This document shows, in pieces, positions 1-39,431 of a stretch of DNA of 39,431 nucleotides. Within the stretch, counting starts at the first letter, position 1, and every line of letters starts with the position of its first letter. Location of the stretch: the NCBI GenBank assembly GCA_031414955.1, contig JANOQV010000241.1, positions 1 to 39,431 on the forward strand, read 5' to 3'. This stretch comes from Pedosphaera sp. (GTDB lineage: Bacteria; Verrucomicrobiota; Verrucomicrobiia; Limisphaerales; SIBH01). Below the pieces are notes generated by a model, which had not been told where the DNA came from, ran no database searches, and saw only the letters and a program-made list of their open reading frames with translations. Made by a program: the position numbers and the translations under genes.

Positions 1-22
1 CCAGCCGCTCGCCAATGCACCC

Positions 23-234
23 AGCCCGGAGGGCTGGAACGTGAATAGCCCCGGGTGGGCGAGGCACGAGCCAACCCGGGGATCAGCGTGGCTGATGGAA
101 TCAACCCCGGAGAGGGTTGAATCGTGGCGCGTTCTTTTCTCGTCGGGTTCAACCCCATCCGGGGTCGTTCCCATCAACGGCGCGGAACACCCCCGGTTGC
201 ACCGGGGGCTATTCACATTGAAGCCCTCCGGGCT
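23..234. repeat. Nested palindromic (MITE/REP-like) element
   Basis: Outer arms AGCCCGGAGGGCTGGAACGTGAATAGCCCCGG (23-54) and CCGGGGGCTATTCACATTGAAGCCCTCCGGGCT (202-234) are imperfect inverted repeats. Inner inverted pair at 104-121 / 148-165. Several local hairpins. Confidence 0.8.
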
Positions 235-258
235 TCACACTCAGATGGAGGCCCGCGC

Positions 259-1239
259 GTGAACTGGTCCGACCTCCAGCCTTTGCTGAAGACCTTTCGC
301 TTCGCCGCGCCGTGGCTGTTGCTGCTGCTCCTGCTGATTCCGCTCTGGGCGTGGTTGCGGGGACGGTTCGCACCGGTGGCGGCGGTTTCGTTTTCGTCGG
401 GCGAACTGCTGCGCGCGGCGAGCAAGCAGGCGCGGTTCCGACGCAAGCAGTGGCTGGCGATGTTTCGTTACCTCGCGCTCGCGCTGCTGCTGCTCGGGTT
501 GGCGCGTCCGCAGGTCGAGAAGGGTTTGGGCGATGAGGACGCGAAGGGCATCAACATCATGCTGGTCATGGATTTCTCCGGCACCATGAAGACCAAGGAC
601 TTCATGATGGAGAACAAGAAGGTGTCGCGGTCGGAGGCGCTGATCAAAGTCATCGCCGAGTTTTTGCGCGCGCGGCCCAAGGACAAAATTGGCGCAGTGC
701 GCTTCGACATGGACGCCTTCCTCATCAGCCCGCTGACGCTGGATCACGACTGGATGATCTCTCGCCTCAAGGACGAGAAGCCCGGTCGCGGCACGGCGCC
801 CGGTTCGGGATTGTTGATTGCGGCGGAACATCTTCTACCCGCGACGAATCAGACCAAGGTCATCATTCTCATCAGTGACGCGGAACAGGTGAACGCCGGG
901 CCGCCGCCGAAGGATGTGGCGAAGGAACTCGCGAAGCTCAGCATCAAGGTGCATTTGATTCAGGTCGTGGACTTCAAGGACATGGGGATGCTGCGCCAGG
1001 ATCGCGAGAACGAGATGGTGCAGGTGCCGAAGCTCACGGGCGGCCAGTCGTTTCAAGTCGCGGACTTCGCCGGGCTGCGCAGCGTGTATCAGCAGATCGA
1101 CAAATTGGAGAAGGCGCACTTCACCGAAGGCAAGCAGAAGAGCTATCGCGAACTGATGTCGTGGTTCGCGGCGCCGGCGCTGGCGCTGTTGCTGTTGGAA
1201 TTGCTGTTGCGCCAGACCGTCTGGAGGCGGCTGCCATGA
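259..1239 (+). CDS. vWA-domain membrane protein, BatA-like
   Basis: N-terminal TM segment FAAPWLLLLLLLIP, LARPQ motif, MIDAS-like DFSGTM, SPLTLDH, C-terminal TM helix. Start placed at GTG 259 after GGAG, because the ORF-track start at 124 runs through the palindromic element. Confidence 0.85.
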   Translation: MNWSDLQPLLKTFRFAAPWLLLLLLLIPLWAWLRGRFAPVAAVSFSSGELLRAASKQARFRRKQWLAMFRYLALALLLLGLARPQVEKGLGDEDAKGINIMLVMDFSGTMKTKDFMMENKKVSRSEALIKVIAEFLRARPKDKIGAVRFDMDAFLISPLTLDHDWMISRLKDEKPGRGTAPGSGLLIAAEHLLPATNQTKVIILISDAEQVNAGPPPKDVAKELAKLSIKVHLIQVVDFKDMGMLRQDRENEMVQVPKLTGGQSFQVADFAGLRSVYQQIDKLEKAHFTEGKQKSYRELMSWFAAPALALLLLELLLRQTVWRRLP

Positions 1240-2276
1240 AGTTCGCCGTGCTTTACTGGTTGCTGGCGGCGGGGCTTCTCATCCCTGCGTGTGTTCTCAT
1301 CATCCAGTGGGGCGCGCGGCGCAAGCGCGCGATGCTTGACCGCGTGATCGCGTCCCGATTGCGCGAGCAATTGCTGCGGTCGGTGGACTACGGCAAACGG
1401 AAGTTTAAGACCGGGCTCTGGCTCCTGGCGGTGGTGTCGTTGCTCGTGAGCCTGGCCCGGCCGCTGTTCGGTCATCGCGAAATCAAAGTCGAGCGGCCGG
1501 GCGTGGACTTGATGATCGCGCTCGATATTTCCAAAAGCATGCTGGCTGAGGACGCGGTGACCAACCGCCTTGCCGCCGCCAAGTCCGCCATCCTGCGCCT
1601 GCTCGACCGGCCTTCCGGGGATCGTGTTGGGTTGATCGCCTTCGCGGGCGAGGCGTTTCTCATGACACCGATCACGCAGGATCATCAGGCGGTGGTGCGC
1701 TCGCTCGAAGCGTTGAGCACGACGGCGACTTCCAAGCCGGGCAGCGACATCGCCGCCGCGCTCAAGCTGGCGGTGAAATCCTTCGATGTGAAGCAACAGT
1801 CGGGCAAGGCCATCGTGCTGATCAGTGACGGTGAGGAATTGCAGGGCGACGCCATTGTCGCCGCGCGCGAAGTGGCGACGAAGGGCGTTTCGATTTTCAC
1901 CGTCGGGGTCGGCTCGACGACGGGCGCGCGCATCGCGGACCGAACTCCGCCGCGCAACAATGACCGCCCGCAGTTCGACGTGAAGTACGCGAAGAACGAG
2001 TTCGGCCAGGAAGTGGTGTCGCGCTTGAACGAGCGCGTGTTGCAGCAAGTCGCCGTGTCAGGACGCGGGTTTTACGTGGCGCTGGGTGATGAAGGGCAGG
2101 GGTTGCTGACCATCAGTGAGCGCGGCCTGGCCCCGCTGGCGCGCGGGACCGAGGTCCGCCAGTCGAAGGAGATGCGGGAGTTTTTCCAGCTCCCACTCGG
2201 CCTGTGCGTGGTTTTGCTCCTCTGGGAAATGCTTGTGAATGAACGGAGAAAAGGTCAGAAAGCAACAACCGTATGA
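1236..2276 (+). CDS. vWA-domain membrane protein, BatB-like
   Basis: ATGA overlap with the previous stop. LARP motif, MIDAS DISKSM, DRVGLIAFAGEAF, ISDGE, C-terminal TM helix. Confidence 0.88.
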   Translation: MKFAVLYWLLAAGLLIPACVLIIQWGARRKRAMLDRVIASRLREQLLRSVDYGKRKFKTGLWLLAVVSLLVSLARPLFGHREIKVERPGVDLMIALDISKSMLAEDAVTNRLAAAKSAILRLLDRPSGDRVGLIAFAGEAFLMTPITQDHQAVVRSLEALSTTATSKPGSDIAAALKLAVKSFDVKQQSGKAIVLISDGEELQGDAIVAAREVATKGVSIFTVGVGSTTGARIADRTPPRNNDRPQFDVKYAKNEFGQEVVSRLNERVLQQVAVSGRGFYVALGDEGQGLLTISERGLAPLARGTEVRQSKEMREFFQLPLGLCVVLLLWEMLVNERRKGQKATTV

Positions 2277-3844
2277 AGACTCAAATCATCACCGCGCTGC
2301 TTCTCAGCACCACGCCGCTGTTCGCCGACTTGCATGAGGCGAAGGCACTGATGAAGCAGAACCAGCCGGGCAAGGCCGGTGAAGTGTTGCGCCAGTTGCA
2401 GACGCAGCAGCCGGCTGATCCGTGGCTCGCCTACAACGCCGGCGTGGCGGCTTACGCCGCGAAGGATTATTCGCAGGCCGACAAAATCTGGCAGGAACTG
2501 GCTGCCAAGCCCTTGCCCAACAAGCTGCGCGATCAGGTCTGGACGCAGATTGGCAATGCCTCCTTCCGCCTCGGTGAGCCAATGGAAACCTCCGCGCCCG
2601 AGCAGGCGCTGACGCAATGGCAGCAGAGCCGCGAAGCGTATCGTGTTTCGCTCATCGCGCAGCCCAAGGACAAAGTGGTGGCGAACAATCTGGCGGTGGT
2701 GGAACGCAAGCTCGCCAAGCTGCATGCGCAACTGGCGAAGAAGCTGGTGCAGGAGACGCAAAAGGAACGCTCCAACCAGAAGGCGATTGAGAAGCTGGAA
2801 GCCGCGCTCGATCACCAGCGCACCGCGCAGAACCTCGCGCCCAAGGACGAGGAGATTAAGCAGGACCAGAAGAAGATCGAACAGGCGCTGGCGGAGAAAT
2901 ACACCGCCAAGGCCACCGAGTTGGAGAAACGCGCGGACAACGCGCTCGAAAACAAGAACGCGAATACCTGGCAGCAGAAAGAGGCCGAGAAGAATTTAAC
3001 CGCCGCGCTCACCGATTTCGCGCAGGCCAAATCGCTCGACGAAAAGAACCAGGAGGCCAAGGAAGGCGAACCGCGCGTGCAGGACAAGCTGGCCAAGTTG
3101 CTCGCACAACAGGGCGAGAAGCTGCACGAGGAAGCGAACAAGGAAGCCGACCGCCAGCCCGAGCAAGCCATCGCGAAAATGGAGCGGGCGCTGGACAAGT
3201 TTGACGAGTCCTTAAACCTCAAGGCCGAACAGCCGGAGACGAAGCAGGAGCAGGCGGAGACGAAGAGCGATTTGGAAAAACTGCTGGAGAAACAGGGCGA
3301 CAAGCTGGCCGAGCAGGGCGAGAAGAACGCCGAGAAGCGCCCGGCCGAGGCCGCCGAACAGAAGATGGCCGCGCTCGCCAATTATCAGGAAGCGCAGGCG
3401 TTGAATCCCGAGAACGCGGGATTGCAGCCGAAGATCGATGCGCTCGAAAAAGGCTTGCCTGAGTTGCTGAACGCCCTCGGCGAACGCGAGCAACAGCGCG
3501 CCGCACAGGCCGAGCCGAAATCCACCGAGCAGGCCGTGGGACATCTGGAGCGCGCCGCGACCGCGTATCAACTGGCGCAGGAGATCGCGCCCGATAACCA
3601 GCCGGCGCAGCAAGGCGCGGAGCAGGTGATGAGCAAACTCGAACAGTTGCGCGCCCAGCTCGCCGCGCAACAGGCCCAGCAGGCGCAAAAGCAAAAGTCC
3701 GACAAAGACCAGCCCGGCCCCAGCTTTCAGCAGATGCTCGCCAAGGTGAAATCCGACGAGAAGCAGAAGCAGTATGAGCAGGCCCGCCGCACCCCGACGG
3801 AGAAATACTCGCCCGAGCAGAACCGGATTTTCAAAAACTGGTGA
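2273..3844 (+). CDS. Secreted TPR/coiled-coil protein (BatC-like position)
   Basis: Signal peptide, YNAGVAAY and GNASFR TPR-like helices, Q/E/K-rich helical repeats, ends in KNW. ATGA-coupled to the BatB-like gene. Confidence 0.8.
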   Translation: MKTQIITALLLSTTPLFADLHEAKALMKQNQPGKAGEVLRQLQTQQPADPWLAYNAGVAAYAAKDYSQADKIWQELAAKPLPNKLRDQVWTQIGNASFRLGEPMETSAPEQALTQWQQSREAYRVSLIAQPKDKVVANNLAVVERKLAKLHAQLAKKLVQETQKERSNQKAIEKLEAALDHQRTAQNLAPKDEEIKQDQKKIEQALAEKYTAKATELEKRADNALENKNANTWQQKEAEKNLTAALTDFAQAKSLDEKNQEAKEGEPRVQDKLAKLLAQQGEKLHEEANKEADRQPEQAIAKMERALDKFDESLNLKAEQPETKQEQAETKSDLEKLLEKQGDKLAEQGEKNAEKRPAEAAEQKMAALANYQEAQALNPENAGLQPKIDALEKGLPELLNALGEREQQRAAQAEPKSTEQAVGHLERAATAYQLAQEIAPDNQPAQQGAEQVMSKLEQLRAQLAAQQAQQAQKQKSDKDQPGPSFQQMLAKVKSDEKQKQYEQARRTPTEKYSPEQNRIFKNW

Positions 3845-3846
3845 TC

Positions 3847-3888
3847 CTTGGAGCGCGGATTGGCCGTCCGCAGGACGGCCCGCCCAAG
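3847..3888. repeat. Degenerate GGAG-type REP-like hairpin
   Basis: CTTGGAGCGCGGATTGGCCGTCCGCAGGACGGCCCGCCCAAG begins GGAGCGCGGA like the REP at 10772 and contains the stem GGCCGTCC/GGACGGCC. Confidence 0.45.
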
Positions 3889-4110
3889 AGTAAAATATTT
3901 CCCGATGGTTTTCGATCATGCCGCCAGCTTTGTAATTGCGGTTCGACCGTGGCGGTGGGGTTCAGAGGGCGTGCCCGCCGCTTTCGGTCACTTGTAAACA
4001 TCTTCCCTGATTTCGTCTTCGCCCCTCTCGCACCCCTCGCAGATGATAGCGTCCGTGGAGTAAATCCAGCACTGCATGTTTGCTGGAGTGGACCGGCTCT
4101 GCTCAGTGTT

Positions 4111-7100
4111 TCAGCGCCTCATCAAGGTTGCATCGTGGTTTAACAACGCTTGTGCGAGCACCGTGCCAGCGGCCAGGTCGATGCGATCCAATCCTTTGGC
4201 GTGGCGGGCCTCGCCTACGGATAGAAGGCTTTCCGCAGCTTTCGGATCCGCGGTGAAAAGCTCGTGCTGTTCTTCGAACAGCTTTTTCAGCACGGTGATT
4301 TCGTTCGGCGTGGGCTTCCGATGCGTGACCATTCTGAACATCCAGGTCGTGCGTTCCTCCAACGAAGTGCCGCCTTCCTGCAACATGCGTTGGCTCAAGC
4401 GGCGTGCCGCCTCCACGATCTGTACGTCGTTGAGCAGAGCCAACGCTTGCAGTGGCGTGCTCGTGTTCTGCCGACGGACGGTGCAGTAGCTCCGATCTGC
4501 AGCGTCGAAGGTCATCATGGCCGGTGGTGGCACGGTCCGCTTCCAATACGTGTAGAGGCTGCGGCGGTGCAGGGCGGTGCCTTTGCCCTGATCGTATTTT
4601 GGTTTGCCCATGGCGATGTCCCACAATCCATCGGGCTGATACGGCTTTACGCTGGGGCCGCCGATCAGTTCCACGAGCAAACCGCTTTCGGCCAGCGCGC
4701 TGTCGCGCAACATCTCCGCCGTGAGCCTCCGGGCCGGGCCGCGGGCCAGGAGTTCGTTGGCCGGATCGCGGGAGACCAGTTCCGAGCTGGCCTTGGAGGA
4801 CTGACGGTAGGTGCTGGAGAGGGCTATGTTCTTGAGCGCGCGTTTCACGTCCCAGCCGTTGCTGGAGAAATCGAGCGCCAGCCAGTCGAGCAGTTCGGGA
4901 TGCGTCGGCTGCGCGCCCTGGCTGCCGAAGTTGTCGCTGGTCTCGACGAGGCCGCGCCCGAACATCATCTGCCACAAACGATTCACGGTCACGCGGGCGG
5001 TGAGCGGATGGTCGGGTTGCAGCAGCCAGCGCGCGAGTCCGAGCCGGTTGGTGGGCTGGCCAGCGGGAAAAGGCGGCAGGGCTGCGGGCGTGCTCGCGAT
5101 GACGGCTTCGCCGTGCGCATCATACGCACCGCGCTTGAGGAGGTAGGCCGGCTTGGGCTGCGGCAGTTCCACCATCGTCATGATTTCAGGAATCGGCTCG
5201 ATGAATTTGCGCAACTCGTCGCGCAGCGCGTGCAACTCTTGAAGCTCCTGCTTCTGGCGCGGACTGAACACGGCTAGAAACCAGTCGAATACTTCCTCAC
5301 GCTCCTTCGCGGTGAGCTTGTCCGCGGGCGTGCTGAGAATGCGGCCGAATTCCTCGCGGCCCGCCACCTGCCGGGCTTCGAGTGCGGTGAGGGTGCGGTC
5401 GAAAATTTTCAGGTCATCCACCTTGCCGTTCTTGAAGCCGTTGTCGCGGAAACGATTGCCCAGCGCGAGTTCCGGTTCACCACCGCCGTAGGTGATGTCC
5501 TTGGCCAGTCCGTCGCGGATGATTTCCAATTCGGCGAGTTCACCGTTGATGAAGAGCTTGGTGCCCGCTGCCTGGCTCGAACCGTCGTAGGTCGTGGTTA
5601 TATGAACCCATTCGTTCGTTGGCAGCGCGTTCCTCGTCGTGACCTTGAGCGAATTGCCCGGCCACATGTGATGCAGGCCGAAAGCGACGCGGCCCTCTTC
5701 GAGCAGCAGTTCAAAGCCGCGGCTGCCGGCGTCCACGGGCGCTTTGCTGTGATGCAGCACCACGAAGCGCGGCGAGTGCGAGGGCGTTTGCAGCCAGAGC
5801 GAAAGGCTGAACGAGTCGGCGCGGTTGAAGTGGCCGAGCTTCCCAAAGGTGAAACCGTTCTCGCCGCTCAGTTCGACGGCCTTTCCGAACTTGCCCTCGA
5901 CAAGTTGTGGTCCTTCAACCGCCTTGGCCGAGTTCGAGCCGACGAGGCTCACGACTTTGTTGGAAACGATCTCGTCGAAACTGAAATGTGCGATCAGTCC
6001 CGGCACGCTCATGTTGGTGTTGCGGCCTGGCTCCGCCAGCCAGCCTGCGAACTCCACTCGTTGTGGTTCGCGCGCCATAGTCAGGTGCTGCTCCTGCGCG
6101 GCGATCTTGCCCCGAAGTTCGAGCACCTTCCGCTCCTGCTCGAAGGTCGGCAGCATCAGTGTCGGCACCGGCATGGAGTCCGTGAAGTAGCTCGTCTGCC
6201 CGGCCTCATCGATGTTCTGAAAGAAAGCGAAGAGCGAGTAGAAATCCTTCTGCGTGATGGGATCGTATTTGTGATCGTGGCAACGGGCGCACTCGGTGGT
6301 CAGACCGAGGAAGGCCGTGCTAAAAGTGTTCACGCGGTCCACCACATACGCCACGCGATATTCCTCCCCGACCACTCCGCCTTCCTCGTTCTGGTTGTGC
6401 AGGCGATTGAACGCGGTGGCCAGGCGCTGATCACGCGTGGCATTGGGCAGGAGATCACCCGCCACCTGCCAGGTGACGAACTGATCGAAGGGCAGGTTCT
6501 GGTTGAAGGCTTTGATCACCCAGTCGCGATAAGGCCACATGGGACGGAAACGATCCATCTGGTAGCCGTGCGTGTCGGCGTAGCGGGCGAGGTCGAGCCA
6601 GTCGGTCGCCATGCGTTCGCCGTAGCGCGGTGAGGCGAGCAGGCGGTTCACTACTTTCTCGTGGGCATTGGTGGAAGCGTCAGCGAGGAAGGCATCCAAC
6701 TCGGGCAGCGTGGGCGGCAGCCCCGTGAGGTCCAAGGTGACGCGGCGCAGCCATGTGTCATTCGAAGCTTCCGATGCCGGCGTCAACCCTTCCTTCTGCA
6801 ACCGCGACAACACAAATGAGTCAATCGGACTTTGGACCTTGGACGCCTGCTCGCGATTTATCGGAGTTGGACCTTGGACTTGCGGCACCACTGGCTGGTG
6901 TGGCGCGACAAACGCCCAATGCTGTCCCCACGGTGCGCCTTCTTCGACCCAGCGCGTGAGTAATTCTATCTGCTTGGGCGTGAGCGTGCGGTTCGAGTCC
7001 GGCGGCGGCATCTGGTCGTCCAGGTTCGTGGTGGTGATGCGCTTCACCAGTTCGCTCTCGAGACTCTGGCCGGGGATGATGATGGCGTCCTTCGTCCGCA

Positions 7101-7293
7101 GCGCGCCTTCCTTGGTATCGAGACGCAGCTTGGCTTTGCGGCCTTTCTCCTCCGGCCCGTGGCAGTGGTAACACTTGTCGGAGAGGATGGGCAGGATGTC
7201 GCGGCCATAATCCACCGAGGCCGCGAGGACTGAACTCACCGCGAAGAAGGCGCAGGCCGGGACGGCTGAAATGTTTTTTATCCAACGGTTCAC
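4111..7293 (-). CDS. Planctomycete cytochrome c + DUF1549 + LamG + DUF1553 (PSD1/PSCyt) protein
   Basis: Signal peptide, CYHCH and CARCH heme motifs, MPP, HWAF, WLDLARYADT, central LamG-like region (WVHITTTYDG...GKVDDLKIFD), PTHPELLDWLA, TPLQALALLND. Confidence 0.92.
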   Translation of the reverse strand: MNRWIKNISAVPACAFFAVSSVLAASVDYGRDILPILSDKCYHCHGPEEKGRKAKLRLDTKEGALRTKDAIIIPGQSLESELVKRITTTNLDDQMPPPDSNRTLTPKQIELLTRWVEEGAPWGQHWAFVAPHQPVVPQVQGPTPINREQASKVQSPIDSFVLSRLQKEGLTPASEASNDTWLRRVTLDLTGLPPTLPELDAFLADASTNAHEKVVNRLLASPRYGERMATDWLDLARYADTHGYQMDRFRPMWPYRDWVIKAFNQNLPFDQFVTWQVAGDLLPNATRDQRLATAFNRLHNQNEEGGVVGEEYRVAYVVDRVNTFSTAFLGLTTECARCHDHKYDPITQKDFYSLFAFFQNIDEAGQTSYFTDSMPVPTLMLPTFEQERKVLELRGKIAAQEQHLTMAREPQRVEFAGWLAEPGRNTNMSVPGLIAHFSFDEIVSNKVVSLVGSNSAKAVEGPQLVEGKFGKAVELSGENGFTFGKLGHFNRADSFSLSLWLQTPSHSPRFVVLHHSKAPVDAGSRGFELLLEEGRVAFGLHHMWPGNSLKVTTRNALPTNEWVHITTTYDGSSQAAGTKLFINGELAELEIIRDGLAKDITYGGGEPELALGNRFRDNGFKNGKVDDLKIFDRTLTALEARQVAGREEFGRILSTPADKLTAKEREEVFDWFLAVFSPRQKQELQELHALRDELRKFIEPIPEIMTMVELPQPKPAYLLKRGAYDAHGEAVIASTPAALPPFPAGQPTNRLGLARWLLQPDHPLTARVTVNRLWQMMFGRGLVETSDNFGSQGAQPTHPELLDWLALDFSSNGWDVKRALKNIALSSTYRQSSKASSELVSRDPANELLARGPARRLTAEMLRDSALAESGLLVELIGGPSVKPYQPDGLWDIAMGKPKYDQGKGTALHRRSLYTYWKRTVPPPAMMTFDAADRSYCTVRRQNTSTPLQALALLNDVQIVEAARRLSQRMLQEGGTSLEERTTWMFRMVTHRKPTPNEITVLKKLFEEQHELFTADPKAAESLLSVGEARHAKGLDRIDLAAGTVLAQALLNHDATLMRR

Positions 7294-7507
7294 GACCGGC
7301 CGAGAATACTTTTATCGCCCGGTGGCGGCAATGGACGAATGACATGGGGGCCGTATTGGGGCGCAGTTGAGCACGGCTTCCGACTCGTGTGCCCGCAGTT
7401 AGCCGCGGAGCGGCGTTGTCCTTGTCATGAAGCTCGTTCAGGTCGCTCAAATCCAGATTGCAAACGAGGCTTGGCGCGCTGTGCGTTTTCAGTCACGTTC
7501 CGTCCGT

Positions 7508-10500
7508 ATGAGAAACTCCTTCACCCTCCGATGGCTCCGCGTTTCGCTCGCCACTATCCTCCTCGCCACCGTCCTCGGTCGCGCCGGCACTACGAATTTC
7601 TTCGAGGGCTTTGAAGGTGTCTTGAATCCGGCTTGGTCCGTCGGGGATGCGAACGCCAGCGGCACGCCCGCCTATTGGGCCATCGTGGACAGCGCCTTCG
7701 GCGGTGAAGGCACGCATGGCGGAGGCGGTAAGATTTATTGCGCCGGTCTCGGCTACGCGGGTTCGACCAGCACGCCCACCTACCGTGACAGCATGAGCGC
7801 CTATCTTCAGCGCAGCATCAACCTCACTGGCTACAGCAACGCCACGCTTTCTTTCTGGTTTAAGCTGCCCGGAGTCGAGAGCGGCTACGATTCGGCCAAC
7901 GTGTATCTCGACAGCACGCTGCTCTGGTCCAGCGACATTGCGGCCACAGGCTGGACGCAGGTGGTGCTGTCTCTGGACGCGTTCGTGGGCGGAACGCACA
8001 CTCTCAAGTTTGAGTTCACCAGCGATACCACGGTCACTGCGGAAGGCTGGTATCTCGATGACATCCTCGTCGTGTCCGGTCCGGGCAACGACGCCTTCGC
8101 CAGCGCCTTCCTCCTCACCGGTGGATTCGGCTCGGTGACCAACAACAATGCCGCCGCAGGCAGCGAGGCGGGCGAGCCGCATCCAGGGAATTCAGTCTGG
8201 TATCGTTGGACGGCCCGGACGAATGGCCTCGTGACCTTCCGCACGGGCGGCAGTTCGTTCGACACCATCCTCTGCGTCTACGCCGGAACCAATTTACTCA
8301 CGTTGGCGAACGTGGCCTGCGACGACAATGGCGGCAGCAACAGCACCAGCCTCGTGAGCTTCAACGCGACCAACGGCGTGACCTACAGCGGCTCGGTGCG
8401 CGGGGCCACGAATGCGGAAGGCGCGGTTGTGCTGAGTTGGGATCAACCGAATGGTCACGGACTCGATCTATTGCCCGACTTGAGCGTCTGGGCCAGCCAG
8501 CCCAACGCTTATCTCTACGGCTGGTATCTCGACAGCAATCAGATTCCAGGGCGCGTGCTGCTGCGCATCTCGACCGCGACCCCGAACAGCGGCACCGGCC
8601 CGCTCGAACTGCACGGCAGTTCCACCACGCCCGGCGTTTCCCAGCGCATTTTCCGCAACGACGGCACCTGGTGGGAACGCTACGCCGGAACCTTCACTTT
8701 CCACGCCGGGCACCAGCATTTGCATTTCGACAACTGGCTCAACTTTCACCTGCGCTCCAATCTGTTGAACGATGCCGTGGGCGACATCATTGTCTCGGGC
8801 GACAAGACCAGCTTCGCCATCATTGACCTCACGCCCTACAACCTCGCGCTGCCCGGCGCGCCCGCGAGCGGCCATTACGGCGGCGGACTGGTGCAGGGAC
8901 TGTCGGTAGGCTGGGCGGATGTCTATGGCGCGAACCTCACCGATCAGTGGATCGATGTGACCGACGTACCGGCGGGCCGCTACTGGTTGGAGGCGATTGT
9001 CGATCCGGAGAACAGCATTCTGGAATCCGACGAGTCGAACAATGCCTCGCGCATTCTCATCGACCTCAATGTGGGCGGCGGGGGCGGCGGCAGCACGAAC
9101 GGGCCGGCTAACAATTTCTTCACCAACGCCTTTGTGCTGGGCGGGGTGATCGCGGCCTGGGCCGACTCGAACACCGGCGCGACGCGCGAGGCGGGCGAAC
9201 CGAACCACGCGGGCAACAGCGGCGGCCCCTCGGTCTGGTTCCGCTGGACCGCGCCCTCGAACATGAACGTGACCCTCACCACGGAAGGCAGCTCGTTCGA
9301 CACGACGCTCGGAGTTTACACGGGTGCGACCGTCGCGAGCCTCGCTGTCGTGGTCAGCAACGACGACGTGGTCTCTGGCACGCTCTGGAGCCGCGTTACG
9401 TTCTCTGCCACGAGCAACGCGACCTATCGCATCGCGGTGGACGGCTACAACGGCACGTCGGGCAGCTACGAGTTGAACCTGAACCCGGCCTGGAACGATC
9501 ATTTCGCCAGCAGCCTCGTGCTGACCGGCGCTTCCGGCACGGTGAGCGCGAGCACCCGTGGGGCGACTCGACAGGCCGGCGAGACGAACCACGCTGGTGT
9601 CTTCGGCAGCAACTCGATCTGGTTCTCCTGGACGGCGGCGCTTTCCGGCGAGGCGATTTTCCAGACCATCGGCAGCGGCTTCGACACCTTGCTGGGCGTT
9701 TACACTGGCGGCAGTGTCGCGGCCCTGACCGTGGTGGCGGCGGACGACAACTCCGCCGGCGGCACCGCAAGCCGCGTGACGTTCAGCGCCGTGGCCGGCT
9801 CGACTTATCGCATCGCCATCGATGGCCCGGCGGGCGCGCGGGGCCTGGCGCGGCTGACCTGGGCCGGCCCGACGCCGCCCACGATTCTGGCCCAACCGCT
9901 CAGCACCAACGTCACGGCGGGATCAGCGGCCACGTTCAGTGTCACCGCCGTCGGGTCCGCGCCGCTGGCCTATCAGTGGCGGCATCAGGGCACGAACCTC
10001 ACGGACAATCTCTATGTCTCCGGCGCTCATTCGCCGCTGCTGGCCTTCAACAAAGTTCAAGCCGCGAACGCGGGCGCTTACACCGTGGTCATCACGAATG
10101 CCTACGGCGCCATCACCAGCGCGCCCGGCAATCTCATTGTGGTGGATAACCCGCGCGTCGTCTTCGTCGAGGAAGCCGCCGGTCACAGCGGCGCCTTCGT
10201 GCGCGTGCCGGTCGAGATCCAGAGCCTCGGCAACGAACACGCGGTGAGCTTCTCACTGACGTTCGATCCCGCCGTGCTTTCCAATCCGCGAGTGACGGAT
10301 GTGCCGGCCGGTGCAGCGCTGGTGCTGAACACCAACCAGGTCGGCACCGGGGCGCTGGGCGTCTTGGTCACGCTGCCGGCGGGCGGGGTGTTTCCGGCTG
10401 GGGATGCGGGGGTGGCGGAGTTTGTCTTCAACACCGCGCCGTCGCCCGTCGCCCTCGACACGTTCGTCGGGTTCCATCTGTCGCCGGTGCCGCGCCTCGT

Positions 10501-10771
10501 CACGGACACGAACGGCGTGACCCTCCCGGCCTTGTTCGTGGCCGGGGTGATTCATCTGGAAGCGCTGCGGCTGGCGAGTGGCGGAGTGAGCAACGGAGTC
10601 TTCCGGTTGAGCTTTGGCGCGGTGAACGGCGAACGGTACGCCATCGATGCCTCGGCGGATTTGATCAACTGGACGCCGCTGGCCACCAACACCGCCGTGG
10701 GAAGCTCGATCCAGTTCCCCGACACCAACGCGCTGCCGCATCGTTTCTATCGCGCGCGTCCGCTGCCCTGA
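7508..10771 (+). CDS. Large secreted protein with lysyl-oxidase domain, three PPC-like beta repeats, Ig and cohesin-like domains, C-terminal FYR module
   Basis: Signal peptide from ATG 7508. LOX motifs LPDL, HAGHQHLH, KTSF, QGLSVGWADVY, QWIDVTDV...ESDESNN. Three repeats with S(V/I)W(Y/F)xWT...GSxFDT. Ig motif PLAYQW...YTVVITN. Confidence 0.88.
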   Translation: MRNSFTLRWLRVSLATILLATVLGRAGTTNFFEGFEGVLNPAWSVGDANASGTPAYWAIVDSAFGGEGTHGGGGKIYCAGLGYAGSTSTPTYRDSMSAYLQRSINLTGYSNATLSFWFKLPGVESGYDSANVYLDSTLLWSSDIAATGWTQVVLSLDAFVGGTHTLKFEFTSDTTVTAEGWYLDDILVVSGPGNDAFASAFLLTGGFGSVTNNNAAAGSEAGEPHPGNSVWYRWTARTNGLVTFRTGGSSFDTILCVYAGTNLLTLANVACDDNGGSNSTSLVSFNATNGVTYSGSVRGATNAEGAVVLSWDQPNGHGLDLLPDLSVWASQPNAYLYGWYLDSNQIPGRVLLRISTATPNSGTGPLELHGSSTTPGVSQRIFRNDGTWWERYAGTFTFHAGHQHLHFDNWLNFHLRSNLLNDAVGDIIVSGDKTSFAIIDLTPYNLALPGAPASGHYGGGLVQGLSVGWADVYGANLTDQWIDVTDVPAGRYWLEAIVDPENSILESDESNNASRILIDLNVGGGGGGSTNGPANNFFTNAFVLGGVIAAWADSNTGATREAGEPNHAGNSGGPSVWFRWTAPSNMNVTLTTEGSSFDTTLGVYTGATVASLAVVVSNDDVVSGTLWSRVTFSATSNATYRIAVDGYNGTSGSYELNLNPAWNDHFASSLVLTGASGTVSASTRGATRQAGETNHAGVFGSNSIWFSWTAALSGEAIFQTIGSGFDTLLGVYTGGSVAALTVVAADDNSAGGTASRVTFSAVAGSTYRIAIDGPAGARGLARLTWAGPTPPTILAQPLSTNVTAGSAATFSVTAVGSAPLAYQWRHQGTNLTDNLYVSGAHSPLLAFNKVQAANAGAYTVVITNAYGAITSAPGNLIVVDNPRVVFVEEAAGHSGAFVRVPVEIQSLGNEHAVSFSLTFDPAVLSNPRVTDVPAGAALVLNTNQVGTGALGVLVTLPAGGVFPAGDAGVAEFVFNTAPSPVALDTFVGFHLSPVPRLVTDTNGVTLPALFVAGVIHLEALRLASGGVSNGVFRLSFGAVNGERYAIDASADLINWTPLATNTAVGSSIQFPDTNALPHRFYRARPLP

Positions 10772-10868
10772 CGGAGCGCGGACCGCCGAGTCCGCGCGAT
10801 CATATCTGGCGATTCTGCGGGCGCATCCCGTTCGTTACGAACACGCGGACTCGGCGGTCCGCGCTCCG
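10772..10868. repeat. GGAG-type REP doublet (REPIN-like), possible bidirectional terminator
   Basis: Perfect 25-bp inverted repeat, 10772-10796 and 10844-10868 (CGGAGCGCGGACCGCCGAGTCCGCG). Each arm is GGAG plus the palindrome CGCGGAC..GTCCGCG. Fills the gap between two convergent stop codons. Confidence 0.88.
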
Positions 10869-10870
10869 CA

Positions 10871-13800
10871 TCAAGGTGCCGCCAGCCGGTAGAAGCGCGT
10901 CCCGTTGGTAGTAGGATCGGTGATGACGATGGTTCGCACCGTCGGTGCGGAAGCCACATTGGTCATTGGCAACCAGGTCAACGCCGTGAGCGTATCCTTG
11001 AACTGCACGGTGAAGGTGCGGTTCGAGGCCGCTGTGAATTCAAACTCCACCCCGCCGCCGGTCGCACTGATGCGCTCCACATGCAGGCGGCTGGCCGGAT
11101 TGTTCGGGTGCGTGCCGGCGAGATACTCCTGCCCGTTCGTGAAGCCGTCACTGTCGTTGTCATCGTTCGCGTCGGGCGTGCCGACCAGCGTGCCGTTGGC
11201 GATTTCCCACGCGTCGGGCAATCCGTCGCCGTCGCTGTCCACGTCGGCGTTCTCGCGGCCCGGCGTCGCGGTCGCGGCCTGCCAGTTGATCGGGTCGTCG
11301 CCATATTGATTTGAAAACTTGCGCTGGAGGGAAGGACCGCTTCCATCCGCCGCCGCCGGCCACGGCGCCTTGTCGTTGTAACGCACCGAGTCCACGACGA
11401 TGTAAGGCGTGCCGTTCGTGTCCGGCGCGTCGGGGCGCGTGAGCGAGAGGCGCTCGCCGCTGCCCTGCAACGAGCCGAGAAAATCGTAGGTGAAGATCGG
11501 CACGTTCACCGGCACCGAGTGGTTCGCGCGAAAGCCAGTGACGTTGCTGATCACGACAAGGACGAGTCCGCCGGGCGGCACGGTGAGGTTCGTCGGAAAA
11601 GTGAAGCCCACGCCTTCGAGCTTCCAGGTATTCGCCGGGAACGCCGCGTGGAACAGCGGCACGTTGGTCGCGCTGATGTTCTTCAATTCCACGAACGCAT
11701 CTTGTGGCATCACGGGATGGTAGTGAATCTCGTTGATGACGAGCGGCCCGACGCGCGGGCCGGAGTTGGTGGCGTTGAAAGTCGGGGAGATTTGCGCCGG
11801 GAACTGTTCCTCGCCCACGCTGTTGAGGTGGCGGCCAAAGGTCACGCCGTTCGCCGCCGCGCTGAAGCTGAAGCCGTGCGACCAGCCGGTGAGATTCGTG
11901 TTCGCATCACCGGAGAAAAGATAGACGAACTCGCCGCTGGAACTGAGTGAGAAGCTGTCGTTCGTGCCGGGAGTGGCGTTGAACTGCGTTTCGTCGAAAG
12001 TCAGGAAGCCGCCCGCGGTGATCGTCATGCCGTTGGGGATGCGATACTTCTTCAGCCGGCCGGATTCGTCCGTCAGGAACCAGCCGCCCACATCCACATT
12101 GGTCGCGGCGAGGTTGTGGATTTCAATGCGGTCCACCGCCGGCAGATCGGTGTGCGTGAGCACTTCGTTGACGACGACGGGGGCGATGAACGGCGCGGGA
12201 TCGTCCGCGCCGGGCGAACCGCCGCTGAACGTGCTGGCCCGCCACTTCGCGCCGTCGTCCGGGGCCTGGAACGTGCCGGGGAGCAATGGGACGAGCGAAA
12301 AGCCATGACCGTCCGGCGTCACCGGCCACGGCGCAGTGGTGCCGTAGGTGAGCGAAAGAATGGTCGGGCCGTAGGGCGGGCCGCCCGCCGCCTGCTGCGA
12401 GAGCGTGATCGTCTCCCCGTCGTTGGCGAGCTGTCCGGTGAAGAAGCCGTCCGCCGTCACGCCGGGATACTTCGCGTTGAACGGAATCCCGCTGCGCGCG
12501 AGGACGAAGAACTGGCCCGGCCCGAGCAGCGTGCCGTTGGTGAAGTTGAACGTGAAGCCGTCGGTGAACCCGCAGCCGGTCAGATCGAGAGCGTTCGTGC
12601 CGTAGTTTTTCAACTCGAGGAACTCCAGATCGCTGCTGCCAAAAGGCGCGAGCGCAGGCGGGCGGTACATGATTTCCGTCAAGGCCAGCTTCGAAAAATC
12701 CTGCGGTGGAAAGAACGTGGCCTCGGCCAGCGCGCTCCAGTTGCCGCCGCCAAGCACGCGCGAACGCACGAGCGTTGGCGCGTTGATCGGCACCGGCGTT
12801 GCGAACGCCTGCGCGCCCGCCGCGACCGCGCCGCTGCCATACACGCGCGGGTCGCTGCCGTCGGTGGTGAAGTAAATCGTCCCGCCGACATTCGTGTGCG
12901 TGATGGTGAGGGAGAAGCCTGCCGTTACGCTGCCGCCGAACTGGCTGAACACGGGAGCGCCGACGAGCGGATACAAATTGCCGGCTTGGAAGCGGGCCAC
13001 GTTGTCCGCCGTGAGCTTCTGGAAAAAGTTCGTCAGCGTTTTGTCGAGTTCCGGCCGCCACCATTCGTTGCGCGTGAAAGTATTGCTCGTGCCGATCTGC
13101 CCGGCGGGCACGCCGATCTTGCGCGCGTCACCCCAGCGCGCGGACTCGCCCACGAGGGCGTTGGTCAGTCCCGTGGACGCGGCGAGCAGGCGCGCGGCGT
13201 TCGCGGCCGGCGTGAGCGCGCCGCCGTTGAAGAGATGCTTATGAACGCGGTCGGCGAAGCGCAGGCGGAATTCCGGCCAGTTGCGGCACTGGAAGTAAAG
13301 ACGCGCGGGGCTGTATTGCTCGCCTGCGCCGCCGCCGTTGTTGCCCGCGTCAATGCGGTTGCGACGCACCAGCCGGTCGAGCACCAGCTCTTGATCCCAC
13401 ACGGCGAAGATAAATTTTGTGCCCGCCACGCCGTTCGTCGCGCGGCGGTGCGCGCCGTACCAGTTGTGTCGCGGCCAGTCCTCGGACTCAGCGACGATGT
13501 GGAGCATCATGTAGTCAATGAGGTTGTCCACATCCACGGCGTTGGTGATCGCGGCGTAGGCGGACTCGCTGGCGATGGGCGACGCGGCGAGCGCGAGCAC
13601 GGCGTTCCAGTCCGTGAGCGAGCCGTCCACGAGCACGGTCGGGCCGTTGTTGTCCTCGCCCACCACCACATCCCACGCGCCCTCGTCGCCGCCGAGATGC
13701 TGGCTGAAGTAATACGCGCCGTAGCGTTCCGAAGGGAAGTAGAGGCCCCAATACAAACCGTTGAGATAAAGATGCGCGAACGCGCTGCGGCTCGAAATCC

Positions 13801-16312
13801 AGCCCATGTCGCGGAAAGATCCCTTCACCCACACGTCGCGCAGGTAGAGCGTGTTCTCGGGACGATAGCGCAAGCCACGGAACTGCTCGCCGGTCTCGCT
13901 GCTGGTATAAATTGTGTTGTCCGCATAGCGACCAGCCCAGCCGTCCACGAAGCCCGCCGAGCGCAGGATGATCGCGTCGTGCGTTTTCACGCCGCCGCCG
14001 AACCAGTCGTAGTCGAGCTTGGTCGGGCCGTAGTCGCTGTTGAAGTTGAGCCGCATGGAATGCTTCGGCGTGCGGGCGTTGTCGCGGCTGGCGTTGCCGT
14101 GCATTTCCATCTTCGCCGTCGTGGCAAACTCGGTGCCGCCGTCGCCCGCGATCAATTCCGCCGAGGCTGCGCGTTCCCACGCCGCGCCGCTGCTGGTCGC
14201 GTTCGGGTAAATGCCGGTCGAGGAATTCCACAGGCCATCCTGGCCCGACACGAGCATCAGGCTCGGAATGCTCCGCAGATCGTTGCTGATGGTCGCGCCA
14301 TAGACGACGTGGTTCACGATGTTTGAGTCCATCGCGTAGTCGGCGGTGTAGGCGGCCTGCCAGAGCGTCGGGTAGCCGGGGATGTTGTTCGACTGACGCA
14401 GCACATCGGTCATGAAAATGTAGCTGTGCGTGTCCACGCCGCTCGGCACCCAGCCCGCCAGATACGCGGCGGCACGGATGAAACTGTTTCCCGTGATGCT
14501 GATGGGCGCGGTGTGCAGGAAGCCGTTGGTCGGCGCGGGCGCGCTGCCGTTCGTCGTGTAATAAATGCTGGCGCCGGCCGTGGCGCAGGTGATGGAGAGC
14601 GAGAAGGGCGCGTCGAAGAAGCCGCGGTCCACACTGAACTTGGTGTCGGCCACCACGCCGTAAAGCGCGGCACTGTTCGACGTGCCGGGCGTCACGGGTG
14701 CGAAGAAGCCGTTGGTGATCGGCTGCAAGCTGGCGATGAGCTGCGGCTCGATAAAAAAGTCCGAGTCACCCGCGGCGATGTTCAACGCCTGCACCGCGAG
14801 AATGTTGGTGCCACCGACCAGCAGTCCGGGAGCCGCGGGCAAAATGATGTCCTCGGCCACGGCGGACGAGTTGGTGGCGGTGGCGGCGGAGTCCCACGCG
14901 GGTGTAAGCGGGGCGTTGCGACGCGCGACCTCGGTGCCGTTGAGGTAGGCGATGAAGCCGTCATTGTACTTCACGCGCAAGGTGACCTGCGCCACCAGAG
15001 CGGGAGTGGAGACAATGAACGACTGCCGCGCGTAGAGCGTGGAGTTTAGGCCGGCTAGTGCAGTGGCGTTGCCGTTCGTGGCCGGCAGCAGGACGGCGGG
15101 CGTGACCTGAATCGCATTCAGGAAAACCCCGAAGGAAGCGATGGGTGTCGGGGCGGAGGCGTCCACGCTGGCCGGGTTGCGCCGGCCGCGAACCACCACG
15201 AGACCGTCCGCGTCCGACGTGGCGTCGAAGGTGAAGTTGTACTGGGCGTCGCTGGTCGGAAGCACCGTGCCGTTGAAGGCGTAGCCGTTGGTGGCCACCA
15301 CGCCATTGGCCGACCAGTCGGAGACACGGTTGCCTCCGCTGCCGCTGTCGTACGACCAGACAGTCAGGCGATGGAGCGCATTCGAGGCCAGGCCCGCCAG
15401 TGTGATGTCCAGTCCGCCGGTGGTGTTCAAATCCTGGGAGAAGACGAAATCGCGCAGCAACGGCGCGTTGGTGCCCCCGGCCGAATCCACCGGCGTGCCG
15501 CGCAGCCGATCATTGTAACCGAAGGGCAGGGTGTTCGACAGCGTGACGGAATAAGCGCCGTACGTTCGCACCGTCGCCTGAGTTTGCACGGCGGTGACAC
15601 TGACATTGGAGTTGATGACGAAAGGCTGAAAGCCCGCCAGCGTGTTGGTGGGGAAGTTGGAATTGCGCCGGTTGAAATCCACGCTCAGGAGCGCCGCCCC
15701 GGCCGGCGCGCTGAACAGGCCCACGTCGTAGCGCAGGGGCATGAGAGCGCTGCTCCAGGAAGAGTCATCGAATCCGGGCGCAGTCCAGGTCGCGCCGGGC
15801 GCGTCGCTCACTGGCACGAGCCAGCGCGTCGCGCCACCAGCGGCGAGGAGCGTGACCACGGCGCCGTTCGTGGTGCCGGGGCCGTAACTGACGTTGCGGT
15901 GTTGCTGCGGGTAATTGAACTCGCTGGCGATGACGCTGTTCGAGTCCACGAGGGCCAGATAGCCGCCGCCGTTCTGCAACTGGAAGTTGGCGTGCAACTG
16001 CGCGCCGTTGGTCGCGCGATCCTTGCCCGAGGCGAAGACGATCAGGTAGCCGCCGGCGGACAGATTGGTGGCGGGAAAAGCCCACTTGGCCAGGTTGGTC
16101 GGATTGTCCGTGAGCCGCCAGCCCTCAAGGCTGACCGCCAGCACGCTGGTGTTGCGCAGTTCGATCCAGTCCGGCGTGTCGCCGTCCTGATCGATCAGCC
16201 CGCCGTCGTTCTCGGCCAGGAATTCAGAAATGATGATGGTGGCGGCCCGGCTGCTTTGACCGAAGGCGAAAAGAGACAGGCATAGGGCGAGAATGTGACA
16301 GCTTTGGCGCAT
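10871..16312 (-). CDS. Secreted CotH-kinase / lamin-tail-domain protein with Fn3-associated and TSP3-like repeats
   Basis: Signal peptide from ATG 16312. Four LTD-like starts (ISEF..DWIEL, TEIMY..EFLEL, NEVL..RIEI, NEIHY..FVEL). CotH motifs HGNASR, KHSMRL, LYLNGLYWGLY, DWPRHNW, WDQE. DSDGDGLPDAWE repeat. C-terminal RFYRL. Confidence 0.9.
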   Translation of the reverse strand: MRQSCHILALCLSLFAFGQSSRAATIIISEFLAENDGGLIDQDGDTPDWIELRNTSVLAVSLEGWRLTDNPTNLAKWAFPATNLSAGGYLIVFASGKDRATNGAQLHANFQLQNGGGYLALVDSNSVIASEFNYPQQHRNVSYGPGTTNGAVVTLLAAGGATRWLVPVSDAPGATWTAPGFDDSSWSSALMPLRYDVGLFSAPAGAALLSVDFNRRNSNFPTNTLAGFQPFVINSNVSVTAVQTQATVRTYGAYSVTLSNTLPFGYNDRLRGTPVDSAGGTNAPLLRDFVFSQDLNTTGGLDITLAGLASNALHRLTVWSYDSGSGGNRVSDWSANGVVATNGYAFNGTVLPTSDAQYNFTFDATSDADGLVVVRGRRNPASVDASAPTPIASFGVFLNAIQVTPAVLLPATNGNATALAGLNSTLYARQSFIVSTPALVAQVTLRVKYNDGFIAYLNGTEVARRNAPLTPAWDSAATATNSSAVAEDIILPAAPGLLVGGTNILAVQALNIAAGDSDFFIEPQLIASLQPITNGFFAPVTPGTSNSAALYGVVADTKFSVDRGFFDAPFSLSITCATAGASIYYTTNGSAPAPTNGFLHTAPISITGNSFIRAAAYLAGWVPSGVDTHSYIFMTDVLRQSNNIPGYPTLWQAAYTADYAMDSNIVNHVVYGATISNDLRSIPSLMLVSGQDGLWNSSTGIYPNATSSGAAWERAASAELIAGDGGTEFATTAKMEMHGNASRDNARTPKHSMRLNFNSDYGPTKLDYDWFGGGVKTHDAIILRSAGFVDGWAGRYADNTIYTSSETGEQFRGLRYRPENTLYLRDVWVKGSFRDMGWISSRSAFAHLYLNGLYWGLYFPSERYGAYYFSQHLGGDEGAWDVVVGEDNNGPTVLVDGSLTDWNAVLALAASPIASESAYAAITNAVDVDNLIDYMMLHIVAESEDWPRHNWYGAHRRATNGVAGTKFIFAVWDQELVLDRLVRRNRIDAGNNGGGAGEQYSPARLYFQCRNWPEFRLRFADRVHKHLFNGGALTPAANAARLLAASTGLTNALVGESARWGDARKIGVPAGQIGTSNTFTRNEWWRPELDKTLTNFFQKLTADNVARFQAGNLYPLVGAPVFSQFGGSVTAGFSLTITHTNVGGTIYFTTDGSDPRVYGSGAVAAGAQAFATPVPINAPTLVRSRVLGGGNWSALAEATFFPPQDFSKLALTEIMYRPPALAPFGSSDLEFLELKNYGTNALDLTGCGFTDGFTFNFTNGTLLGPGQFFVLARSGIPFNAKYPGVTADGFFTGQLANDGETITLSQQAAGGPPYGPTILSLTYGTTAPWPVTPDGHGFSLVPLLPGTFQAPDDGAKWRASTFSGGSPGADDPAPFIAPVVVNEVLTHTDLPAVDRIEIHNLAATNVDVGGWFLTDESGRLKKYRIPNGMTITAGGFLTFDETQFNATPGTNDSFSLSSSGEFVYLFSGDANTNLTGWSHGFSFSAAANGVTFGRHLNSVGEEQFPAQISPTFNATNSGPRVGPLVINEIHYHPVMPQDAFVELKNISATNVPLFHAAFPANTWKLEGVGFTFPTNLTVPPGGLVLVVISNVTGFRANHSVPVNVPIFTYDFLGSLQGSGERLSLTRPDAPDTNGTPYIVVDSVRYNDKAPWPAAADGSGPSLQRKFSNQYGDDPINWQAATATPGRENADVDSDGDGLPDAWEIANGTLVGTPDANDDNDSDGFTNGQEYLAGTHPNNPASRLHVERISATGGGVEFEFTAASNRTFTVQFKDTLTALTWLPMTNVASAPTVRTIVITDPTTNGTRFYRLAAP

Positions 16313-16405
16313 AAATATTTGGGATGGCCGAAAGCTACTACACCGGCAGGCGTTCTTACAACACAACGCTACGGGCAACAGGCTGAAGGTGTCTGCCCGG
16401 ATTCG

Positions 16406-17845
16406 CTAGGCGACGATGCCCTTCACCAAATCACCGGCGATGCCTGTCAGCCGTGCGTCGAGCCCCTGGAACTTCACCGTCAGCCGCTTGTGATCGATGC
16501 CGAGCAGGCGGAGCATCGTGGCGTGCAGGTCGTGGACGCTCACCACGTCTTCGACGGAGCGGTAGCCCAGCTCGTCGGTGTTGCCGAACATCGTGCCGGC
16601 CTTCACGCCGCCGCCGGCCAGGAAGACGGAGAAGGCGAGAATGTGATGGTCGCGCCCGCTGCCCTGGCTCATGGGCGTCCGCCCAAACTCGCCGCCCCAC
16701 AGGATGAGCGTGTCGTCGAGCAGGCCGCGCTGCTTCAAGTCCTTGATGAGCGCGGCGCTCGCCTGATCCGTGGCCTTCGCGGCCTTGGGCATTTCCTTCT
16801 CGATGTCGCCGTGATGATCCCACGCGCGGTGATAAAGCTGAATCATCCGCACGCCGCGCTCGGCGAGTCGGCGGGCCATGAGGCAGTTCGAGGCGAAGCT
16901 GCCGTCGCCCGGCTCCTTCACGCCGTACATTTCCAGCATCTCCTTCGGCTCGTTCTTGAAGTCCGTCAGTTCCGGCACGGAACTTTGCATGCGGAACGCG
17001 AGTTCGTACTGCGCGATGCGCGTCTGGATTTCCGGGTCGATGTGGTCCTCGGCCAGAATGCCGTTGAGGCGGTTGATTTCCTCGACGACCTGACGCTGCG
17101 TGCTCTGGCAGACGCCTTCGGGATTGCCGATGTAATGCACCGCGTCGCCCTTCGACTGAAATTGAATCCCTTGAAATTTGCTCGGCAGAATCCCGCTCGA
17201 CCATTGCCGCGCCGACACCGGCTGTGCGCCCGAACTGCCCTGCGACGTGAACACGACGAAGCCCGGCAGGTTGTCCGTCTCCGCGCCGAGTCCGTAGAGC
17301 AGCCACGAACCCATGCTGGGCCGGCCCTTGATGATCGAGCCGGTGTTCATGAAGGCGTGCGCCGGGTCGTGGTTGATCTGCTCCGTCTGCATCGACTTGA
17401 TCACGCACAGTTCGTCCGCCACTTCCTGCAAGTGCGGGAACAGGTTCGAGATCGAGATGCCCGACTTGCCGCACGGCTTGAATTCCGTGAACGCGCCGCG
17501 CGCCTTCAACTCTGTGTTCTGCAACTGCGCGAGCTGTTGTCCTTTGGTGAACGATTCGGGAAACGCCTTGCCATCAAGCTTCTTCAACTCCGGCTTCCAG
17601 TCGAACGTCTCCAGATGCGAAGGCCCGCCCGCCATGCAGAGGTGGATGACGCGCTTGGCCTTGGGCGCGAAGTGCAACGGGTTCAACACGCCGCGCCATT
17701 TGCCGGGAGCGGCTGGCTCGGCGGCGAAAATTCTTGGGTCCATCAGGCCGGCCAGCGCGAGTCCGCCGAGACCGTAGGCGGAGCGGCGCAGGAAGGTGCG
17801 GCGGTTGACGGAGAGGGCGAACTTTTGCAGGTCGAAGGGTTTCAT
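16406..17845 (-). CDS. DUF1501 protein (alkaline-phosphatase/sulfatase superfamily), Tat-exported
   Basis: NRRTFL Tat motif, KAKRVIHLCMAGGPSHLETFDWKP, WDHH, GEFGRTP, GRDH, HDLHAT. Start at ATG 17845; the upstream extension is translated repeat DNA. Confidence 0.93.
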   Translation of the reverse strand: MKPFDLQKFALSVNRRTFLRRSAYGLGGLALAGLMDPRIFAAEPAAPGKWRGVLNPLHFAPKAKRVIHLCMAGGPSHLETFDWKPELKKLDGKAFPESFTKGQQLAQLQNTELKARGAFTEFKPCGKSGISISNLFPHLQEVADELCVIKSMQTEQINHDPAHAFMNTGSIIKGRPSMGSWLLYGLGAETDNLPGFVVFTSQGSSGAQPVSARQWSSGILPSKFQGIQFQSKGDAVHYIGNPEGVCQSTQRQVVEEINRLNGILAEDHIDPEIQTRIAQYELAFRMQSSVPELTDFKNEPKEMLEMYGVKEPGDGSFASNCLMARRLAERGVRMIQLYHRAWDHHGDIEKEMPKAAKATDQASAALIKDLKQRGLLDDTLILWGGEFGRTPMSQGSGRDHHILAFSVFLAGGGVKAGTMFGNTDELGYRSVEDVVSVHDLHATMLRLLGIDHKRLTVKFQGLDARLTGIAGDLVKGIVA

Positions 17846-17867
17846 GGTGAGGAGGGCGGAGGGGGAA

Positions 17868-17922
17868 AAGATCCAAGAACCAAGCACCAAGCTCCAGAGA
17901 AACACCAAGCACCAAGATCCAA
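17868..17922 (+). repeat. 55-bp heptamer module A (inverted relative to B and C)
   Basis: AAGATCC AAGAACC AAGCACC AAGCTCC AGAGAAACACC AAGCACC AAGATCC AA. Confidence 0.9.
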
Positions 17923-17957
17923 CCAGCGTCCGGAGACGCTCGCACGTCCGCCGCATA

Positions 17958-18012
17958 TTGGAGCTTGGCGTTTGGATCTTCTCTGGAGCTTGGCTCTTGG
18001 AGCTTGGAGCTT
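17958..18012 (-). repeat. 55-bp heptamer module B
   Basis: Minus strand reads AAGCTCC AAGCTCC AAGAGCC AAGCTCC AGAGAAGATCC AAACGCC AAGCTCC AA. Two more degenerate units extend to about 18026. Confidence 0.9.
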
Positions 18013-18025
18013 CATTCTTGGTTCT

Positions 18026-18532
18026 TCATTTTCGGTACATGCTGGCAAAGATGAGCAGCAACTCGTTGGCCTCGCGATACAGCTCCCTCGCCTCCGGTGC
18101 GAGCTTCGGTTCTGACGCCGCCACCATGCGCAGGAAGAAGCGCGTTTCCTTCGCCTCCTTCACGCAGCGGCTGATGGGATGACGGAAATCCTTTTTGGAG
18201 ACGCCTTCGTTGGCCTCGCAGTAGTTGGCCCCGATGCTCGTGCTGCAACCGACCAGTTGATCCACCAGCCGGTTGTTTTCCGGAAAGCTGACGCCGCGCG
18301 GAATTTTTTTCACGAACCGGATGACGCGTTCGCCGAACCGCGCCGCGCGCTCCTCCAAGTCAAATGGATGAAGCGATGCCTTCCTCGGCGGCTCGTCCTT
18401 CAAGATCAGCCCGTTCAAGCTCTCCTCTGGCACACTCTTGATCGAATGCCATCCTTCCGACAGCGACACCGGTTGGTTCTTGGAGCTTGGAACTTCTCTG
18501 GTGCTTGGATCTTGGAGCTTGGATCTTTTCAT
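18026..18532 (-). CDS. Four-helix-bundle protein (23S rRNA IVP / bAvd-like family)
   Basis: DLEER..F, QLVGCSTSIGANYCEANEGVSKKDF, KEAKETRFFL, EANELLLIF. ATG 18532 lies just after the DUF1553 stop. The N-terminus is encoded by heptamer module C. Confidence 0.88.
   Translation of the reverse strand: MKRSKLQDPSTREVPSSKNQPVSLSEGWHSIKSVPEESLNGLILKDEPPRKASLHPFDLEERAARFGERVIRFVKKIPRGVSFPENNRLVDQLVGCSTSIGANYCEANEGVSKKDFRHPISRCVKEAKETRFFLRMVAASEPKLAPEARELYREANELLLIFASMYRK
18473..18527 (-). repeat. 55-bp heptamer module C (inside the 5' end of the four-helix-bundle gene)
   Basis: Minus strand reads AAGATCC AAGCTCC AAGATCC AAGCACC AGAGAAGTTCC AAGCTCC AAGAACC AA. Confidence 0.9.
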
Positions 18533-18534
18533 CT

Positions 18535-21702
<3,168 letters not shown>

Positions 21703-21853
21703 TGGAAGTTTTGATGCTGGCCTCGATCCGGGTATTTCACAAGAATAGTGTTAATCGTGGCGGAAGTTATTTGACCAAATTGCGCGTTTGCCATCGCTCA
21801 TACAAATCCAACCTGGGGCGGTGTCATTCAGTTAGGAATCGAATACTGCTGTT

Positions 21854-23308
21854 ATGAAGAAATCTGACAAGGCCCCATCTGCAAACACCGCGAGTGCGCC
21901 GCGCCCGGCGATTCGGCCCTGGCTCGTGCTCGGCGCTTGCATGCTGTTGCTGTGCGTCATGGCCGGTCTGGTATTCCTGCTGCGCCAAACGCCCGGCGGT
22001 GTCGGAGTCCAGCCCGGGGCAAATCCTCCGGCGACCGTGTCCCCGGATGTTTCTTCCACCAATCCTCCCCGTCGTTTCGGCACCGCCTTCCCGACGCGAG
22101 CCGAAGCCACCAACGCCGCCAACTCCGAGGAGATCGTCGCCGCGAAATTGATCCGCTTCGCCGCCAATCGGAGAGCGTTGCTGCGCGCCTACGCGGTCGA
22201 GTTGAAGGTGGCGGTGCCCGCTGATTACGAGAAATTCTTTGACCTCGCCGAAGCTGGGAACTGGGCGGACCTGCACGCGCTGTTCCTGGATTTGAAGGAG
22301 CGGCGGCAGGGCGGCGAACTGGAAACCATCGAGCAAACCAGGCTTTGGACCGCCCTCTTCGATACCCACGGCGTGGCCGAGATCGCGCATGATTGGCCCG
22401 CGCAGCAGTTGCTGGACTATGGGCATTCCGTGGTTGGCGCGTTGCGGCCGGGGATGATTTATCTCGGCGGCACCGACGCCGGGCGATTCATCCCCACGCT
22501 GCTGAATGAAACTGACGGCGGCGAACGGCATGTGGTGCTGACGCAGAACGCCCTGGCCGATTCCAGCTACCTGCAATTCGCTGCCTTCCTCTACCGCGAT
22601 CAGCTCAACGCGCTCACGGCCACAGATTCCGAGCAGGCGTTCAAAGGCTACATGGACGACGCTCAGAAACGCCTCCAGCACGACCAGGATTTCCCCAACG
22701 AGCCCAAGCAAATCCGACCCGGAGAAGACGTGCGCATGATCGATGGCAAAGTTCAGGCGAGTGGACAGGTCGCCGTCATGGCCATCAACGAAAGGTTGGT
22801 CCAGGCGTTGATGGGGAAAAATCCCGATGCGTCCTTTGCGATGGAAGAATCCTTCCCGTTCAATTCCGCTTACGCCCAAGCGGCGCCGCTCGGGCCTCTC
22901 CTTGAATTGCGCGCCAGCGAAGCTGCGGCCGGTATCAGCCCCGAGCGCGCCGCGCTGTCCGCTGAGTACTGGCGCACTACCATGCAACAGTTGCTGGCCA
23001 ACGGGGGCGAAGCCCTTCCCTCTGAGACACGCGATGCATATTCCAAAATGCTTTCAGCCCAGGCGGGGTTGCTGGCCTCCCGGCAGCGCGCCGCAGAGGC
23101 CGAACAGATTTTTCGCCTGGCCGCCGATCTCACGCCGTCGCATCCCGAACTGGTCTTCCGCCTCGTTGAACTGCTGGTGCGACAACAGCGCGTCGGGGAC
23201 GCCATCGACATCGTACAACGGGCGGCGGCCAATGATTCAAAGGCGAACGACCCATTCCAGAACCTGCTGGTGCAACTCCAGCGAATGAAAGCCCAGAGGG
23301 TGAATTGA
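21854..23308 (+). CDS. Single-TM protein paralogous to the C-terminal soluble domain of the DUF2723 protein, with TPR-like tail
   Basis: One N-terminal TM helix. Shares GGTDxGRF, TQNALAD, RPGEDVR, KVQxSGQVAVMAIN and EESFP with the 30017-33745 product. Confidence 0.85.
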   Translation: MKKSDKAPSANTASAPRPAIRPWLVLGACMLLLCVMAGLVFLLRQTPGGVGVQPGANPPATVSPDVSSTNPPRRFGTAFPTRAEATNAANSEEIVAAKLIRFAANRRALLRAYAVELKVAVPADYEKFFDLAEAGNWADLHALFLDLKERRQGGELETIEQTRLWTALFDTHGVAEIAHDWPAQQLLDYGHSVVGALRPGMIYLGGTDAGRFIPTLLNETDGGERHVVLTQNALADSSYLQFAAFLYRDQLNALTATDSEQAFKGYMDDAQKRLQHDQDFPNEPKQIRPGEDVRMIDGKVQASGQVAVMAINERLVQALMGKNPDASFAMEESFPFNSAYAQAAPLGPLLELRASEAAAGISPERAALSAEYWRTTMQQLLANGGEALPSETRDAYSKMLSAQAGLLASRQRAAEAEQIFRLAADLTPSHPELVFRLVELLVRQQRVGDAIDIVQRAAANDSKANDPFQNLLVQLQRMKAQRVN

Positions 23309-23401
23309 ACGGTGGCCTTCAGTCTCAGCCGCACCTCCGGTGCGGAGGCACGTCGATGGACTGCCCGGCCGCCCGGGCTGCTCCCCACGCCGGTTCACCG
23401 C

Positions 23402-24550
23402 TCAATACTTCGGCACGTTGTGGTCGACTTCGTCAGACCACGCGCTGATGCCGCCTTTGACACTCTTCAGGTATTTGAATCCTTGCTCGCGTAGGAAGCT
23501 CAACGCCTTCAGGGAGCGCACGCCGCTTTTGCAGTGGATGTAATACTGGGTGTTTGGATCGAGCGCGGTGAATTTTTGCGGCAACGTGCTGAGCGGCACG
23601 AGCGGCACGCCGTTGATGCGCGCGATCTGCTGCTCGTCGGCTTCGCGCACATCGATGACCTTGATCTGGAGCGAGGCATCGTCGAGGGCGCGCTTCATTT
23701 CCTGCACCGTCACCTCGTCGGGATTGCCGTTGGCCACGACCGGCTGGGGCTGGATGCCGCAGAACATTTCGTAGTCGATGAGTTCCTTGATGGTCGGCTT
23801 GTCTCCACAGAGGGGGCAGGCGGGATCGCGGCGGAGCTTGAGCTCGCGGAACTTCATGTCCAGCGCGTTGAAGAGCAGCAGGCGGCCGACGAGCGAACTG
23901 CCCTTGCCCAGGGCGAGCTTCAGAATTTCGGTGGCCTGGATGCACCCAACGATGCCAGGCAGCACGCCCAGCACGCCACCTTCGGCGCAACTCGGGACCA
24001 TACCGGGCGGCGGCGGTTCCGGGTACAGGCAGCGGTAGCACGGGCCGCCGAGATGCGGGGCGAAGACGCTGGCCTGGCCTTCGAAGCGGAAGATGGAGCC
24101 ATAGACGTTGGCCTTCTTAAGCAGCACGCAGGCATCATTGGTCAGGTAGCGGGTGGGAAAATTATCCGTGCCGTCCACCACGATGTCGTAGGGGCGGATG
24201 ATGTCCATGGCGTTCTCGGAGGAGATGCGCTCGTTGTGAATGACCACTTCGACGTTCGGGTTGATGTTCTTGATCGTGTCCCGCGCGGATTCCGTCTTAG
24301 GGCGTCCGACGTCGGGAGTGCCGTGGGCGATCTGGCGCTGGAGGTTGGAGAAATCCACCACATCGAAGTCGAGCACGCCGATTTTTCCGATGCCGGCGGC
24401 GGCCAGGTACATGATGATGGGCGAGCCTAGACCGCCCGCGCCGATGCACAAAACACTGGTTGAGCAGATTTTCTTTTGCCCGGCCATTCCCACTTCCGGC
24501 AGAATGAGGTGGCGCGAGTAGCGGCGAATTTCGTCGTTGTTCAGTTCCAT
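23402..24550 (-). CDS. moeB: MoeB/MoeZ adenylyltransferase with C-terminal rhodanese domain
   Basis: RYSRHL, GAGGLGS, SNLQRQ, DGTDNF, CYRC and CPLC zinc motifs, rhodanese loop HCKSGVRS. Confidence 0.95.
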   Translation of the reverse strand: MELNNDEIRRYSRHLILPEVGMAGQKKICSTSVLCIGAGGLGSPIIMYLAAAGIGKIGVLDFDVVDFSNLQRQIAHGTPDVGRPKTESARDTIKNINPNVEVVIHNERISSENAMDIIRPYDIVVDGTDNFPTRYLTNDACVLLKKANVYGSIFRFEGQASVFAPHLGGPCYRCLYPEPPPPGMVPSCAEGGVLGVLPGIVGCIQATEILKLALGKGSSLVGRLLLFNALDMKFRELKLRRDPACPLCGDKPTIKELIDYEMFCGIQPQPVVANGNPDEVTVQEMKRALDDASLQIKVIDVREADEQQIARINGVPLVPLSTLPQKFTALDPNTQYYIHCKSGVRSLKALSFLREQGFKYLKSVKGGISAWSDEVDHNVPKY

Positions 24551-24704
24551 AAAAAGAAAGCGGGCGGGAGCGTAAGTCAGGTGAAAGGGAAATCAAGACT
24601 GAGGGTGGGAACAGACACGGTGCGGGCGGAAAGTGAAAGCGGCCCGGTTCCGCCGCATGCGTATGCCCGTCGGCATATTGCATCCTGGACCCGATAGCAC
24701 AGGT

Positions 24705-25556
24705 ATGGAGCATACGAAACAAACTCTGGGCGGCGTTCACGCCGGGCCAACTCCGATGGAGGCGGCCAATCTCATCCTGAAAAAGTCGAAGTTGCGCCCG
24801 GCCTTGGGCGTGGTGCTGGGGAGCGGCTTTGGCGCGGTCCTGTCGAAATGCACCGTGGTCTATGAGATTGCCTATTCCGCCATCCCGGGGTTTCCACGCT
24901 TGAGCGTCGCGGGGCATGAGGGGAAACTCGCCCTGTGTTTTCTCGCCAAGACGCCCATCTTGATGCTGTCCGGGCGGGCGCATTATTACGAAGGGCATTC
25001 GATGGAGGTGGTCACGTTCGCGATGCGGGTGCTGGCGGCGCTCGGGATCAAGGCGGTGCTGCTCACGAATGCGGCGGGCGGCATCTCCTCGAAACTCAAG
25101 CAGGGTGACTTCATGGCGGTCACGGATCACATCAATCTCATGGGGGCAAACCCCTTGCGGGGCGGGGCGGCGGCCGACCATCGCTTTGTCGATTTGTCGG
25201 ACGTGTACGATTTGGAACTGGTGCGCTTCTTGAAGAAGGCGGCGGCCAAGGCCAAGGCGCGGCTGGCTACGGGCGTTTATCTGGCGGTCTCTGGTCCGAG
25301 CTACGAGACGCCGGCGGAGATTCGGGCCTTCGCCAAATTGGGCGCGGACGCGGTGGGCATGAGCACCGTGCCGGAGGCCATCGTCGCCCGGCAATGCGGA
25401 CTGCGGGTGGCGGGGTTGTCCTGCATCACCAATCTGGCGGCCGGACGCAGCAAGGCTAAACTTTCGCATCGGGAAGTGCTCGCCGCCGGGGAGGCGGCCA
25501 AGCCCTCCGCCGGGTTGCTGCTCGAACACTTCGCGGAACTTTATGGCCGCTCCTGA
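24705..25556 (+). CDS. punA: Purine-nucleoside phosphorylase (trimeric PunA/XapA type)
   Basis: VVLGSG, VAGHEG, GRAHYYEG, TNAAGG, GPSYETPAE, VGMSTVPE. Start uncertain (24705 or 24756). Confidence 0.92.
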   Translation: MEHTKQTLGGVHAGPTPMEAANLILKKSKLRPALGVVLGSGFGAVLSKCTVVYEIAYSAIPGFPRLSVAGHEGKLALCFLAKTPILMLSGRAHYYEGHSMEVVTFAMRVLAALGIKAVLLTNAAGGISSKLKQGDFMAVTDHINLMGANPLRGGAAADHRFVDLSDVYDLELVRFLKKAAAKAKARLATGVYLAVSGPSYETPAEIRAFAKLGADAVGMSTVPEAIVARQCGLRVAGLSCITNLAAGRSKAKLSHREVLAAGEAAKPSAGLLLEHFAELYGRS

Positions 25557-25959
25557 ACAAGCCCGGTTGATCCGGTCGGCCTTGGCGGCGCGGCGCCGGG
25601 CGGTGGCCCCCTATTCGAGGTTCGCGGTCGGCGCGGCTCTCCTGACCAAAGGCGGGAAGATTGTCTCCGGGGCGAACGTGGAAAGCGCCAGCTACGGGCT
25701 GACCTGTTGCGCGGAACGGGTCGCGTTGTTCAAGGCTTTGACCGCCGGGGAAAAGAACTTTGTTGCCGTCGCCGTGGTCGCGGCCATGGATCGCGGCCCG
25801 ACGCCCTGCGGGGCCTGCCGGCAATTGCTGGCGGAGTACGCGCCGCACGCCAAAGTTTGGATCGCCGATGCCCGCCGCCCGAGCCAGGTGCGGGAATTCA
25901 CCGTCACCGGGCTTTTGCCCGAGCACTTTTTACTTTTGCCCAAAATTACCGATGGATAG
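25543..25959 (+). CDS. cdd: Cytidine deaminase (homotetrameric type)
   Basis: APYSRFAVGAA, GANVE, CAER, PCGACRQ. Overlaps the PNP stop. Confidence 0.93.
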   Translation: MAAPEQARLIRSALAARRRAVAPYSRFAVGAALLTKGGKIVSGANVESASYGLTCCAERVALFKALTAGEKNFVAVAVVAAMDRGPTPCGACRQLLAEYAPHAKVWIADARRPSQVREFTVTGLLPEHFLLLPKITDG

Positions 25960-25992
25960 GGCGATGATGGAACGGAAGTTCATCCGCTAAAC

Positions 25993-27501
25993 ATGTCGGT
26001 AACTATGGAAGAATTTTCGGCGCTGGACGCCGCCACCTGGCCGGTCTTTTTAGTCGATGGTTCGGCGCAAGTGCGCAGGCCGAATGCCGCCGCCACGACT
26101 GTCTTCGGCCAGAAAATCGAGGGCGATGCCACTCCGCTCGCGACCCTCTGGACGAATGAGAATGGTGGCAGCTCCAGCGCCTTCCTGGAAAAAGTCCGTG
26201 CCGCGCGCGGTCTGACCGCGCTTCTCAAGCTTCGCGGCAAAGGCATCACCATTTTGTCTTTCCAGGCCAGCGTCTGCGCCGTGCCGGGCGAATCGCAGCC
26301 GTGCTACCTCTTCCAACTTTTTCCCGCCGCCGCGAGTGCTCCGCGCCCCGAGGGCAAATCCCAATCGGTGGAAATCAATCTCTCGCAAAAGCAGAAGCTC
26401 GATTGCGCGCTTCAGTTGACCCGCACCGTGGCCCTCGATTTCAACAACACGCTCACCGCGATCCTCGGCCACTCCACCCACCTCCTGGCCCGCGCCGAGC
26501 CGGATCACCCCTGGCGGCGTTCACTGGTCGAAATCGAAAAAGCGGCTGAACATGCCGCCGAAGTGGCGAACCAACTGGCCGCGTTCAGTTCCGAGCAAAA
26601 AGATGCGCTGATCCAGACCGCCGGCAACCTCAACCAGCTTCTGCGCCGGTCCGTGGAGCTGTTCCAGACGCCCCAACACAACTCCATCGCCTGGTCGCTG
26701 CAATTCGAACCCAAGCTTTTTACCGTCAACCATGACGAAGCCAAGATGCAGCAGGCTCTGGTCAAGATTCTGGAAAACGCCGTTCAAGCCACCACGGCGG
26801 ATGGGCGCATCTCCATCGTCACGCGCAACCTGGAACTGAGCGCTCCCACGCAGGATCGCACCGCGCATCTCGCTCCGGGCACATACGTCTGCGTCGAGTT
26901 TACGGACAACGGCTGTGGCATCGAGCCGGCCGTGCTCCCGCGCGTCTTTGAGCCGTTCTTCACCACCAAGTATGGCCATCGCGGTCTCGGGCTGGCCTGG
27001 GTCTATGGCATCGTGACCAACCACGGCGGCGGCGTCGCCATCTCCAGCCAGTTGGGGCAGGGCGCGTCGGTGCGGGTGTATCTGCCGGCCATGCGCAAGG
27101 TGATCGAGGAACGTCTCATTAACGACGACCAGCTCGACGGCGCCGAAACCGTGCTGGTGGTCGATGACGAGGAAATGGTGCTGACCATGTCCGAAATGGT
27201 TTTGAAATCGCGCGGCTACCGTGTGCTCACCGCGAACAGCGGCGAGAAGGCAGTGCAAATGTTCCACGACACCAAATCCCTCATCGACCTGCTCGTGACC
27301 GACATGGTCATGCCCAAGATGAACGGGCGTGAACTGGTGGAGAAGGTCCGCATCCTCTCTCCGGCCACACGCATCGTTTGCGCCACTGCTTGCCATCGCT
27401 CCGCGTTCATGGAGCAGCGGCTCGACTTCCTGTCCAAGCCCTTCACCGCGCAACAGCTCCTGCGCAAGGTCAGGGAGTCGATGACGACACCGACGCCCTG
27501 A
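25993..27501 (+). CDS. CckA-like hybrid sensor kinase / receiver with degenerate H-box
   Basis: PAS-like N-terminus, VALDFNN in place of AHDFNN, ENA, DNGCG, FEPFFTTK, GLGL, receiver domain VVDDEE...TDMVMP...KPF. Confidence 0.88.
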   Translation: MSVTMEEFSALDAATWPVFLVDGSAQVRRPNAAATTVFGQKIEGDATPLATLWTNENGGSSSAFLEKVRAARGLTALLKLRGKGITILSFQASVCAVPGESQPCYLFQLFPAAASAPRPEGKSQSVEINLSQKQKLDCALQLTRTVALDFNNTLTAILGHSTHLLARAEPDHPWRRSLVEIEKAAEHAAEVANQLAAFSSEQKDALIQTAGNLNQLLRRSVELFQTPQHNSIAWSLQFEPKLFTVNHDEAKMQQALVKILENAVQATTADGRISIVTRNLELSAPTQDRTAHLAPGTYVCVEFTDNGCGIEPAVLPRVFEPFFTTKYGHRGLGLAWVYGIVTNHGGGVAISSQLGQGASVRVYLPAMRKVIEERLINDDQLDGAETVLVVDDEEMVLTMSEMVLKSRGYRVLTANSGEKAVQMFHDTKSLIDLLVTDMVMPKMNGRELVEKVRILSPATRIVCATACHRSAFMEQRLDFLSKPFTAQQLLRKVRESMTTPTP

Positions 27502-27703
27502 TTCAGGCCGAAGAAAAGTACGGGTTGCATCCGGGCTGATGCCGGGGTTGGGGTGAGGCGAGGTGGGAAATCAAAGTGTCGGATACGTCTCTTGCATCCC
27601 AAGCCTCCGGCCAGCGGCTTCTCATCATCCCATCCGCAGGACTGCCACCGGCTGATTCGCTTTGGGTTTCCCAAAAGCCTCCTTCCGTTTACGCTCGGGC
27701 GTG

Positions 27704-30001
27704 ATGGCGCATGCGAAGTCCATTTCCACGGCGACAGAACCGCCGGGTTGCCTGGTGCAAACCGTGGCGGAAGCGATGCGCCGCGCACCGGCGCTGGAGG
27801 CCGTGCGAATCGATCATGGTCAGCAGTCCATCTCGCTGGCCACGATGGGACGGCCCAATCCTGAGATCGAGGGTGTCCTCACCCGGCAGATTCGCGCTTT
27901 GCAAGCGCAGTCGCCCGGTTGCCGGCTGCTGGAAGGCGAGCCGAATTGTGACACCTGCGGCCTGAGCTTCGATCCCGAACTGAAGAAGTCGCTCAACGTC
28001 CTGCAGGAACCAACGGCGATCACGATTGCGCGGCTGACCTGTCCGACCGCGCCCCGCTTTTGGAAATGGCACGCCTTGCCCTTCCCGAAAGTCGTGCCAC
28101 GGGTGGTGCATCTCGAGGATGAGGAAACGCATCTGCACGAGTGGAAGCAGCAACTCCTGGCGGCGGTGTTATGTGGCGGGCTGGCGCTGGCCGCCTGGGG
28201 GTTGGGCGGGGGTTGGGCGCGGCCGTTGTTCATCGCCGCTTATCTGGCCGGCGCATGGTTCACGGCCATTGAAGTCTGGGAGCACCTGCGCGAAGGCAAG
28301 GTCGATGTCCATTTTCTCATGCTGACCGTGGCGCTCGGCAGCGCGAGCATTGGCGCGTGGGGGGAAGGTTCCGCGTTGTTGTTTCTATTTTCGTTCTCGG
28401 GCGCGCTGGAACATTACGCGATGGGCCGGACGCAGCGGGAAATCTCCTCCCTCTTCAAGTCCGCCCCGAAGTCTGCGACCGTGCTGGATGACCGGCAGGC
28501 CGAGCGAGTCGTCCCGGTCGAGCAACTGCTGGCCGGGATGAAGCTGCTGGTCAAACCCGGCGATCAATTCCCGGTGGATGCCGAACTCAGCTCGGGCGCG
28601 ACGGCGGCGGATGAATCCAATCTCACCGGCGAGGCCGCGCCGGTGGACAAGCGGGTGGGCGACACGGTGCTGGCGGGTACGATTAACTTGTGGGGCGCGG
28701 TCGAGGCCGTCGTGCTGCGCCCGGCCAGTCAGAGCGCTTTGCAGAAAATCATCCGGCTGATCAAGGAGGCGCAACATCTCAAGGCTCCGGCGCAACGCTT
28801 CACGGACAAGTTCGGCACCAATTACACTTACACGATCCTGTCGCTCACGGTCGTGATGTTTTTCGTGTGGTGGCTGGGGCTGCGCCTTCCGCCCTTTGCC
28901 AGCACGGCGGAGACGCACAGCGCGTTCTACCAGGCGATGACCTTGCTGGTCGTGGCCTCGCCGTGTGCGCTCGTGCTGTCCATCCCGAGCGCCGTGCTGG
29001 CGGCCATCGCCAGCGGGGCGCGGCGGGGCATTTTATTTCGCGGCGGAGCGGCGGTGGAAAATTTGGCCCGCACGCAAGTGGTGGCCATGGACAAGACCGG
29101 GACGCTGACGACCGGCGAGTTGCGCGTCGAAGCGGTGGAGAGTTTCCCGCCCGGCCGGGAGCGGGAGATCGCCGCCCTGGCCTATTCGCTTGAACGCCTG
29201 TCCACCCATCCGCTGGCGCGAGCGATCACGCGCCACGGCAAGGGGCAGGGGTTGGAGGTGCTCGCCTTGGAGAAGTTTGAATCGGTGACGGGGCAGGGAT
29301 TGCGCGCGGATTGGCAGTCCCAGCCTCTGTTGCTGGGACGGCGCGAATGGGTCATGGCTGGAGCCAGGTCGCAGTCGGCGGAATCAAGTTCGCGCCAGTT
29401 TGGGGTTTCGGAAGTGTGGATTGCCCACGGCGGACTGCTCGGTCGCATCACCTTGCGCGACGATATCCGACCGGAGGCCCGGGCGGTGGTGGACGAACTG
29501 CGTGTTCGTGGGCTGCATACGGTCGTGCTCACCGGCGATCACGCGGAGGCCGCCGAACATTTGCGGACCAAGCTCGATGTGGACGAAGTGCGCGCCAGCC
29601 TGAAGCCCGATCAAAAGGTCGCGGCCATCCGCGAGTTCGCGAAGCGTGGTCTGCGCGTGGTCATGATCGGCGACGGCGTGAACGATGCGCCCAGCCTGGC
29701 CGCGGCTGACATTGGCGTGGCCATGGGCGCGCGCGGTTCCGACGCCGCGCTGGAGCAGGCCGAGGTGGTGTTGATGCACGACCGGTTGGAAAATTTCCTG
29801 GCCGCGCTCAAGCTGAGTTGTCGCGCCCGGGCCATCATCCGGCAAAATCTGATTCTCTCCCTTGGCACGGTCGTGGTGCTGGTGGTATTCGCCATCCTTG
29901 GAAAAATCCCTCTCACGCTCGGCGTGGTCGGTCACGAAGGCAGCACGGTCATCGTGGTCTTGAACAGTCTGCGCTTGCTGCTGCGCGAGGGACGTGGATG
30001 A
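27704..30001 (+). CDS. Heavy-metal P1B-type ATPase, P1B-4 signature
   Basis: TGE, SPC, DKTGT, HP, GDGVNDAP, HEGST. Start could instead be TTG 27662 or GTG 27701. Confidence 0.92.
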   Translation: MAHAKSISTATEPPGCLVQTVAEAMRRAPALEAVRIDHGQQSISLATMGRPNPEIEGVLTRQIRALQAQSPGCRLLEGEPNCDTCGLSFDPELKKSLNVLQEPTAITIARLTCPTAPRFWKWHALPFPKVVPRVVHLEDEETHLHEWKQQLLAAVLCGGLALAAWGLGGGWARPLFIAAYLAGAWFTAIEVWEHLREGKVDVHFLMLTVALGSASIGAWGEGSALLFLFSFSGALEHYAMGRTQREISSLFKSAPKSATVLDDRQAERVVPVEQLLAGMKLLVKPGDQFPVDAELSSGATAADESNLTGEAAPVDKRVGDTVLAGTINLWGAVEAVVLRPASQSALQKIIRLIKEAQHLKAPAQRFTDKFGTNYTYTILSLTVVMFFVWWLGLRLPPFASTAETHSAFYQAMTLLVVASPCALVLSIPSAVLAAIASGARRGILFRGGAAVENLARTQVVAMDKTGTLTTGELRVEAVESFPPGREREIAALAYSLERLSTHPLARAITRHGKGQGLEVLALEKFESVTGQGLRADWQSQPLLLGRREWVMAGARSQSAESSSRQFGVSEVWIAHGGLLGRITLRDDIRPEARAVVDELRVRGLHTVVLTGDHAEAAEHLRTKLDVDEVRASLKPDQKVAAIREFAKRGLRVVMIGDGVNDAPSLAAADIGVAMGARGSDAALEQAEVVLMHDRLENFLAALKLSCRARAIIRQNLILSLGTVVVLVVFAILGKIPLTLGVVGHEGSTVIVVLNSLRLLLREGRG

Positions 30002-30016
30002 GGCCTGGAGGCCGGC

Positions 30017-33000
30017 TTACTTGTTGGTCGCGAGCAGTTGCTGGAAGTCGGCGTTGCCCTTGAGCGAGGCGAACCGGAGGTCGCCGGCGATGGTCGGGGC
30101 GATGTTGGGCTGCGAGGCGTTGGTCTTGAGGCGCGCCTTGTTCAGGCTCAACGCTTCGCGCAGGGTGGAGATGGCTTCCTTCTGTTTGTTCTGCACGGCC
30201 TGCGCGGCGGCGTAGTCAAGCCAGGCTTCGGGGGTGGGCTTGATGGTGGTCCAGCGGGCCAGCGCCTTCTCCAGCTTCGGAAAATCCGTCAACTGCTGGT
30301 AGATTTGCGCGGCCAGGCTGATCATCTGCTCGTCCGATTTTGGGTTGGCGATGATTTCGTCGGCCAGGCGGAGGACATCTCCTGTACGACCAGTCGAGGC
30401 GTAGAACTGCGCAAGGGCGAAGGCGTCCTGGAAGTTGCCTGGGTTCTTTTTGTAGGCGGCTTCGAGTTTTGCGCCGTTGGGGTCGGCGGCGGGCGGCGGG
30501 GTGGCGGCACCGGCACCGGGTCCGCCTTTGAGGCGTTTGAGTTCCACGATGAGATTCACCAAGCCGGCGTTGTTCGGATCCACTTTCACGGAGGTCTCCG
30601 CCAGCAGGATGGCGTCGTCGAAGCGGCGCGCGCCGGCCAGGACTTGCACGTAGCGGTAGAGCGCCTCGGGGCTGTAGGGGCAGAAGGCGAAGGCCTGCTT
30701 GAAGGCGAAGTCGGCTTCCTTGAAGACGCGACGGTAGGATTCGAGGATGCGCTTCTGGTCCACCGTCAGCGAATTAGTGGGCATCTGCTCAAATTGCATC
30801 GCGCCCTGCTCGGCCAGCTTGGTCAGACGCCAGGCATAGACGCCGGCGATGGAGCTGCGCAGCTTGGAGAAGGCTTTCTGGCCGTCGTCATCGCGGACGA
30901 AGCGCGGGTCGCCGGTGAAGCCGCGGAAATCCTTGTTCACATACACGCGCTCGGCGAACTGGGTGATGTTCGAGATGGGCGTGTCGTAGGTGATCCAGTT
31001 GCCGATGAGGCGCTCGGAATAATCGCTCCAGAAGTTGTGATCCTTGTCCAGGATGTCCTGGGTCAACTCGGCCAGGGGCTGGCGGTTGATCTTCATGATG
31101 ACGCCGAAGGGCGTGAGGTGCGGATACATCCACTCGAGTGGAAAACTTTCCTCGACGTAGAATTCGTTGGTCGGGTTTTTCTCGAAGATGACCTTGGCCA
31201 ACAGGGCGTTGATGGCCATGACCGCGACCTGACCGGAGACCTGGACCTTGTTGTCCACCACGCGCACGTCTTCGCCGGGTCGGAGCGCGCCCTTGGCCAT
31301 GCGGGCCTGGGCGTCGGCCATGTATTCGGAAAAGCAGCGCTGCGAATCCTCGTTGGAAGGCGTGTTGATTTCCACTGGCGGATAGACTCCGCGGGCACGG
31401 CGTTCCTTCTCGATGCGGGCACCGTTGTTCATAAAGAAACTATCCAGCGGCACCGCGACCATTTTGGCCAGGAGGTTGGTCTTGAAGTTCAACTCGCGCT
31501 CCTTCTGGCTGCGGAACAACTCGCCGAAGAACGGAATGTCCGGCTCGGTGCTGCGGTTGTAATGCGCGCGGATGTATTGCAGGTAGGTGCCGTCGGCCAG
31601 CGCGTTCTGGGTGATGATGTAAACGTCGCGGCGATCGAACTCGGGATCGCGGCGGTCCTTGGGCGCGATGAAGCTCTCGCAGAAAATCATGTAGGTCGGG
31701 CAGAAGCGGCCGGGGTCAGTGCCGCCGAAGAGGATCGTGTCGCGCGCCATCTCGGGATAGATCTTGGCCTTGCCCTCGGGCGTCTTCATCAGCTCTTCAC
31801 GCTCGGCGCGGGCATACTTGAGCGTGCCGTCTTTGCCCTTGTAGGGCGGGGTGAACATGTCGTGGCCGAAGTAGAAGCCAAACAAGTGGCCGCGCTGTTC
31901 GTTTTCCGACCAGTGGGCCGCGATGGTCCAGACGGGCATGAGAAAGGCCAGCCCCAGCAGCACGGCCAGTGGCGCTTTCTGCCGGGCGGCGAGCACCGCC
32001 AAAGCCCCGAGCAAGGCCAGTCCGAAACCCCAGACGGAGGCGAAACGCAGAATCCAATACGGCGTTTCGCCGTAGGTCTTGAGCACGCCGAAGACCAGCG
32101 ATCCCGTCGCCAGCACGCTGAAGCTGATCAGCGCGTAGCGCCGGTACTTCTGATACTGCGTCACCAGTGTGGCCAGCGTGAGGGTCAGGCCGTATCCGAT
32201 GGCGAGGGTGATGATGAAGTGCGAGGCGATGAAGAATGGTTTGTTCAACGACACGCTTTGCCGGTCCGGCGCGGGGTTGAACAGTTCGAGCAGGAACGGT
32301 CCCAGCACGAGGTAGAAGGCCAGCAACCCGATCAGCCAGGCGCGCTCGCGCGGTTGCAGTTTGCGGAAGAAGAGCAGCGGCACCAGACCCAGCAGCAAAT
32401 AGCCCAGGCTGAATTCCTCCATCGGGCCTTCCACGAGGAACGACTTGCACTGCTGCGCGTAGCGGGTCACCCAGGACACGGTTTGCTCGACGATGTTGTT
32501 GCCCGTGCCCGCCGTGGGATGAATGCGCTCGTACTGGCCGCGGGTGAAGGCGTGGACGAAGCCGTTCACGGTGCGGGGATAACCCCAGTTCAACGGCGGG
32601 TTCGTCATCGAGGCCAGCGGCATGTAGAGGTAGAAGGCCGCGCCGATGATGAAAAAGACTCCCGTGCCCAGCGCCTTGCGCCAGTGCGGCATCCAGGGCA
32701 GGGGCTGCTTGTTGAACCAGAAATAAAGATCCAGCGCCGTGTAAACCGCCACCACCACGCCGACCCCGACCATCATGCCGGACATGCCCTTGAACCAGAG
32801 AAAGCCGATGGCGACTTTGGCTAGGATAACATCACGAACCAAATCCGCGCCGTTGGCCCGGGTGCGGATGGAGAGCCAGATCCAGCCGAGAATCGAGCCG
32901 ATGCCGACCAGCGTGTAAACGACCATGACGGGCGTGTTGCCGCTGAGCAGCGAGAGTTCGCCTTTGCCCTTGAGGATGAGGCCCATGATGTAAGCCACCC

Positions 33001-33745
33001 CGTTCCAGAAGAGCATGGACCGACCCAGCTTGGCCTGCACCAGCACGATCAGAATCTCCATCGCGATGGTGATGACCAGGAGCGATTGATGGTTGTTGAA
33101 GGCGATGCCGCAGAGGAACCAGGCCAGGTAAAGATACCGGTACTGGTTCGGCGCATACGACCAGTGCAGCAGGCAGACCAGCACGCCGGTGATGGAAAGC
33201 ATGCTCAATGAATACACCTCCACGATGACCGACTGGCTCCACATGAAGCCGTTGAAGGCGATGATCAGCGCGGAGACGAAGCCGCTCGCCAGGCAAATCC
33301 AGTTCTCCACCTTGCGCTCGATGCCCTTCAAGTCCGCCACGCTCTCGATGAACATGCTGCTGCCGCGCGAGACCATCAGCGCCACCAGCCCGCAGGCCAG
33401 CGCGCCGGCAAAGGCCGACGACACGCCCACCCGCCAGGCGATGTTCGAGAAGGGAACAATCTTCGTGAAAAGCCAGGTGTAGATGGTCCACACCGGGTAG
33501 CCGGGCGGATGCGGCACGCCGGCATACATCGAGCCGACGGCCATTTCGCCGGAGTCCTCCAGCGTCAGATCCGGAGCCAGCGTGTACATGTAGCCGACGA
33601 ACACGAGCAACGAGGAGAGGATGAATCCAATCCAGTCGATGCGTCGGAAAAGGGGCGGCGCTTTGGGCGTCGTCGTGGTCGGAGTTGGGGCCGGCGCAGC
33701 AGAAAGGTTCGCCGCCGTGGGGCGTTTCGGAGATTCAGAAGCCAT
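30017..33745 (-). CDS. DUF2723 / TMEM260-like GT-C membrane glycosyltransferase with large soluble domain and TPRs
   Basis: EDSGE and GVPHPPGYP near the N-terminus, WSQSVIVEVY, NHQS, YLYMPL..S..NPPLNWG. Many TM helices, then a soluble domain and TPR-like helices. Confidence 0.87.
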   Translation of the reverse strand: MASESPKRPTAANLSAAPAPTPTTTTPKAPPLFRRIDWIGFILSSLLVFVGYMYTLAPDLTLEDSGEMAVGSMYAGVPHPPGYPVWTIYTWLFTKIVPFSNIAWRVGVSSAFAGALACGLVALMVSRGSSMFIESVADLKGIERKVENWICLASGFVSALIIAFNGFMWSQSVIVEVYSLSMLSITGVLVCLLHWSYAPNQYRYLYLAWFLCGIAFNNHQSLLVITIAMEILIVLVQAKLGRSMLFWNGVAYIMGLILKGKGELSLLSGNTPVMVVYTLVGIGSILGWIWLSIRTRANGADLVRDVILAKVAIGFLWFKGMSGMMVGVGVVVAVYTALDLYFWFNKQPLPWMPHWRKALGTGVFFIIGAAFYLYMPLASMTNPPLNWGYPRTVNGFVHAFTRGQYERIHPTAGTGNNIVEQTVSWVTRYAQQCKSFLVEGPMEEFSLGYLLLGLVPLLFFRKLQPRERAWLIGLLAFYLVLGPFLLELFNPAPDRQSVSLNKPFFIASHFIITLAIGYGLTLTLATLVTQYQKYRRYALISFSVLATGSLVFGVLKTYGETPYWILRFASVWGFGLALLGALAVLAARQKAPLAVLLGLAFLMPVWTIAAHWSENEQRGHLFGFYFGHDMFTPPYKGKDGTLKYARAEREELMKTPEGKAKIYPEMARDTILFGGTDPGRFCPTYMIFCESFIAPKDRRDPEFDRRDVYIITQNALADGTYLQYIRAHYNRSTEPDIPFFGELFRSQKERELNFKTNLLAKMVAVPLDSFFMNNGARIEKERRARGVYPPVEINTPSNEDSQRCFSEYMADAQARMAKGALRPGEDVRVVDNKVQVSGQVAVMAINALLAKVIFEKNPTNEFYVEESFPLEWMYPHLTPFGVIMKINRQPLAELTQDILDKDHNFWSDYSERLIGNWITYDTPISNITQFAERVYVNKDFRGFTGDPRFVRDDDGQKAFSKLRSSIAGVYAWRLTKLAEQGAMQFEQMPTNSLTVDQKRILESYRRVFKEADFAFKQAFAFCPYSPEALYRYVQVLAGARRFDDAILLAETSVKVDPNNAGLVNLIVELKRLKGGPGAGAATPPPAADPNGAKLEAAYKKNPGNFQDAFALAQFYASTGRTGDVLRLADEIIANPKSDEQMISLAAQIYQQLTDFPKLEKALARWTTIKPTPEAWLDYAAAQAVQNKQKEAISTLREALSLNKARLKTNASQPNIAPTIAGDLRFASLKGNADFQQLLATNK

Positions 33746-33748
33746 AAA

Positions 33749-34141
33749 TCAATGCACAGGACGATTCGTGTTCAACAAGTCAAAAGAGCGCACACTTGAG
33801 CCGACCCCGCTGTCGTTTGTCCAACCCAAAATCGGGGCGCTGAAGGTGTTGTGTGGGGCCGTGGCCATGGCGAGCGAGGCAAGATGGTTGCTTAACGGGG
33901 CGAACTGCATGGTGATCATGTGCCCCCCGGGCGAGTGCGTCAGGTTCAGCACGGTGAACATCAAGGTCGCGCTGGCTGCGAGGCTGACGCCCAGCGTCTG
34001 ATACCAGGGCAGGGCGATGGTGCGCGGCCGGACTTCCTGCTCCTGACCCGCGGCTCCAAACAGCGACTGCTCAATGCGCGGGGAGGGACGCCGGGGCGTC
34101 CACGAGCGCATCTGCTCTTCCAACGAATTCGGTGTCTTCAT
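33749..34141 (-). CDS. Putative membrane anti-sigma factor
   Basis: 130 aa. Short N-terminal LEEQMRSWTPRRPS segment followed by one hydrophobic segment. Overlaps the ECF sigma 3' end; its stop is 3 bp from the DUF2723 start. Confidence 0.6.
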   Translation of the reverse strand: MKTPNSLEEQMRSWTPRRPSPRIEQSLFGAAGQEQEVRPRTIALPWYQTLGVSLAASATLMFTVLNLTHSPGGHMITMQFAPLSNHLASLAMATAPHNTFSAPILGWTNDSGVGSSVRSFDLLNTNRPVH

Positions 34142-34604
34142 AATTCTGCTCCTTCAAACAAGTCCGCAGCTTTTCCATTCCGTAGCGATACCGGCCCGCC
34201 ACTGTGTTCGGCGACGTCTCCAGTAAAGCGCCAATCTCCTCGAAGGTGTGCTCGTGCCAGATTTTTAACACGATGACTTCACGCTGGTCCGGCGGGAGCT
34301 TTTGCAGGCAGCGCAGCGCGGCCCGCTCCTGCGGCGTTTCGTGTTCGGTGCGCTCGAACCAGGTTTTGGACTCCAGTTCCCGCGTCCACCTTCGCAATAG
34401 CCCCCGCTTGTAGTTCAGCGCCCGGTTCCGGAACCCGCGGATGCAGTAATGCAGCCCGTTTTCCGGCTCCCGCTCCATCTTCAGCAACGCCATGAAGGTT
34501 TCCTGCACCACATCCTCCGCCTCACCGTGACTCAGGCCCAGCGCGCGTCCATACAGCAGGAGTTCGCTCGCCTTTGCCTCATAGAGTTGCTTTTGCCAGT
34601 CCAC
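34071..34604 (-). CDS. ECF sigma-70 factor
   Basis: Region 2 EAEDVVQETF; region 4 LPPDQREVIVLKIWHEHTFEEIGALLETSPNTVAGRYRYG. Confidence 0.92.
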   Translation of the reverse strand: MDWQKQLYEAKASELLLYGRALGLSHGEAEDVVQETFMALLKMEREPENGLHYCIRGFRNRALNYKRGLLRRWTRELESKTWFERTEHETPQERAALRCLQKLPPDQREVIVLKIWHEHTFEEIGALLETSPNTVAGRYRYGMEKLRTCLKEQNYEDTEFVGRADALVDAPASLPAH

Positions 34605-34621
34605 AGCTTGTTTTCACCCGA

Positions 34622-34648
34622 TAGACACCATCGGGTCGGGGATTTGTA
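34622..34648 (-). promoter_or_regulatory. Candidate ECF autoregulatory promoter
   Basis: Minus strand TACAA-N16-TGTCTA, about 18 bp before the sigma GTG start. The -10 lies in the loop of the inverted repeat ACCCGAT/ATCGGGT (34616-34636). Confidence 0.4.
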
Positions 34649-35026
34649 TAATGTTTTTCAACTTCCGGCGATTCGATTCTCAGCCGAGTGGAGAGAGCCA
34701 GGCGGTCGCGAACTGGTCTGCCCTATTCCGGGAAAATCAAATAAGTCCAAACGCCACGACCTTTTTGCCCAAAGCCATCGGAGCGGACGTTGCGTCTGGC
34801 GGCCGATCCCCCCAACCCGTCGTCCGCCCGGACAGTTGTTTTCCCCACCGGCTCTTTACGCCCCGCTCCGGCCGCGAGACCACAGGTCAATTGGTTTGCC
34901 TTCGTTCACTTGGACGCGGCTGCGCCTGAAGATCGCCCTCTACCAACGGTTTCAAGATGCATCCTTATTACCCGCGCCTGGCCTTTGTTGTTTGCAGCCG
35001 GATGCTGCCTCTGAAATTATCCCGAC

Positions 35027-35866
35027 GTGAATCCGTTGCACTGCCCTTTTGTGATCTTGATCCGCCATCGGTCACGACTCTGCGCGCTGGCCTGGTTCGC
35101 GTCTCTGCTGCTGGTTTTCTGCGCGGCGCAGGCCGCCCAGTTTGTCGAAGTCACGGCAGATCTCGAGGTCACAAGCTGGCGGTATCAAGAGGAGACCGGG
35201 CTGCCGTTAAAGAACATCCGGAACTTCTCCGTGCGATGTGTGGTGGGCACGAACACCTGGCTCATCGAGCGCCACACTACCAACACCGCGCCGGAGAGCG
35301 TTTGGTTCGTGGAGGGCAAAATCGTCCGGCTCACCGCTCCCAGCTTCGACACCGCTCCTTCCGTCCCGGACGATTCGGGATTTCAATCCACGCGCCGGGC
35401 CACCCGCTACTTGAACATCCTTGCCGCCGCCGATGGCTATCCCGCTGGCGACCTGTTTCTGAACCTCCCGTGGTTCGCCTTCTGCTCCGGTCCCTACCTC
35501 AAGCGTCCCGGACAGTCCGTGCCATTGCCCACGCCGCCGCAGGATCGTGCGGCCTTCGGTTTCCGGTCCGAGGTCACAACTTTTGCAGACAGCCTGGGCC
35601 TGCCTCGACGCGTCCAATTCTTCACTGGCCAGAAGCAGATCAAGTGCGACTACCAGGTGCAACAGTCCACCAACGTGCTCGGCTGGAACATCCCCACTGC
35701 CTTCACCGTGACTCAGAATGAGCCGAACAGCCTGGGCGTGTGGAGCAAGCAGCTTGCGGTGGCGGCCCGCGTCAAATCCATCCAGCCCGCGCCCGAGCCG
35801 TCTCCGCCCGAGGAAGTCCGGCAGCGCGTCGAGATCTGGGAACGGTATCCGACCAGGAGGAAGTGA
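35027..35866 (+). CDS. Hypothetical secreted protein
   Basis: 279-aa ORF with signal-peptide-like RLCALAWFASLLLVFCAAQAA. No family recognised. Confidence 0.65.
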   Translation: MNPLHCPFVILIRHRSRLCALAWFASLLLVFCAAQAAQFVEVTADLEVTSWRYQEETGLPLKNIRNFSVRCVVGTNTWLIERHTTNTAPESVWFVEGKIVRLTAPSFDTAPSVPDDSGFQSTRRATRYLNILAAADGYPAGDLFLNLPWFAFCSGPYLKRPGQSVPLPTPPQDRAAFGFRSEVTTFADSLGLPRRVQFFTGQKQIKCDYQVQQSTNVLGWNIPTAFTVTQNEPNSLGVWSKQLAVAARVKSIQPAPEPSPPEEVRQRVEIWERYPTRRK

Positions 35867-35962
35867 ATCGTCGCGCTGAAGCGACAGGCAGGCGGCCGCA
35901 CGACATGTTCCTGAATTCTTGAATGGCTGCTCGTAGCCGGAGCGTCTGGAACTGGCGTAACC

Positions 35963-36631
35963 ATGAATCTTCCGAGTTCACACCTTCGCCTCATTGCAGT
36001 GGTTGAGGTTTCTCCACGTCAGCTATCTCGGCTTTCACTGGTAATGGCTTGCTGCCTCGCTCTGGAAGTCGCGGCTCCGGCCGGAGAAGTGACCGGCAAG
36101 GTGACGGCGGCCGGTGGGCAGGCCCTGGCTGGAGCCTTGGTGCGTGTCGTATCCATCGTGCCATCCACGGCGGCGCTGCCGGCGCGACCGGCACCGGTCC
36201 TGACCATTCGCGCCGGACGACTGGAACCCCTCACACTTGTCGTCCTGACCAATGAGCCGTTCACGCTCACGAACACGAGCGAGGTGCTCTACAACGTCCA
36301 TTTTCGGTTCAAGGAGAGCATTGAGCGCAATCTTGGCATGGCCGGCCCGGCCGTGGATCGGAAGACCGTGCTGGTTCCGAAGGCTGAATTGTTTGCCCGC
36401 ATCTCCGAGGATCTCTACCGGCTGAATGGCCACGTCTGTGTTGTAGAGAACCCGTTCTACGCGCTGGCCGATGCTTCCGGCGCGTTTAAGCTGCCGGACT
36501 TGCCACCGGGCTCTTACACCGTGGAGGCGGCGCATCCTCGCACAGTTTCGGTGCGACGTGAGATCATCGTCACGGGCGCGAGCACGCCCTTGAATTTTGA
36601 TCTGCCCCTGAAGCGGGCGAATCCATTGTGA
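35963..36631 (+). CDS. Secreted carboxypeptidase-regulatory-like / cupredoxin-like domain protein
   Basis: GEVTGKV, YNVH, VVENPFYALADASGAFKLPDLPPGSYTVEAAHP. True start may be downstream (MACCL). Confidence 0.7.
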   Translation: MNLPSSHLRLIAVVEVSPRQLSRLSLVMACCLALEVAAPAGEVTGKVTAAGGQALAGALVRVVSIVPSTAALPARPAPVLTIRAGRLEPLTLVVLTNEPFTLTNTSEVLYNVHFRFKESIERNLGMAGPAVDRKTVLVPKAELFARISEDLYRLNGHVCVVENPFYALADASGAFKLPDLPPGSYTVEAAHPRTVSVRREIIVTGASTPLNFDLPLKRANPL

Positions 36632-36752
36632 AATATGAGCGGCCGCGCACCAATTCGTTTGAAATCGCCCTGACCGCGAAGGGAAGGATTACGGCCATCG
36701 CGCCCGGAGCTGAACCCCGGTTGGCCGCCGAGAATCGCAACCCGACTGGAAA

Positions 36753-37838
36753 ATGAAACTCACGCCTCTCGTTCTCTTCGTGTTTGGCAATTTGCTCCAG
36801 GCTGCCGCGCAGCATCCGTTGGCTGTCCAGCGTCAACTTGCTGTGCAGCATCAACTCTCCGTGTCCACAAACCTTCACTACTTTCTCGTCTCCAATGCCA
36901 CGGCCATCACCGAGGTGCAAATGCGCGCCTACACGAACACCATCCCAGGCACGAACGTCACCTATGGCATGACGCTAGTTCGCGGCGGTGAATTCCTCAT
37001 CGGCAGTCCGGCGAGCGAAGCCGGGCGCAAGCCGGATGAAGGCCCGCAACGCCGCGTGCGCATCGAGCCTTTCTGGATGGGAACTTGCGAAGTGACCTGG
37101 GACGAGTACGAGGCGTTTCTGTATCGCGCCCGGCGGTACGCCAGTTACGTCACCGTGGATCGGAATCCTTTCACCAACACGCTCGCCGACGCGGTGGCCA
37201 TGCCTTCCATGCCCTACGTGGAATTGAGCATGGGCATGGGCCGGGAAGGGTATCCCGCCATCAACATGACGCAGCACGCGGCTAACAAATACTGCCAGTG
37301 GCTCAGCGCTTTGACCGGCGAGTATTACCGCCTGCCCACCGAAGCTGAGTGGGAATACGCCTGCCGCGCTGGCACGACCAACCGCTATTCCTTCGGCGAT
37401 GACGAGAAGCAGCTTTTTGAATACGCCTGGTATGAGCGCAACAGCGATTTCAAATACCAGAAGGTCGGACGCAAGAAGCCAAACCCTTGGGGCCTCTACG
37501 ACATGCACGGCAACGTCGCCGAGTGGACGCTCGACGGCTACGACCCTGGCGCCTACGCCACGGTGACGGATGGTATGCTCGGGCCGTTCGTGCGGGGCAC
37601 CAAGCCCTATCCCCATTCCGTGCGCGGCGGTTCGTGGAACGACGGGGCGGCATTGCTCCGCAGCGCCTCCCGCCAGTTCTCCGTTCCCAAGTGGAAGGAG
37701 CGCGATCCGAGCCTGCCCAAGAGCGCCTGGCACATGGTCGAGGCGGATTTCGTCGGCTTCCGCCTCGTGCGCCCGCTGCGCCTCCCGTCGGCGGAGGAAA
37801 TGCACCGCGCGTGGAACAATGGCGTGGAGTTGGAGTAG
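36753..37838 (+). CDS. FGE-sulfatase (SUMF1/EgtB/PvdO-fold) protein, secreted
   Basis: GGEFLIGS, DEGPQ, EVT..EY, YRLPTEAEWEYACRAG, PNPWGLYDMHGNVAEW, RGGSW, VGFR. Confidence 0.92.
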   Translation: MKLTPLVLFVFGNLLQAAAQHPLAVQRQLAVQHQLSVSTNLHYFLVSNATAITEVQMRAYTNTIPGTNVTYGMTLVRGGEFLIGSPASEAGRKPDEGPQRRVRIEPFWMGTCEVTWDEYEAFLYRARRYASYVTVDRNPFTNTLADAVAMPSMPYVELSMGMGREGYPAINMTQHAANKYCQWLSALTGEYYRLPTEAEWEYACRAGTTNRYSFGDDEKQLFEYAWYERNSDFKYQKVGRKKPNPWGLYDMHGNVAEWTLDGYDPGAYATVTDGMLGPFVRGTKPYPHSVRGGSWNDGAALLRSASRQFSVPKWKERDPSLPKSAWHMVEADFVGFRLVRPLRLPSAEEMHRAWNNGVELE

Positions 37839-37844
37839 GCGTTT

Positions 37845-38129
37845 GAACCGCGAGGCCGGAAAGCCTCGCCACCTGCCGACAGAAATGTCGGCGCCACGGT
37901 AATGGCCCATCATCGTAACGCCGGCTTTCCAGCCGGCAGGTAACGAGACTTTCCAGTCTCGTGCTCCTCCTGTGTTGTTCAGGTTGGAGTGTTGAGAGAG
38001 CCATTTGGAACGGGAGGATCGAAAGCCTCCCTACCTGCCGACAGGAATGTCGGCGCTACGGCGGTGGCCCGCTGTCGTAACGCCGGCTTTCCAGCCGGCA
38101 GGTGGCGACACTTTCCAGTGTCGCAGTTC
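37845..38129. repeat. Four double-hairpin REPs upstream of RAYT
   Basis: Copies at 37845-37898 (-), 37914-37966 (+), 38008-38060 (-), 38076-38129 (+). Consensus CGT(A/G)(A/G)C-GCCG(A/G)C-loop-G(T/C)CGGC-AGGT-second hairpin-GTTC. Confidence 0.9.
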
Positions 38130-38184
38130 CTCGCTTTTCATTTTCAACTCGACTGGCCCAGCACCGCGCGGATACCTCCACTCC

Positions 38185-38868
38185 ATGACTCCTCCCAGTC
38201 ACCGCATCGCCGGCCGTTACACGCGTGGCTATCTGCCCCACGTCCGACTGGAGGGCCGGCGCTACTTCGTCACCTTCCGGCTGGATGGCACTTTGCCGCA
38301 GGACGTGCTGGAAAATTTCCAGCGCGAACGTGAGGAGTTGATGCGCCAAGCGGATCGCGAAGGGCACCAGCTTTCCTGGGAGGAACAGAAGCGCCTCTTT
38401 GAACTCTACTCGGAGCGCATTGAATCCTACCTCGACGCCGGACACGGCGACTGCTGGCTGAAAGAGCCGCGGGTCGCCGAGATTGTTGCGAACGCGCTCC
38501 GCTTCTTCGTGAATTCACGTTACGCGCTCGGTGCCTTGGTGGTGATGCCGAATCATGTCCATGTTCTCGTGCGTCCGCTCGGTGAACACACGCTGGATTC
38601 CATCTTGAAAAGCTGGAAGGGCTTCACTGCGCGCGAGGCAAACAAGATTCTTGACCGCACCGGCGGACCTTTCTGGGCGCACGAATACTACGACCACTGG
38701 CTGCGCGACGAAGACGAGAAGGAGCGGTTCACGGCCTACGTGCATGACAATCCCGTCAAGGCGGGTTTGTGCGCGAGGCCGGAGGACTGGGTGTGGAGTT
38801 CGGCGCATCCGCGTTGGGCGCGCGGGGTTGGAACGGGAGGTTCGAAAACCTCCCTACCTGCCGACTGA
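38185..38868 (+). mobile_element. rayT: REP-associated tyrosine transposase (Y1 HUH, RAYT / TnpA-REP)
   Basis: GYLPH, YFVTFRL, VVMPNHVHVL (HUH), FW..EYYDH, YVHDNPVKAGL, WVWSSA. Flanked on both sides by REPs. Confidence 0.9.
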
Positions 38869-38937
38869 AAGTCGGCGTTACGACGTAGCGCCGACATTCT
38901 TGTCGGCAGGTTGCGAGACTTTCGAGTCTCGCAGTTC
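38831..38937. repeat. Two double-hairpin REPs downstream of RAYT
   Basis: 38831-38882 (-) overlaps the RAYT stop codon. 38884-38937 (+) reads CGTAGCGCCGACATTCTTGTCGGCAGGTTGCGAGACTTTCGAGTCTCGCAGTTC. Confidence 0.9.
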
Positions 38938-38987
38938 TTCGCACTGAATGTTTGAACCCCAATCACTCGTCTGAAATTCTCACAACT

Positions 38988-39431
38988 ATGAATCGCATCA
39001 CCTTGCTCCTCGCGGCGCTGTTTCCGTTGCTGTCCTTCGCTGCCGCGCCCGCGCAGCCCTTCGAGCTGCGCGAGGGCGACCGCGTGGTCTTCCTCGGCGA
39101 CACGCTCATGGAGCGGGAGAAGGATTATGGCTACATCGAGCTGATGATGACGCTGCGGTTCCCGGACCGGAACGTCACCTTCCGCAACCTGGGCTGGAGC
39201 GCGGATACGCCGGTGGGGATTTCGCGCGTGAGCTTCGACTGGCCGAAGGGCGAGGGCGAAATGTTCCGCCAGCTCATGGAGCAGGTCAAACAGGTGCAGC
39301 CCACGGTCGTGGTGCTGGGCTACGGCATGGCGAGTTCGCTGGAGGATGCGGCGGCGACGGAAATGGAACGGCTGGGAGCGCCGGCGTCCTCGCCGGCTTT
39401 TGACTCACGCACGCGCAAAGCCGGCGAGGAC
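38988..39431 (+). CDS. Secreted SGNH/GDSL-like domain protein, 5' part only (runs off the window; absent from the ORF track)
   Basis: Open frame of 148 codons: MNRITLLLAALFPLLSFA...GDRVVFLGDT...FRNLGWSADT...PTVVVLGYGM. Confidence 0.85.
   Translation, partial: MNRITLLLAALFPLLSFAAAPAQPFELREGDRVVFLGDTLMEREKDYGYIELMMTLRFPDRNVTFRNLGWSADTPVGISRVSFDWPKGEGEMFRQLMEQVKQVQPTVVVLGYGMASSLEDAAATEMERLGAPASSPAFDSRTRKAGED
39375..39431. repeat. GGAG-type REP doublet inside the coding frame (truncated by the window edge)
   Basis: GGAG-CGCCGGCGTCCTCGCCGGC. Segment 39386-39400 is the exact reverse complement of 39417-39431. Confidence 0.8.

Follow-up and report, generated by a model that had tools for sequence, protein, structure and literature searches.

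Among bacterial systems, a 2025 review presents the O-glycosylation of Bacteroidota as the sole known exception, that is, as motif-directed bacterial O-glycosylation; in the account given there, the motif is enriched mainly within that phylum and the transferase is still undiscovered (PMC12871550). In mycobacteria, a GT-C enzyme of the PMT type is reported to be located at the Sec translocon, where it modifies Ser and Thr residues of emerging chains (bioRxiv 10.64898/2026.09.29.755281). TMEM260 and TMTC are likewise described as protein O-mannosyltransferases (PMC10214176), and the sequon reported for human TMEM260, which reads it in IPT domains, is Px6Px3Px2GGx3T (bioRxiv 10.64898/2026.09.21.753134). 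Here we describe an excess of the dipeptide Thr-Asn (TN) in the exported proteins of a soil-type verrucomicrobial genome; our literature search, at the level of listings, returned nothing relevant on such a TN bias or on verrucomicrobial protein glycosylation.

The excess is seen within the window, namely the whole stretch of 39,431 nucleotides that was analysed, where an earlier note had counted 16 TN and 4 NT in a lysyl-oxidase-domain (LOX) protein and 30 TN and 9 NT in a neighbouring CotH protein. The exported-type proteins and cytoplasmic controls are as follows, with counts taken from the translated ORFs:

4111..7293, minus strand: Sec-type PSCyt1/PSCyt2/LamG/PSD1 (DUF1549/DUF1553) protein (Pfam); 5 TN, 3 NT
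7427..10771, plus strand: exported LOX protein with MAM-like, LOX and Ig domains (Pfam)
10871..16378, minus strand: exported giant CotH/LTD protein (Pfam domains)
16406..17956, minus strand: DUF1501 protein (Pfam), the DUF1553 gene's genomic partner; 0 TN, 3 NT
18535..21702, minus strand: Sec-type PSCyt1/PSCyt2/PSD1 (DUF1553) protein (Pfam); 11 TN, 2 NT
23402-24550, minus strand: MoeB, cytoplasmic control; 1 TN, 1 NT
24633-25556, plus strand: PNP, cytoplasmic control; 2 TN, 0 NT
25543-25959, plus strand: Cdd, cytoplasmic control; 0 TN, 0 NT
25993-27501, plus strand: histidine kinase/response regulator, cytoplasmic control
35027-35866, plus strand: small exported protein orf35027; 3 TN, 2 NT
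35963-36631, plus strand: small exported protein orf35963; 2 TN, 1 NT
36753..37838, plus strand: exported protein of the FGE-sulfatase fold (Pfam); 5 TN, 2 NT
38005-38868: Y1 transposase, pooled with the cytoplasmic controls of the window

The ORF translations reproduce the LOX and CotH counts exactly, and both lie far beyond chance: 6.7 TN are expected in the LOX protein and 10.5 in the CotH/LTD protein, and shuffling within each protein reached the observed number in 11 of 20,000 and 0 of 20,000 cases, respectively. Both proteins carry a C-terminal domain that terminates in RFYR, and the CotH/LTD protein additionally contains four lamin-tail domains, CHB_HEX_C, a CotH kinase-like domain and TSP3 repeats. 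The recurrence of TN in the FGE-fold, DUF1553, 35027 and 35963 proteins, and its rarity in MoeB, PNP and Cdd, are also borne out by the translated ORFs. When pooled, nine exported-type proteins of the window hold 72 TN and 27 NT, with an expectation of 27.0 for each, and the pooled controls (MoeB, PNP, Cdd, histidine kinase/response regulator and Y1 transposase) hold 5 TN and 2 NT, with 2.6 expected. The remark that SN is also frequent does not hold beyond the LOX and CotH proteins, in which SN is mildly high (12 and 13): its observed/expected ratio (O/E) is 1.03 genome-wide and 1.00 in signal-peptide proteins.

The bias extends well past the two genes in which it was first noted, to the whole genome and to related genomes. 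Across the 4315 genes of the genome set, which derive from our own gene calls on a genome that is 95.9% complete, TN occurs 9684 times compared with 5187.5 expected, which makes it the most over-represented of the 400 dipeptides, and the TN/NT ratio of 2.13 is the top asymmetry among dipeptide pairs. With per-protein expectations, NT remains at an O/E of 0.87–0.88 while TN is approximately doubled, which rules out a composition or low-complexity effect, in line with the original argument from the TN/NT asymmetry. The excess is a property of the protein rather than the DNA: all ACC/ACG/ACA by AAC/AAT codon pairs are raised 1.6–2.7 fold, chiefly in frame 0, whereas TN-type and NT-type hexamers are alike in 858 kb of intergenic DNA. 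Given this frame-specificity, the use of three Thr and both Asn codons and the lack of an intergenic signal, a DNA-level motif or mutational bias is excluded. The specificity is strict, with T not replaced by S, nor N by D or Q; thus, the (T/S)-N motif proposed earlier reduces to T-N, the O/E of SN being 1.0. A proteome-wide enrichment of two-fold exceeds what is known to us for any acceptor motif, which speaks against such a role.

The excess lies mainly in proteins exported by the Sec route. In classes of signal peptide, Tat motif and topology that were assigned by crude heuristics, the TN O/E is 2.04 for signal-peptide (SP) proteins, 2.06 for membrane (TM) proteins and 1.31 for proteins classed as cytoplasmic. 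Among singletons, which have no paralogue, the values are 2.10 for SP and 1.05 for cytoplasmic proteins (n=1189), so that the comparison of exported with cytoplasmic proteins that the earlier note suggested reveals an export-specific excess. Indeed, TN (z=17.9) heads the dipeptide contrast between exported and cytoplasmic proteins of the genome, followed by DG (11.6), and none of the gapped residue pairs in this contrast is comparable to TN. At least one TN is present in 792 of 1112 SP proteins (~71%), at ~0.7 sites per 100 residues, and periodic TN repeats show a mild excess only, at spacings of 6–8 and 11–13 residues. The contrast is also evident within single polypeptides: the predicted outside parts of 101 single-pass membrane proteins contain 366 TN and 129 NT (O/E 2.16), and their predicted cytoplasmic parts 22 and 22 (O/E 0.69). 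Conserved cytoplasmic proteins (n=117) have an O/E of 0.97.

The DUF1501 family, represented in the window, offers an exported-but-folded contrast to the Sec-type proteins. It comprises 42 paralogues, 39 of which bear the RR motif (Tat), and has a TN O/E of 0.69, and 43 Sec-type PSD1 partners of these paralogues reach 2.16; this Sec-versus-Tat contrast is confounded by the extreme conservation of the DUF1501 proteins (75–96% identity among the best 120 matches). A further 27 proteins with a strict Tat motif have an O/E of 1.04.

With respect to lineage, the bias is largely restricted to one order-level clade: it extends over the genus and the family of this genome and over most of the order's families, and is weak or lacking in the ten other verrucomicrobial families compared. 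For the genus, the O/E is 1.86 for SP and 1.11 for cytoplasmic proteins, and for same-order loci it is 2.08 for SP, 2.38 for TM and 1.11 for cytoplasmic proteins; the records of relatives go under the names Pedosphaera sp., Verrucomicrobiales or Verrucomicrobiota, and one locus of a Pedosphaera sp. MAG holds 45 TN compared with 23.7 expected. The corresponding SP and cytoplasmic values are 1.12 and 0.85 for ten other verrucomicrobial families pooled and 0.86 and 0.74 for E. coli, and TN again leads the dipeptides in the shift relative to both (z=17.2; next dipeptide 6.7). Inside the order, the bias is strong in genomes G045 and G047 and missing from G044, G052 and G051 (exported O/E 0.90, 1.08 and 1.23); outside it, unbiased genomes include G023, G005 and G017 (whole-sample O/E 0.58, 0.84 and 0.86). 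Homologous domains from other lineages mostly lack the excess, as seen for the CotH/LTD protein, whose 150 representative homologues have a median O/E of 1.03 (2 or higher in 24 of 150), and for 86 more distant homologues of the DUF1553 protein at 18535-21702 (1.13–1.18). Close orthologues of the latter (n=33, 65–77% identity) reach 3.2, and the protein itself contains the following insertion, delimited by TN positions and alignment:

20227..20367, minus strand: insertion within the DUF1553 protein, ~45 residues long (residues ~446-492)

Seven TN are spaced here at ~6 residues, and the alignment indicates that they are kept among the clade orthologues while the intervening residues vary and that the insertion is missing from more distant homologues. 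In the AF2 model, residues 446-487 have a pLDDT below 50 and are uninformative as to the fold of the insertion.

The surroundings of TN sites carry weak preferences, of at most 1.7-fold. P, G and S are favoured before T, and P (0.51) and M are avoided after N. At position N+2, K, R, D and E are depleted (0.3–0.5), and the values for T, S, V, P and F are 1.43, 0.98, 1.46, 1.39 and 1.34, respectively. Such hydrophobic, uncharged flanks are atypical for exposed glycosites. A canonical N-x-S/T sequon is excluded, with S at 0.98 at N+2 and no STT3 homologue (zero PF02516 matches in the 95.9% complete genome, with the control detected in four archaea). In an AF2 model covering residues 1-1200 of the CotH/LTD protein (pLDDT 88.3), the N of TN falls in loop, strand and helix 11, 4 and 3 times (n=18), compared with 54, 13 and 12 times for any N (n=79). 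Among orthologues at 30–55% identity, 32% of TN sites are conserved, and their density is maintained despite this turnover, as in a linear motif; the conserved fraction is only slightly above that of comparable dipeptides (0.24 to 0.33), which falls short of a decisive indication that purifying selection acts on individual sites. When unbiased relatives are compared, varied loop-type residues of their orthologues align with TN.

Several explanations other than a modification site can be set against these observations. We regard it as scarcely credible that TN marks conserved structural positions of expanded beta-rich domains (Ig-like, LamG, LTD and the RFYR C-terminal domain), a reading that is already largely refuted. 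Although 183 proteins of at least 1200 residues hold 4245 of the 9684 TN, and family motifs do exist (the CHB_HEX_C consensus YTTDGS appears here as YTTNGS, and the TNs of the DUF1553 insertion are conserved), the excess persists in paralogue-free SP proteins and in every beta-content quartile of SP proteins (1.85–2.10; 2.06 in the alpha-rich quartile). In addition, TN sites are distributed over loops, strands and helices in the same way as other T or N residues, with weak flank preferences, while CotH/LTD homologues elsewhere, as noted above, and T/N-rich proteins of E. coli (0.99) lack the excess. A non-adaptive or weakly selected clade-wide substitution tendency towards TN, which would emerge only at low constraint and hence most clearly in exported proteins as the fastest-evolving ones, is improbable. 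Among exported proteins grouped by identity to order-level relatives, the O/E rises with divergence, from 1.09 (at least 60%) through 1.78 (45–60%) to 2.55 (25–45%). Where exported proteins are highly conserved, the excess thus dwindles (36 sulfatases contain 73 TN and 58 NT), and evolutionary freedom therefore matters besides export. Moreover, cytoplasmic proteins here (1.05–1.18) lie slightly above those of other lineages (0.74–0.85), and comparisons of conserved orthologues reveal a modest TN shift in both exported and cytoplasmic classes. However, no DNA-level signal was found, and divergence-matched bins of 10–48 proteins apiece give ~1.0–1.3 for cytoplasmic proteins (small bins, n=10 and 18) versus 1.8–2.6 for exported ones. 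Such a tendency would also have to spare the 1189 cytoplasmic singletons and the fast-evolving, paralogous response regulators (n=60; 0.87), to produce a three-fold difference between outside and cytoplasmic parts of the same polypeptides, and to affect one of 400 dipeptides. Somewhat less improbable, but still unlikely, is that TN acts in folding or quality control, either because a periplasmic factor peculiar to the clade, such as a chaperone, an isomerase or a system that protects from proteases, reads it in unfolded Sec substrates or because it aids extracytoplasmic folding. The same pathway pattern, present for Sec and missing for Tat and cytoplasm, would fit, and the hydrophobic, uncharged flanks with charge excluded at N+2 resemble a chaperone-binding segment. 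Nevertheless, TN sites share no common structural position, and strict use of T rather than S, and of N rather than D or Q, would be unusual among chaperone motifs; we know of no periplasmic factor that recognises TN.

The earlier note had named an enzyme encoded in the window as candidate writer of a (T/S)-N glycosylation:

30017..33745, minus strand: TMEM260-like (DUF2723) GT-C protein with a C-terminal TPR domain (Pfam PF11028, E 9.6e-29)

We give this assignment little credence. The protein, with 14 predicted membrane segments, does combine GT-C and TPR domains as described for the O-mannosyltransferases TMEM260 and TMTC (PMC10214176), and the search of relatives, which spanned 25 genomes with this one counted, yielded orthologues in 23. 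Furthermore, among 14 named control genomes the TMEM260-like family was matched in Bacteroides thetaiotaomicron only, a member of the phylum with motif-directed O-glycosylation. Its distribution, however, does not co-vary with the bias, because full-length orthologues or homologues also occur in all six unbiased genomes introduced above; SN is not enriched, the TMEM260 sequon is unlike TN, and Pfam annotation of the window reveals no glycosylation genes flanking the DUF2723 gene. This genome encodes two TMEM260-like GT-C+TPR proteins in total, together with four PMT_2 matches. The second TMEM260-like gene is found in 15 of 16 order genomes searched and in none of six outside, but is not a clean candidate, being also present in the unbiased G044 and G052; for its GT1 and WecA-like operon partners, no match at E<1e-30 was found in this genome. 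A DUF6541/TPR protein (present in 1 of 22 genomes), a PAP2-PMT_2 fusion (patchy phyletic pattern) and the CotH kinases (missing in three biased genomes) were likewise rejected as writers, such that no candidate enzyme among those tested tracks the TN bias.

A linear motif that is both compartment- and lineage-specific would suit a general glycosylation acceptor. We favour, tentatively but as a serious possibility, the reading that TN is a positively selected linear motif of proteins that pass the inner membrane unfolded by way of Sec in one order-level clade, and a putative site of O-glycosylation on Thr. The most likely reason for the excess would be that TN serves for acceptance or recognition in a protein modification that takes place outside the cytoplasm and is peculiar to the clade; we infer the existence of this modification from sequence statistics. 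The modified residue would probably be Thr and the group a glycan, with the following Asn acting as specificity determinant, and the modification may be timed at or just after Sec translocation. The catalyst could be a membrane enzyme with a lipid-linked sugar donor. In its fullest form, which we consider possible but hold a little less firmly, this would represent a second bacterial motif-directed glycosylation, in which a Sec-associated enzyme O-glycosylates TN on most exported proteins and selection has doubled the frequency of TN.

The TN excess points to an extracytoplasmic process that affects most of the exported proteome. If this is glycosylation, motif-directed O-glycosylation would be known from just two bacterial systems, this one and that of Bacteroidota, and glycosites would become predictable from sequence in the abundant, uncultured-rich Verrucomicrobiota of soil and freshwater. 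Correlating a TN index of exported proteins with gene content would then be a way of finding the transferase by comparative genomics. More generally, dipeptide scans of exported versus cytoplasmic proteins can reveal hidden modification systems, for which TN provides a clean and easily computed signal.

The functional analogues of such a system would be the motif-directed O-glycosylation of Bacteroidota and the Sec-coupled O-mannosylation of mycobacteria, which is also found in other Actinobacteria. As described for the former (PMC12871550, PMC8550257), its motif resembles TN in being linear and very short, in applying to exported proteins only, many of them unrelated, and in being enriched in one clade's proteomes; a small or hydrophobic residue is preferred after the motif core in both. 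The Bacteroidota acceptor D-[S/T]-[A/I/L/V/M/T], however, places its determinant before the hydroxy residue, whereas T-N uses Thr only and places it after. In this genome, D-[ST]-[AILVMT] shows no enrichment (O/E 0.82 for exported, 0.94 for cytoplasmic proteins). The Bacteroidota glycans are proven, whereas the TN system is a proposal based on the frequencies reported here. With N-glycosylation by PglB/STT3, TN has in common a short Asn-containing motif, exported proteins and the disfavouring of Pro after Asn, but the residue that defines TN lies at -1 and not, as in the sequon [D/E]-x-N-x-S/T, at +2. O-mannosyltransferases of the PMT type, eukaryotic PMT, TMTC and TMEM260 included, differ from TN in having no dipeptide sequon, and the TMEM260 sequon Px6Px3Px2GGx3T is unrelated to it. 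Sec-coupled O-mannosylation by PMT nonetheless bears a resemblance to the TN pattern: genes for TMEM260-like+TPR and PMT_2 proteins occur in the genome, and the excess is seen in Sec rather than Tat substrates, although the high conservation of the Tat proteins confounds this contrast.

The 39.4-kb window, with a G+C content of 62%, comes from an assembly of 313 contigs (6.5 Mb), and its relatives are MAGs recorded as Pedosphaera sp., Verrucomicrobiales or Verrucomicrobiota.

Genes of the window with Pfam support
4111-7293, minus strand: PSCyt/PSD1 (DUF1549/DUF1553) protein
7427-10771, plus strand: lysyl-oxidase-domain (LOX) protein
10871-16378, minus strand: lamin-tail/CotH protein, 1835 residues
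16406-17956, minus strand: DUF1501 protein
18535-21702, minus strand: PSCyt/PSD1 (DUF1549/DUF1553) protein
30017-33745, minus strand: TMEM260-like (DUF2723) GT-C protein with TPRs
38005-38868, plus strand, near the window end: IS200-like Y1 transposase
Also in the window: MoeB, PNP, Cdd, hybrid kinase, P-type ATPase and FGE-fold protein

The minus-strand genes at 16406-21702 form a pair of DUF1501 (Tat-type) and PSCyt/PSD1 (Sec-type). A long plus-strand ORF at 16295-18115, listed by mechanical ORF finding, is spurious; the minus-strand DUF1501 is the true gene there. Both the LOX and CotH proteins close with a C-terminal domain of ~80-100 residues ending in RFYR[LVA]xxP (10382-10771, plus strand, and 10871-11260, minus strand), which Pfam does not recognize and which may act as a signal for sorting or anchoring. 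No fewer than 109 of the 4315 proteins carry it, most of them giant and exported.

The Thr-Asn (TN) and Asn-Thr (NT) counts of the earlier note are exact for both proteins, with 16 TN and 4 NT in LOX (composition expectation 6.7) and 30 TN and 9 NT in CotH (expectation 10.5). The observed TN count was attained in 11 of 20000 within-protein shuffles for LOX and in 0 of 20000 for CotH. Genes were called across the window's own genome (G000) with a codon-usage model trained on it, and these home-made calls (4315 genes, 87% of the DNA) recover the Pfam-supported genes of the window. With expectations calculated per protein, TN ranks first among the 400 dipeptides in over-representation (9684 versus 5187.5 expected; observed/expected, O/E, 1.87) and makes with NT, itself slightly low (O/E 0.88), the most asymmetric pair (2.13). 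It is also the sole outlier relative to E. coli and ten other verrucomicrobial families (z=17.2, next dipeptide 6.7). Ser-Asn, described earlier as also frequent, does not generalize, its genome-wide O/E being 1.03.

The excess is present for ACC, ACG and ACA, each with AAC and AAT, and the ACT-AAY and AAT-ACN codon pairs are depleted, as would be expected from avoidance of T/A junctions. The high counts of TN hexamers come mainly from sense-strand frame 0, and 858 kb of intergenic DNA contains no excess of TN-type over NT-type hexamers, both being equally common. Thus, selection for TN acts at the level of the protein, and we are highly confident that the excess itself is real.

Proteins were assigned to signal-peptide (SP), membrane (TM) and cytoplasmic (cyt) classes by a crude home-made heuristic for signal peptides and hydrophobic segments, by which TN O/E is 2.04, 2.06 and 1.31, respectively. 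The residual cytoplasmic excess resides in a beta-rich, many-paralogue fraction that includes plainly mis-sorted giant extracellular proteins, with values of 0.99-1.15 in the three lower beta-content quartiles, 0.97 in conserved cytoplasmic proteins (n=117) and 0.87 in response-regulator proteins (n=60). SP proteins reach 2.10 without paralogues and 1.85-2.10 per beta-content quartile, including the alpha-rich one. Export specificity, for which the earlier note had proposed comparing these classes, is borne out by the SP value against that of cytoplasmic proteins without paralogue (1.05, n=1189). The cleanest compartment control is internal to the polypeptide, in 101 single-pass membrane proteins whose orientation was assigned by the positive-inside rule (a home-made heuristic, like the Tat class below): predicted cytoplasmic parts carry 22 TN and 22 NT (O/E 0.69) and predicted outside parts 366 TN and 129 NT (O/E 2.16). 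At least one TN is present in 792 of 1112 SP proteins, and 15.7% of their Asn is preceded by Thr. Next to TN, the dipeptide with the strongest export specificity genome-wide is Asp-Gly (O/E 1.41 exported versus 1.08 cytoplasmic, z=11.6), which also exceeds its level in other lineages and may reflect motifs for calcium binding or turns in extracellular domains.

The DUF1501 family of G000 (42 paralogues, of which 39 carry a canonical twin-arginine motif) has a TN O/E of 0.69, whereas its genomic partner family PSD1/DUF1553 (43 paralogues, Sec-type signals) has 2.16; 27 further proteins that match a strict [ST]RRxF[LIVM] motif have 1.04. This contrast fits a process acting on unfolded Sec substrates, with conservation of DUF1501 as a confounder, these proteins being 75-96% identical among the best 120 hits. 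Conservation generally damps the signal: in exported proteins O/E falls from 2.55 through 1.78 to 1.09 at 25-45, 45-60 and >=60% identity to order-level relatives, and the small samples of cytoplasmic proteins in the same bins give 1.33, 0.99 and 0.87.

TN O/E by lineage, from one pipeline, with small, phylogenetically non-independent samples for the other genomes
E. coli K-12 (450 kb): SP 0.86, TM 0.66, cyt 0.74
Other families of the phylum, ten genomes pooled (~80 kb each; G027 60 kb): SP 1.12, TM 0.91, cyt 0.85
Six congeneric genomes: SP 1.86, TM 1.34, cyt 1.11
Same-order loci: SP 2.08, TM 2.38, cyt 1.11

Inside the order the trait is patchy, with exported-protein values, rough for single genomes at 5-19 thousand residues each, of 3.16 (G045), 2.54 (G042 and G043), 2.21 (G047), 1.83 (G053), ~1.6 (G048, G054 and G049, the last with NT equally raised), 1.23 (G051), 1.08 (G052) and 0.90 (G044). 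The window DUF1553 protein has 33 orthologues at 65-77% identity with an O/E of 3.2, and 86 more distant homologues with 1.13-1.18; among 150 representative CotH/LTD homologues the median is 1.03, with 24 at 2 or above. It follows that the domains themselves do not account for the excess.

Relative to T-not-N and not-T-N controls, P, G and S are enriched before the Thr, and P and M are disfavoured after the Asn (0.5). At N+2, V, T, P and F are favoured and K, R, D and E strongly excluded (0.30-0.51); Ser is neutral (0.98), which rules out an N-x-S/T sequon, and no STT3 homologue was found in the G000 genome. In a confident AF2 model of CotH residues 1-1200 (pLDDT 88.3), the 18 TN sites are distributed over predicted loops, strands and helices as Asn and Thr are overall, and orthologues from unbiased relatives align varied loop-type residues opposite TN. 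Site conservation, 32% at 30-55% identity, is hardly above that of comparable dipeptides. TN therefore acts like a linear motif of which the density, not the position, is kept. A clade-specific insertion of ~45 residues in the DUF1553 protein (20227-20367, minus strand) carries seven conserved TN at ~6-residue spacing; with pLDDT <50, the segment would be disordered, serving as a linker, or else adopt a fold invisible to AF2.

The window DUF2723 protein, put forward in the earlier note as one candidate for the modifying enzyme, does not follow the bias, having orthologues or homologues both within the order and beyond it in genomes that lack the bias, and we consider it an unlikely candidate; the sequon of human TMEM260 is unrelated to TN (bioRxiv 10.64898/2026.09.21.753134). 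A second TMEM260-like GT-C gene with TPRs (G000:C14:50536-53622; loci L128/L133), found in 15 of 16 order genomes searched and 0 of 6 outside, matches the bias better. Nine or more families of the order have it in a conserved operon of tRNA-U5 methyltransferase, GT-C, GT1 (PF00534) and WecA-like phosphoglycosyl transferase (PF00953) genes (L134, L136, L138-L144, L148, L149). Only the methyltransferase and GT-C genes are still adjacent in the genus of G000, in whose genome tblastn found neither the GT1 nor the WecA-like partner at E<1e-30. The operon is also present in the unbiased G044 and G052, so this gene is no clean candidate, and its overlap with the bias could be explained by shared ancestry alone. 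Two congeneric copies have in-frame stops inside the match (G037:C164, L146, two TGA; G038:C21, L145, three TGA and one TAA), yet align by tblastn over 1047-1051 residues at 51-53% identity, and may be pseudogenes, assembly errors or cases of read-through. Neither other PMT_2-type genes nor the expanded CotH kinases follow the bias in their distribution. Matches to the CotH kinase-like domain (PF08757) number 52 in G000 and 35-44 in three congeners, a massive expansion, and none was found in three other order genomes or six outside the order.

No earlier description of TN bias or of verrucomicrobial protein glycosylation was found in the literature covered, which leaves out most subscription journals. 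The excess is strictly of one dipeptide, protein-level, clade-limited and independent of fold and family, and is seen in Sec-exported proteins, not in cytoplasmic or Tat ones. From this combination, and its likeness to known systems, we tentatively favour a clade-specific extracytoplasmic modification of exported proteins that would read TN, most likely O-glycosylation of the Thr. These features together are reminiscent of the general O-glycosylation motif of Bacteroidota, which is described as acting on exported proteins only and as 'enriched mainly in Bacteroidota' (PMC8550257; PMC12871550). The pattern also resembles mycobacterial Sec-associated O-mannosylation by a GT-C enzyme (bioRxiv 10.64898/2026.09.29.755281).

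Follow-up and report, generated by a model that had tools for sequence, protein, structure and literature searches.

To our knowledge no function has been assigned to the large family of PF05635/TIGR02436 proteins, and we know of neither an origin nor a binding partner for the heptamer arrays that are abundant in bacteria. In Coxiella burnetii's S23p intervening sequence (IVS), heptamers lie upstream of an ORF of this four-helix-bundle (FHB) family, and RNase III is described as cutting at the first heptamer (PMC4990558). Mycobacterial MIRUs are short, apparently mobile repeats which, according to a review, are coupled to their neighbors by a -4 overlap that makes the insert harmless to the next gene (PMC12548453). 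The genomes of Xanthomonas and Nostoc each carry 70-75 convergent heptamer pairs, located between aligned ORFs at no more than 50 bp from a stop or start codon (PMC4692102); the word 'helix' is absent from the available main text of that report. Heptamer repeats upstream of start codons have also been described elsewhere, with the FHB family unnamed and with no mention of a four-helix bundle in the available text (PMC4679880). FHB genes themselves are reported inside cas loci (PMC3936711) and beside DGRs (PMC10053308), and the text at hand on ProPhylo (PMC3226654) mentions neither repeats, helix nor heptamers. Within the searched literature, which consisted of main texts with few subscription journals, we found no description of FHB cassettes joined with genome-wide hairpins, and the system reported here seems to be undescribed there, though it is built from known kinds of parts.

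The window, a stretch of 39,431 nucleotides from Pedosphaera sp. that lies on contig C241 of the genome (G000), contains an FHB ORF of 168 amino acids (18026-18532, minus strand; TIGR02436, PF05635) between a gene for a PSCyt1/DUF1549/DUF1553 (PSD1) protein upstream (18535-21702, minus strand; PF07587/PF07583/PF07635) and a DUF1501 gene downstream (16406-17845, minus strand; PF07394). Three 55-nt modules accompany it. On the mRNA, module C (18473-18527, minus strand) is the forward arm, module A (17868-17922, plus strand) is the reverse arm, and module B (17958-18012, minus strand) is an additional forward arm, making up with A a complete local hairpin across a 35-nt spacer (17923-17957), which has a weak internal hairpin and no second match among those listed for the genome. 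These coordinates agree with the order given in the original prediction (C, gene, B, a 35-nt spacer with a small hairpin, inverted A), and each module indeed has the shared design claimed there, namely four heptamers, a linker and two heptamers, with one deviating unit in B that reads AAA rather than AAG. B and C are direct repeats identical at 47 of 55 positions (85%), A being inverted relative to both, and the predicted duplex energies are -73.3 kcal/mol for B:A and -74.5 kcal/mol for C:A, the latter having 46 predicted pairs that form a stem around the FHB ORF. The modules had been thought to bound the gene; C instead lies inside the ORF, whose start is at 18532, and takes up about codons 2-20. 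As the FHB start is only 2 nt past the stop of the DUF1553 gene, module C is read in frame as the N-terminus of the protein. A 975-nt contig of run X1, possibly the source sample, backs the assembly, spanning 17880-18854 with zero differences and at the depth of its neighbors. The cassette had been proposed to split a normally adjacent DUF1553-DUF1501 pair and to be transposase-free, and both proposals hold: in seven same-genus genomes the flanking genes lie 4-8 nt apart, and the cassette encodes no transposase. A search for a cognate enzyme in the Y1 family recovered 12 matches in the genome, none less than 3 kb from a module locus. One of the Y1 matches, IS200/RAYT-like, lies in the window at 38515-38748 within a segment (37840-39000) that has repeated palindromes on both sides; it looks like a REPtron unrelated to the modules. 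At the locus a sigma-70-like promoter is absent, terminator-like matches are close to the level of chance, and an Rfam scan near it returned nothing close to threshold. An in-frame run of a related heptamer is present inside the DUF1553 gene (19296-19316), and a large lamin-tail-domain/CotH kinase protein is encoded directly downstream of DUF1501 (10871-16378).

As in the Coxiella S23p IVS, the same protein family is encoded within a terminal stem, with tandem heptamers of variable number just upstream (PMC4990558). The kinship with IVSs that had been suggested for this locus has a precedent in an element with both heptamers and RNase III cleavage. Unlike that IVS, the present insert sits at an mRNA junction between protein-coding genes rather than in 23S rRNA, is built of structured 55-nt modules, has one arm more as well as a relay ORF, and is accompanied by about 100 gene-less sister hairpins elsewhere in the genome. 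With the MIRUs it shares the placement of repeats at start codons and an ORF inside the repeats that is linked to the genes on either side through short overlaps (PMC12548453), a likeness of layout; it departs from them in its inverted heptamer arrays, unique spacers and linked protein family. The convergent heptamer pairs of Xanthomonas and Nostoc likewise lie between co-oriented ORFs near stops and starts; they have been interpreted as G-quadruplexes, whereas the AAG-type units of the three modules have only GG, and no run of three or more G, on their G-rich strand (PMC4692102). The DGR accessory protein Avd (4DWL) shares the fold (PMC10053308), but there is neither a reverse transcriptase nor a template/variable repeat here, the two reverse transcriptase genes of the genome being on contigs C267 and C8. 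Like REP/REPIN and MITE elements, the hairpins are non-autonomous, palindromic and of high copy number (PMC3733652). In contrast to REP/REPIN, this locus lacks GTAG- or CGTC-tagged ends, and the REP-like pattern of the genome is unmatched on the locus contig; in contrast to both REPs and MITEs, the junction hairpins shun convergent gene ends and occur without identical copies. Terminal inverted repeats are present as in MITEs, with near-identical copies only in a REP-borne subset. We consider it somewhat more probable than all rival views taken together that the locus is one gene-bearing representative of a family of heptamer-armed elements, transposase-free and polarity-neutral, that occupy stop/start junctions within operons; its core cassette would consist of the forward arm C, the FHB gene and the reverse arm A.

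The FHB ORF scores 55.2 bits against TIGR02436 (cut-off 24) and 40 bits against PF05635 (cut-off 33.8), and matches PDB 2RLD by sequence (E 2.6e-6). A single-sequence structure prediction (mean pLDDT 65.5) has four helices and divides the protein into a low-confidence leader of about 55 residues, which is the translated module C followed by a linker, and a four-helix core of 113 residues. Foldseek searches with this model recovered 2RLD as the top hit (E 2.4e-4), followed by 2GSC and Avd (4DWL), the fold being that of BT_0352 and Xcc0516. The core contains an SxxxNxxE motif that is present in 84 of 87 homologues, and the closest relatives of the protein are mostly Verrucomicrobiota records. 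The association of such arms with this family beyond the window, as originally predicted, is borne out by inverted arms at 83 of 87 homologous loci (by score, among loci with enough flank, those with short flanks having been dropped).

The three-module layout, which had been taken as the design of the element, is present at only one of the four FHB genes found in the genome; on inspection the inverted arms of the other three are short and differ in word, and none of these genes has a third arm. Close homologues are also mostly two-armed: among 70 armed loci with at least 55% identity (our own locus and three unarmed loci excluded), B occurs in 15, of which 14 were called by score and one (L062) was assigned by eye, three partial copies being left uncounted. 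B is in the locus's own word in every case, including the 8-nt word in genome G017, as seen by a score that is blind to a foreign B. Several homologous loci have tandem reverse arms, as would be expected if a hairpin had landed behind the FHB stop. At L062, where full hairpins lie on both sides of the FHB gene, and at L079 and L080, a full or partial reverse arm is also found upstream of the gene, whose start thus sits behind a hairpin. The original prediction that A can pair with either B or C stands insofar as both duplexes are feasible in prediction. Its extension to a switch, in which A pairs alternately with C (RNA excision of the gene, as in an IVS) or with B, or in which C-B recombination excises a circle, is the explanation we consider least probable. 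The near-equal stability of the two duplexes would suit it, as would a preference of 6.6 kcal/mol for C:A in naked-RNA folding, the recurrence of the three-arm layout across several heptamer types and the IVS precedent (PMC4990558). Yet about three quarters of the armed homologues, as well as a cassette at the same site in genome G009, do without B, and C itself lies in coding frame, which would place it under translating ribosomes while B:A remains local. On the protein tree the distribution of B is scattered, requiring 12 changes against 14.1 in shuffled data (a weak tree from a short alignment). Moreover, the frame produced by an in-register C-B deletion was computed to run 146 nt into DUF1501 out of frame, with loss of coupling, and neither a C-B nor a whole-cassette skip was present among the best 15 of 150 joints in four DNA runs, whose contigs drop rare variants. 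An mRNA cut in the manner of IVS excision without religation would also separate the cistrons of the operon. An apparent skip of 17920-18499 was rejected since the spacer in it belongs to a hairpin elsewhere in the genome. These observations lend no support to a programmed C:A/B:A switch, and we read B as a recurrent optional state of the cassette. In terms of the junction-element family that we favor, B would be a secondary arm that makes the FHB/DUF1501 junction a complete hairpin like the gene-less ones, and might have arisen through insertion of a hairpin with later collapse of two reverse arms, or through an arm being copied locally. The similarity of B to its own C or A does not clearly exceed that to the arms of other loci, and comparisons of an origin from C or from A (29.0 vs 26.8; 26.9 vs 27.4) have no power to separate the two.

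A genome scan recovered 268 modules at 153 loci in 6.5 Mb, against none in 3 Mb of second-order Markov sequence; the strict module design is matched by 20 copies and a relaxed one by 63, with FHB genes numbering only four. The commonest layout is a gene-less inverted pair of the B-spacer-A type, with 98 instances. Of the 94 pairs that could be placed between two called genes, 83 have co-oriented neighbors, 10 divergent and just one convergent neighbors (p ~1e-4 against long intergenic regions); the genes come from a simple purpose-written caller whose start sites are approximate. About 20 module loci genome-wide were flagged inside called genes. The spacers of the hairpins are mostly unique, and when those of at least 20 nt were used as queries 27 of 98 had another genomic match, many of these being REP-borne copies or short chance matches; in this the junction hairpins are unlike recent MITE bursts. 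A derivation of the gene-less hairpins from FHB cassettes by deletion was considered and rejected, as no spacer matches a cassette except in heptamer remnants or short chance matches. Additional hairpin types in the genome use other 7- and 8-nt words, and several of them have no matching FHB gene in the assembly. A separate set of 30 of the 153 module loci rides inside near-identical REP-like elements. These REPIN-like carriers have short GC-rich inverted ends with a CGTC-like tag (e.g. C19:15453-15570, C89:8626-8783 and C30:3519-3639), and their near-identical copies group into four subfamilies (23, 5, 3 and 3 members) with no Y1 transposase alongside. At C159:72695-74825 gene-less hairpins occupy three junctions in succession within a single operon, most congeners being empty there.

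It appears that ribosomes can traverse the entire insert and reach DUF1501 by way of short reading frames that overlap. The FHB stop overlaps by ATGA a five-codon relay ORF, MKNQE (18012-18029, minus strand), which looks like a partial duplicate of the start of B; this in turn overlaps by ATGA a 57-codon bridge ORF (17842-18015, minus strand) that extends over B, the spacer and A, its end sharing a further ATGA with the DUF1501 start. Ahead of that start there is a pyrimidine-rich stretch and no obvious Shine-Dalgarno site. Gene-less hairpins were examined for the same arrangement in a set of 65 co-oriented pairs whose arm starts at most 45 nt from the upstream stop, with the study locus left out; 53 of them have an ATG within 60 nt after the arm. 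Coupling was scored when the bridge ORF ends -8 to +11 nt from the next start or is fused to it. A bridge ORF spans 47 of the 53 hairpins and is coupled in 44, numbers that drop to 6 and 21 coupled hairpins when 1 or 2 nt, respectively, are deleted from the spacer. Exact ATGA overlaps occur in 23 of the 53 against 2 and 2 in these frameshift controls (Fisher p 1.4e-6). When the hairpins are inverted in place 33 remain coupled, indicating that length and frame are constrained and orientation is not. The upstream stops are RTGA in 47 of 65 cases compared with 32% genome-wide. ATGA at the downstream start (30/53) equals the background of 54%. The frame is also conserved across genomes, with 15 of 16 scorable filled junctions of congeners coupled (controls 5 and 11), and in 52 of 58 FHB homologues the frame of the gene stays open across the upstream arm, as opposed to 17 and 15 for the other two frames. 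Downstream of FHB genes the coupling test gave no separation from its controls (10/15 vs 8 and 5; 24/38 vs 21 and 26). Translation through the relay and bridge ORFs is inferred from these frames. In the proposed family of junction elements, ribosomes would reinitiate at the overlapping stop and start codons, run through the arms and melt the hairpins, whereby the insert would not be polar on DUF1501, as described for MIRUs. The system offers a measured case of selection for translational relay over inserted hairpins, in which frame and arms are conserved and the spacer is free.

Occupancy of these junctions is patchy and their occupants turn over between related genomes. The seven same-genus genomes with a closed DUF1553/DUF1501 junction provide the empty sites that were anticipated in relatives, and the cassette is missing in 7 of 9 congeners with an orthologous junction, a count that includes this genome. 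The empty sites are only 75-90% identical, and at this level of identity no clear target-site duplication was seen. In G009 the DUF1553/DUF1501 junction holds an FHB gene whose two arms are built from a related word. The FHB protein of the window is nearer to copies in another operon (78-80%) than to that of G009 (58%); replacement of the cassette from another locus was considered and set aside, as a quick tree did not reject a same-junction clade. Comparison of seven hairpin junctions across congeners yielded 30 comparisons without a scored hairpin, 16 with one and four that were unscorable. For example, the junction at C185:13023-13151 (L171-L189), followed in 11 genomes, holds several different heptamer words or, in two genomes, an empty ATGA overlap, and its bridge frame is kept in all seven scored hairpins. 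Some of its words are one or two changes apart and have a common leader, which makes both drift and replacement likely. At C104:588-692 (L060), where the flanking proteins are 97-98% identical, G007 has a three-armed FHB cassette and this genome a different, gene-less 8-mer hairpin. At two junctions a single ATGA overlap in the empty state becomes ATGA on both sides in the filled one, but ATGA at downstream starts is no commoner than background. In one orthologous hairpin shared by this genome and G007, the arms are 84% and 88% identical and the spacer of equal length 46%, between flanking genes that are 89-90% identical; this single case points to constraint or homogenization acting on the arms.

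Such conservation of arms over a drifting spacer would be expected of a host-domesticated network, in which FHB binds, or RNase III cuts, the hairpins at about 100 junctions, thereby tuning mRNA stability and downstream translation, with B-A as an autoregulatory site. Variable positions, as parsed in 38 of the 98 hairpins, agree better between the arms of one hairpin (49%) than between hairpins of the same type (25%), G-U pairs are in slight excess on the mRNA strand (243 vs 190), and the Coxiella IVS is cut by RNase III at its first heptamer (PMC4990558), all of which would be in keeping with such a role. However, the G-U excess lacks significance when counted by element (32 vs 23, p 0.28) and is not seen in the FHB cassettes (92 vs 92), and a regulatory site would hardly be expected to be occupied so patchily, to swap hairpin type among congeners, or to be missing with the cassette from most orthologous junctions. 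We therefore regard this network as an unlikely explanation, albeit one to be taken seriously.

The relation between the FHB protein and the type of repeat was approached at two levels. On a quick tree, of the kind also used for the scatter of B and the origin of the cassette, arm type tracks protein clade with 6 changes against 24.9 in shuffled data. This shows that gene and arms travel together; it says nothing of the protein reading the arms. Across 41 incomplete and related genomes, in which matches to four array patterns were summed, a sum of at least 30 was reached by 9 of the 10 genomes that have a close FHB homologue, by 6 of the 19 whose FHB matches are all distant and by 0 of the 12 that have none. 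The two genomes in which an AAG-armed FHB gene was seen rank first and second for AAG arrays. Several genomes are array-rich with only a distant FHB match (among them G008 with 224 and G004 with 166), and in G040, which has a close homologue, none of the four patterns is matched. Related genomes are not independent, and hence both the clade and the genome correlations may be due to plain co-inheritance. The persistence of arrays in genomes without a close FHB match would fit a purely mutational origin, whereby slippage and fold-back template switching create and homogenize hairpins, selection removes the polar ones, and FHB is a passenger. Agreement between units is higher inside an arm (57%), and between the two arms of a hairpin, than from one hairpin to another, and at one junction the heptamer types make up a series with steps of one or two changes, as would suit such an origin. 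It does not readily account for inverted arms at four of four FHB genes here (by inspection) and at nearly all the scored homologous loci, for a fixed design of 4 + linker + 2-3 heptamers at dozens of unrelated sites, or for the want of array-rich genomes among those lacking any FHB match, and we consider it rather improbable.

The locus ties the FHB family to heptamer arrays and supplies candidate ligands in the form of module RNA or ssDNA, with natural controls in other clades that use other words and with about 100 target sites in one genome. Returning to the family of junction elements, the same-family protein Xcc0516 is a homopentamer (PMC4990558, PMC10053308), and we suggest that the FHB protein, as a probable pentameric ring, probably binds the arms, putatively by way of their 7-nt periodicity in RNA or ssDNA, and that, together with host enzymes, it may maintain or spread the cassette and its gene-less derivatives. 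Both are weaker suggestions than the reinitiation of ribosomes. A bolder version, which we advance as a doubtful but attractive possibility, casts FHB proteins as the driving component of a class of mobile elements so far undescribed. Here FHB, with a clade-specific 7-nt word and aided by a polymerase or reverse transcriptase of the host, in the manner of Avd in DGRs, would write or insert paired arms at stop/start junctions in operons that are translated; the gene-less hairpins and B would be its products, made tolerable by the relay ORFs. If this were true, FHB-written arms would also explain the heptamer arrays of Xanthomonas, cyanobacteria and other groups. As to the genomic surroundings of the close FHB homologues, the commonest downstream neighbor (33 loci; L032, L061-L111) has its best match in one protein of this genome, which we take to resemble an aldehyde dehydrogenase, and the DUF1553/DUF1501 junction is their second common site.

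Follow-up and report, generated by a model that had tools for sequence, protein, structure and literature searches.

The locus and its genes

The DNA under study, hereafter called the window, is a stretch of 39,431 nt; the genome it comes from is of PVC type, measures 6.55 Mb and has a GC content of about 62%. Two of its genes, here called S and L, encode membrane proteins that share a lobe, and L stands third in an operon that begins with an ECF sigma factor gene and continues with a candidate anti-sigma gene. The features are as follows, in order of position.

21800..21825, plus strand: bipartite promoter-like motif at S (ATACAAATCC-N10-GGTGTC), ending 28 nt before the ATG
21854..23308, plus strand: gene S, a 484-aa ORF encoding a bitopic membrane protein that carries a stand-alone lobe
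21914..21985, plus strand: single TM helix of S (aa 21-44), from the AlphaFold2 model and a hydrophobic stretch in the sequence
21986..22114, plus strand: Pro/Ser/Thr-rich tether of S (aa 45-87), predicted disordered (pLDDT <50), its alignment columns unconserved
22124..22441, plus strand: helical bundle of S (aa 91-196), pLDDT >90, ending in the invariant WPAQxLLDYG junction; L has no such bundle
22442..22933, plus strand: Rossmann-like alpha/beta domain of S (aa 197-360) with GGTD(208)xGRF, TQNALAD, SGQVAVMAIN and EESFP, homologous to L aa ~660-895
22940..23302, plus strand: TPR-like helical array of S (aa 363-483), with a PF14559 (TPR_19) match and TPR-like helices in the model
30017-33745, minus strand: gene L, a 1,242-aa TMEM260-like GT-C protein with PF11028 at aa 64-235 (E 1e-28) and TPRs at its C-terminus
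33749..34141, minus strand: candidate anti-sigma ORF of 130 aa, located between the sigma gene and L; its product has one TM segment
34071..34604, minus strand: ECF-type sigma-70 factor gene (PF08281, E 3e-12; PF04545, 6e-10; PF04542, 1e-4)
34624..34649, minus strand: the motif at the sigma gene, ending 19 nt before the GTG

Over aa 48-236, which correspond to its first membrane helices, the L protein matches human TMEM260 (9RQL, E 2e-13). Its TLEDSGEM segment, with LEDSGE at aa 62-67, contains four residues, E63, D64, G66 and E67, that are invariant in 13/13 L-type proteins. A second PF11028 protein of the same genome, a 1,034-aa open frame on contig C14, has its own lobe after the membrane part. 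Pfam gave no match for the 130-aa ORF. In 13 other genomes an orthologue of it (tblastn, 30-58% identity) comes after the sigma orthologue, and sigma genes of one cluster are also found upstream of the L-type genes in three further loci (L067, L070, L073).

S and L lie 6.7 kb apart on opposite strands and do not form one operon; between them are a ThiF/rhodanese gene, a phosphorylase, a deaminase, a hybrid kinase and a P-type ATPase. In the other loci no GT-C gene occurs within 10 kb of the S-type genes, and no conserved neighbours of the S-clade loci were found. That S and L are close to each other in the window seems to be a matter of chance. ECF-type sigma genes are common in these genomes, and those of another cluster, c9, that lie near S in four loci (L030, L035, L038, L039) were discounted for that reason, besides being too few to count. 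The SufBD/FUR/methyltransferase/radical-SAM context of the S' clade was read as synteny among close relatives. ORFs in the fetched loci are our own greedy calls, and the labels that assign some of these loci to metagenome-assembled genomes of other phyla are probably binning artefacts. The PSD1/DUF1553 and DUF1501 pairs that the window also contains agree with a genome of PVC type.

Predicted architecture of S

The full-length model of S, built with AlphaFold2 from 36 sequences, has a mean pLDDT of 81 and a pTM of 0.74, and the Rossmann-like domain modelled alone reaches 90.8 and 0.86, respectively. A basic cytoplasmic tail of 20 aa precedes the TM helix. No lipobox was seen in the sequence, and Pfam and NCBIfam detected nothing in the 20 residues before the helix, hence no anti-sigma domain of the zf-HC2 or RskA type. 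In the alignment of 36 sequences the junction at the end of the bundle comprises the invariant residues W181, P182, Q184, L186, L187, D188 and G190. At the C-terminus, aa 409-473 match PF14559 at E 1.2e-5 (26 bits for a cut-off of 25), which identifies the TPR profile in this part. Structure searches with the full-length model returned TPR and other helical proteins only, all of them aligned to the helical regions of S.

Invariant polar residues of S (D188, D208, Q231, N232, D236, D269, R273, H276, D277, E283, E291, Q305, N323 and E351) cluster after strands beta-1 and beta-2 and in the helix that follows. D208 is invariant in 36/36 rows, and its conservation stays at 90% or more across the three architectures in which the module occurs (see below). 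S gave no match to PF11028 at E<=1 and none to PF05569 (Peptidase_M56), and the LEDSGE-type acidic loop of L has no counterpart in it. The label PF28495 ('TMEM260_2') is carried by 13-29% of the members of the Atlas clusters at score 0.87.

Homology between S and the lobe of L

BLASTP aligns S 250-479 with L 792-1073 at E 2e-28. Two N-terminal motif pairs, IYLGGTDAGRF of S with ILFGGTDPGRF of L and VVLTQNALADSSYL of S with YIITQNALADGTYL of L, were not joined by BLAST, and a MAFFT alignment of 81 family members places the GGTDxGRF and TQNALAD motifs of S and L in register. Given this E-value and the register of the motifs, the likeness is real and far beyond chance. The motif-by-motif correspondence that an earlier note had read from the DNA is thus confirmed, with GGTD at ~22466 and EESFP at 22844-22858 in S, and their counterparts at 31726 and 31139-31153 in L, whose Rossmann-like part is encoded at 31061-31771. 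The same note had described an insert of about 60 aa in the long protein only, and the shared domain is indeed 64 aa longer in L (237 aa) than in S (173 aa). This domain has 232-248 aa in the L-type proteins of L067, L070 and L073, and 160-162 aa in those of Kiritimatiellia and Lentisphaerota, which indicates that the insert was gained by the Limisphaerales-type clade of L rather than lost in S.

As also proposed there, one TM helix and a new N-terminal domain stand in S in place of the multi-TM region and its DSGE motif, as judged from the model and from TLEDSGEM, for which S has no equivalent. The name 'DUF2723 domain' for the shared lobe has to be given up, since PF11028/DUF2723 covers the membrane part alone in the Pfam copy used. 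Of the features of PF11028 family proteins, S has the lobe of Rossmann-like and TPR parts on the non-cytoplasmic side, as indicated by its homology to the lobe of L, the models and PF14559; the multi-pass GT-C membrane module is present in L (E 1e-28) and absent from S.

Likeness to human TMEM260

A recent structural report describes TMEM260 as a human O-mannosyltransferase (PDB 9RQL, 9RQM and 9RQN) in which the GT-C membrane part, the 'wrist', precedes two luminal domains, a Rossmann-like 'palm' (aa 416-564) and a TPR part, the 'fingers' (aa 565-706) (bioRxiv 10.64898/2026.03.17.711096). According to the same report, the lobe clasps an extended acceptor peptide through contacts that include R439, G440, P443, E466 and I523, and places the acceptor Ser/Thr beside the catalytic base D441 of the palm, whose replacement in D441A abolishes activity; the donor contacts described there all come from the membrane part (bioRxiv 10.64898/2026.03.17.711096). 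An acidic sugar-recognition loop follows TM1, with D52 in TMEM260 and LEDSGE as its equivalent in L.

Relative to the human lobe as delimited there, the order of domains in S is identical, Rossmann-like then TPR, and the lengths are close, 291 residues in TMEM260 and 288 in S (aa 197-484). In both proteins a Gly-rich loop with an acidic residue lies past the first strand, as G-T-D208-x-G in S and with R439, G440, D441 and P443 in the described human site. A second polar cluster comes about 25 residues on (23-28 in S), represented by Q231-D236 of TQNALAD and by E466, respectively. By analogy of position, D208 of S may correspond to D441. The link between S and TMEM260 runs through L, the PF11028 member that matches 9RQL at E 2e-13. 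The L-type profile matched 9RQL among PDB sequences in the membrane part only, the Rossmann-like-domain profile gave no TMEM260 match in the PDB, and 9RQL was absent from the Foldseek and VIA-align lists obtained with both S models, its presence in those libraries being uncertain. S differs from TMEM260 in that it lacks the GT-C membrane domain, the EDSGE-type loop and the donor site, and adds the helical bundle and the tether. Moreover, the Asn ladder of the TMEM260 TPR part has no conserved counterpart in S or the L-types, whose alignments contain no conserved Asn in this part. Judged by its sequence, S is palm and fingers without the wrist.

Selection, age and distribution of S-type genes

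Among 8,000 candidates scored, 1,293 homologues of S were found at E<=1e-3; the best 120 are 345-540 aa long with E<1e-126, and among homologues of full length (440-490 aa) the identity to S rises to 80%. With the Rossmann-like-domain profile, a search of 1.84 billion proteins yielded 1,153 representative clusters at E<=1e-3. In the alignment of 36 sequences that are 43-74% identical to S, 60 columns are invariant, and dN/dS amounts to 0.15-0.35 in 11/11 pairs (NG86), ratios that are rough because dS is near saturation. These values, together with more than 1,000 homologues, speak against the decaying duplicate with dN/dS near 1 and no orthologues that the earlier note had considered. Among contigs of four DNA runs compared with S, nine changed codons were seen, five synonymous and four non-synonymous, the latter including G223V at an otherwise invariant column; at a depth of ~2.5 they are too few and too shallow for use, and their sources, X3 and X4, look like one data set filed twice.

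A second paralogue of identical architecture, S2, is encoded on contig C305 of the same genome (48% identity), and three S-type paralogues occur in tandem in locus L060. In a tree of the shared domain (174 columns, with many forks unresolved), S and S2 belong to a 33-row clade made up of S-type sequences alone (SH-aLRT 100), and the L of the window lies outside it. This placement indicates that S is old and not a recent duplicate.

It had also been considered that S might occur mainly in genomes devoid of the full-length enzyme. All 18 S-bearing genomes checked (18/18) also have an L-type gene, although this co-occurrence is weak evidence for a tie, as L is almost universal in these lineages. 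In the sample of the order, L-type genes are present in 39/41 genomes and S-type genes in 9/41, so that S is accessory rather than an obligatory partner of L; within the genus, 2/12 genomes have S-type genes. A stricter first look at the phylum found matches of any kind in 153 of 401 genomes, five of which have S-type genes.

Reuse of the lobe in signalling proteins

The S module is also found in other architectures. In seven fetched loci it is C-terminal to a BlaR1-type Peptidase_M56 membrane domain (PF05569, E 1e-29 to 1e-36), and in an eighth the fusion is split over two overlapping frames; the eight loci are L041, L042, L045, L047, L055, L058, L072 and L083. A BlaI-like PF03965 gene lies directly upstream in 7/8 of these loci (E 2e-25 for the representative). 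Protein P0122 combines a Ser/Thr kinase (aa 84-386) and WD40 repeats with the module (aa 1337-1750), and another protein consists of WD40 repeats and the module. Classified with our own HMMs for M56 and GT-C, the 150 best representatives of the domain profile comprise 26 M56 proteins, 19 GT-C proteins and 105 that are neither.

The M56 and kinase fusions include the helical bundle, their matches starting at S aa 88-135; those of the GT-C forms start at aa ~195-202. The GGTD and TQNALAD loops are kept across all architectures, with one copy of the tandem triplet as the single exception. Such repeated recruitment of the lobe as the outer domain of signalling proteins suggests that the acceptor site of the enzyme has been reused as a ligand sensor.

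A bipartite promoter-like motif

S, S2 and the sigma gene are each preceded at close range by a motif with the consensus tATACAAATyc-N9-10-cGGTGTCtat, which ends 19-28 nt before the start codon. The pattern ACAAATC-N11-GGTGTC has exactly three exact matches in the 6.55-Mb genome, at these three genes, and the reversed control pattern has none. The spacing TACAAA-N16-GTC is compatible with ECF-type promoters, and a sigma operon that carries its own promoter has the usual autoregulated layout. From the sequence we infer that the motif would be the promoter recognized by the sigma factor itself.

The specificity belongs to the bipartite form alone. The 10-mer ATACAAATCC taken by itself was rejected as a signal: it has 11 sites in the genome, and the nine outside the window share no flanks bar one repeated element (L086/L092) and lie mostly inside ORFs. 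The relaxed pattern TACAAA-N13-14-GTGTC was rejected likewise, with four sites against four for the reversed control, the fourth site (on C125) lying inside a 1,351-aa ORF, and the eight bipartite sites with one mismatch, seven of which lie where the frame is open across the region, were left out of the counts. S and the sigma gene also have the segments CGGAAGTT and GAATCGAAT in common in their upstream regions, in a different order and at a different spacing.

In loci from other genomes, scored within -200..+250 of the gene start, ACAAA-N11-15-GTGTC occurs near 37/58 short S-type genes vs 0/948 other genes, being absent as written from the other 21/58. It was found near 0/7 fusions of 700-950 aa, 1/13 long forms (by eye a chance match) and 1/7 BlaI-like genes, and near one of three sigma genes, or 3/3 when one mismatch is allowed. 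When the 41 genomes of the order were scanned for TACAAAT-N11-12-GGTGTC, 27 sites turned up, distributed over 20 genomes, against three for the control. Twenty-four of the 27 are outside this genome. Sixteen of them, in 16 genomes, precede sigma orthologues and two precede S-type genes; of the rest, five stand before other ORFs and one at the edge of a contig. A membrane protein of 74 aa, present in two genomes, is the first additional candidate for the regulon. The sites at the sigma orthologues, whose products are 51-82% identical to the sigma factor, are 17-40 nt from the gene, which is mostly followed by the anti-sigma orthologue and then, where the contig continues, by L.

Proposed function and alternatives

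The reading that we favour, held with slightly better than even confidence, is that S is a non-catalytic periplasmic receptor for acceptor segments in the sigma/GT-C pathway and is co-regulated with the enzyme. The cytoplasmic tail, the TM helix and the flexible tether of ~45 residues would hold the module at the inner membrane, and the module itself would be composed of three parts, the helical bundle, the Rossmann-like palm and the TPR fingers. The palm keeps the conserved loops of the putative site, GGTD208 and TQNALAD, and might bind acceptor-like peptides; being devoid of a donor-binding membrane domain, S could bind such peptides but not glycosylate them. The motif shared by S, S2 and the sigma/anti-sigma/L operon suggests that a single dedicated sigma factor governs the production of both S and the enzyme. 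S might then report the acceptor load to the anti-sigma factor, or it might hold substrates and present them to L; sensor and adaptor appear about equally likely. The earlier note had proposed a non-catalytic adaptor, decoy or regulator of the GT-C enzyme, of which the non-catalytic character agrees with a stand-alone lobe under selection that has no donor-binding element and is tied to the enzyme by the motif, while adaptor, decoy, regulator and sensor are indistinguishable here.

A bolder form of this receptor reading is possible but doubtful. S-type proteins may be periplasmic sensors in a feedback on envelope glycosylation, in which the disarmed lobe would measure unglycosylated acceptor segments and pass a signal to the anti-sigma factor, whereupon the freed ECF sigma factor would increase the amounts of GT-C enzyme and sensors alike. 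In the M56 and kinase fusions, the sensor would be coupled to other outputs.

It seems improbable that S is instead the trans-acting catalytic subunit of an active split enzyme, its palm supplying the general-base Asp to the GT-C membrane domain of L or of another protein and thereby widening or switching acceptor specificity. The invariance of D208 in 36/36 rows and its retention in three architectures would fit such a role, as would the co-regulation with L, and the paralogues, S and S2 here and the three in tandem in L060, might be alternative specificity subunits. However, both PF11028 proteins of the genome have their own lobe, so that no wrist without a lobe is known in it, and S has a helical bundle and a long, flexible tether in addition. 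The Asp is also kept in the M56 and kinase fusions, where glycosyl transfer is not expected. Co-folding of S (aa 100-484) and the membrane domain of L (aa 30-640), run without controls, gave a score of 0.00 for a mark of 0.32 and counts neither for nor against a contact.

The many invariant polar residues clustered after beta-1 and beta-2 and in the following helix would also suit an independent enzyme whose Rossmann-like domain acts on a periplasmic substrate, unrelated to the transfer of polyprenyl-linked sugars, a reading to which we give little credence. Similarly unlikely is a general TPR scaffold of the envelope with no tie to L, for which the homology would be historical and the motif a promoter element of housekeeping genes or of the whole lineage. 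A scaffold would fit with the lack of a common operon for S and L here and of linkage between them in other genomes, with S-clade loci that have no conserved neighbours, and with the absence of S from most L-bearing genomes. Against it, the motif is near none of the 948 other genes and has three exact sites in 6.55 Mb, and in relatives 18/24 sites stand before S-type genes or sigma-L operons. Finally, a decaying duplicate of the 3' half of L, for which the partial homology to L and nothing more would speak, is already refuted by the intact frame, the homologues of 440-490 aa with up to 80% identity, the dN/dS of 0.15-0.35, and the position of S in the 33-row S-only clade (SH-aLRT 100) apart from the L of the window.

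Significance

The bacterial TMEM260-like GT-C enzymes are uncharacterised; in the literature searched, 'DUF2723' was found for the human enzyme only, and 'TMEM260' together with 'Bacteroid' was not found. The locus described here gives this family a regulatory context, namely a dedicated ECF sigma/anti-sigma operon with a deeply conserved promoter-like motif and a small set of co-regulated genes, foremost among them stand-alone copies of the substrate-binding lobe of the enzyme. The motif that S shares with the sigma operon of the enzyme points to an undescribed envelope circuit. Experiments are thereby opened in Verrucomicrobiota on the ligand of the lobe, the trigger of the sigma factor and the identity of the glycosylated envelope proteins. 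S might also serve as a soluble, anchorable handle on the acceptor specificity of a family whose human member is a disease gene.

Comparison with known systems

In BlaR1, an extracellular penicillin-binding sensor domain senses the ligand. The M56-containing relatives of S carry the module where BlaR1 has its sensor domain, with a PF03965 repressor gene upstream, and in this they resemble the BlaR1/MecR1 systems. S itself differs in having no M56 domain and a cytoplasmic tail of just 20 aa, and it cannot signal alone. Its gene also follows a sigma-type motif instead of belonging to a BlaI operon, the motif being near one of seven BlaI-like genes.

The CnrH/CnrY/CnrX system consists of three parts: the ECF sigma factor, an anti-sigma factor that is small and spans the membrane once, and a periplasmic sensor that is a protein of its own, anchored in the membrane. 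The likeness lies in the set of parts: here, too, there are an ECF sigma factor, a candidate anti-sigma factor (the 130-aa ORF, small, with one TM segment and a short periplasmic tail) and a further anchored periplasmic protein that might be the sensor. There is no homology between the two systems, and S is encoded elsewhere in the genome.

SDF2 and SDF2L1 are stand-alone MIR-domain proteins related to the luminal domain of the PMT O-mannosyltransferases. They differ from S by their MIR beta-trefoil fold, their location in the eukaryotic ER and the absence of sigma-factor control. As proposed here for S, they represent a soluble copy of the substrate-side domain of an O-mannosyltransferase that is now a non-catalytic client-binding factor.

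Bipartite promoter-like motif and the genes behind it

In the window, the gene for the TMEM260-like GT-C enzyme (L) is the third of an operon headed by an ECF sigma gene, with an ORF for a 130-aa single-TM protein in between (sigma gene and ORF together, 33749-34604, minus strand; L, 30017-33745, minus strand). In sixteen other genomes of the order, the same bipartite, promoter-like motif stands upstream of the corresponding sigma gene, and the gene arrangement matches: the small ORF mostly comes next, then L where the contig continues. The region upstream of the sigma gene (34605-34800) and that upstream of the gene for S, the bitopic membrane protein (21703-21853), have eight 8-mers in common, a number reached in none of 5,000 shuffles and by none of 1,524 other segments of the window. 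Beyond the bipartite motif, CGGAAGTT and GAATCGAAT are found in both regions, in different order and with different spacing.

Two S-lacking genomes of the genus also have the motif (G004:C460:2330-2354 and G005:C318:2715-2739; loci L105 and L107), ahead of an orthologous 74-aa single-TM protein whose outer tail is rich in Ser and Thr; this protein is possibly a further member of the regulon or a substrate. At L111 the motif precedes an ORF for a membrane-anchored protein of 178 aa, and at L110 one for a multi-TM protein of 574 aa.

The window also contains the following genes.

Other genes in the window
4111-7293, 16406-17956 and 18535-21702, minus strand: two PSCyt/PSD1 (DUF1549/DUF1553) proteins and the DUF1501 partner of one of them
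7427-10771, plus strand: lysyl-oxidase-like protein with Ig domains, 1,114 aa
10871-16378, minus strand: LTD and CotH-kinase protein, 1,835 aa
38005-38868, plus strand: IS200-like Y1 transposase

PF11028 proteins

The Rossmann-like domain of L (window 31061-31771, minus strand) harbors an insert of approximately 64 aa that only L proteins of the Limisphaerales-type clade have (those of the window, L067, L070 and L073); it is missing from the L-types of Kiritimatiellia and Lentisphaerota and from every S and M56 form. The genome to which the window belongs encodes a second, divergent PF11028 protein (G000:C14:52807-53268, locus L006; 1,034-aa open frame, E 1e-9) with a diverged lobe of its own (VLMSDDA..., ILIDTGALPD...), which was not picked up by the search with S as query. 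Similar second copies are present in four of the five other genomes checked.

Distribution and architectures of the S module

Seven S-type loci lie on contigs of MAGs with non-Verrucomicrobiota labels, namely Bifidobacterium (L008), Acidimicrobiaceae (L022), Acidoferrum (L028), Limnocylindria (L031), Bifidobacteriaceae (L053), Methylomirabilota (L062) and Pseudomonadales (L063). All but L008, which is outside the tree, nest among Verrucomicrobiota sequences, and the labels are probably binning or labelling artefacts.

The S module is also found in larger proteins.

Fusions of the S module
P0122, 1,776 aa: Ser/Thr kinase, WD40 and S module
P0121, 863 aa: WD40 and S module
P0145, 1,012 aa: M56, S part and SecDF P1-head
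L057:243-2678: S module and prenyltransferase/squalene-cyclase-like toroid

Genes of the S' clade occur in tandem arrays. Three are consecutive at L060:8485-12680, the first having lost the GGTD and TQNALAD motifs (GGTG..., VQDDLAR). At L045:8500-12891 the genes run in the order S', BlaI-like, M56-S.

In eight loci, the S module forms the outer domain of BlaR1-type Peptidase_M56 proteins; seven of these loci have a gene for a BlaI-like repressor upstream.

M56-S genes
L041:8837-11287
L042:8861-11290
L045:10309-12891
L047:1254-3755
L055:8045-11593
L058:8774-11554
L072:8739-11155
L083:5796-8174

At L072, the M56 and S parts are split over overlapping frames, owing either to a frameshift or to faulty assembly. 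The M56-S gene of L083, from a Kiritimatiellae MAG, is directly upstream of an L-type GT-C gene (L083:8015-11257), whose open frame it overlaps; among the loci examined, this is the sole physical linkage of a sensor form with the enzyme.

Follow-up and report, generated by a model that had tools for sequence, protein, structure and literature searches.

A candidate ECF sigma factor regulon around a TMEM260-type glycosyltransferase in Pedosphaera sp.

Human TMEM260 is a protein O-mannosyltransferase for IPT domains and belongs to CAZy family GT117 (PMC10214176). A 2026 structural study of the enzyme revealed that the Asp of its DSGE motif positions the donor, that D441 in the palm is the base, and that TPR fingers grip the peptide (bioRxiv 10.64898/2026.03.17.711096). 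The literature searched on TMEM260 and bacteria and on GT117 held no characterized bacterial member and scarcely mentioned DUF2723. In Bacteroidota, general O-glycosylation occurs at D-(S/T)-hydrophobic, a short motif that is enriched throughout the lineage in proteins outside the cytoplasm, and the transferase is described as undiscovered (PMC12871550). Two groups of ECF sigma factors are pertinent, as described in the supplement of PMC7826278: ECF02, in which RpoE is autoregulated and is followed at position +1 by the one-TM anti-sigma RseA, with RseB as the third component, and ECF03, which includes some Verrucomicrobia and whose one-TM anti-sigmas match no Pfam family and are conserved in their outer part.

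We analyzed a 39,431-nucleotide stretch of DNA from Pedosphaera sp. (GCA_031414955.1, JANOQV010000241.1), referred to here as the window, in which a first-pass annotation had proposed a tightly coupled operon of an ECF sigma factor gene, a one-TM gene and a DUF2723 gene behind a candidate ECF promoter (Table 1). The 71-bp overlap and the 3-bp gap between these genes are both exact. The sigma factor consists of regions 2 and 4 only (Pfam Sigma70_r4_2 is above its cut-off, Sigma70_r2 slightly below) and, of 41 genomes examined in the order, 27 contain a match to it at E ≤ 1e-20. The gene order is conserved: the sigma gene lies directly upstream of the enzyme gene, on one contig, in 22 of the 26 further genomes in which the sigma factor is matched, the remaining four being interrupted by contig ends (three) or holding a weak paralogue (one). 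A GTDB scan, overlapping in part with the 26-genome set, gave the same arrangement at 47 of the 62 related loci that could be evaluated. Within the order the enzyme behaves as a core gene to which sigma control has been added, since 13 of the 14 genomes without a sigma match retain it. No sigma-70-type promoter was found across positions 29700–35100. The operon may be stress-regulated, as first proposed.

Table 1. Features of the window, with positions counted from its first nucleotide.
Feature	Position	Strand	Description
Exported Ig/lysyl-oxidase-like protein	7427..10771	+	16 TN versus 6.7 expected; candidate substrate, one of many
Exported LTD/CotH protein	10871..16378	-	30 TN versus 10.5 expected; candidate substrate, one of many
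ECF promoter, second copy (predicted)	21801..21825	+	28 bp ahead of free hand gene; score 24.2
Free "hand"	21854..23308	+	484 aa; membrane-anchored palm+TPR paralogue without GT-C domain; D208 equivalent to D677
TMEM260/DUF2723-type GT-C glycosyltransferase	30017..33745	-	1,242 aa; membrane domain, Rossmann-like palm, TPRs
D677	31715-31717	-	TMEM260 D441 by alignment register
H79	33509-33511	-	GVPHPPGYP; TMEM260 H67
D64	33554-33556	-	EDSGE; TMEM260 D52
Putative anti-sigma factor	33749..34141	-	130 aa; TM residues 49-67; role from position and topology
Tail motif N98...[FL]-[DEG]-W-T108-N109	33815..33850	-	Candidate acceptor or ligand for hand domain
ECF sigma factor	34071..34604	-	177 aa, GTG start; TIGR02937 58.1 bits (cut-off 42.9)
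Predicted autoregulated ECF promoter	34623..34648	-	TACAAA-N14-GTGTCT; 18 bp ahead of sigma start

The TMEM260-type identity proposed for the enzyme was borne out by HMM and alignment comparison, with its active-site residues intact. PF11028 matches residues 64–235 (E 9.6e-29; 100.9 bits, cut-off 24.2), TPR_14 and TPR_19 are above their cut-offs at the C-terminus, and human TMEM260 (9RQL) is the sole PDB sequence match (E 2.4e-13). Like TMEM260 (PDB 9RQL/9RQM/9RQN), the enzyme carries, in the same order, a GT-C membrane domain, a Rossmann-like palm and TPR fingers, yet it has 1,242 aa against 707 and, in its structural model (pLDDT 89.8), roughly six additional membrane helices; from the number of helices modeled, the TPR domain would lie on the outer side. 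Both motifs noted at first pass, EDSGE and GVPHPPGYP, are present, and the donor-binding TMEM260 residues D52, H67, R264 and Y267 align with D64, H79, R402 and Y405 which, together with D677, are invariant (121 of 121). The DSGE Asp is not the catalytic base, as this residue positions the donor in the TMEM260 structure; by alignment register, the catalytic base appears to be D677, the equivalent of palm D441. An insertion-free homologue aligns to TMEM260 as far as I435, and six more residues place the Asp of its GGTD at 441; the segment's own score is negligible, and the equivalence rests on this ungapped register. Neither Profile A2 nor one segment of a homologue recovered TMEM260 when searched against the PDB. 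The enzyme differs from TMEM260 in that R355 is out of register: the R355 column (TMH10) is V/P here, and the position just before it holds K/R in 119 of 121. It also differs in its ECF control and in the existence of free hand-only and degenerate wrist-only paralogues. IPT acceptors were sought in this 96%-complete genome and PF01833 was not found, while the IPT sequon P-x5-P-x3-G-P had 0 matches in 4,213 called proteins; this makes it less likely that the two enzymes share a substrate and leaves a shared mechanism unaffected. The enzyme probably takes its sugar from a polyprenyl-phosphate donor and attaches it to Thr residues of exported proteins while these are still extended.

The candidate ECF promoter is the window's single match, where 0.01 would be expected, and belongs to a newly found, predicted motif, TACAAA-N13/14-GTGTCT. 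This bipartite element is conserved at the sigma factor's own gene, preceding 21 of 21 sigma genes examined (20 by pattern and one by matrix only) and scoring at least 21 at 45 of another 47 loci that carry the sigma gene. It disappears together with the sigma factor: sites scoring at least 21.9 precede none of 13 enzyme genes from genomes that lack a sigma match or have a weak paralogue only. At two of 15 loci where the sigma gene is not adjacent, the promoter stands directly ahead of the enzyme, and in one of these two genomes the sigma gene is located elsewhere. The matrix was trained on sigma upstream regions only, leaving the sites at free hand genes, which encode the palm and TPR part of the enzyme as separate proteins, outside the training set. 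Two free hand genes hold matrix ranks 2 and 3 genome-wide, the site at 21801–21825 being joint second-best across the whole 6.5-Mb genome; the reversed genome used as a control reaches 14.5 at most. In relatives, six of 11 free hand or wrist genes are preceded by sites scoring at least 21.9 (null maximum 10.9 in 400 windows), the other five of the 11 tested having no scoring promoter, and a score of at least 17 was found ahead of 43 of 64 metagenomic free hands, with 0 of 158 control windows at 11 or above. The operon of sigma, anti-sigma and enzyme thus shares one predicted promoter motif with free hand genes, and it is very probable that the sigma factor reads it. Across families, only members of this one enzyme family recur as targets. 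This promoter differs from that of RpoE, and its TACAAA from the TTAAACC −35 element of ECF03, for which the accessible text mentions no link to DUF2723; GTGTCT does not occur in the accessible part of the supplement (PMC7826278). High scores also occur ahead of genes for exported proteins that are lineage-specific and unrelated to the enzyme, among them a serine hydrolase, a TPR protein and small leaderless peptides. The degP/htrA gene was considered as a member of the regulon and rejected because its site is unconserved, scoring 19.7 here and below 8 at the other 27 of 28 loci, so that one of 28 exceeds 11.

The gene behind the sigma gene is found at 17 of 17 sigma-bearing loci, and its product is putatively an anti-sigma factor. 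It has a conserved cytoplasmic W-x-P-R-x-P-S head, a single TM helix and a short periplasmic tail rich in S, T and N. Its relatives fall into 860 clusters when grouped at 50% identity. It matched no family in Pfam or NCBIfam, and the nearest Atlas cluster with a family, in which 13% of members carry zf-HC2 (score 0.90), serves as a lead. In having one TM helix, a conserved outer part and no match in Pfam, the protein resembles the anti-sigmas of ECF03, and the autoregulated sigma factor, the one-TM anti-sigma at +1 and a candidate protector of the periplasmic tail resemble RpoE–RseA–RseB; unlike in the latter, the candidate protector would be an enzyme-derived palm and TPR domain, and degP is not a conserved target (PMC7826278). 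In three sets of tails, T108 is kept in 18 of 18, 31 of 34 and 145 of 150 sequences, the last value leaning high because the profile that selected the set includes the motif; N98 is kept in 147 of 150. The pair TN occurs 239 times in the tails versus 61 expected, and 14 times versus 11.5 in the cytoplasmic heads. Structure prediction of the hand (residues 615–1075) in complex with the tail scored 0.00 in two runs and gives no answer either way. From the conservation of the motif, the chances that the periplasmic tail is an acceptor or ligand of the hand seem evenly balanced.

The operon could instead encode an ordinary envelope-stress ECF pair whose signal is unrelated to glycosylation, with the enzyme and the free hands as mere outputs and the tail Thr as a protease site or structural contact. 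The persistence of the enzyme in 13 sigma-less genomes and the further promoter copies ahead of unrelated exported proteins would fit such a pair, whereas the confinement of cross-family recurrent targets to one enzyme family, the unconserved degP/htrA site and the near-strict tail Thr, part of the very Thr-Asn pair that non-cytoplasmic proteins carry in excess, make it unlikely. We favor, at roughly an even chance, a small ECF regulon around a periplasmic protein O-glycosyltransferase, in which a feedback circuit would sense glycosylation capacity through the anti-sigma tail. A gripped or glycosylated tail would keep the anti-sigma stable and the sigma factor off; donor shortage or build-up of unmodified exported protein would leave the tail bare and then cut, releasing the sigma factor for synthesis of more enzyme and more free hands. 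Because the free hands have no donor site, they might hold unmodified peptides or re-cover the tail, thereby damping the response, much as RseB protects RseA. The polarity of the circuit and the protease are guesses. If the proposal is true, glycosylation capacity would be a new input to ECF signaling.

The open reading frame at 21854–23308 had been annotated as a stand-alone partner domain of the enzyme; it belongs to the system through the shared promoter and is not tied to it by position. Its product matches the extracytoplasmic part of the enzyme (29% over 293 aa, E 1e-28; 26% to residues 671–1074). Relatives number 1,293 among 8,000 candidates scored, and D208 is kept in 108 of 108. Searches with the free hand model (pLDDT 87.9) returned TPR-like matches only, with a best Z of 9.5 and TMEM260 not among the rows, while one Atlas cluster, in which 22% of members carry TMEM260_2 (score 0.84), provides a lead. 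Free hands are patchy, occurring in 10 of 40 relatives, and two of them look broken; where present, they are never on the enzyme's contig. Physical linkage to the operon was thus rejected as not conserved among relatives, and the free hands are regarded as co-regulated, rather than as linked operon partners, because the promoter matrix scores them high. A split enzyme of free hand and free wrist was likewise set aside as the principal interpretation. This genome yielded no intact free copy of the membrane half (wrist), and two proteins of relatives that consist of the wrist alone have both lost H79 and, in one case, D64. In a tree of palm sequences, 14 free hands stand apart from 21 enzymes with support of 100/100; the tree is silent on the number of origins because motif extraction dropped 15 of 50 rows, including enzyme-like hands and both outgroups.

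The exported proteins of the window are TN-rich, as first noted (Table 1), and this reflects a real, proteome-wide signal: TN is about twofold enriched, and only outside the cytoplasm. Observed/expected ratios are 2.11 for the exported class and 1.29 for the cytoplasmic class, 2.39 versus 0.57 for the outer and cytoplasmic sides of 34 membrane kinases, and 0.99 for 97 P-loop proteins; DT and DS are depleted in this genome (0.78 and 0.85). The enrichment was observed only in the order carrying this enzyme subfamily, enzyme-bearing genomes of other classes giving 0.97. Two genomes offered a natural experiment that did not discriminate: G019, of the same order, 91% complete and with a divergent PF11028 paralogue in place of an enzyme match, gave 1.29 (95% interval 1.10–1.51), compared with 1.43–1.46 in enzyme-bearing flanks, and G021, which has the enzyme, gave 0.94 (0.51–1.57), the samples from G021 and G022 being small. 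That Thr-Asn is the acceptor site has, in our estimate, somewhat less than an even chance.

The regulon and the enzyme might be as described and Thr-Asn nonetheless not be the enzyme's sequon, reflecting another modification (for instance on Asn, by the divergent PF11028 paralogue or by another GT-C) or a structural habit of the lineage. The enrichment in G019, the enzyme family without enrichment in other classes and three further PMT_2-type GT-C genes above cut-off in this genome speak for such an origin; we consider it quite unlikely, as G019 is incomplete and its value lies below that of this genome, the enrichment is confined to the order with this enzyme subfamily, and the motif is conserved in the operon's own anti-sigma. 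The fullest form of the favored reading is tentative, and as a whole doubtful: an undescribed general O-glycosylation system of the order, with a Thr-Asn sequon and a TMEM260-type enzyme, in which a dedicated sigma factor would sense glycosylation via a T108 reporter-substrate tail and free catalytic lobes would act as induced holdases or dampers. If true, it would define a general glycosylation system in an order whose lineage is abundant in soil and freshwater, and would represent an unreported signaling class in which glycosylation state switches transcription. The locus brings together an enzyme whose active-site residues are mapped, a built-in peptide that may serve as acceptor and in which one Thr is conserved, a promoter prediction and a candidate sequon that spans the proteome. 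The likeness to Bacteroidota lies in a short motif that is overrepresented outside the cytoplasm across a lineage; the motif there is D-(S/T)-hydrophobic as against candidate Thr-Asn here, the phylum is another one, and glycosylation in the present order is a prediction (PMC12871550). If the reading is true, it would open a route to testing whether TMEM260-type enzymes of bacteria supply the transferase still sought in Bacteroidota; among 14 control genomes, PF11028 was found in B. thetaiotaomicron only.

The model of the enzyme adopts a GT-C fold, matching Pmt4, PMT1-2, STT3 and ArnT at Z 21–23 (rmsd 4–5, about 380–480 residues aligned); 9RQL was absent from the fold-match lists, and this similarity is shared by enzymes with protein acceptors and by those with lipid or glycan acceptors. 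That the enzyme acts on a lipid or cell-surface polysaccharide, like ArnT or Emb-type GT-C enzymes, with the TPRs anchoring it in a complex, is improbable: ArnT, ALG12 and AftB do reach Z 21–22, within about 2 of Pmt4, and no bacterial member has been characterized in the literature searched, but the protein-specific TMEM260 is the sole GT-C sequence relative in the PDB, and the palm base and peptide-gripping TPR fingers are kept, also as free proteins. The search suggested at first pass for a donor synthase yielded one candidate elsewhere in the genome (G000:C254:6502), a putative DPM1-like enzyme judging by its motifs.

The operon, which is laid out in the table below, encodes an ECF sigma factor, a one-TM protein whose position and topology suggest an anti-sigma factor, and a DUF2723/TMEM260-type GT-C enzyme in which a membrane domain is joined to a Rossmann-like palm and TPRs. 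The 71-bp overlap and 3-bp gap described in the first-pass annotation are both exact in the ORF coordinates, and the arrangement is conserved: the sigma gene lies directly upstream of the enzyme gene in 22 of 26 other sigma-matching genomes, the remaining four being cut by contig ends (three) or carrying a 42% paralogue (one). A GTDB scan, which overlaps the 41-genome set of the order in part, covered 70 loci; 8 had too little upstream sequence to be judged, and 47 of the other 62 show the same arrangement. The one-TM gene follows sigma in 17/17 loci. The sigma match of one relative (G002:C8) is split over two frames, and an exported protein without a Pfam match is encoded divergently from sigma at 35027-35866 of the window.

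Genes of the operon
Feature	Coordinates	Strand	Remarks
ECF sigma factor	34071-34604	minus	177 aa
One-TM protein	33749-34141	minus	130 aa
Enzyme (membrane protein)	30017-33745	minus	1,242 aa; PF11028 at residues 64-235, TPR families at C-terminus

Of the 41 genomes examined in the order, the source genome included, 39 have a match to the enzyme, as do 40 of 111 in a phylum sample (38 from other classes, one from another order of the class, and the source genome). Sigma matches are found in 27 of the 41 and in none of five genomes examined outside the order, and the enzyme is kept in 13 of the 14 genomes without one. The enzyme is a core gene and sigma a layer added on top.

The upstream regions of the sigma genes share the motif TACAAA-N13/14-GTGTCT (20/21 by pattern, 21/21 by matrix). 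A matrix trained on these regions alone and scanned over the 6.5-Mb source genome found six sites scoring at least 17, with a maximum of 14.5 in the reversed-genome control. The top site is the predicted operon promoter, itself a member of the training set; the next two, each at 24.2, lie just before both of the genome's free hand genes (window 21854 and G000:C305:57521), which encode palm-plus-TPR paralogues without the GT-C domain. Free hand or wrist genes of relatives, the latter encoding the membrane half without the palm, score at least 21.9 in 6 of 11 cases (null maximum 10.9, 400 windows), against 0 of 13 enzyme genes from genomes with no sigma or only a weak paralogue. Among metagenomic free hand loci, 64 of 79 had sufficient upstream DNA, and 43 of these 64 score at least 17 and 52 at least 11, against 0/158 control windows. 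Of the 15 loci in which no sigma gene adjoins the enzyme, two have the promoter immediately ahead of the enzyme gene, and one of these two genomes carries sigma elsewhere. Further strong sites lie ahead of lineage-specific exported proteins. Strong copies at L122, L123, L129, L117 and L112 stand directly before nearly leaderless exported products: 74-90-aa peptides, a 178-aa protein and a serine hydrolase. The candidacy of degP as a regulon target was dropped, as the promoter-like site before it is not conserved; the degP/htrA promoter (G000:C173:33747, L147) is of ECF type, seems nearer to a GAAC/GTCT type, and is probably read by another sigma factor.

The free hand family, with an N-terminal anchor, gave 1,293 matches among 8,000 candidates scored, and the palm aspartate equivalent to enzyme D677 is kept in 108/108. 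The gene of the stand-alone partner domain proposed at 21854-23308 does have a copy of the predicted sigma promoter before it, but in relatives free hands (10 of 40) are never on the enzyme's contig and their neighbourhoods are unrelated. A free hand lacks a donor site, and the source genome yielded no intact membrane half in free form, so the likeliest reading of the sequence is a peptide-binding protein rather than half of a split enzyme. A second type (L062, L063, L064), is 40-48% identical to the enzyme but shares only ~30% identity with the free hand of the window, which may mean that free hands arose more than once. In G006 (G006:C584) and G016 (G016:C162) the free hand appears broken. 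In the wrist-only proteins L065:4481-5893 and L066:308-1744 the donor residues are degenerate, and the ECF promoter precedes both genes (29.0 and 31.8, respectively).

Human TMEM260, the comparison proposed at the outset, is the sole PDB sequence match of the single enzyme protein. According to bioRxiv 10.64898/2026.03.17.711096, the human protein contacts its donor through D52, H67, R264 and Y267, uses D441 of the Rossmann-like palm as the base, and grips an extended peptide with its TPRs. Enzyme D64, H79, R402 and Y405 align to the four donor binders. A homologue from another class, lacking the pre-palm insertion, aligns to TMEM260 as far as I435; six residues further, at 441, falls its GGTD aspartate, which corresponds to D677. 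This equivalence is made by register, over a segment that scores insignificantly when taken alone, while the profile alignment running up to it has E 7.7e-11. None of the five residues varies in 121/121 aligned sequences; a possible counterpart of R355 is one residue out of register. Given these residue roles, mutation of the DSGE aspartate, as earlier planned, would strike donor binding and not the base. The model of residues 30-1075 (pLDDT 89.8) matches GT-C enzymes at Z 21-23, and these predicted-fold matches single out no acceptor class. A palm insertion of >90 residues after residue 785 is present in 74/121 homologues and absent from the window enzyme and 46 others. A second, divergent PF11028 gene (G000:C14:50536-53622, L149) has a long TPR array and lacks the DSGE and HPPGY motifs; the sole PF11028 match in G019, a relative, is similar in type.

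The one-TM family has 860 clusters at 50% identity and a mean identity of 29%, yet T108 in its periplasmic tail is kept in 18/18, 31/34 and 145/150 proteins of three sets, the last chosen by profile, within the context N-x(4-12)-[FL]-[DEG]-W-T-N. This short tail on the outer side thus has a near-strict threonine and is encoded in one operon with an enzyme whose human relative modifies extended peptides at threonine; on that basis we infer that the tail may serve as a reporter of the enzyme. Sigma would drive the operon and the free hand genes, the hand would bind or glycosylate the tail, and loss of that state, presumably with proteolysis, would free sigma. Sequence analysis provides the conserved residues, the synteny, the common promoter, the conserved tail and the sidedness of the TN excess, whereas catalysis, acceptor, donor, binding, proteolysis and the polarity of the switch are putative.

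Thr-Asn (TN) pairs occur at 2.11-fold expectation in 1,191 exported-class proteins (3,894 observed versus 1,843), ranking behind the haem motif CH alone, and at 1.29 in 1,798 cytoplasmic-class proteins, from rough calls of 4,213 proteins sorted by hydrophobicity. The corresponding values are 1.05 for SN and 0.86 for NT. Inside single proteins the TN excess tracks topology: it goes from 0.57 on the cytoplasmic side to 2.39 on the outer side in 34 membrane kinases and from 0.85 to 1.98 in 33 bitopic proteins, and stands at 0.99 in 97 P-loop proteins. This is a real signal, with the behaviour of a sequon. In the order, the non-cytoplasmic proteins encoded beside the enzyme reach 1.43-1.46; the value is 0.85 for samples of other orders that lack the enzyme and 0.97 for other classes, which carry distant homologues. 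A simple enzyme-TN link is weakened by G019, which gave no match to the enzyme (1.29; 1.10-1.51), and by an 80-kb sample of enzyme-bearing G021 (0.94; 0.51-1.57). Neither an IPT domain, the human acceptor, nor an IPT sequon was found in the source genome. Two GT2 genes, DPM1/Ppm1-like G000:C254:6502 (unlinked to the operon) and ALG5-like G000:C67:76361, are, by their motifs, what we take to be candidate polyprenyl-phosphate sugar synthases. The PSCyt/PSD1 protein at 18535-21702 holds a low-complexity, TN-packed stretch, with 11 TN overall versus 3.3 expected.

Within the literature covered, DUF2723 appeared in PMC10214176 only, which mentions bacterial homologues only as distant. No such system was met among the papers listed on GT117, bacterial TMEM260, Bacteroidota transferases, Pedosphaera glycosylation or Verrucomicrobia ECF factors, and the portions available of the ECF classification PMC7826278 contain neither DUF2723 nor the GTGTCT motif. 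Bacteroidota glycosylation is called understudied in PMC12632263, and the Bacteroidota motif, with which the TN signal may be compared, is enriched in Bacteroidota non-cytoplasmic proteins, according to PMC12871550. The contribution of the locus is a promoter and regulon that are defined, a threonine conserved in the tail of the putative anti-sigma factor, and a putative sequon. Elsewhere in the window lie BatA/B-like vWA and TPR genes (124-3844), a 23S-IVP-family gene between the PSD1 and DUF1501 genes (18026-18592) and an IS200-like transposase (38005-38868).
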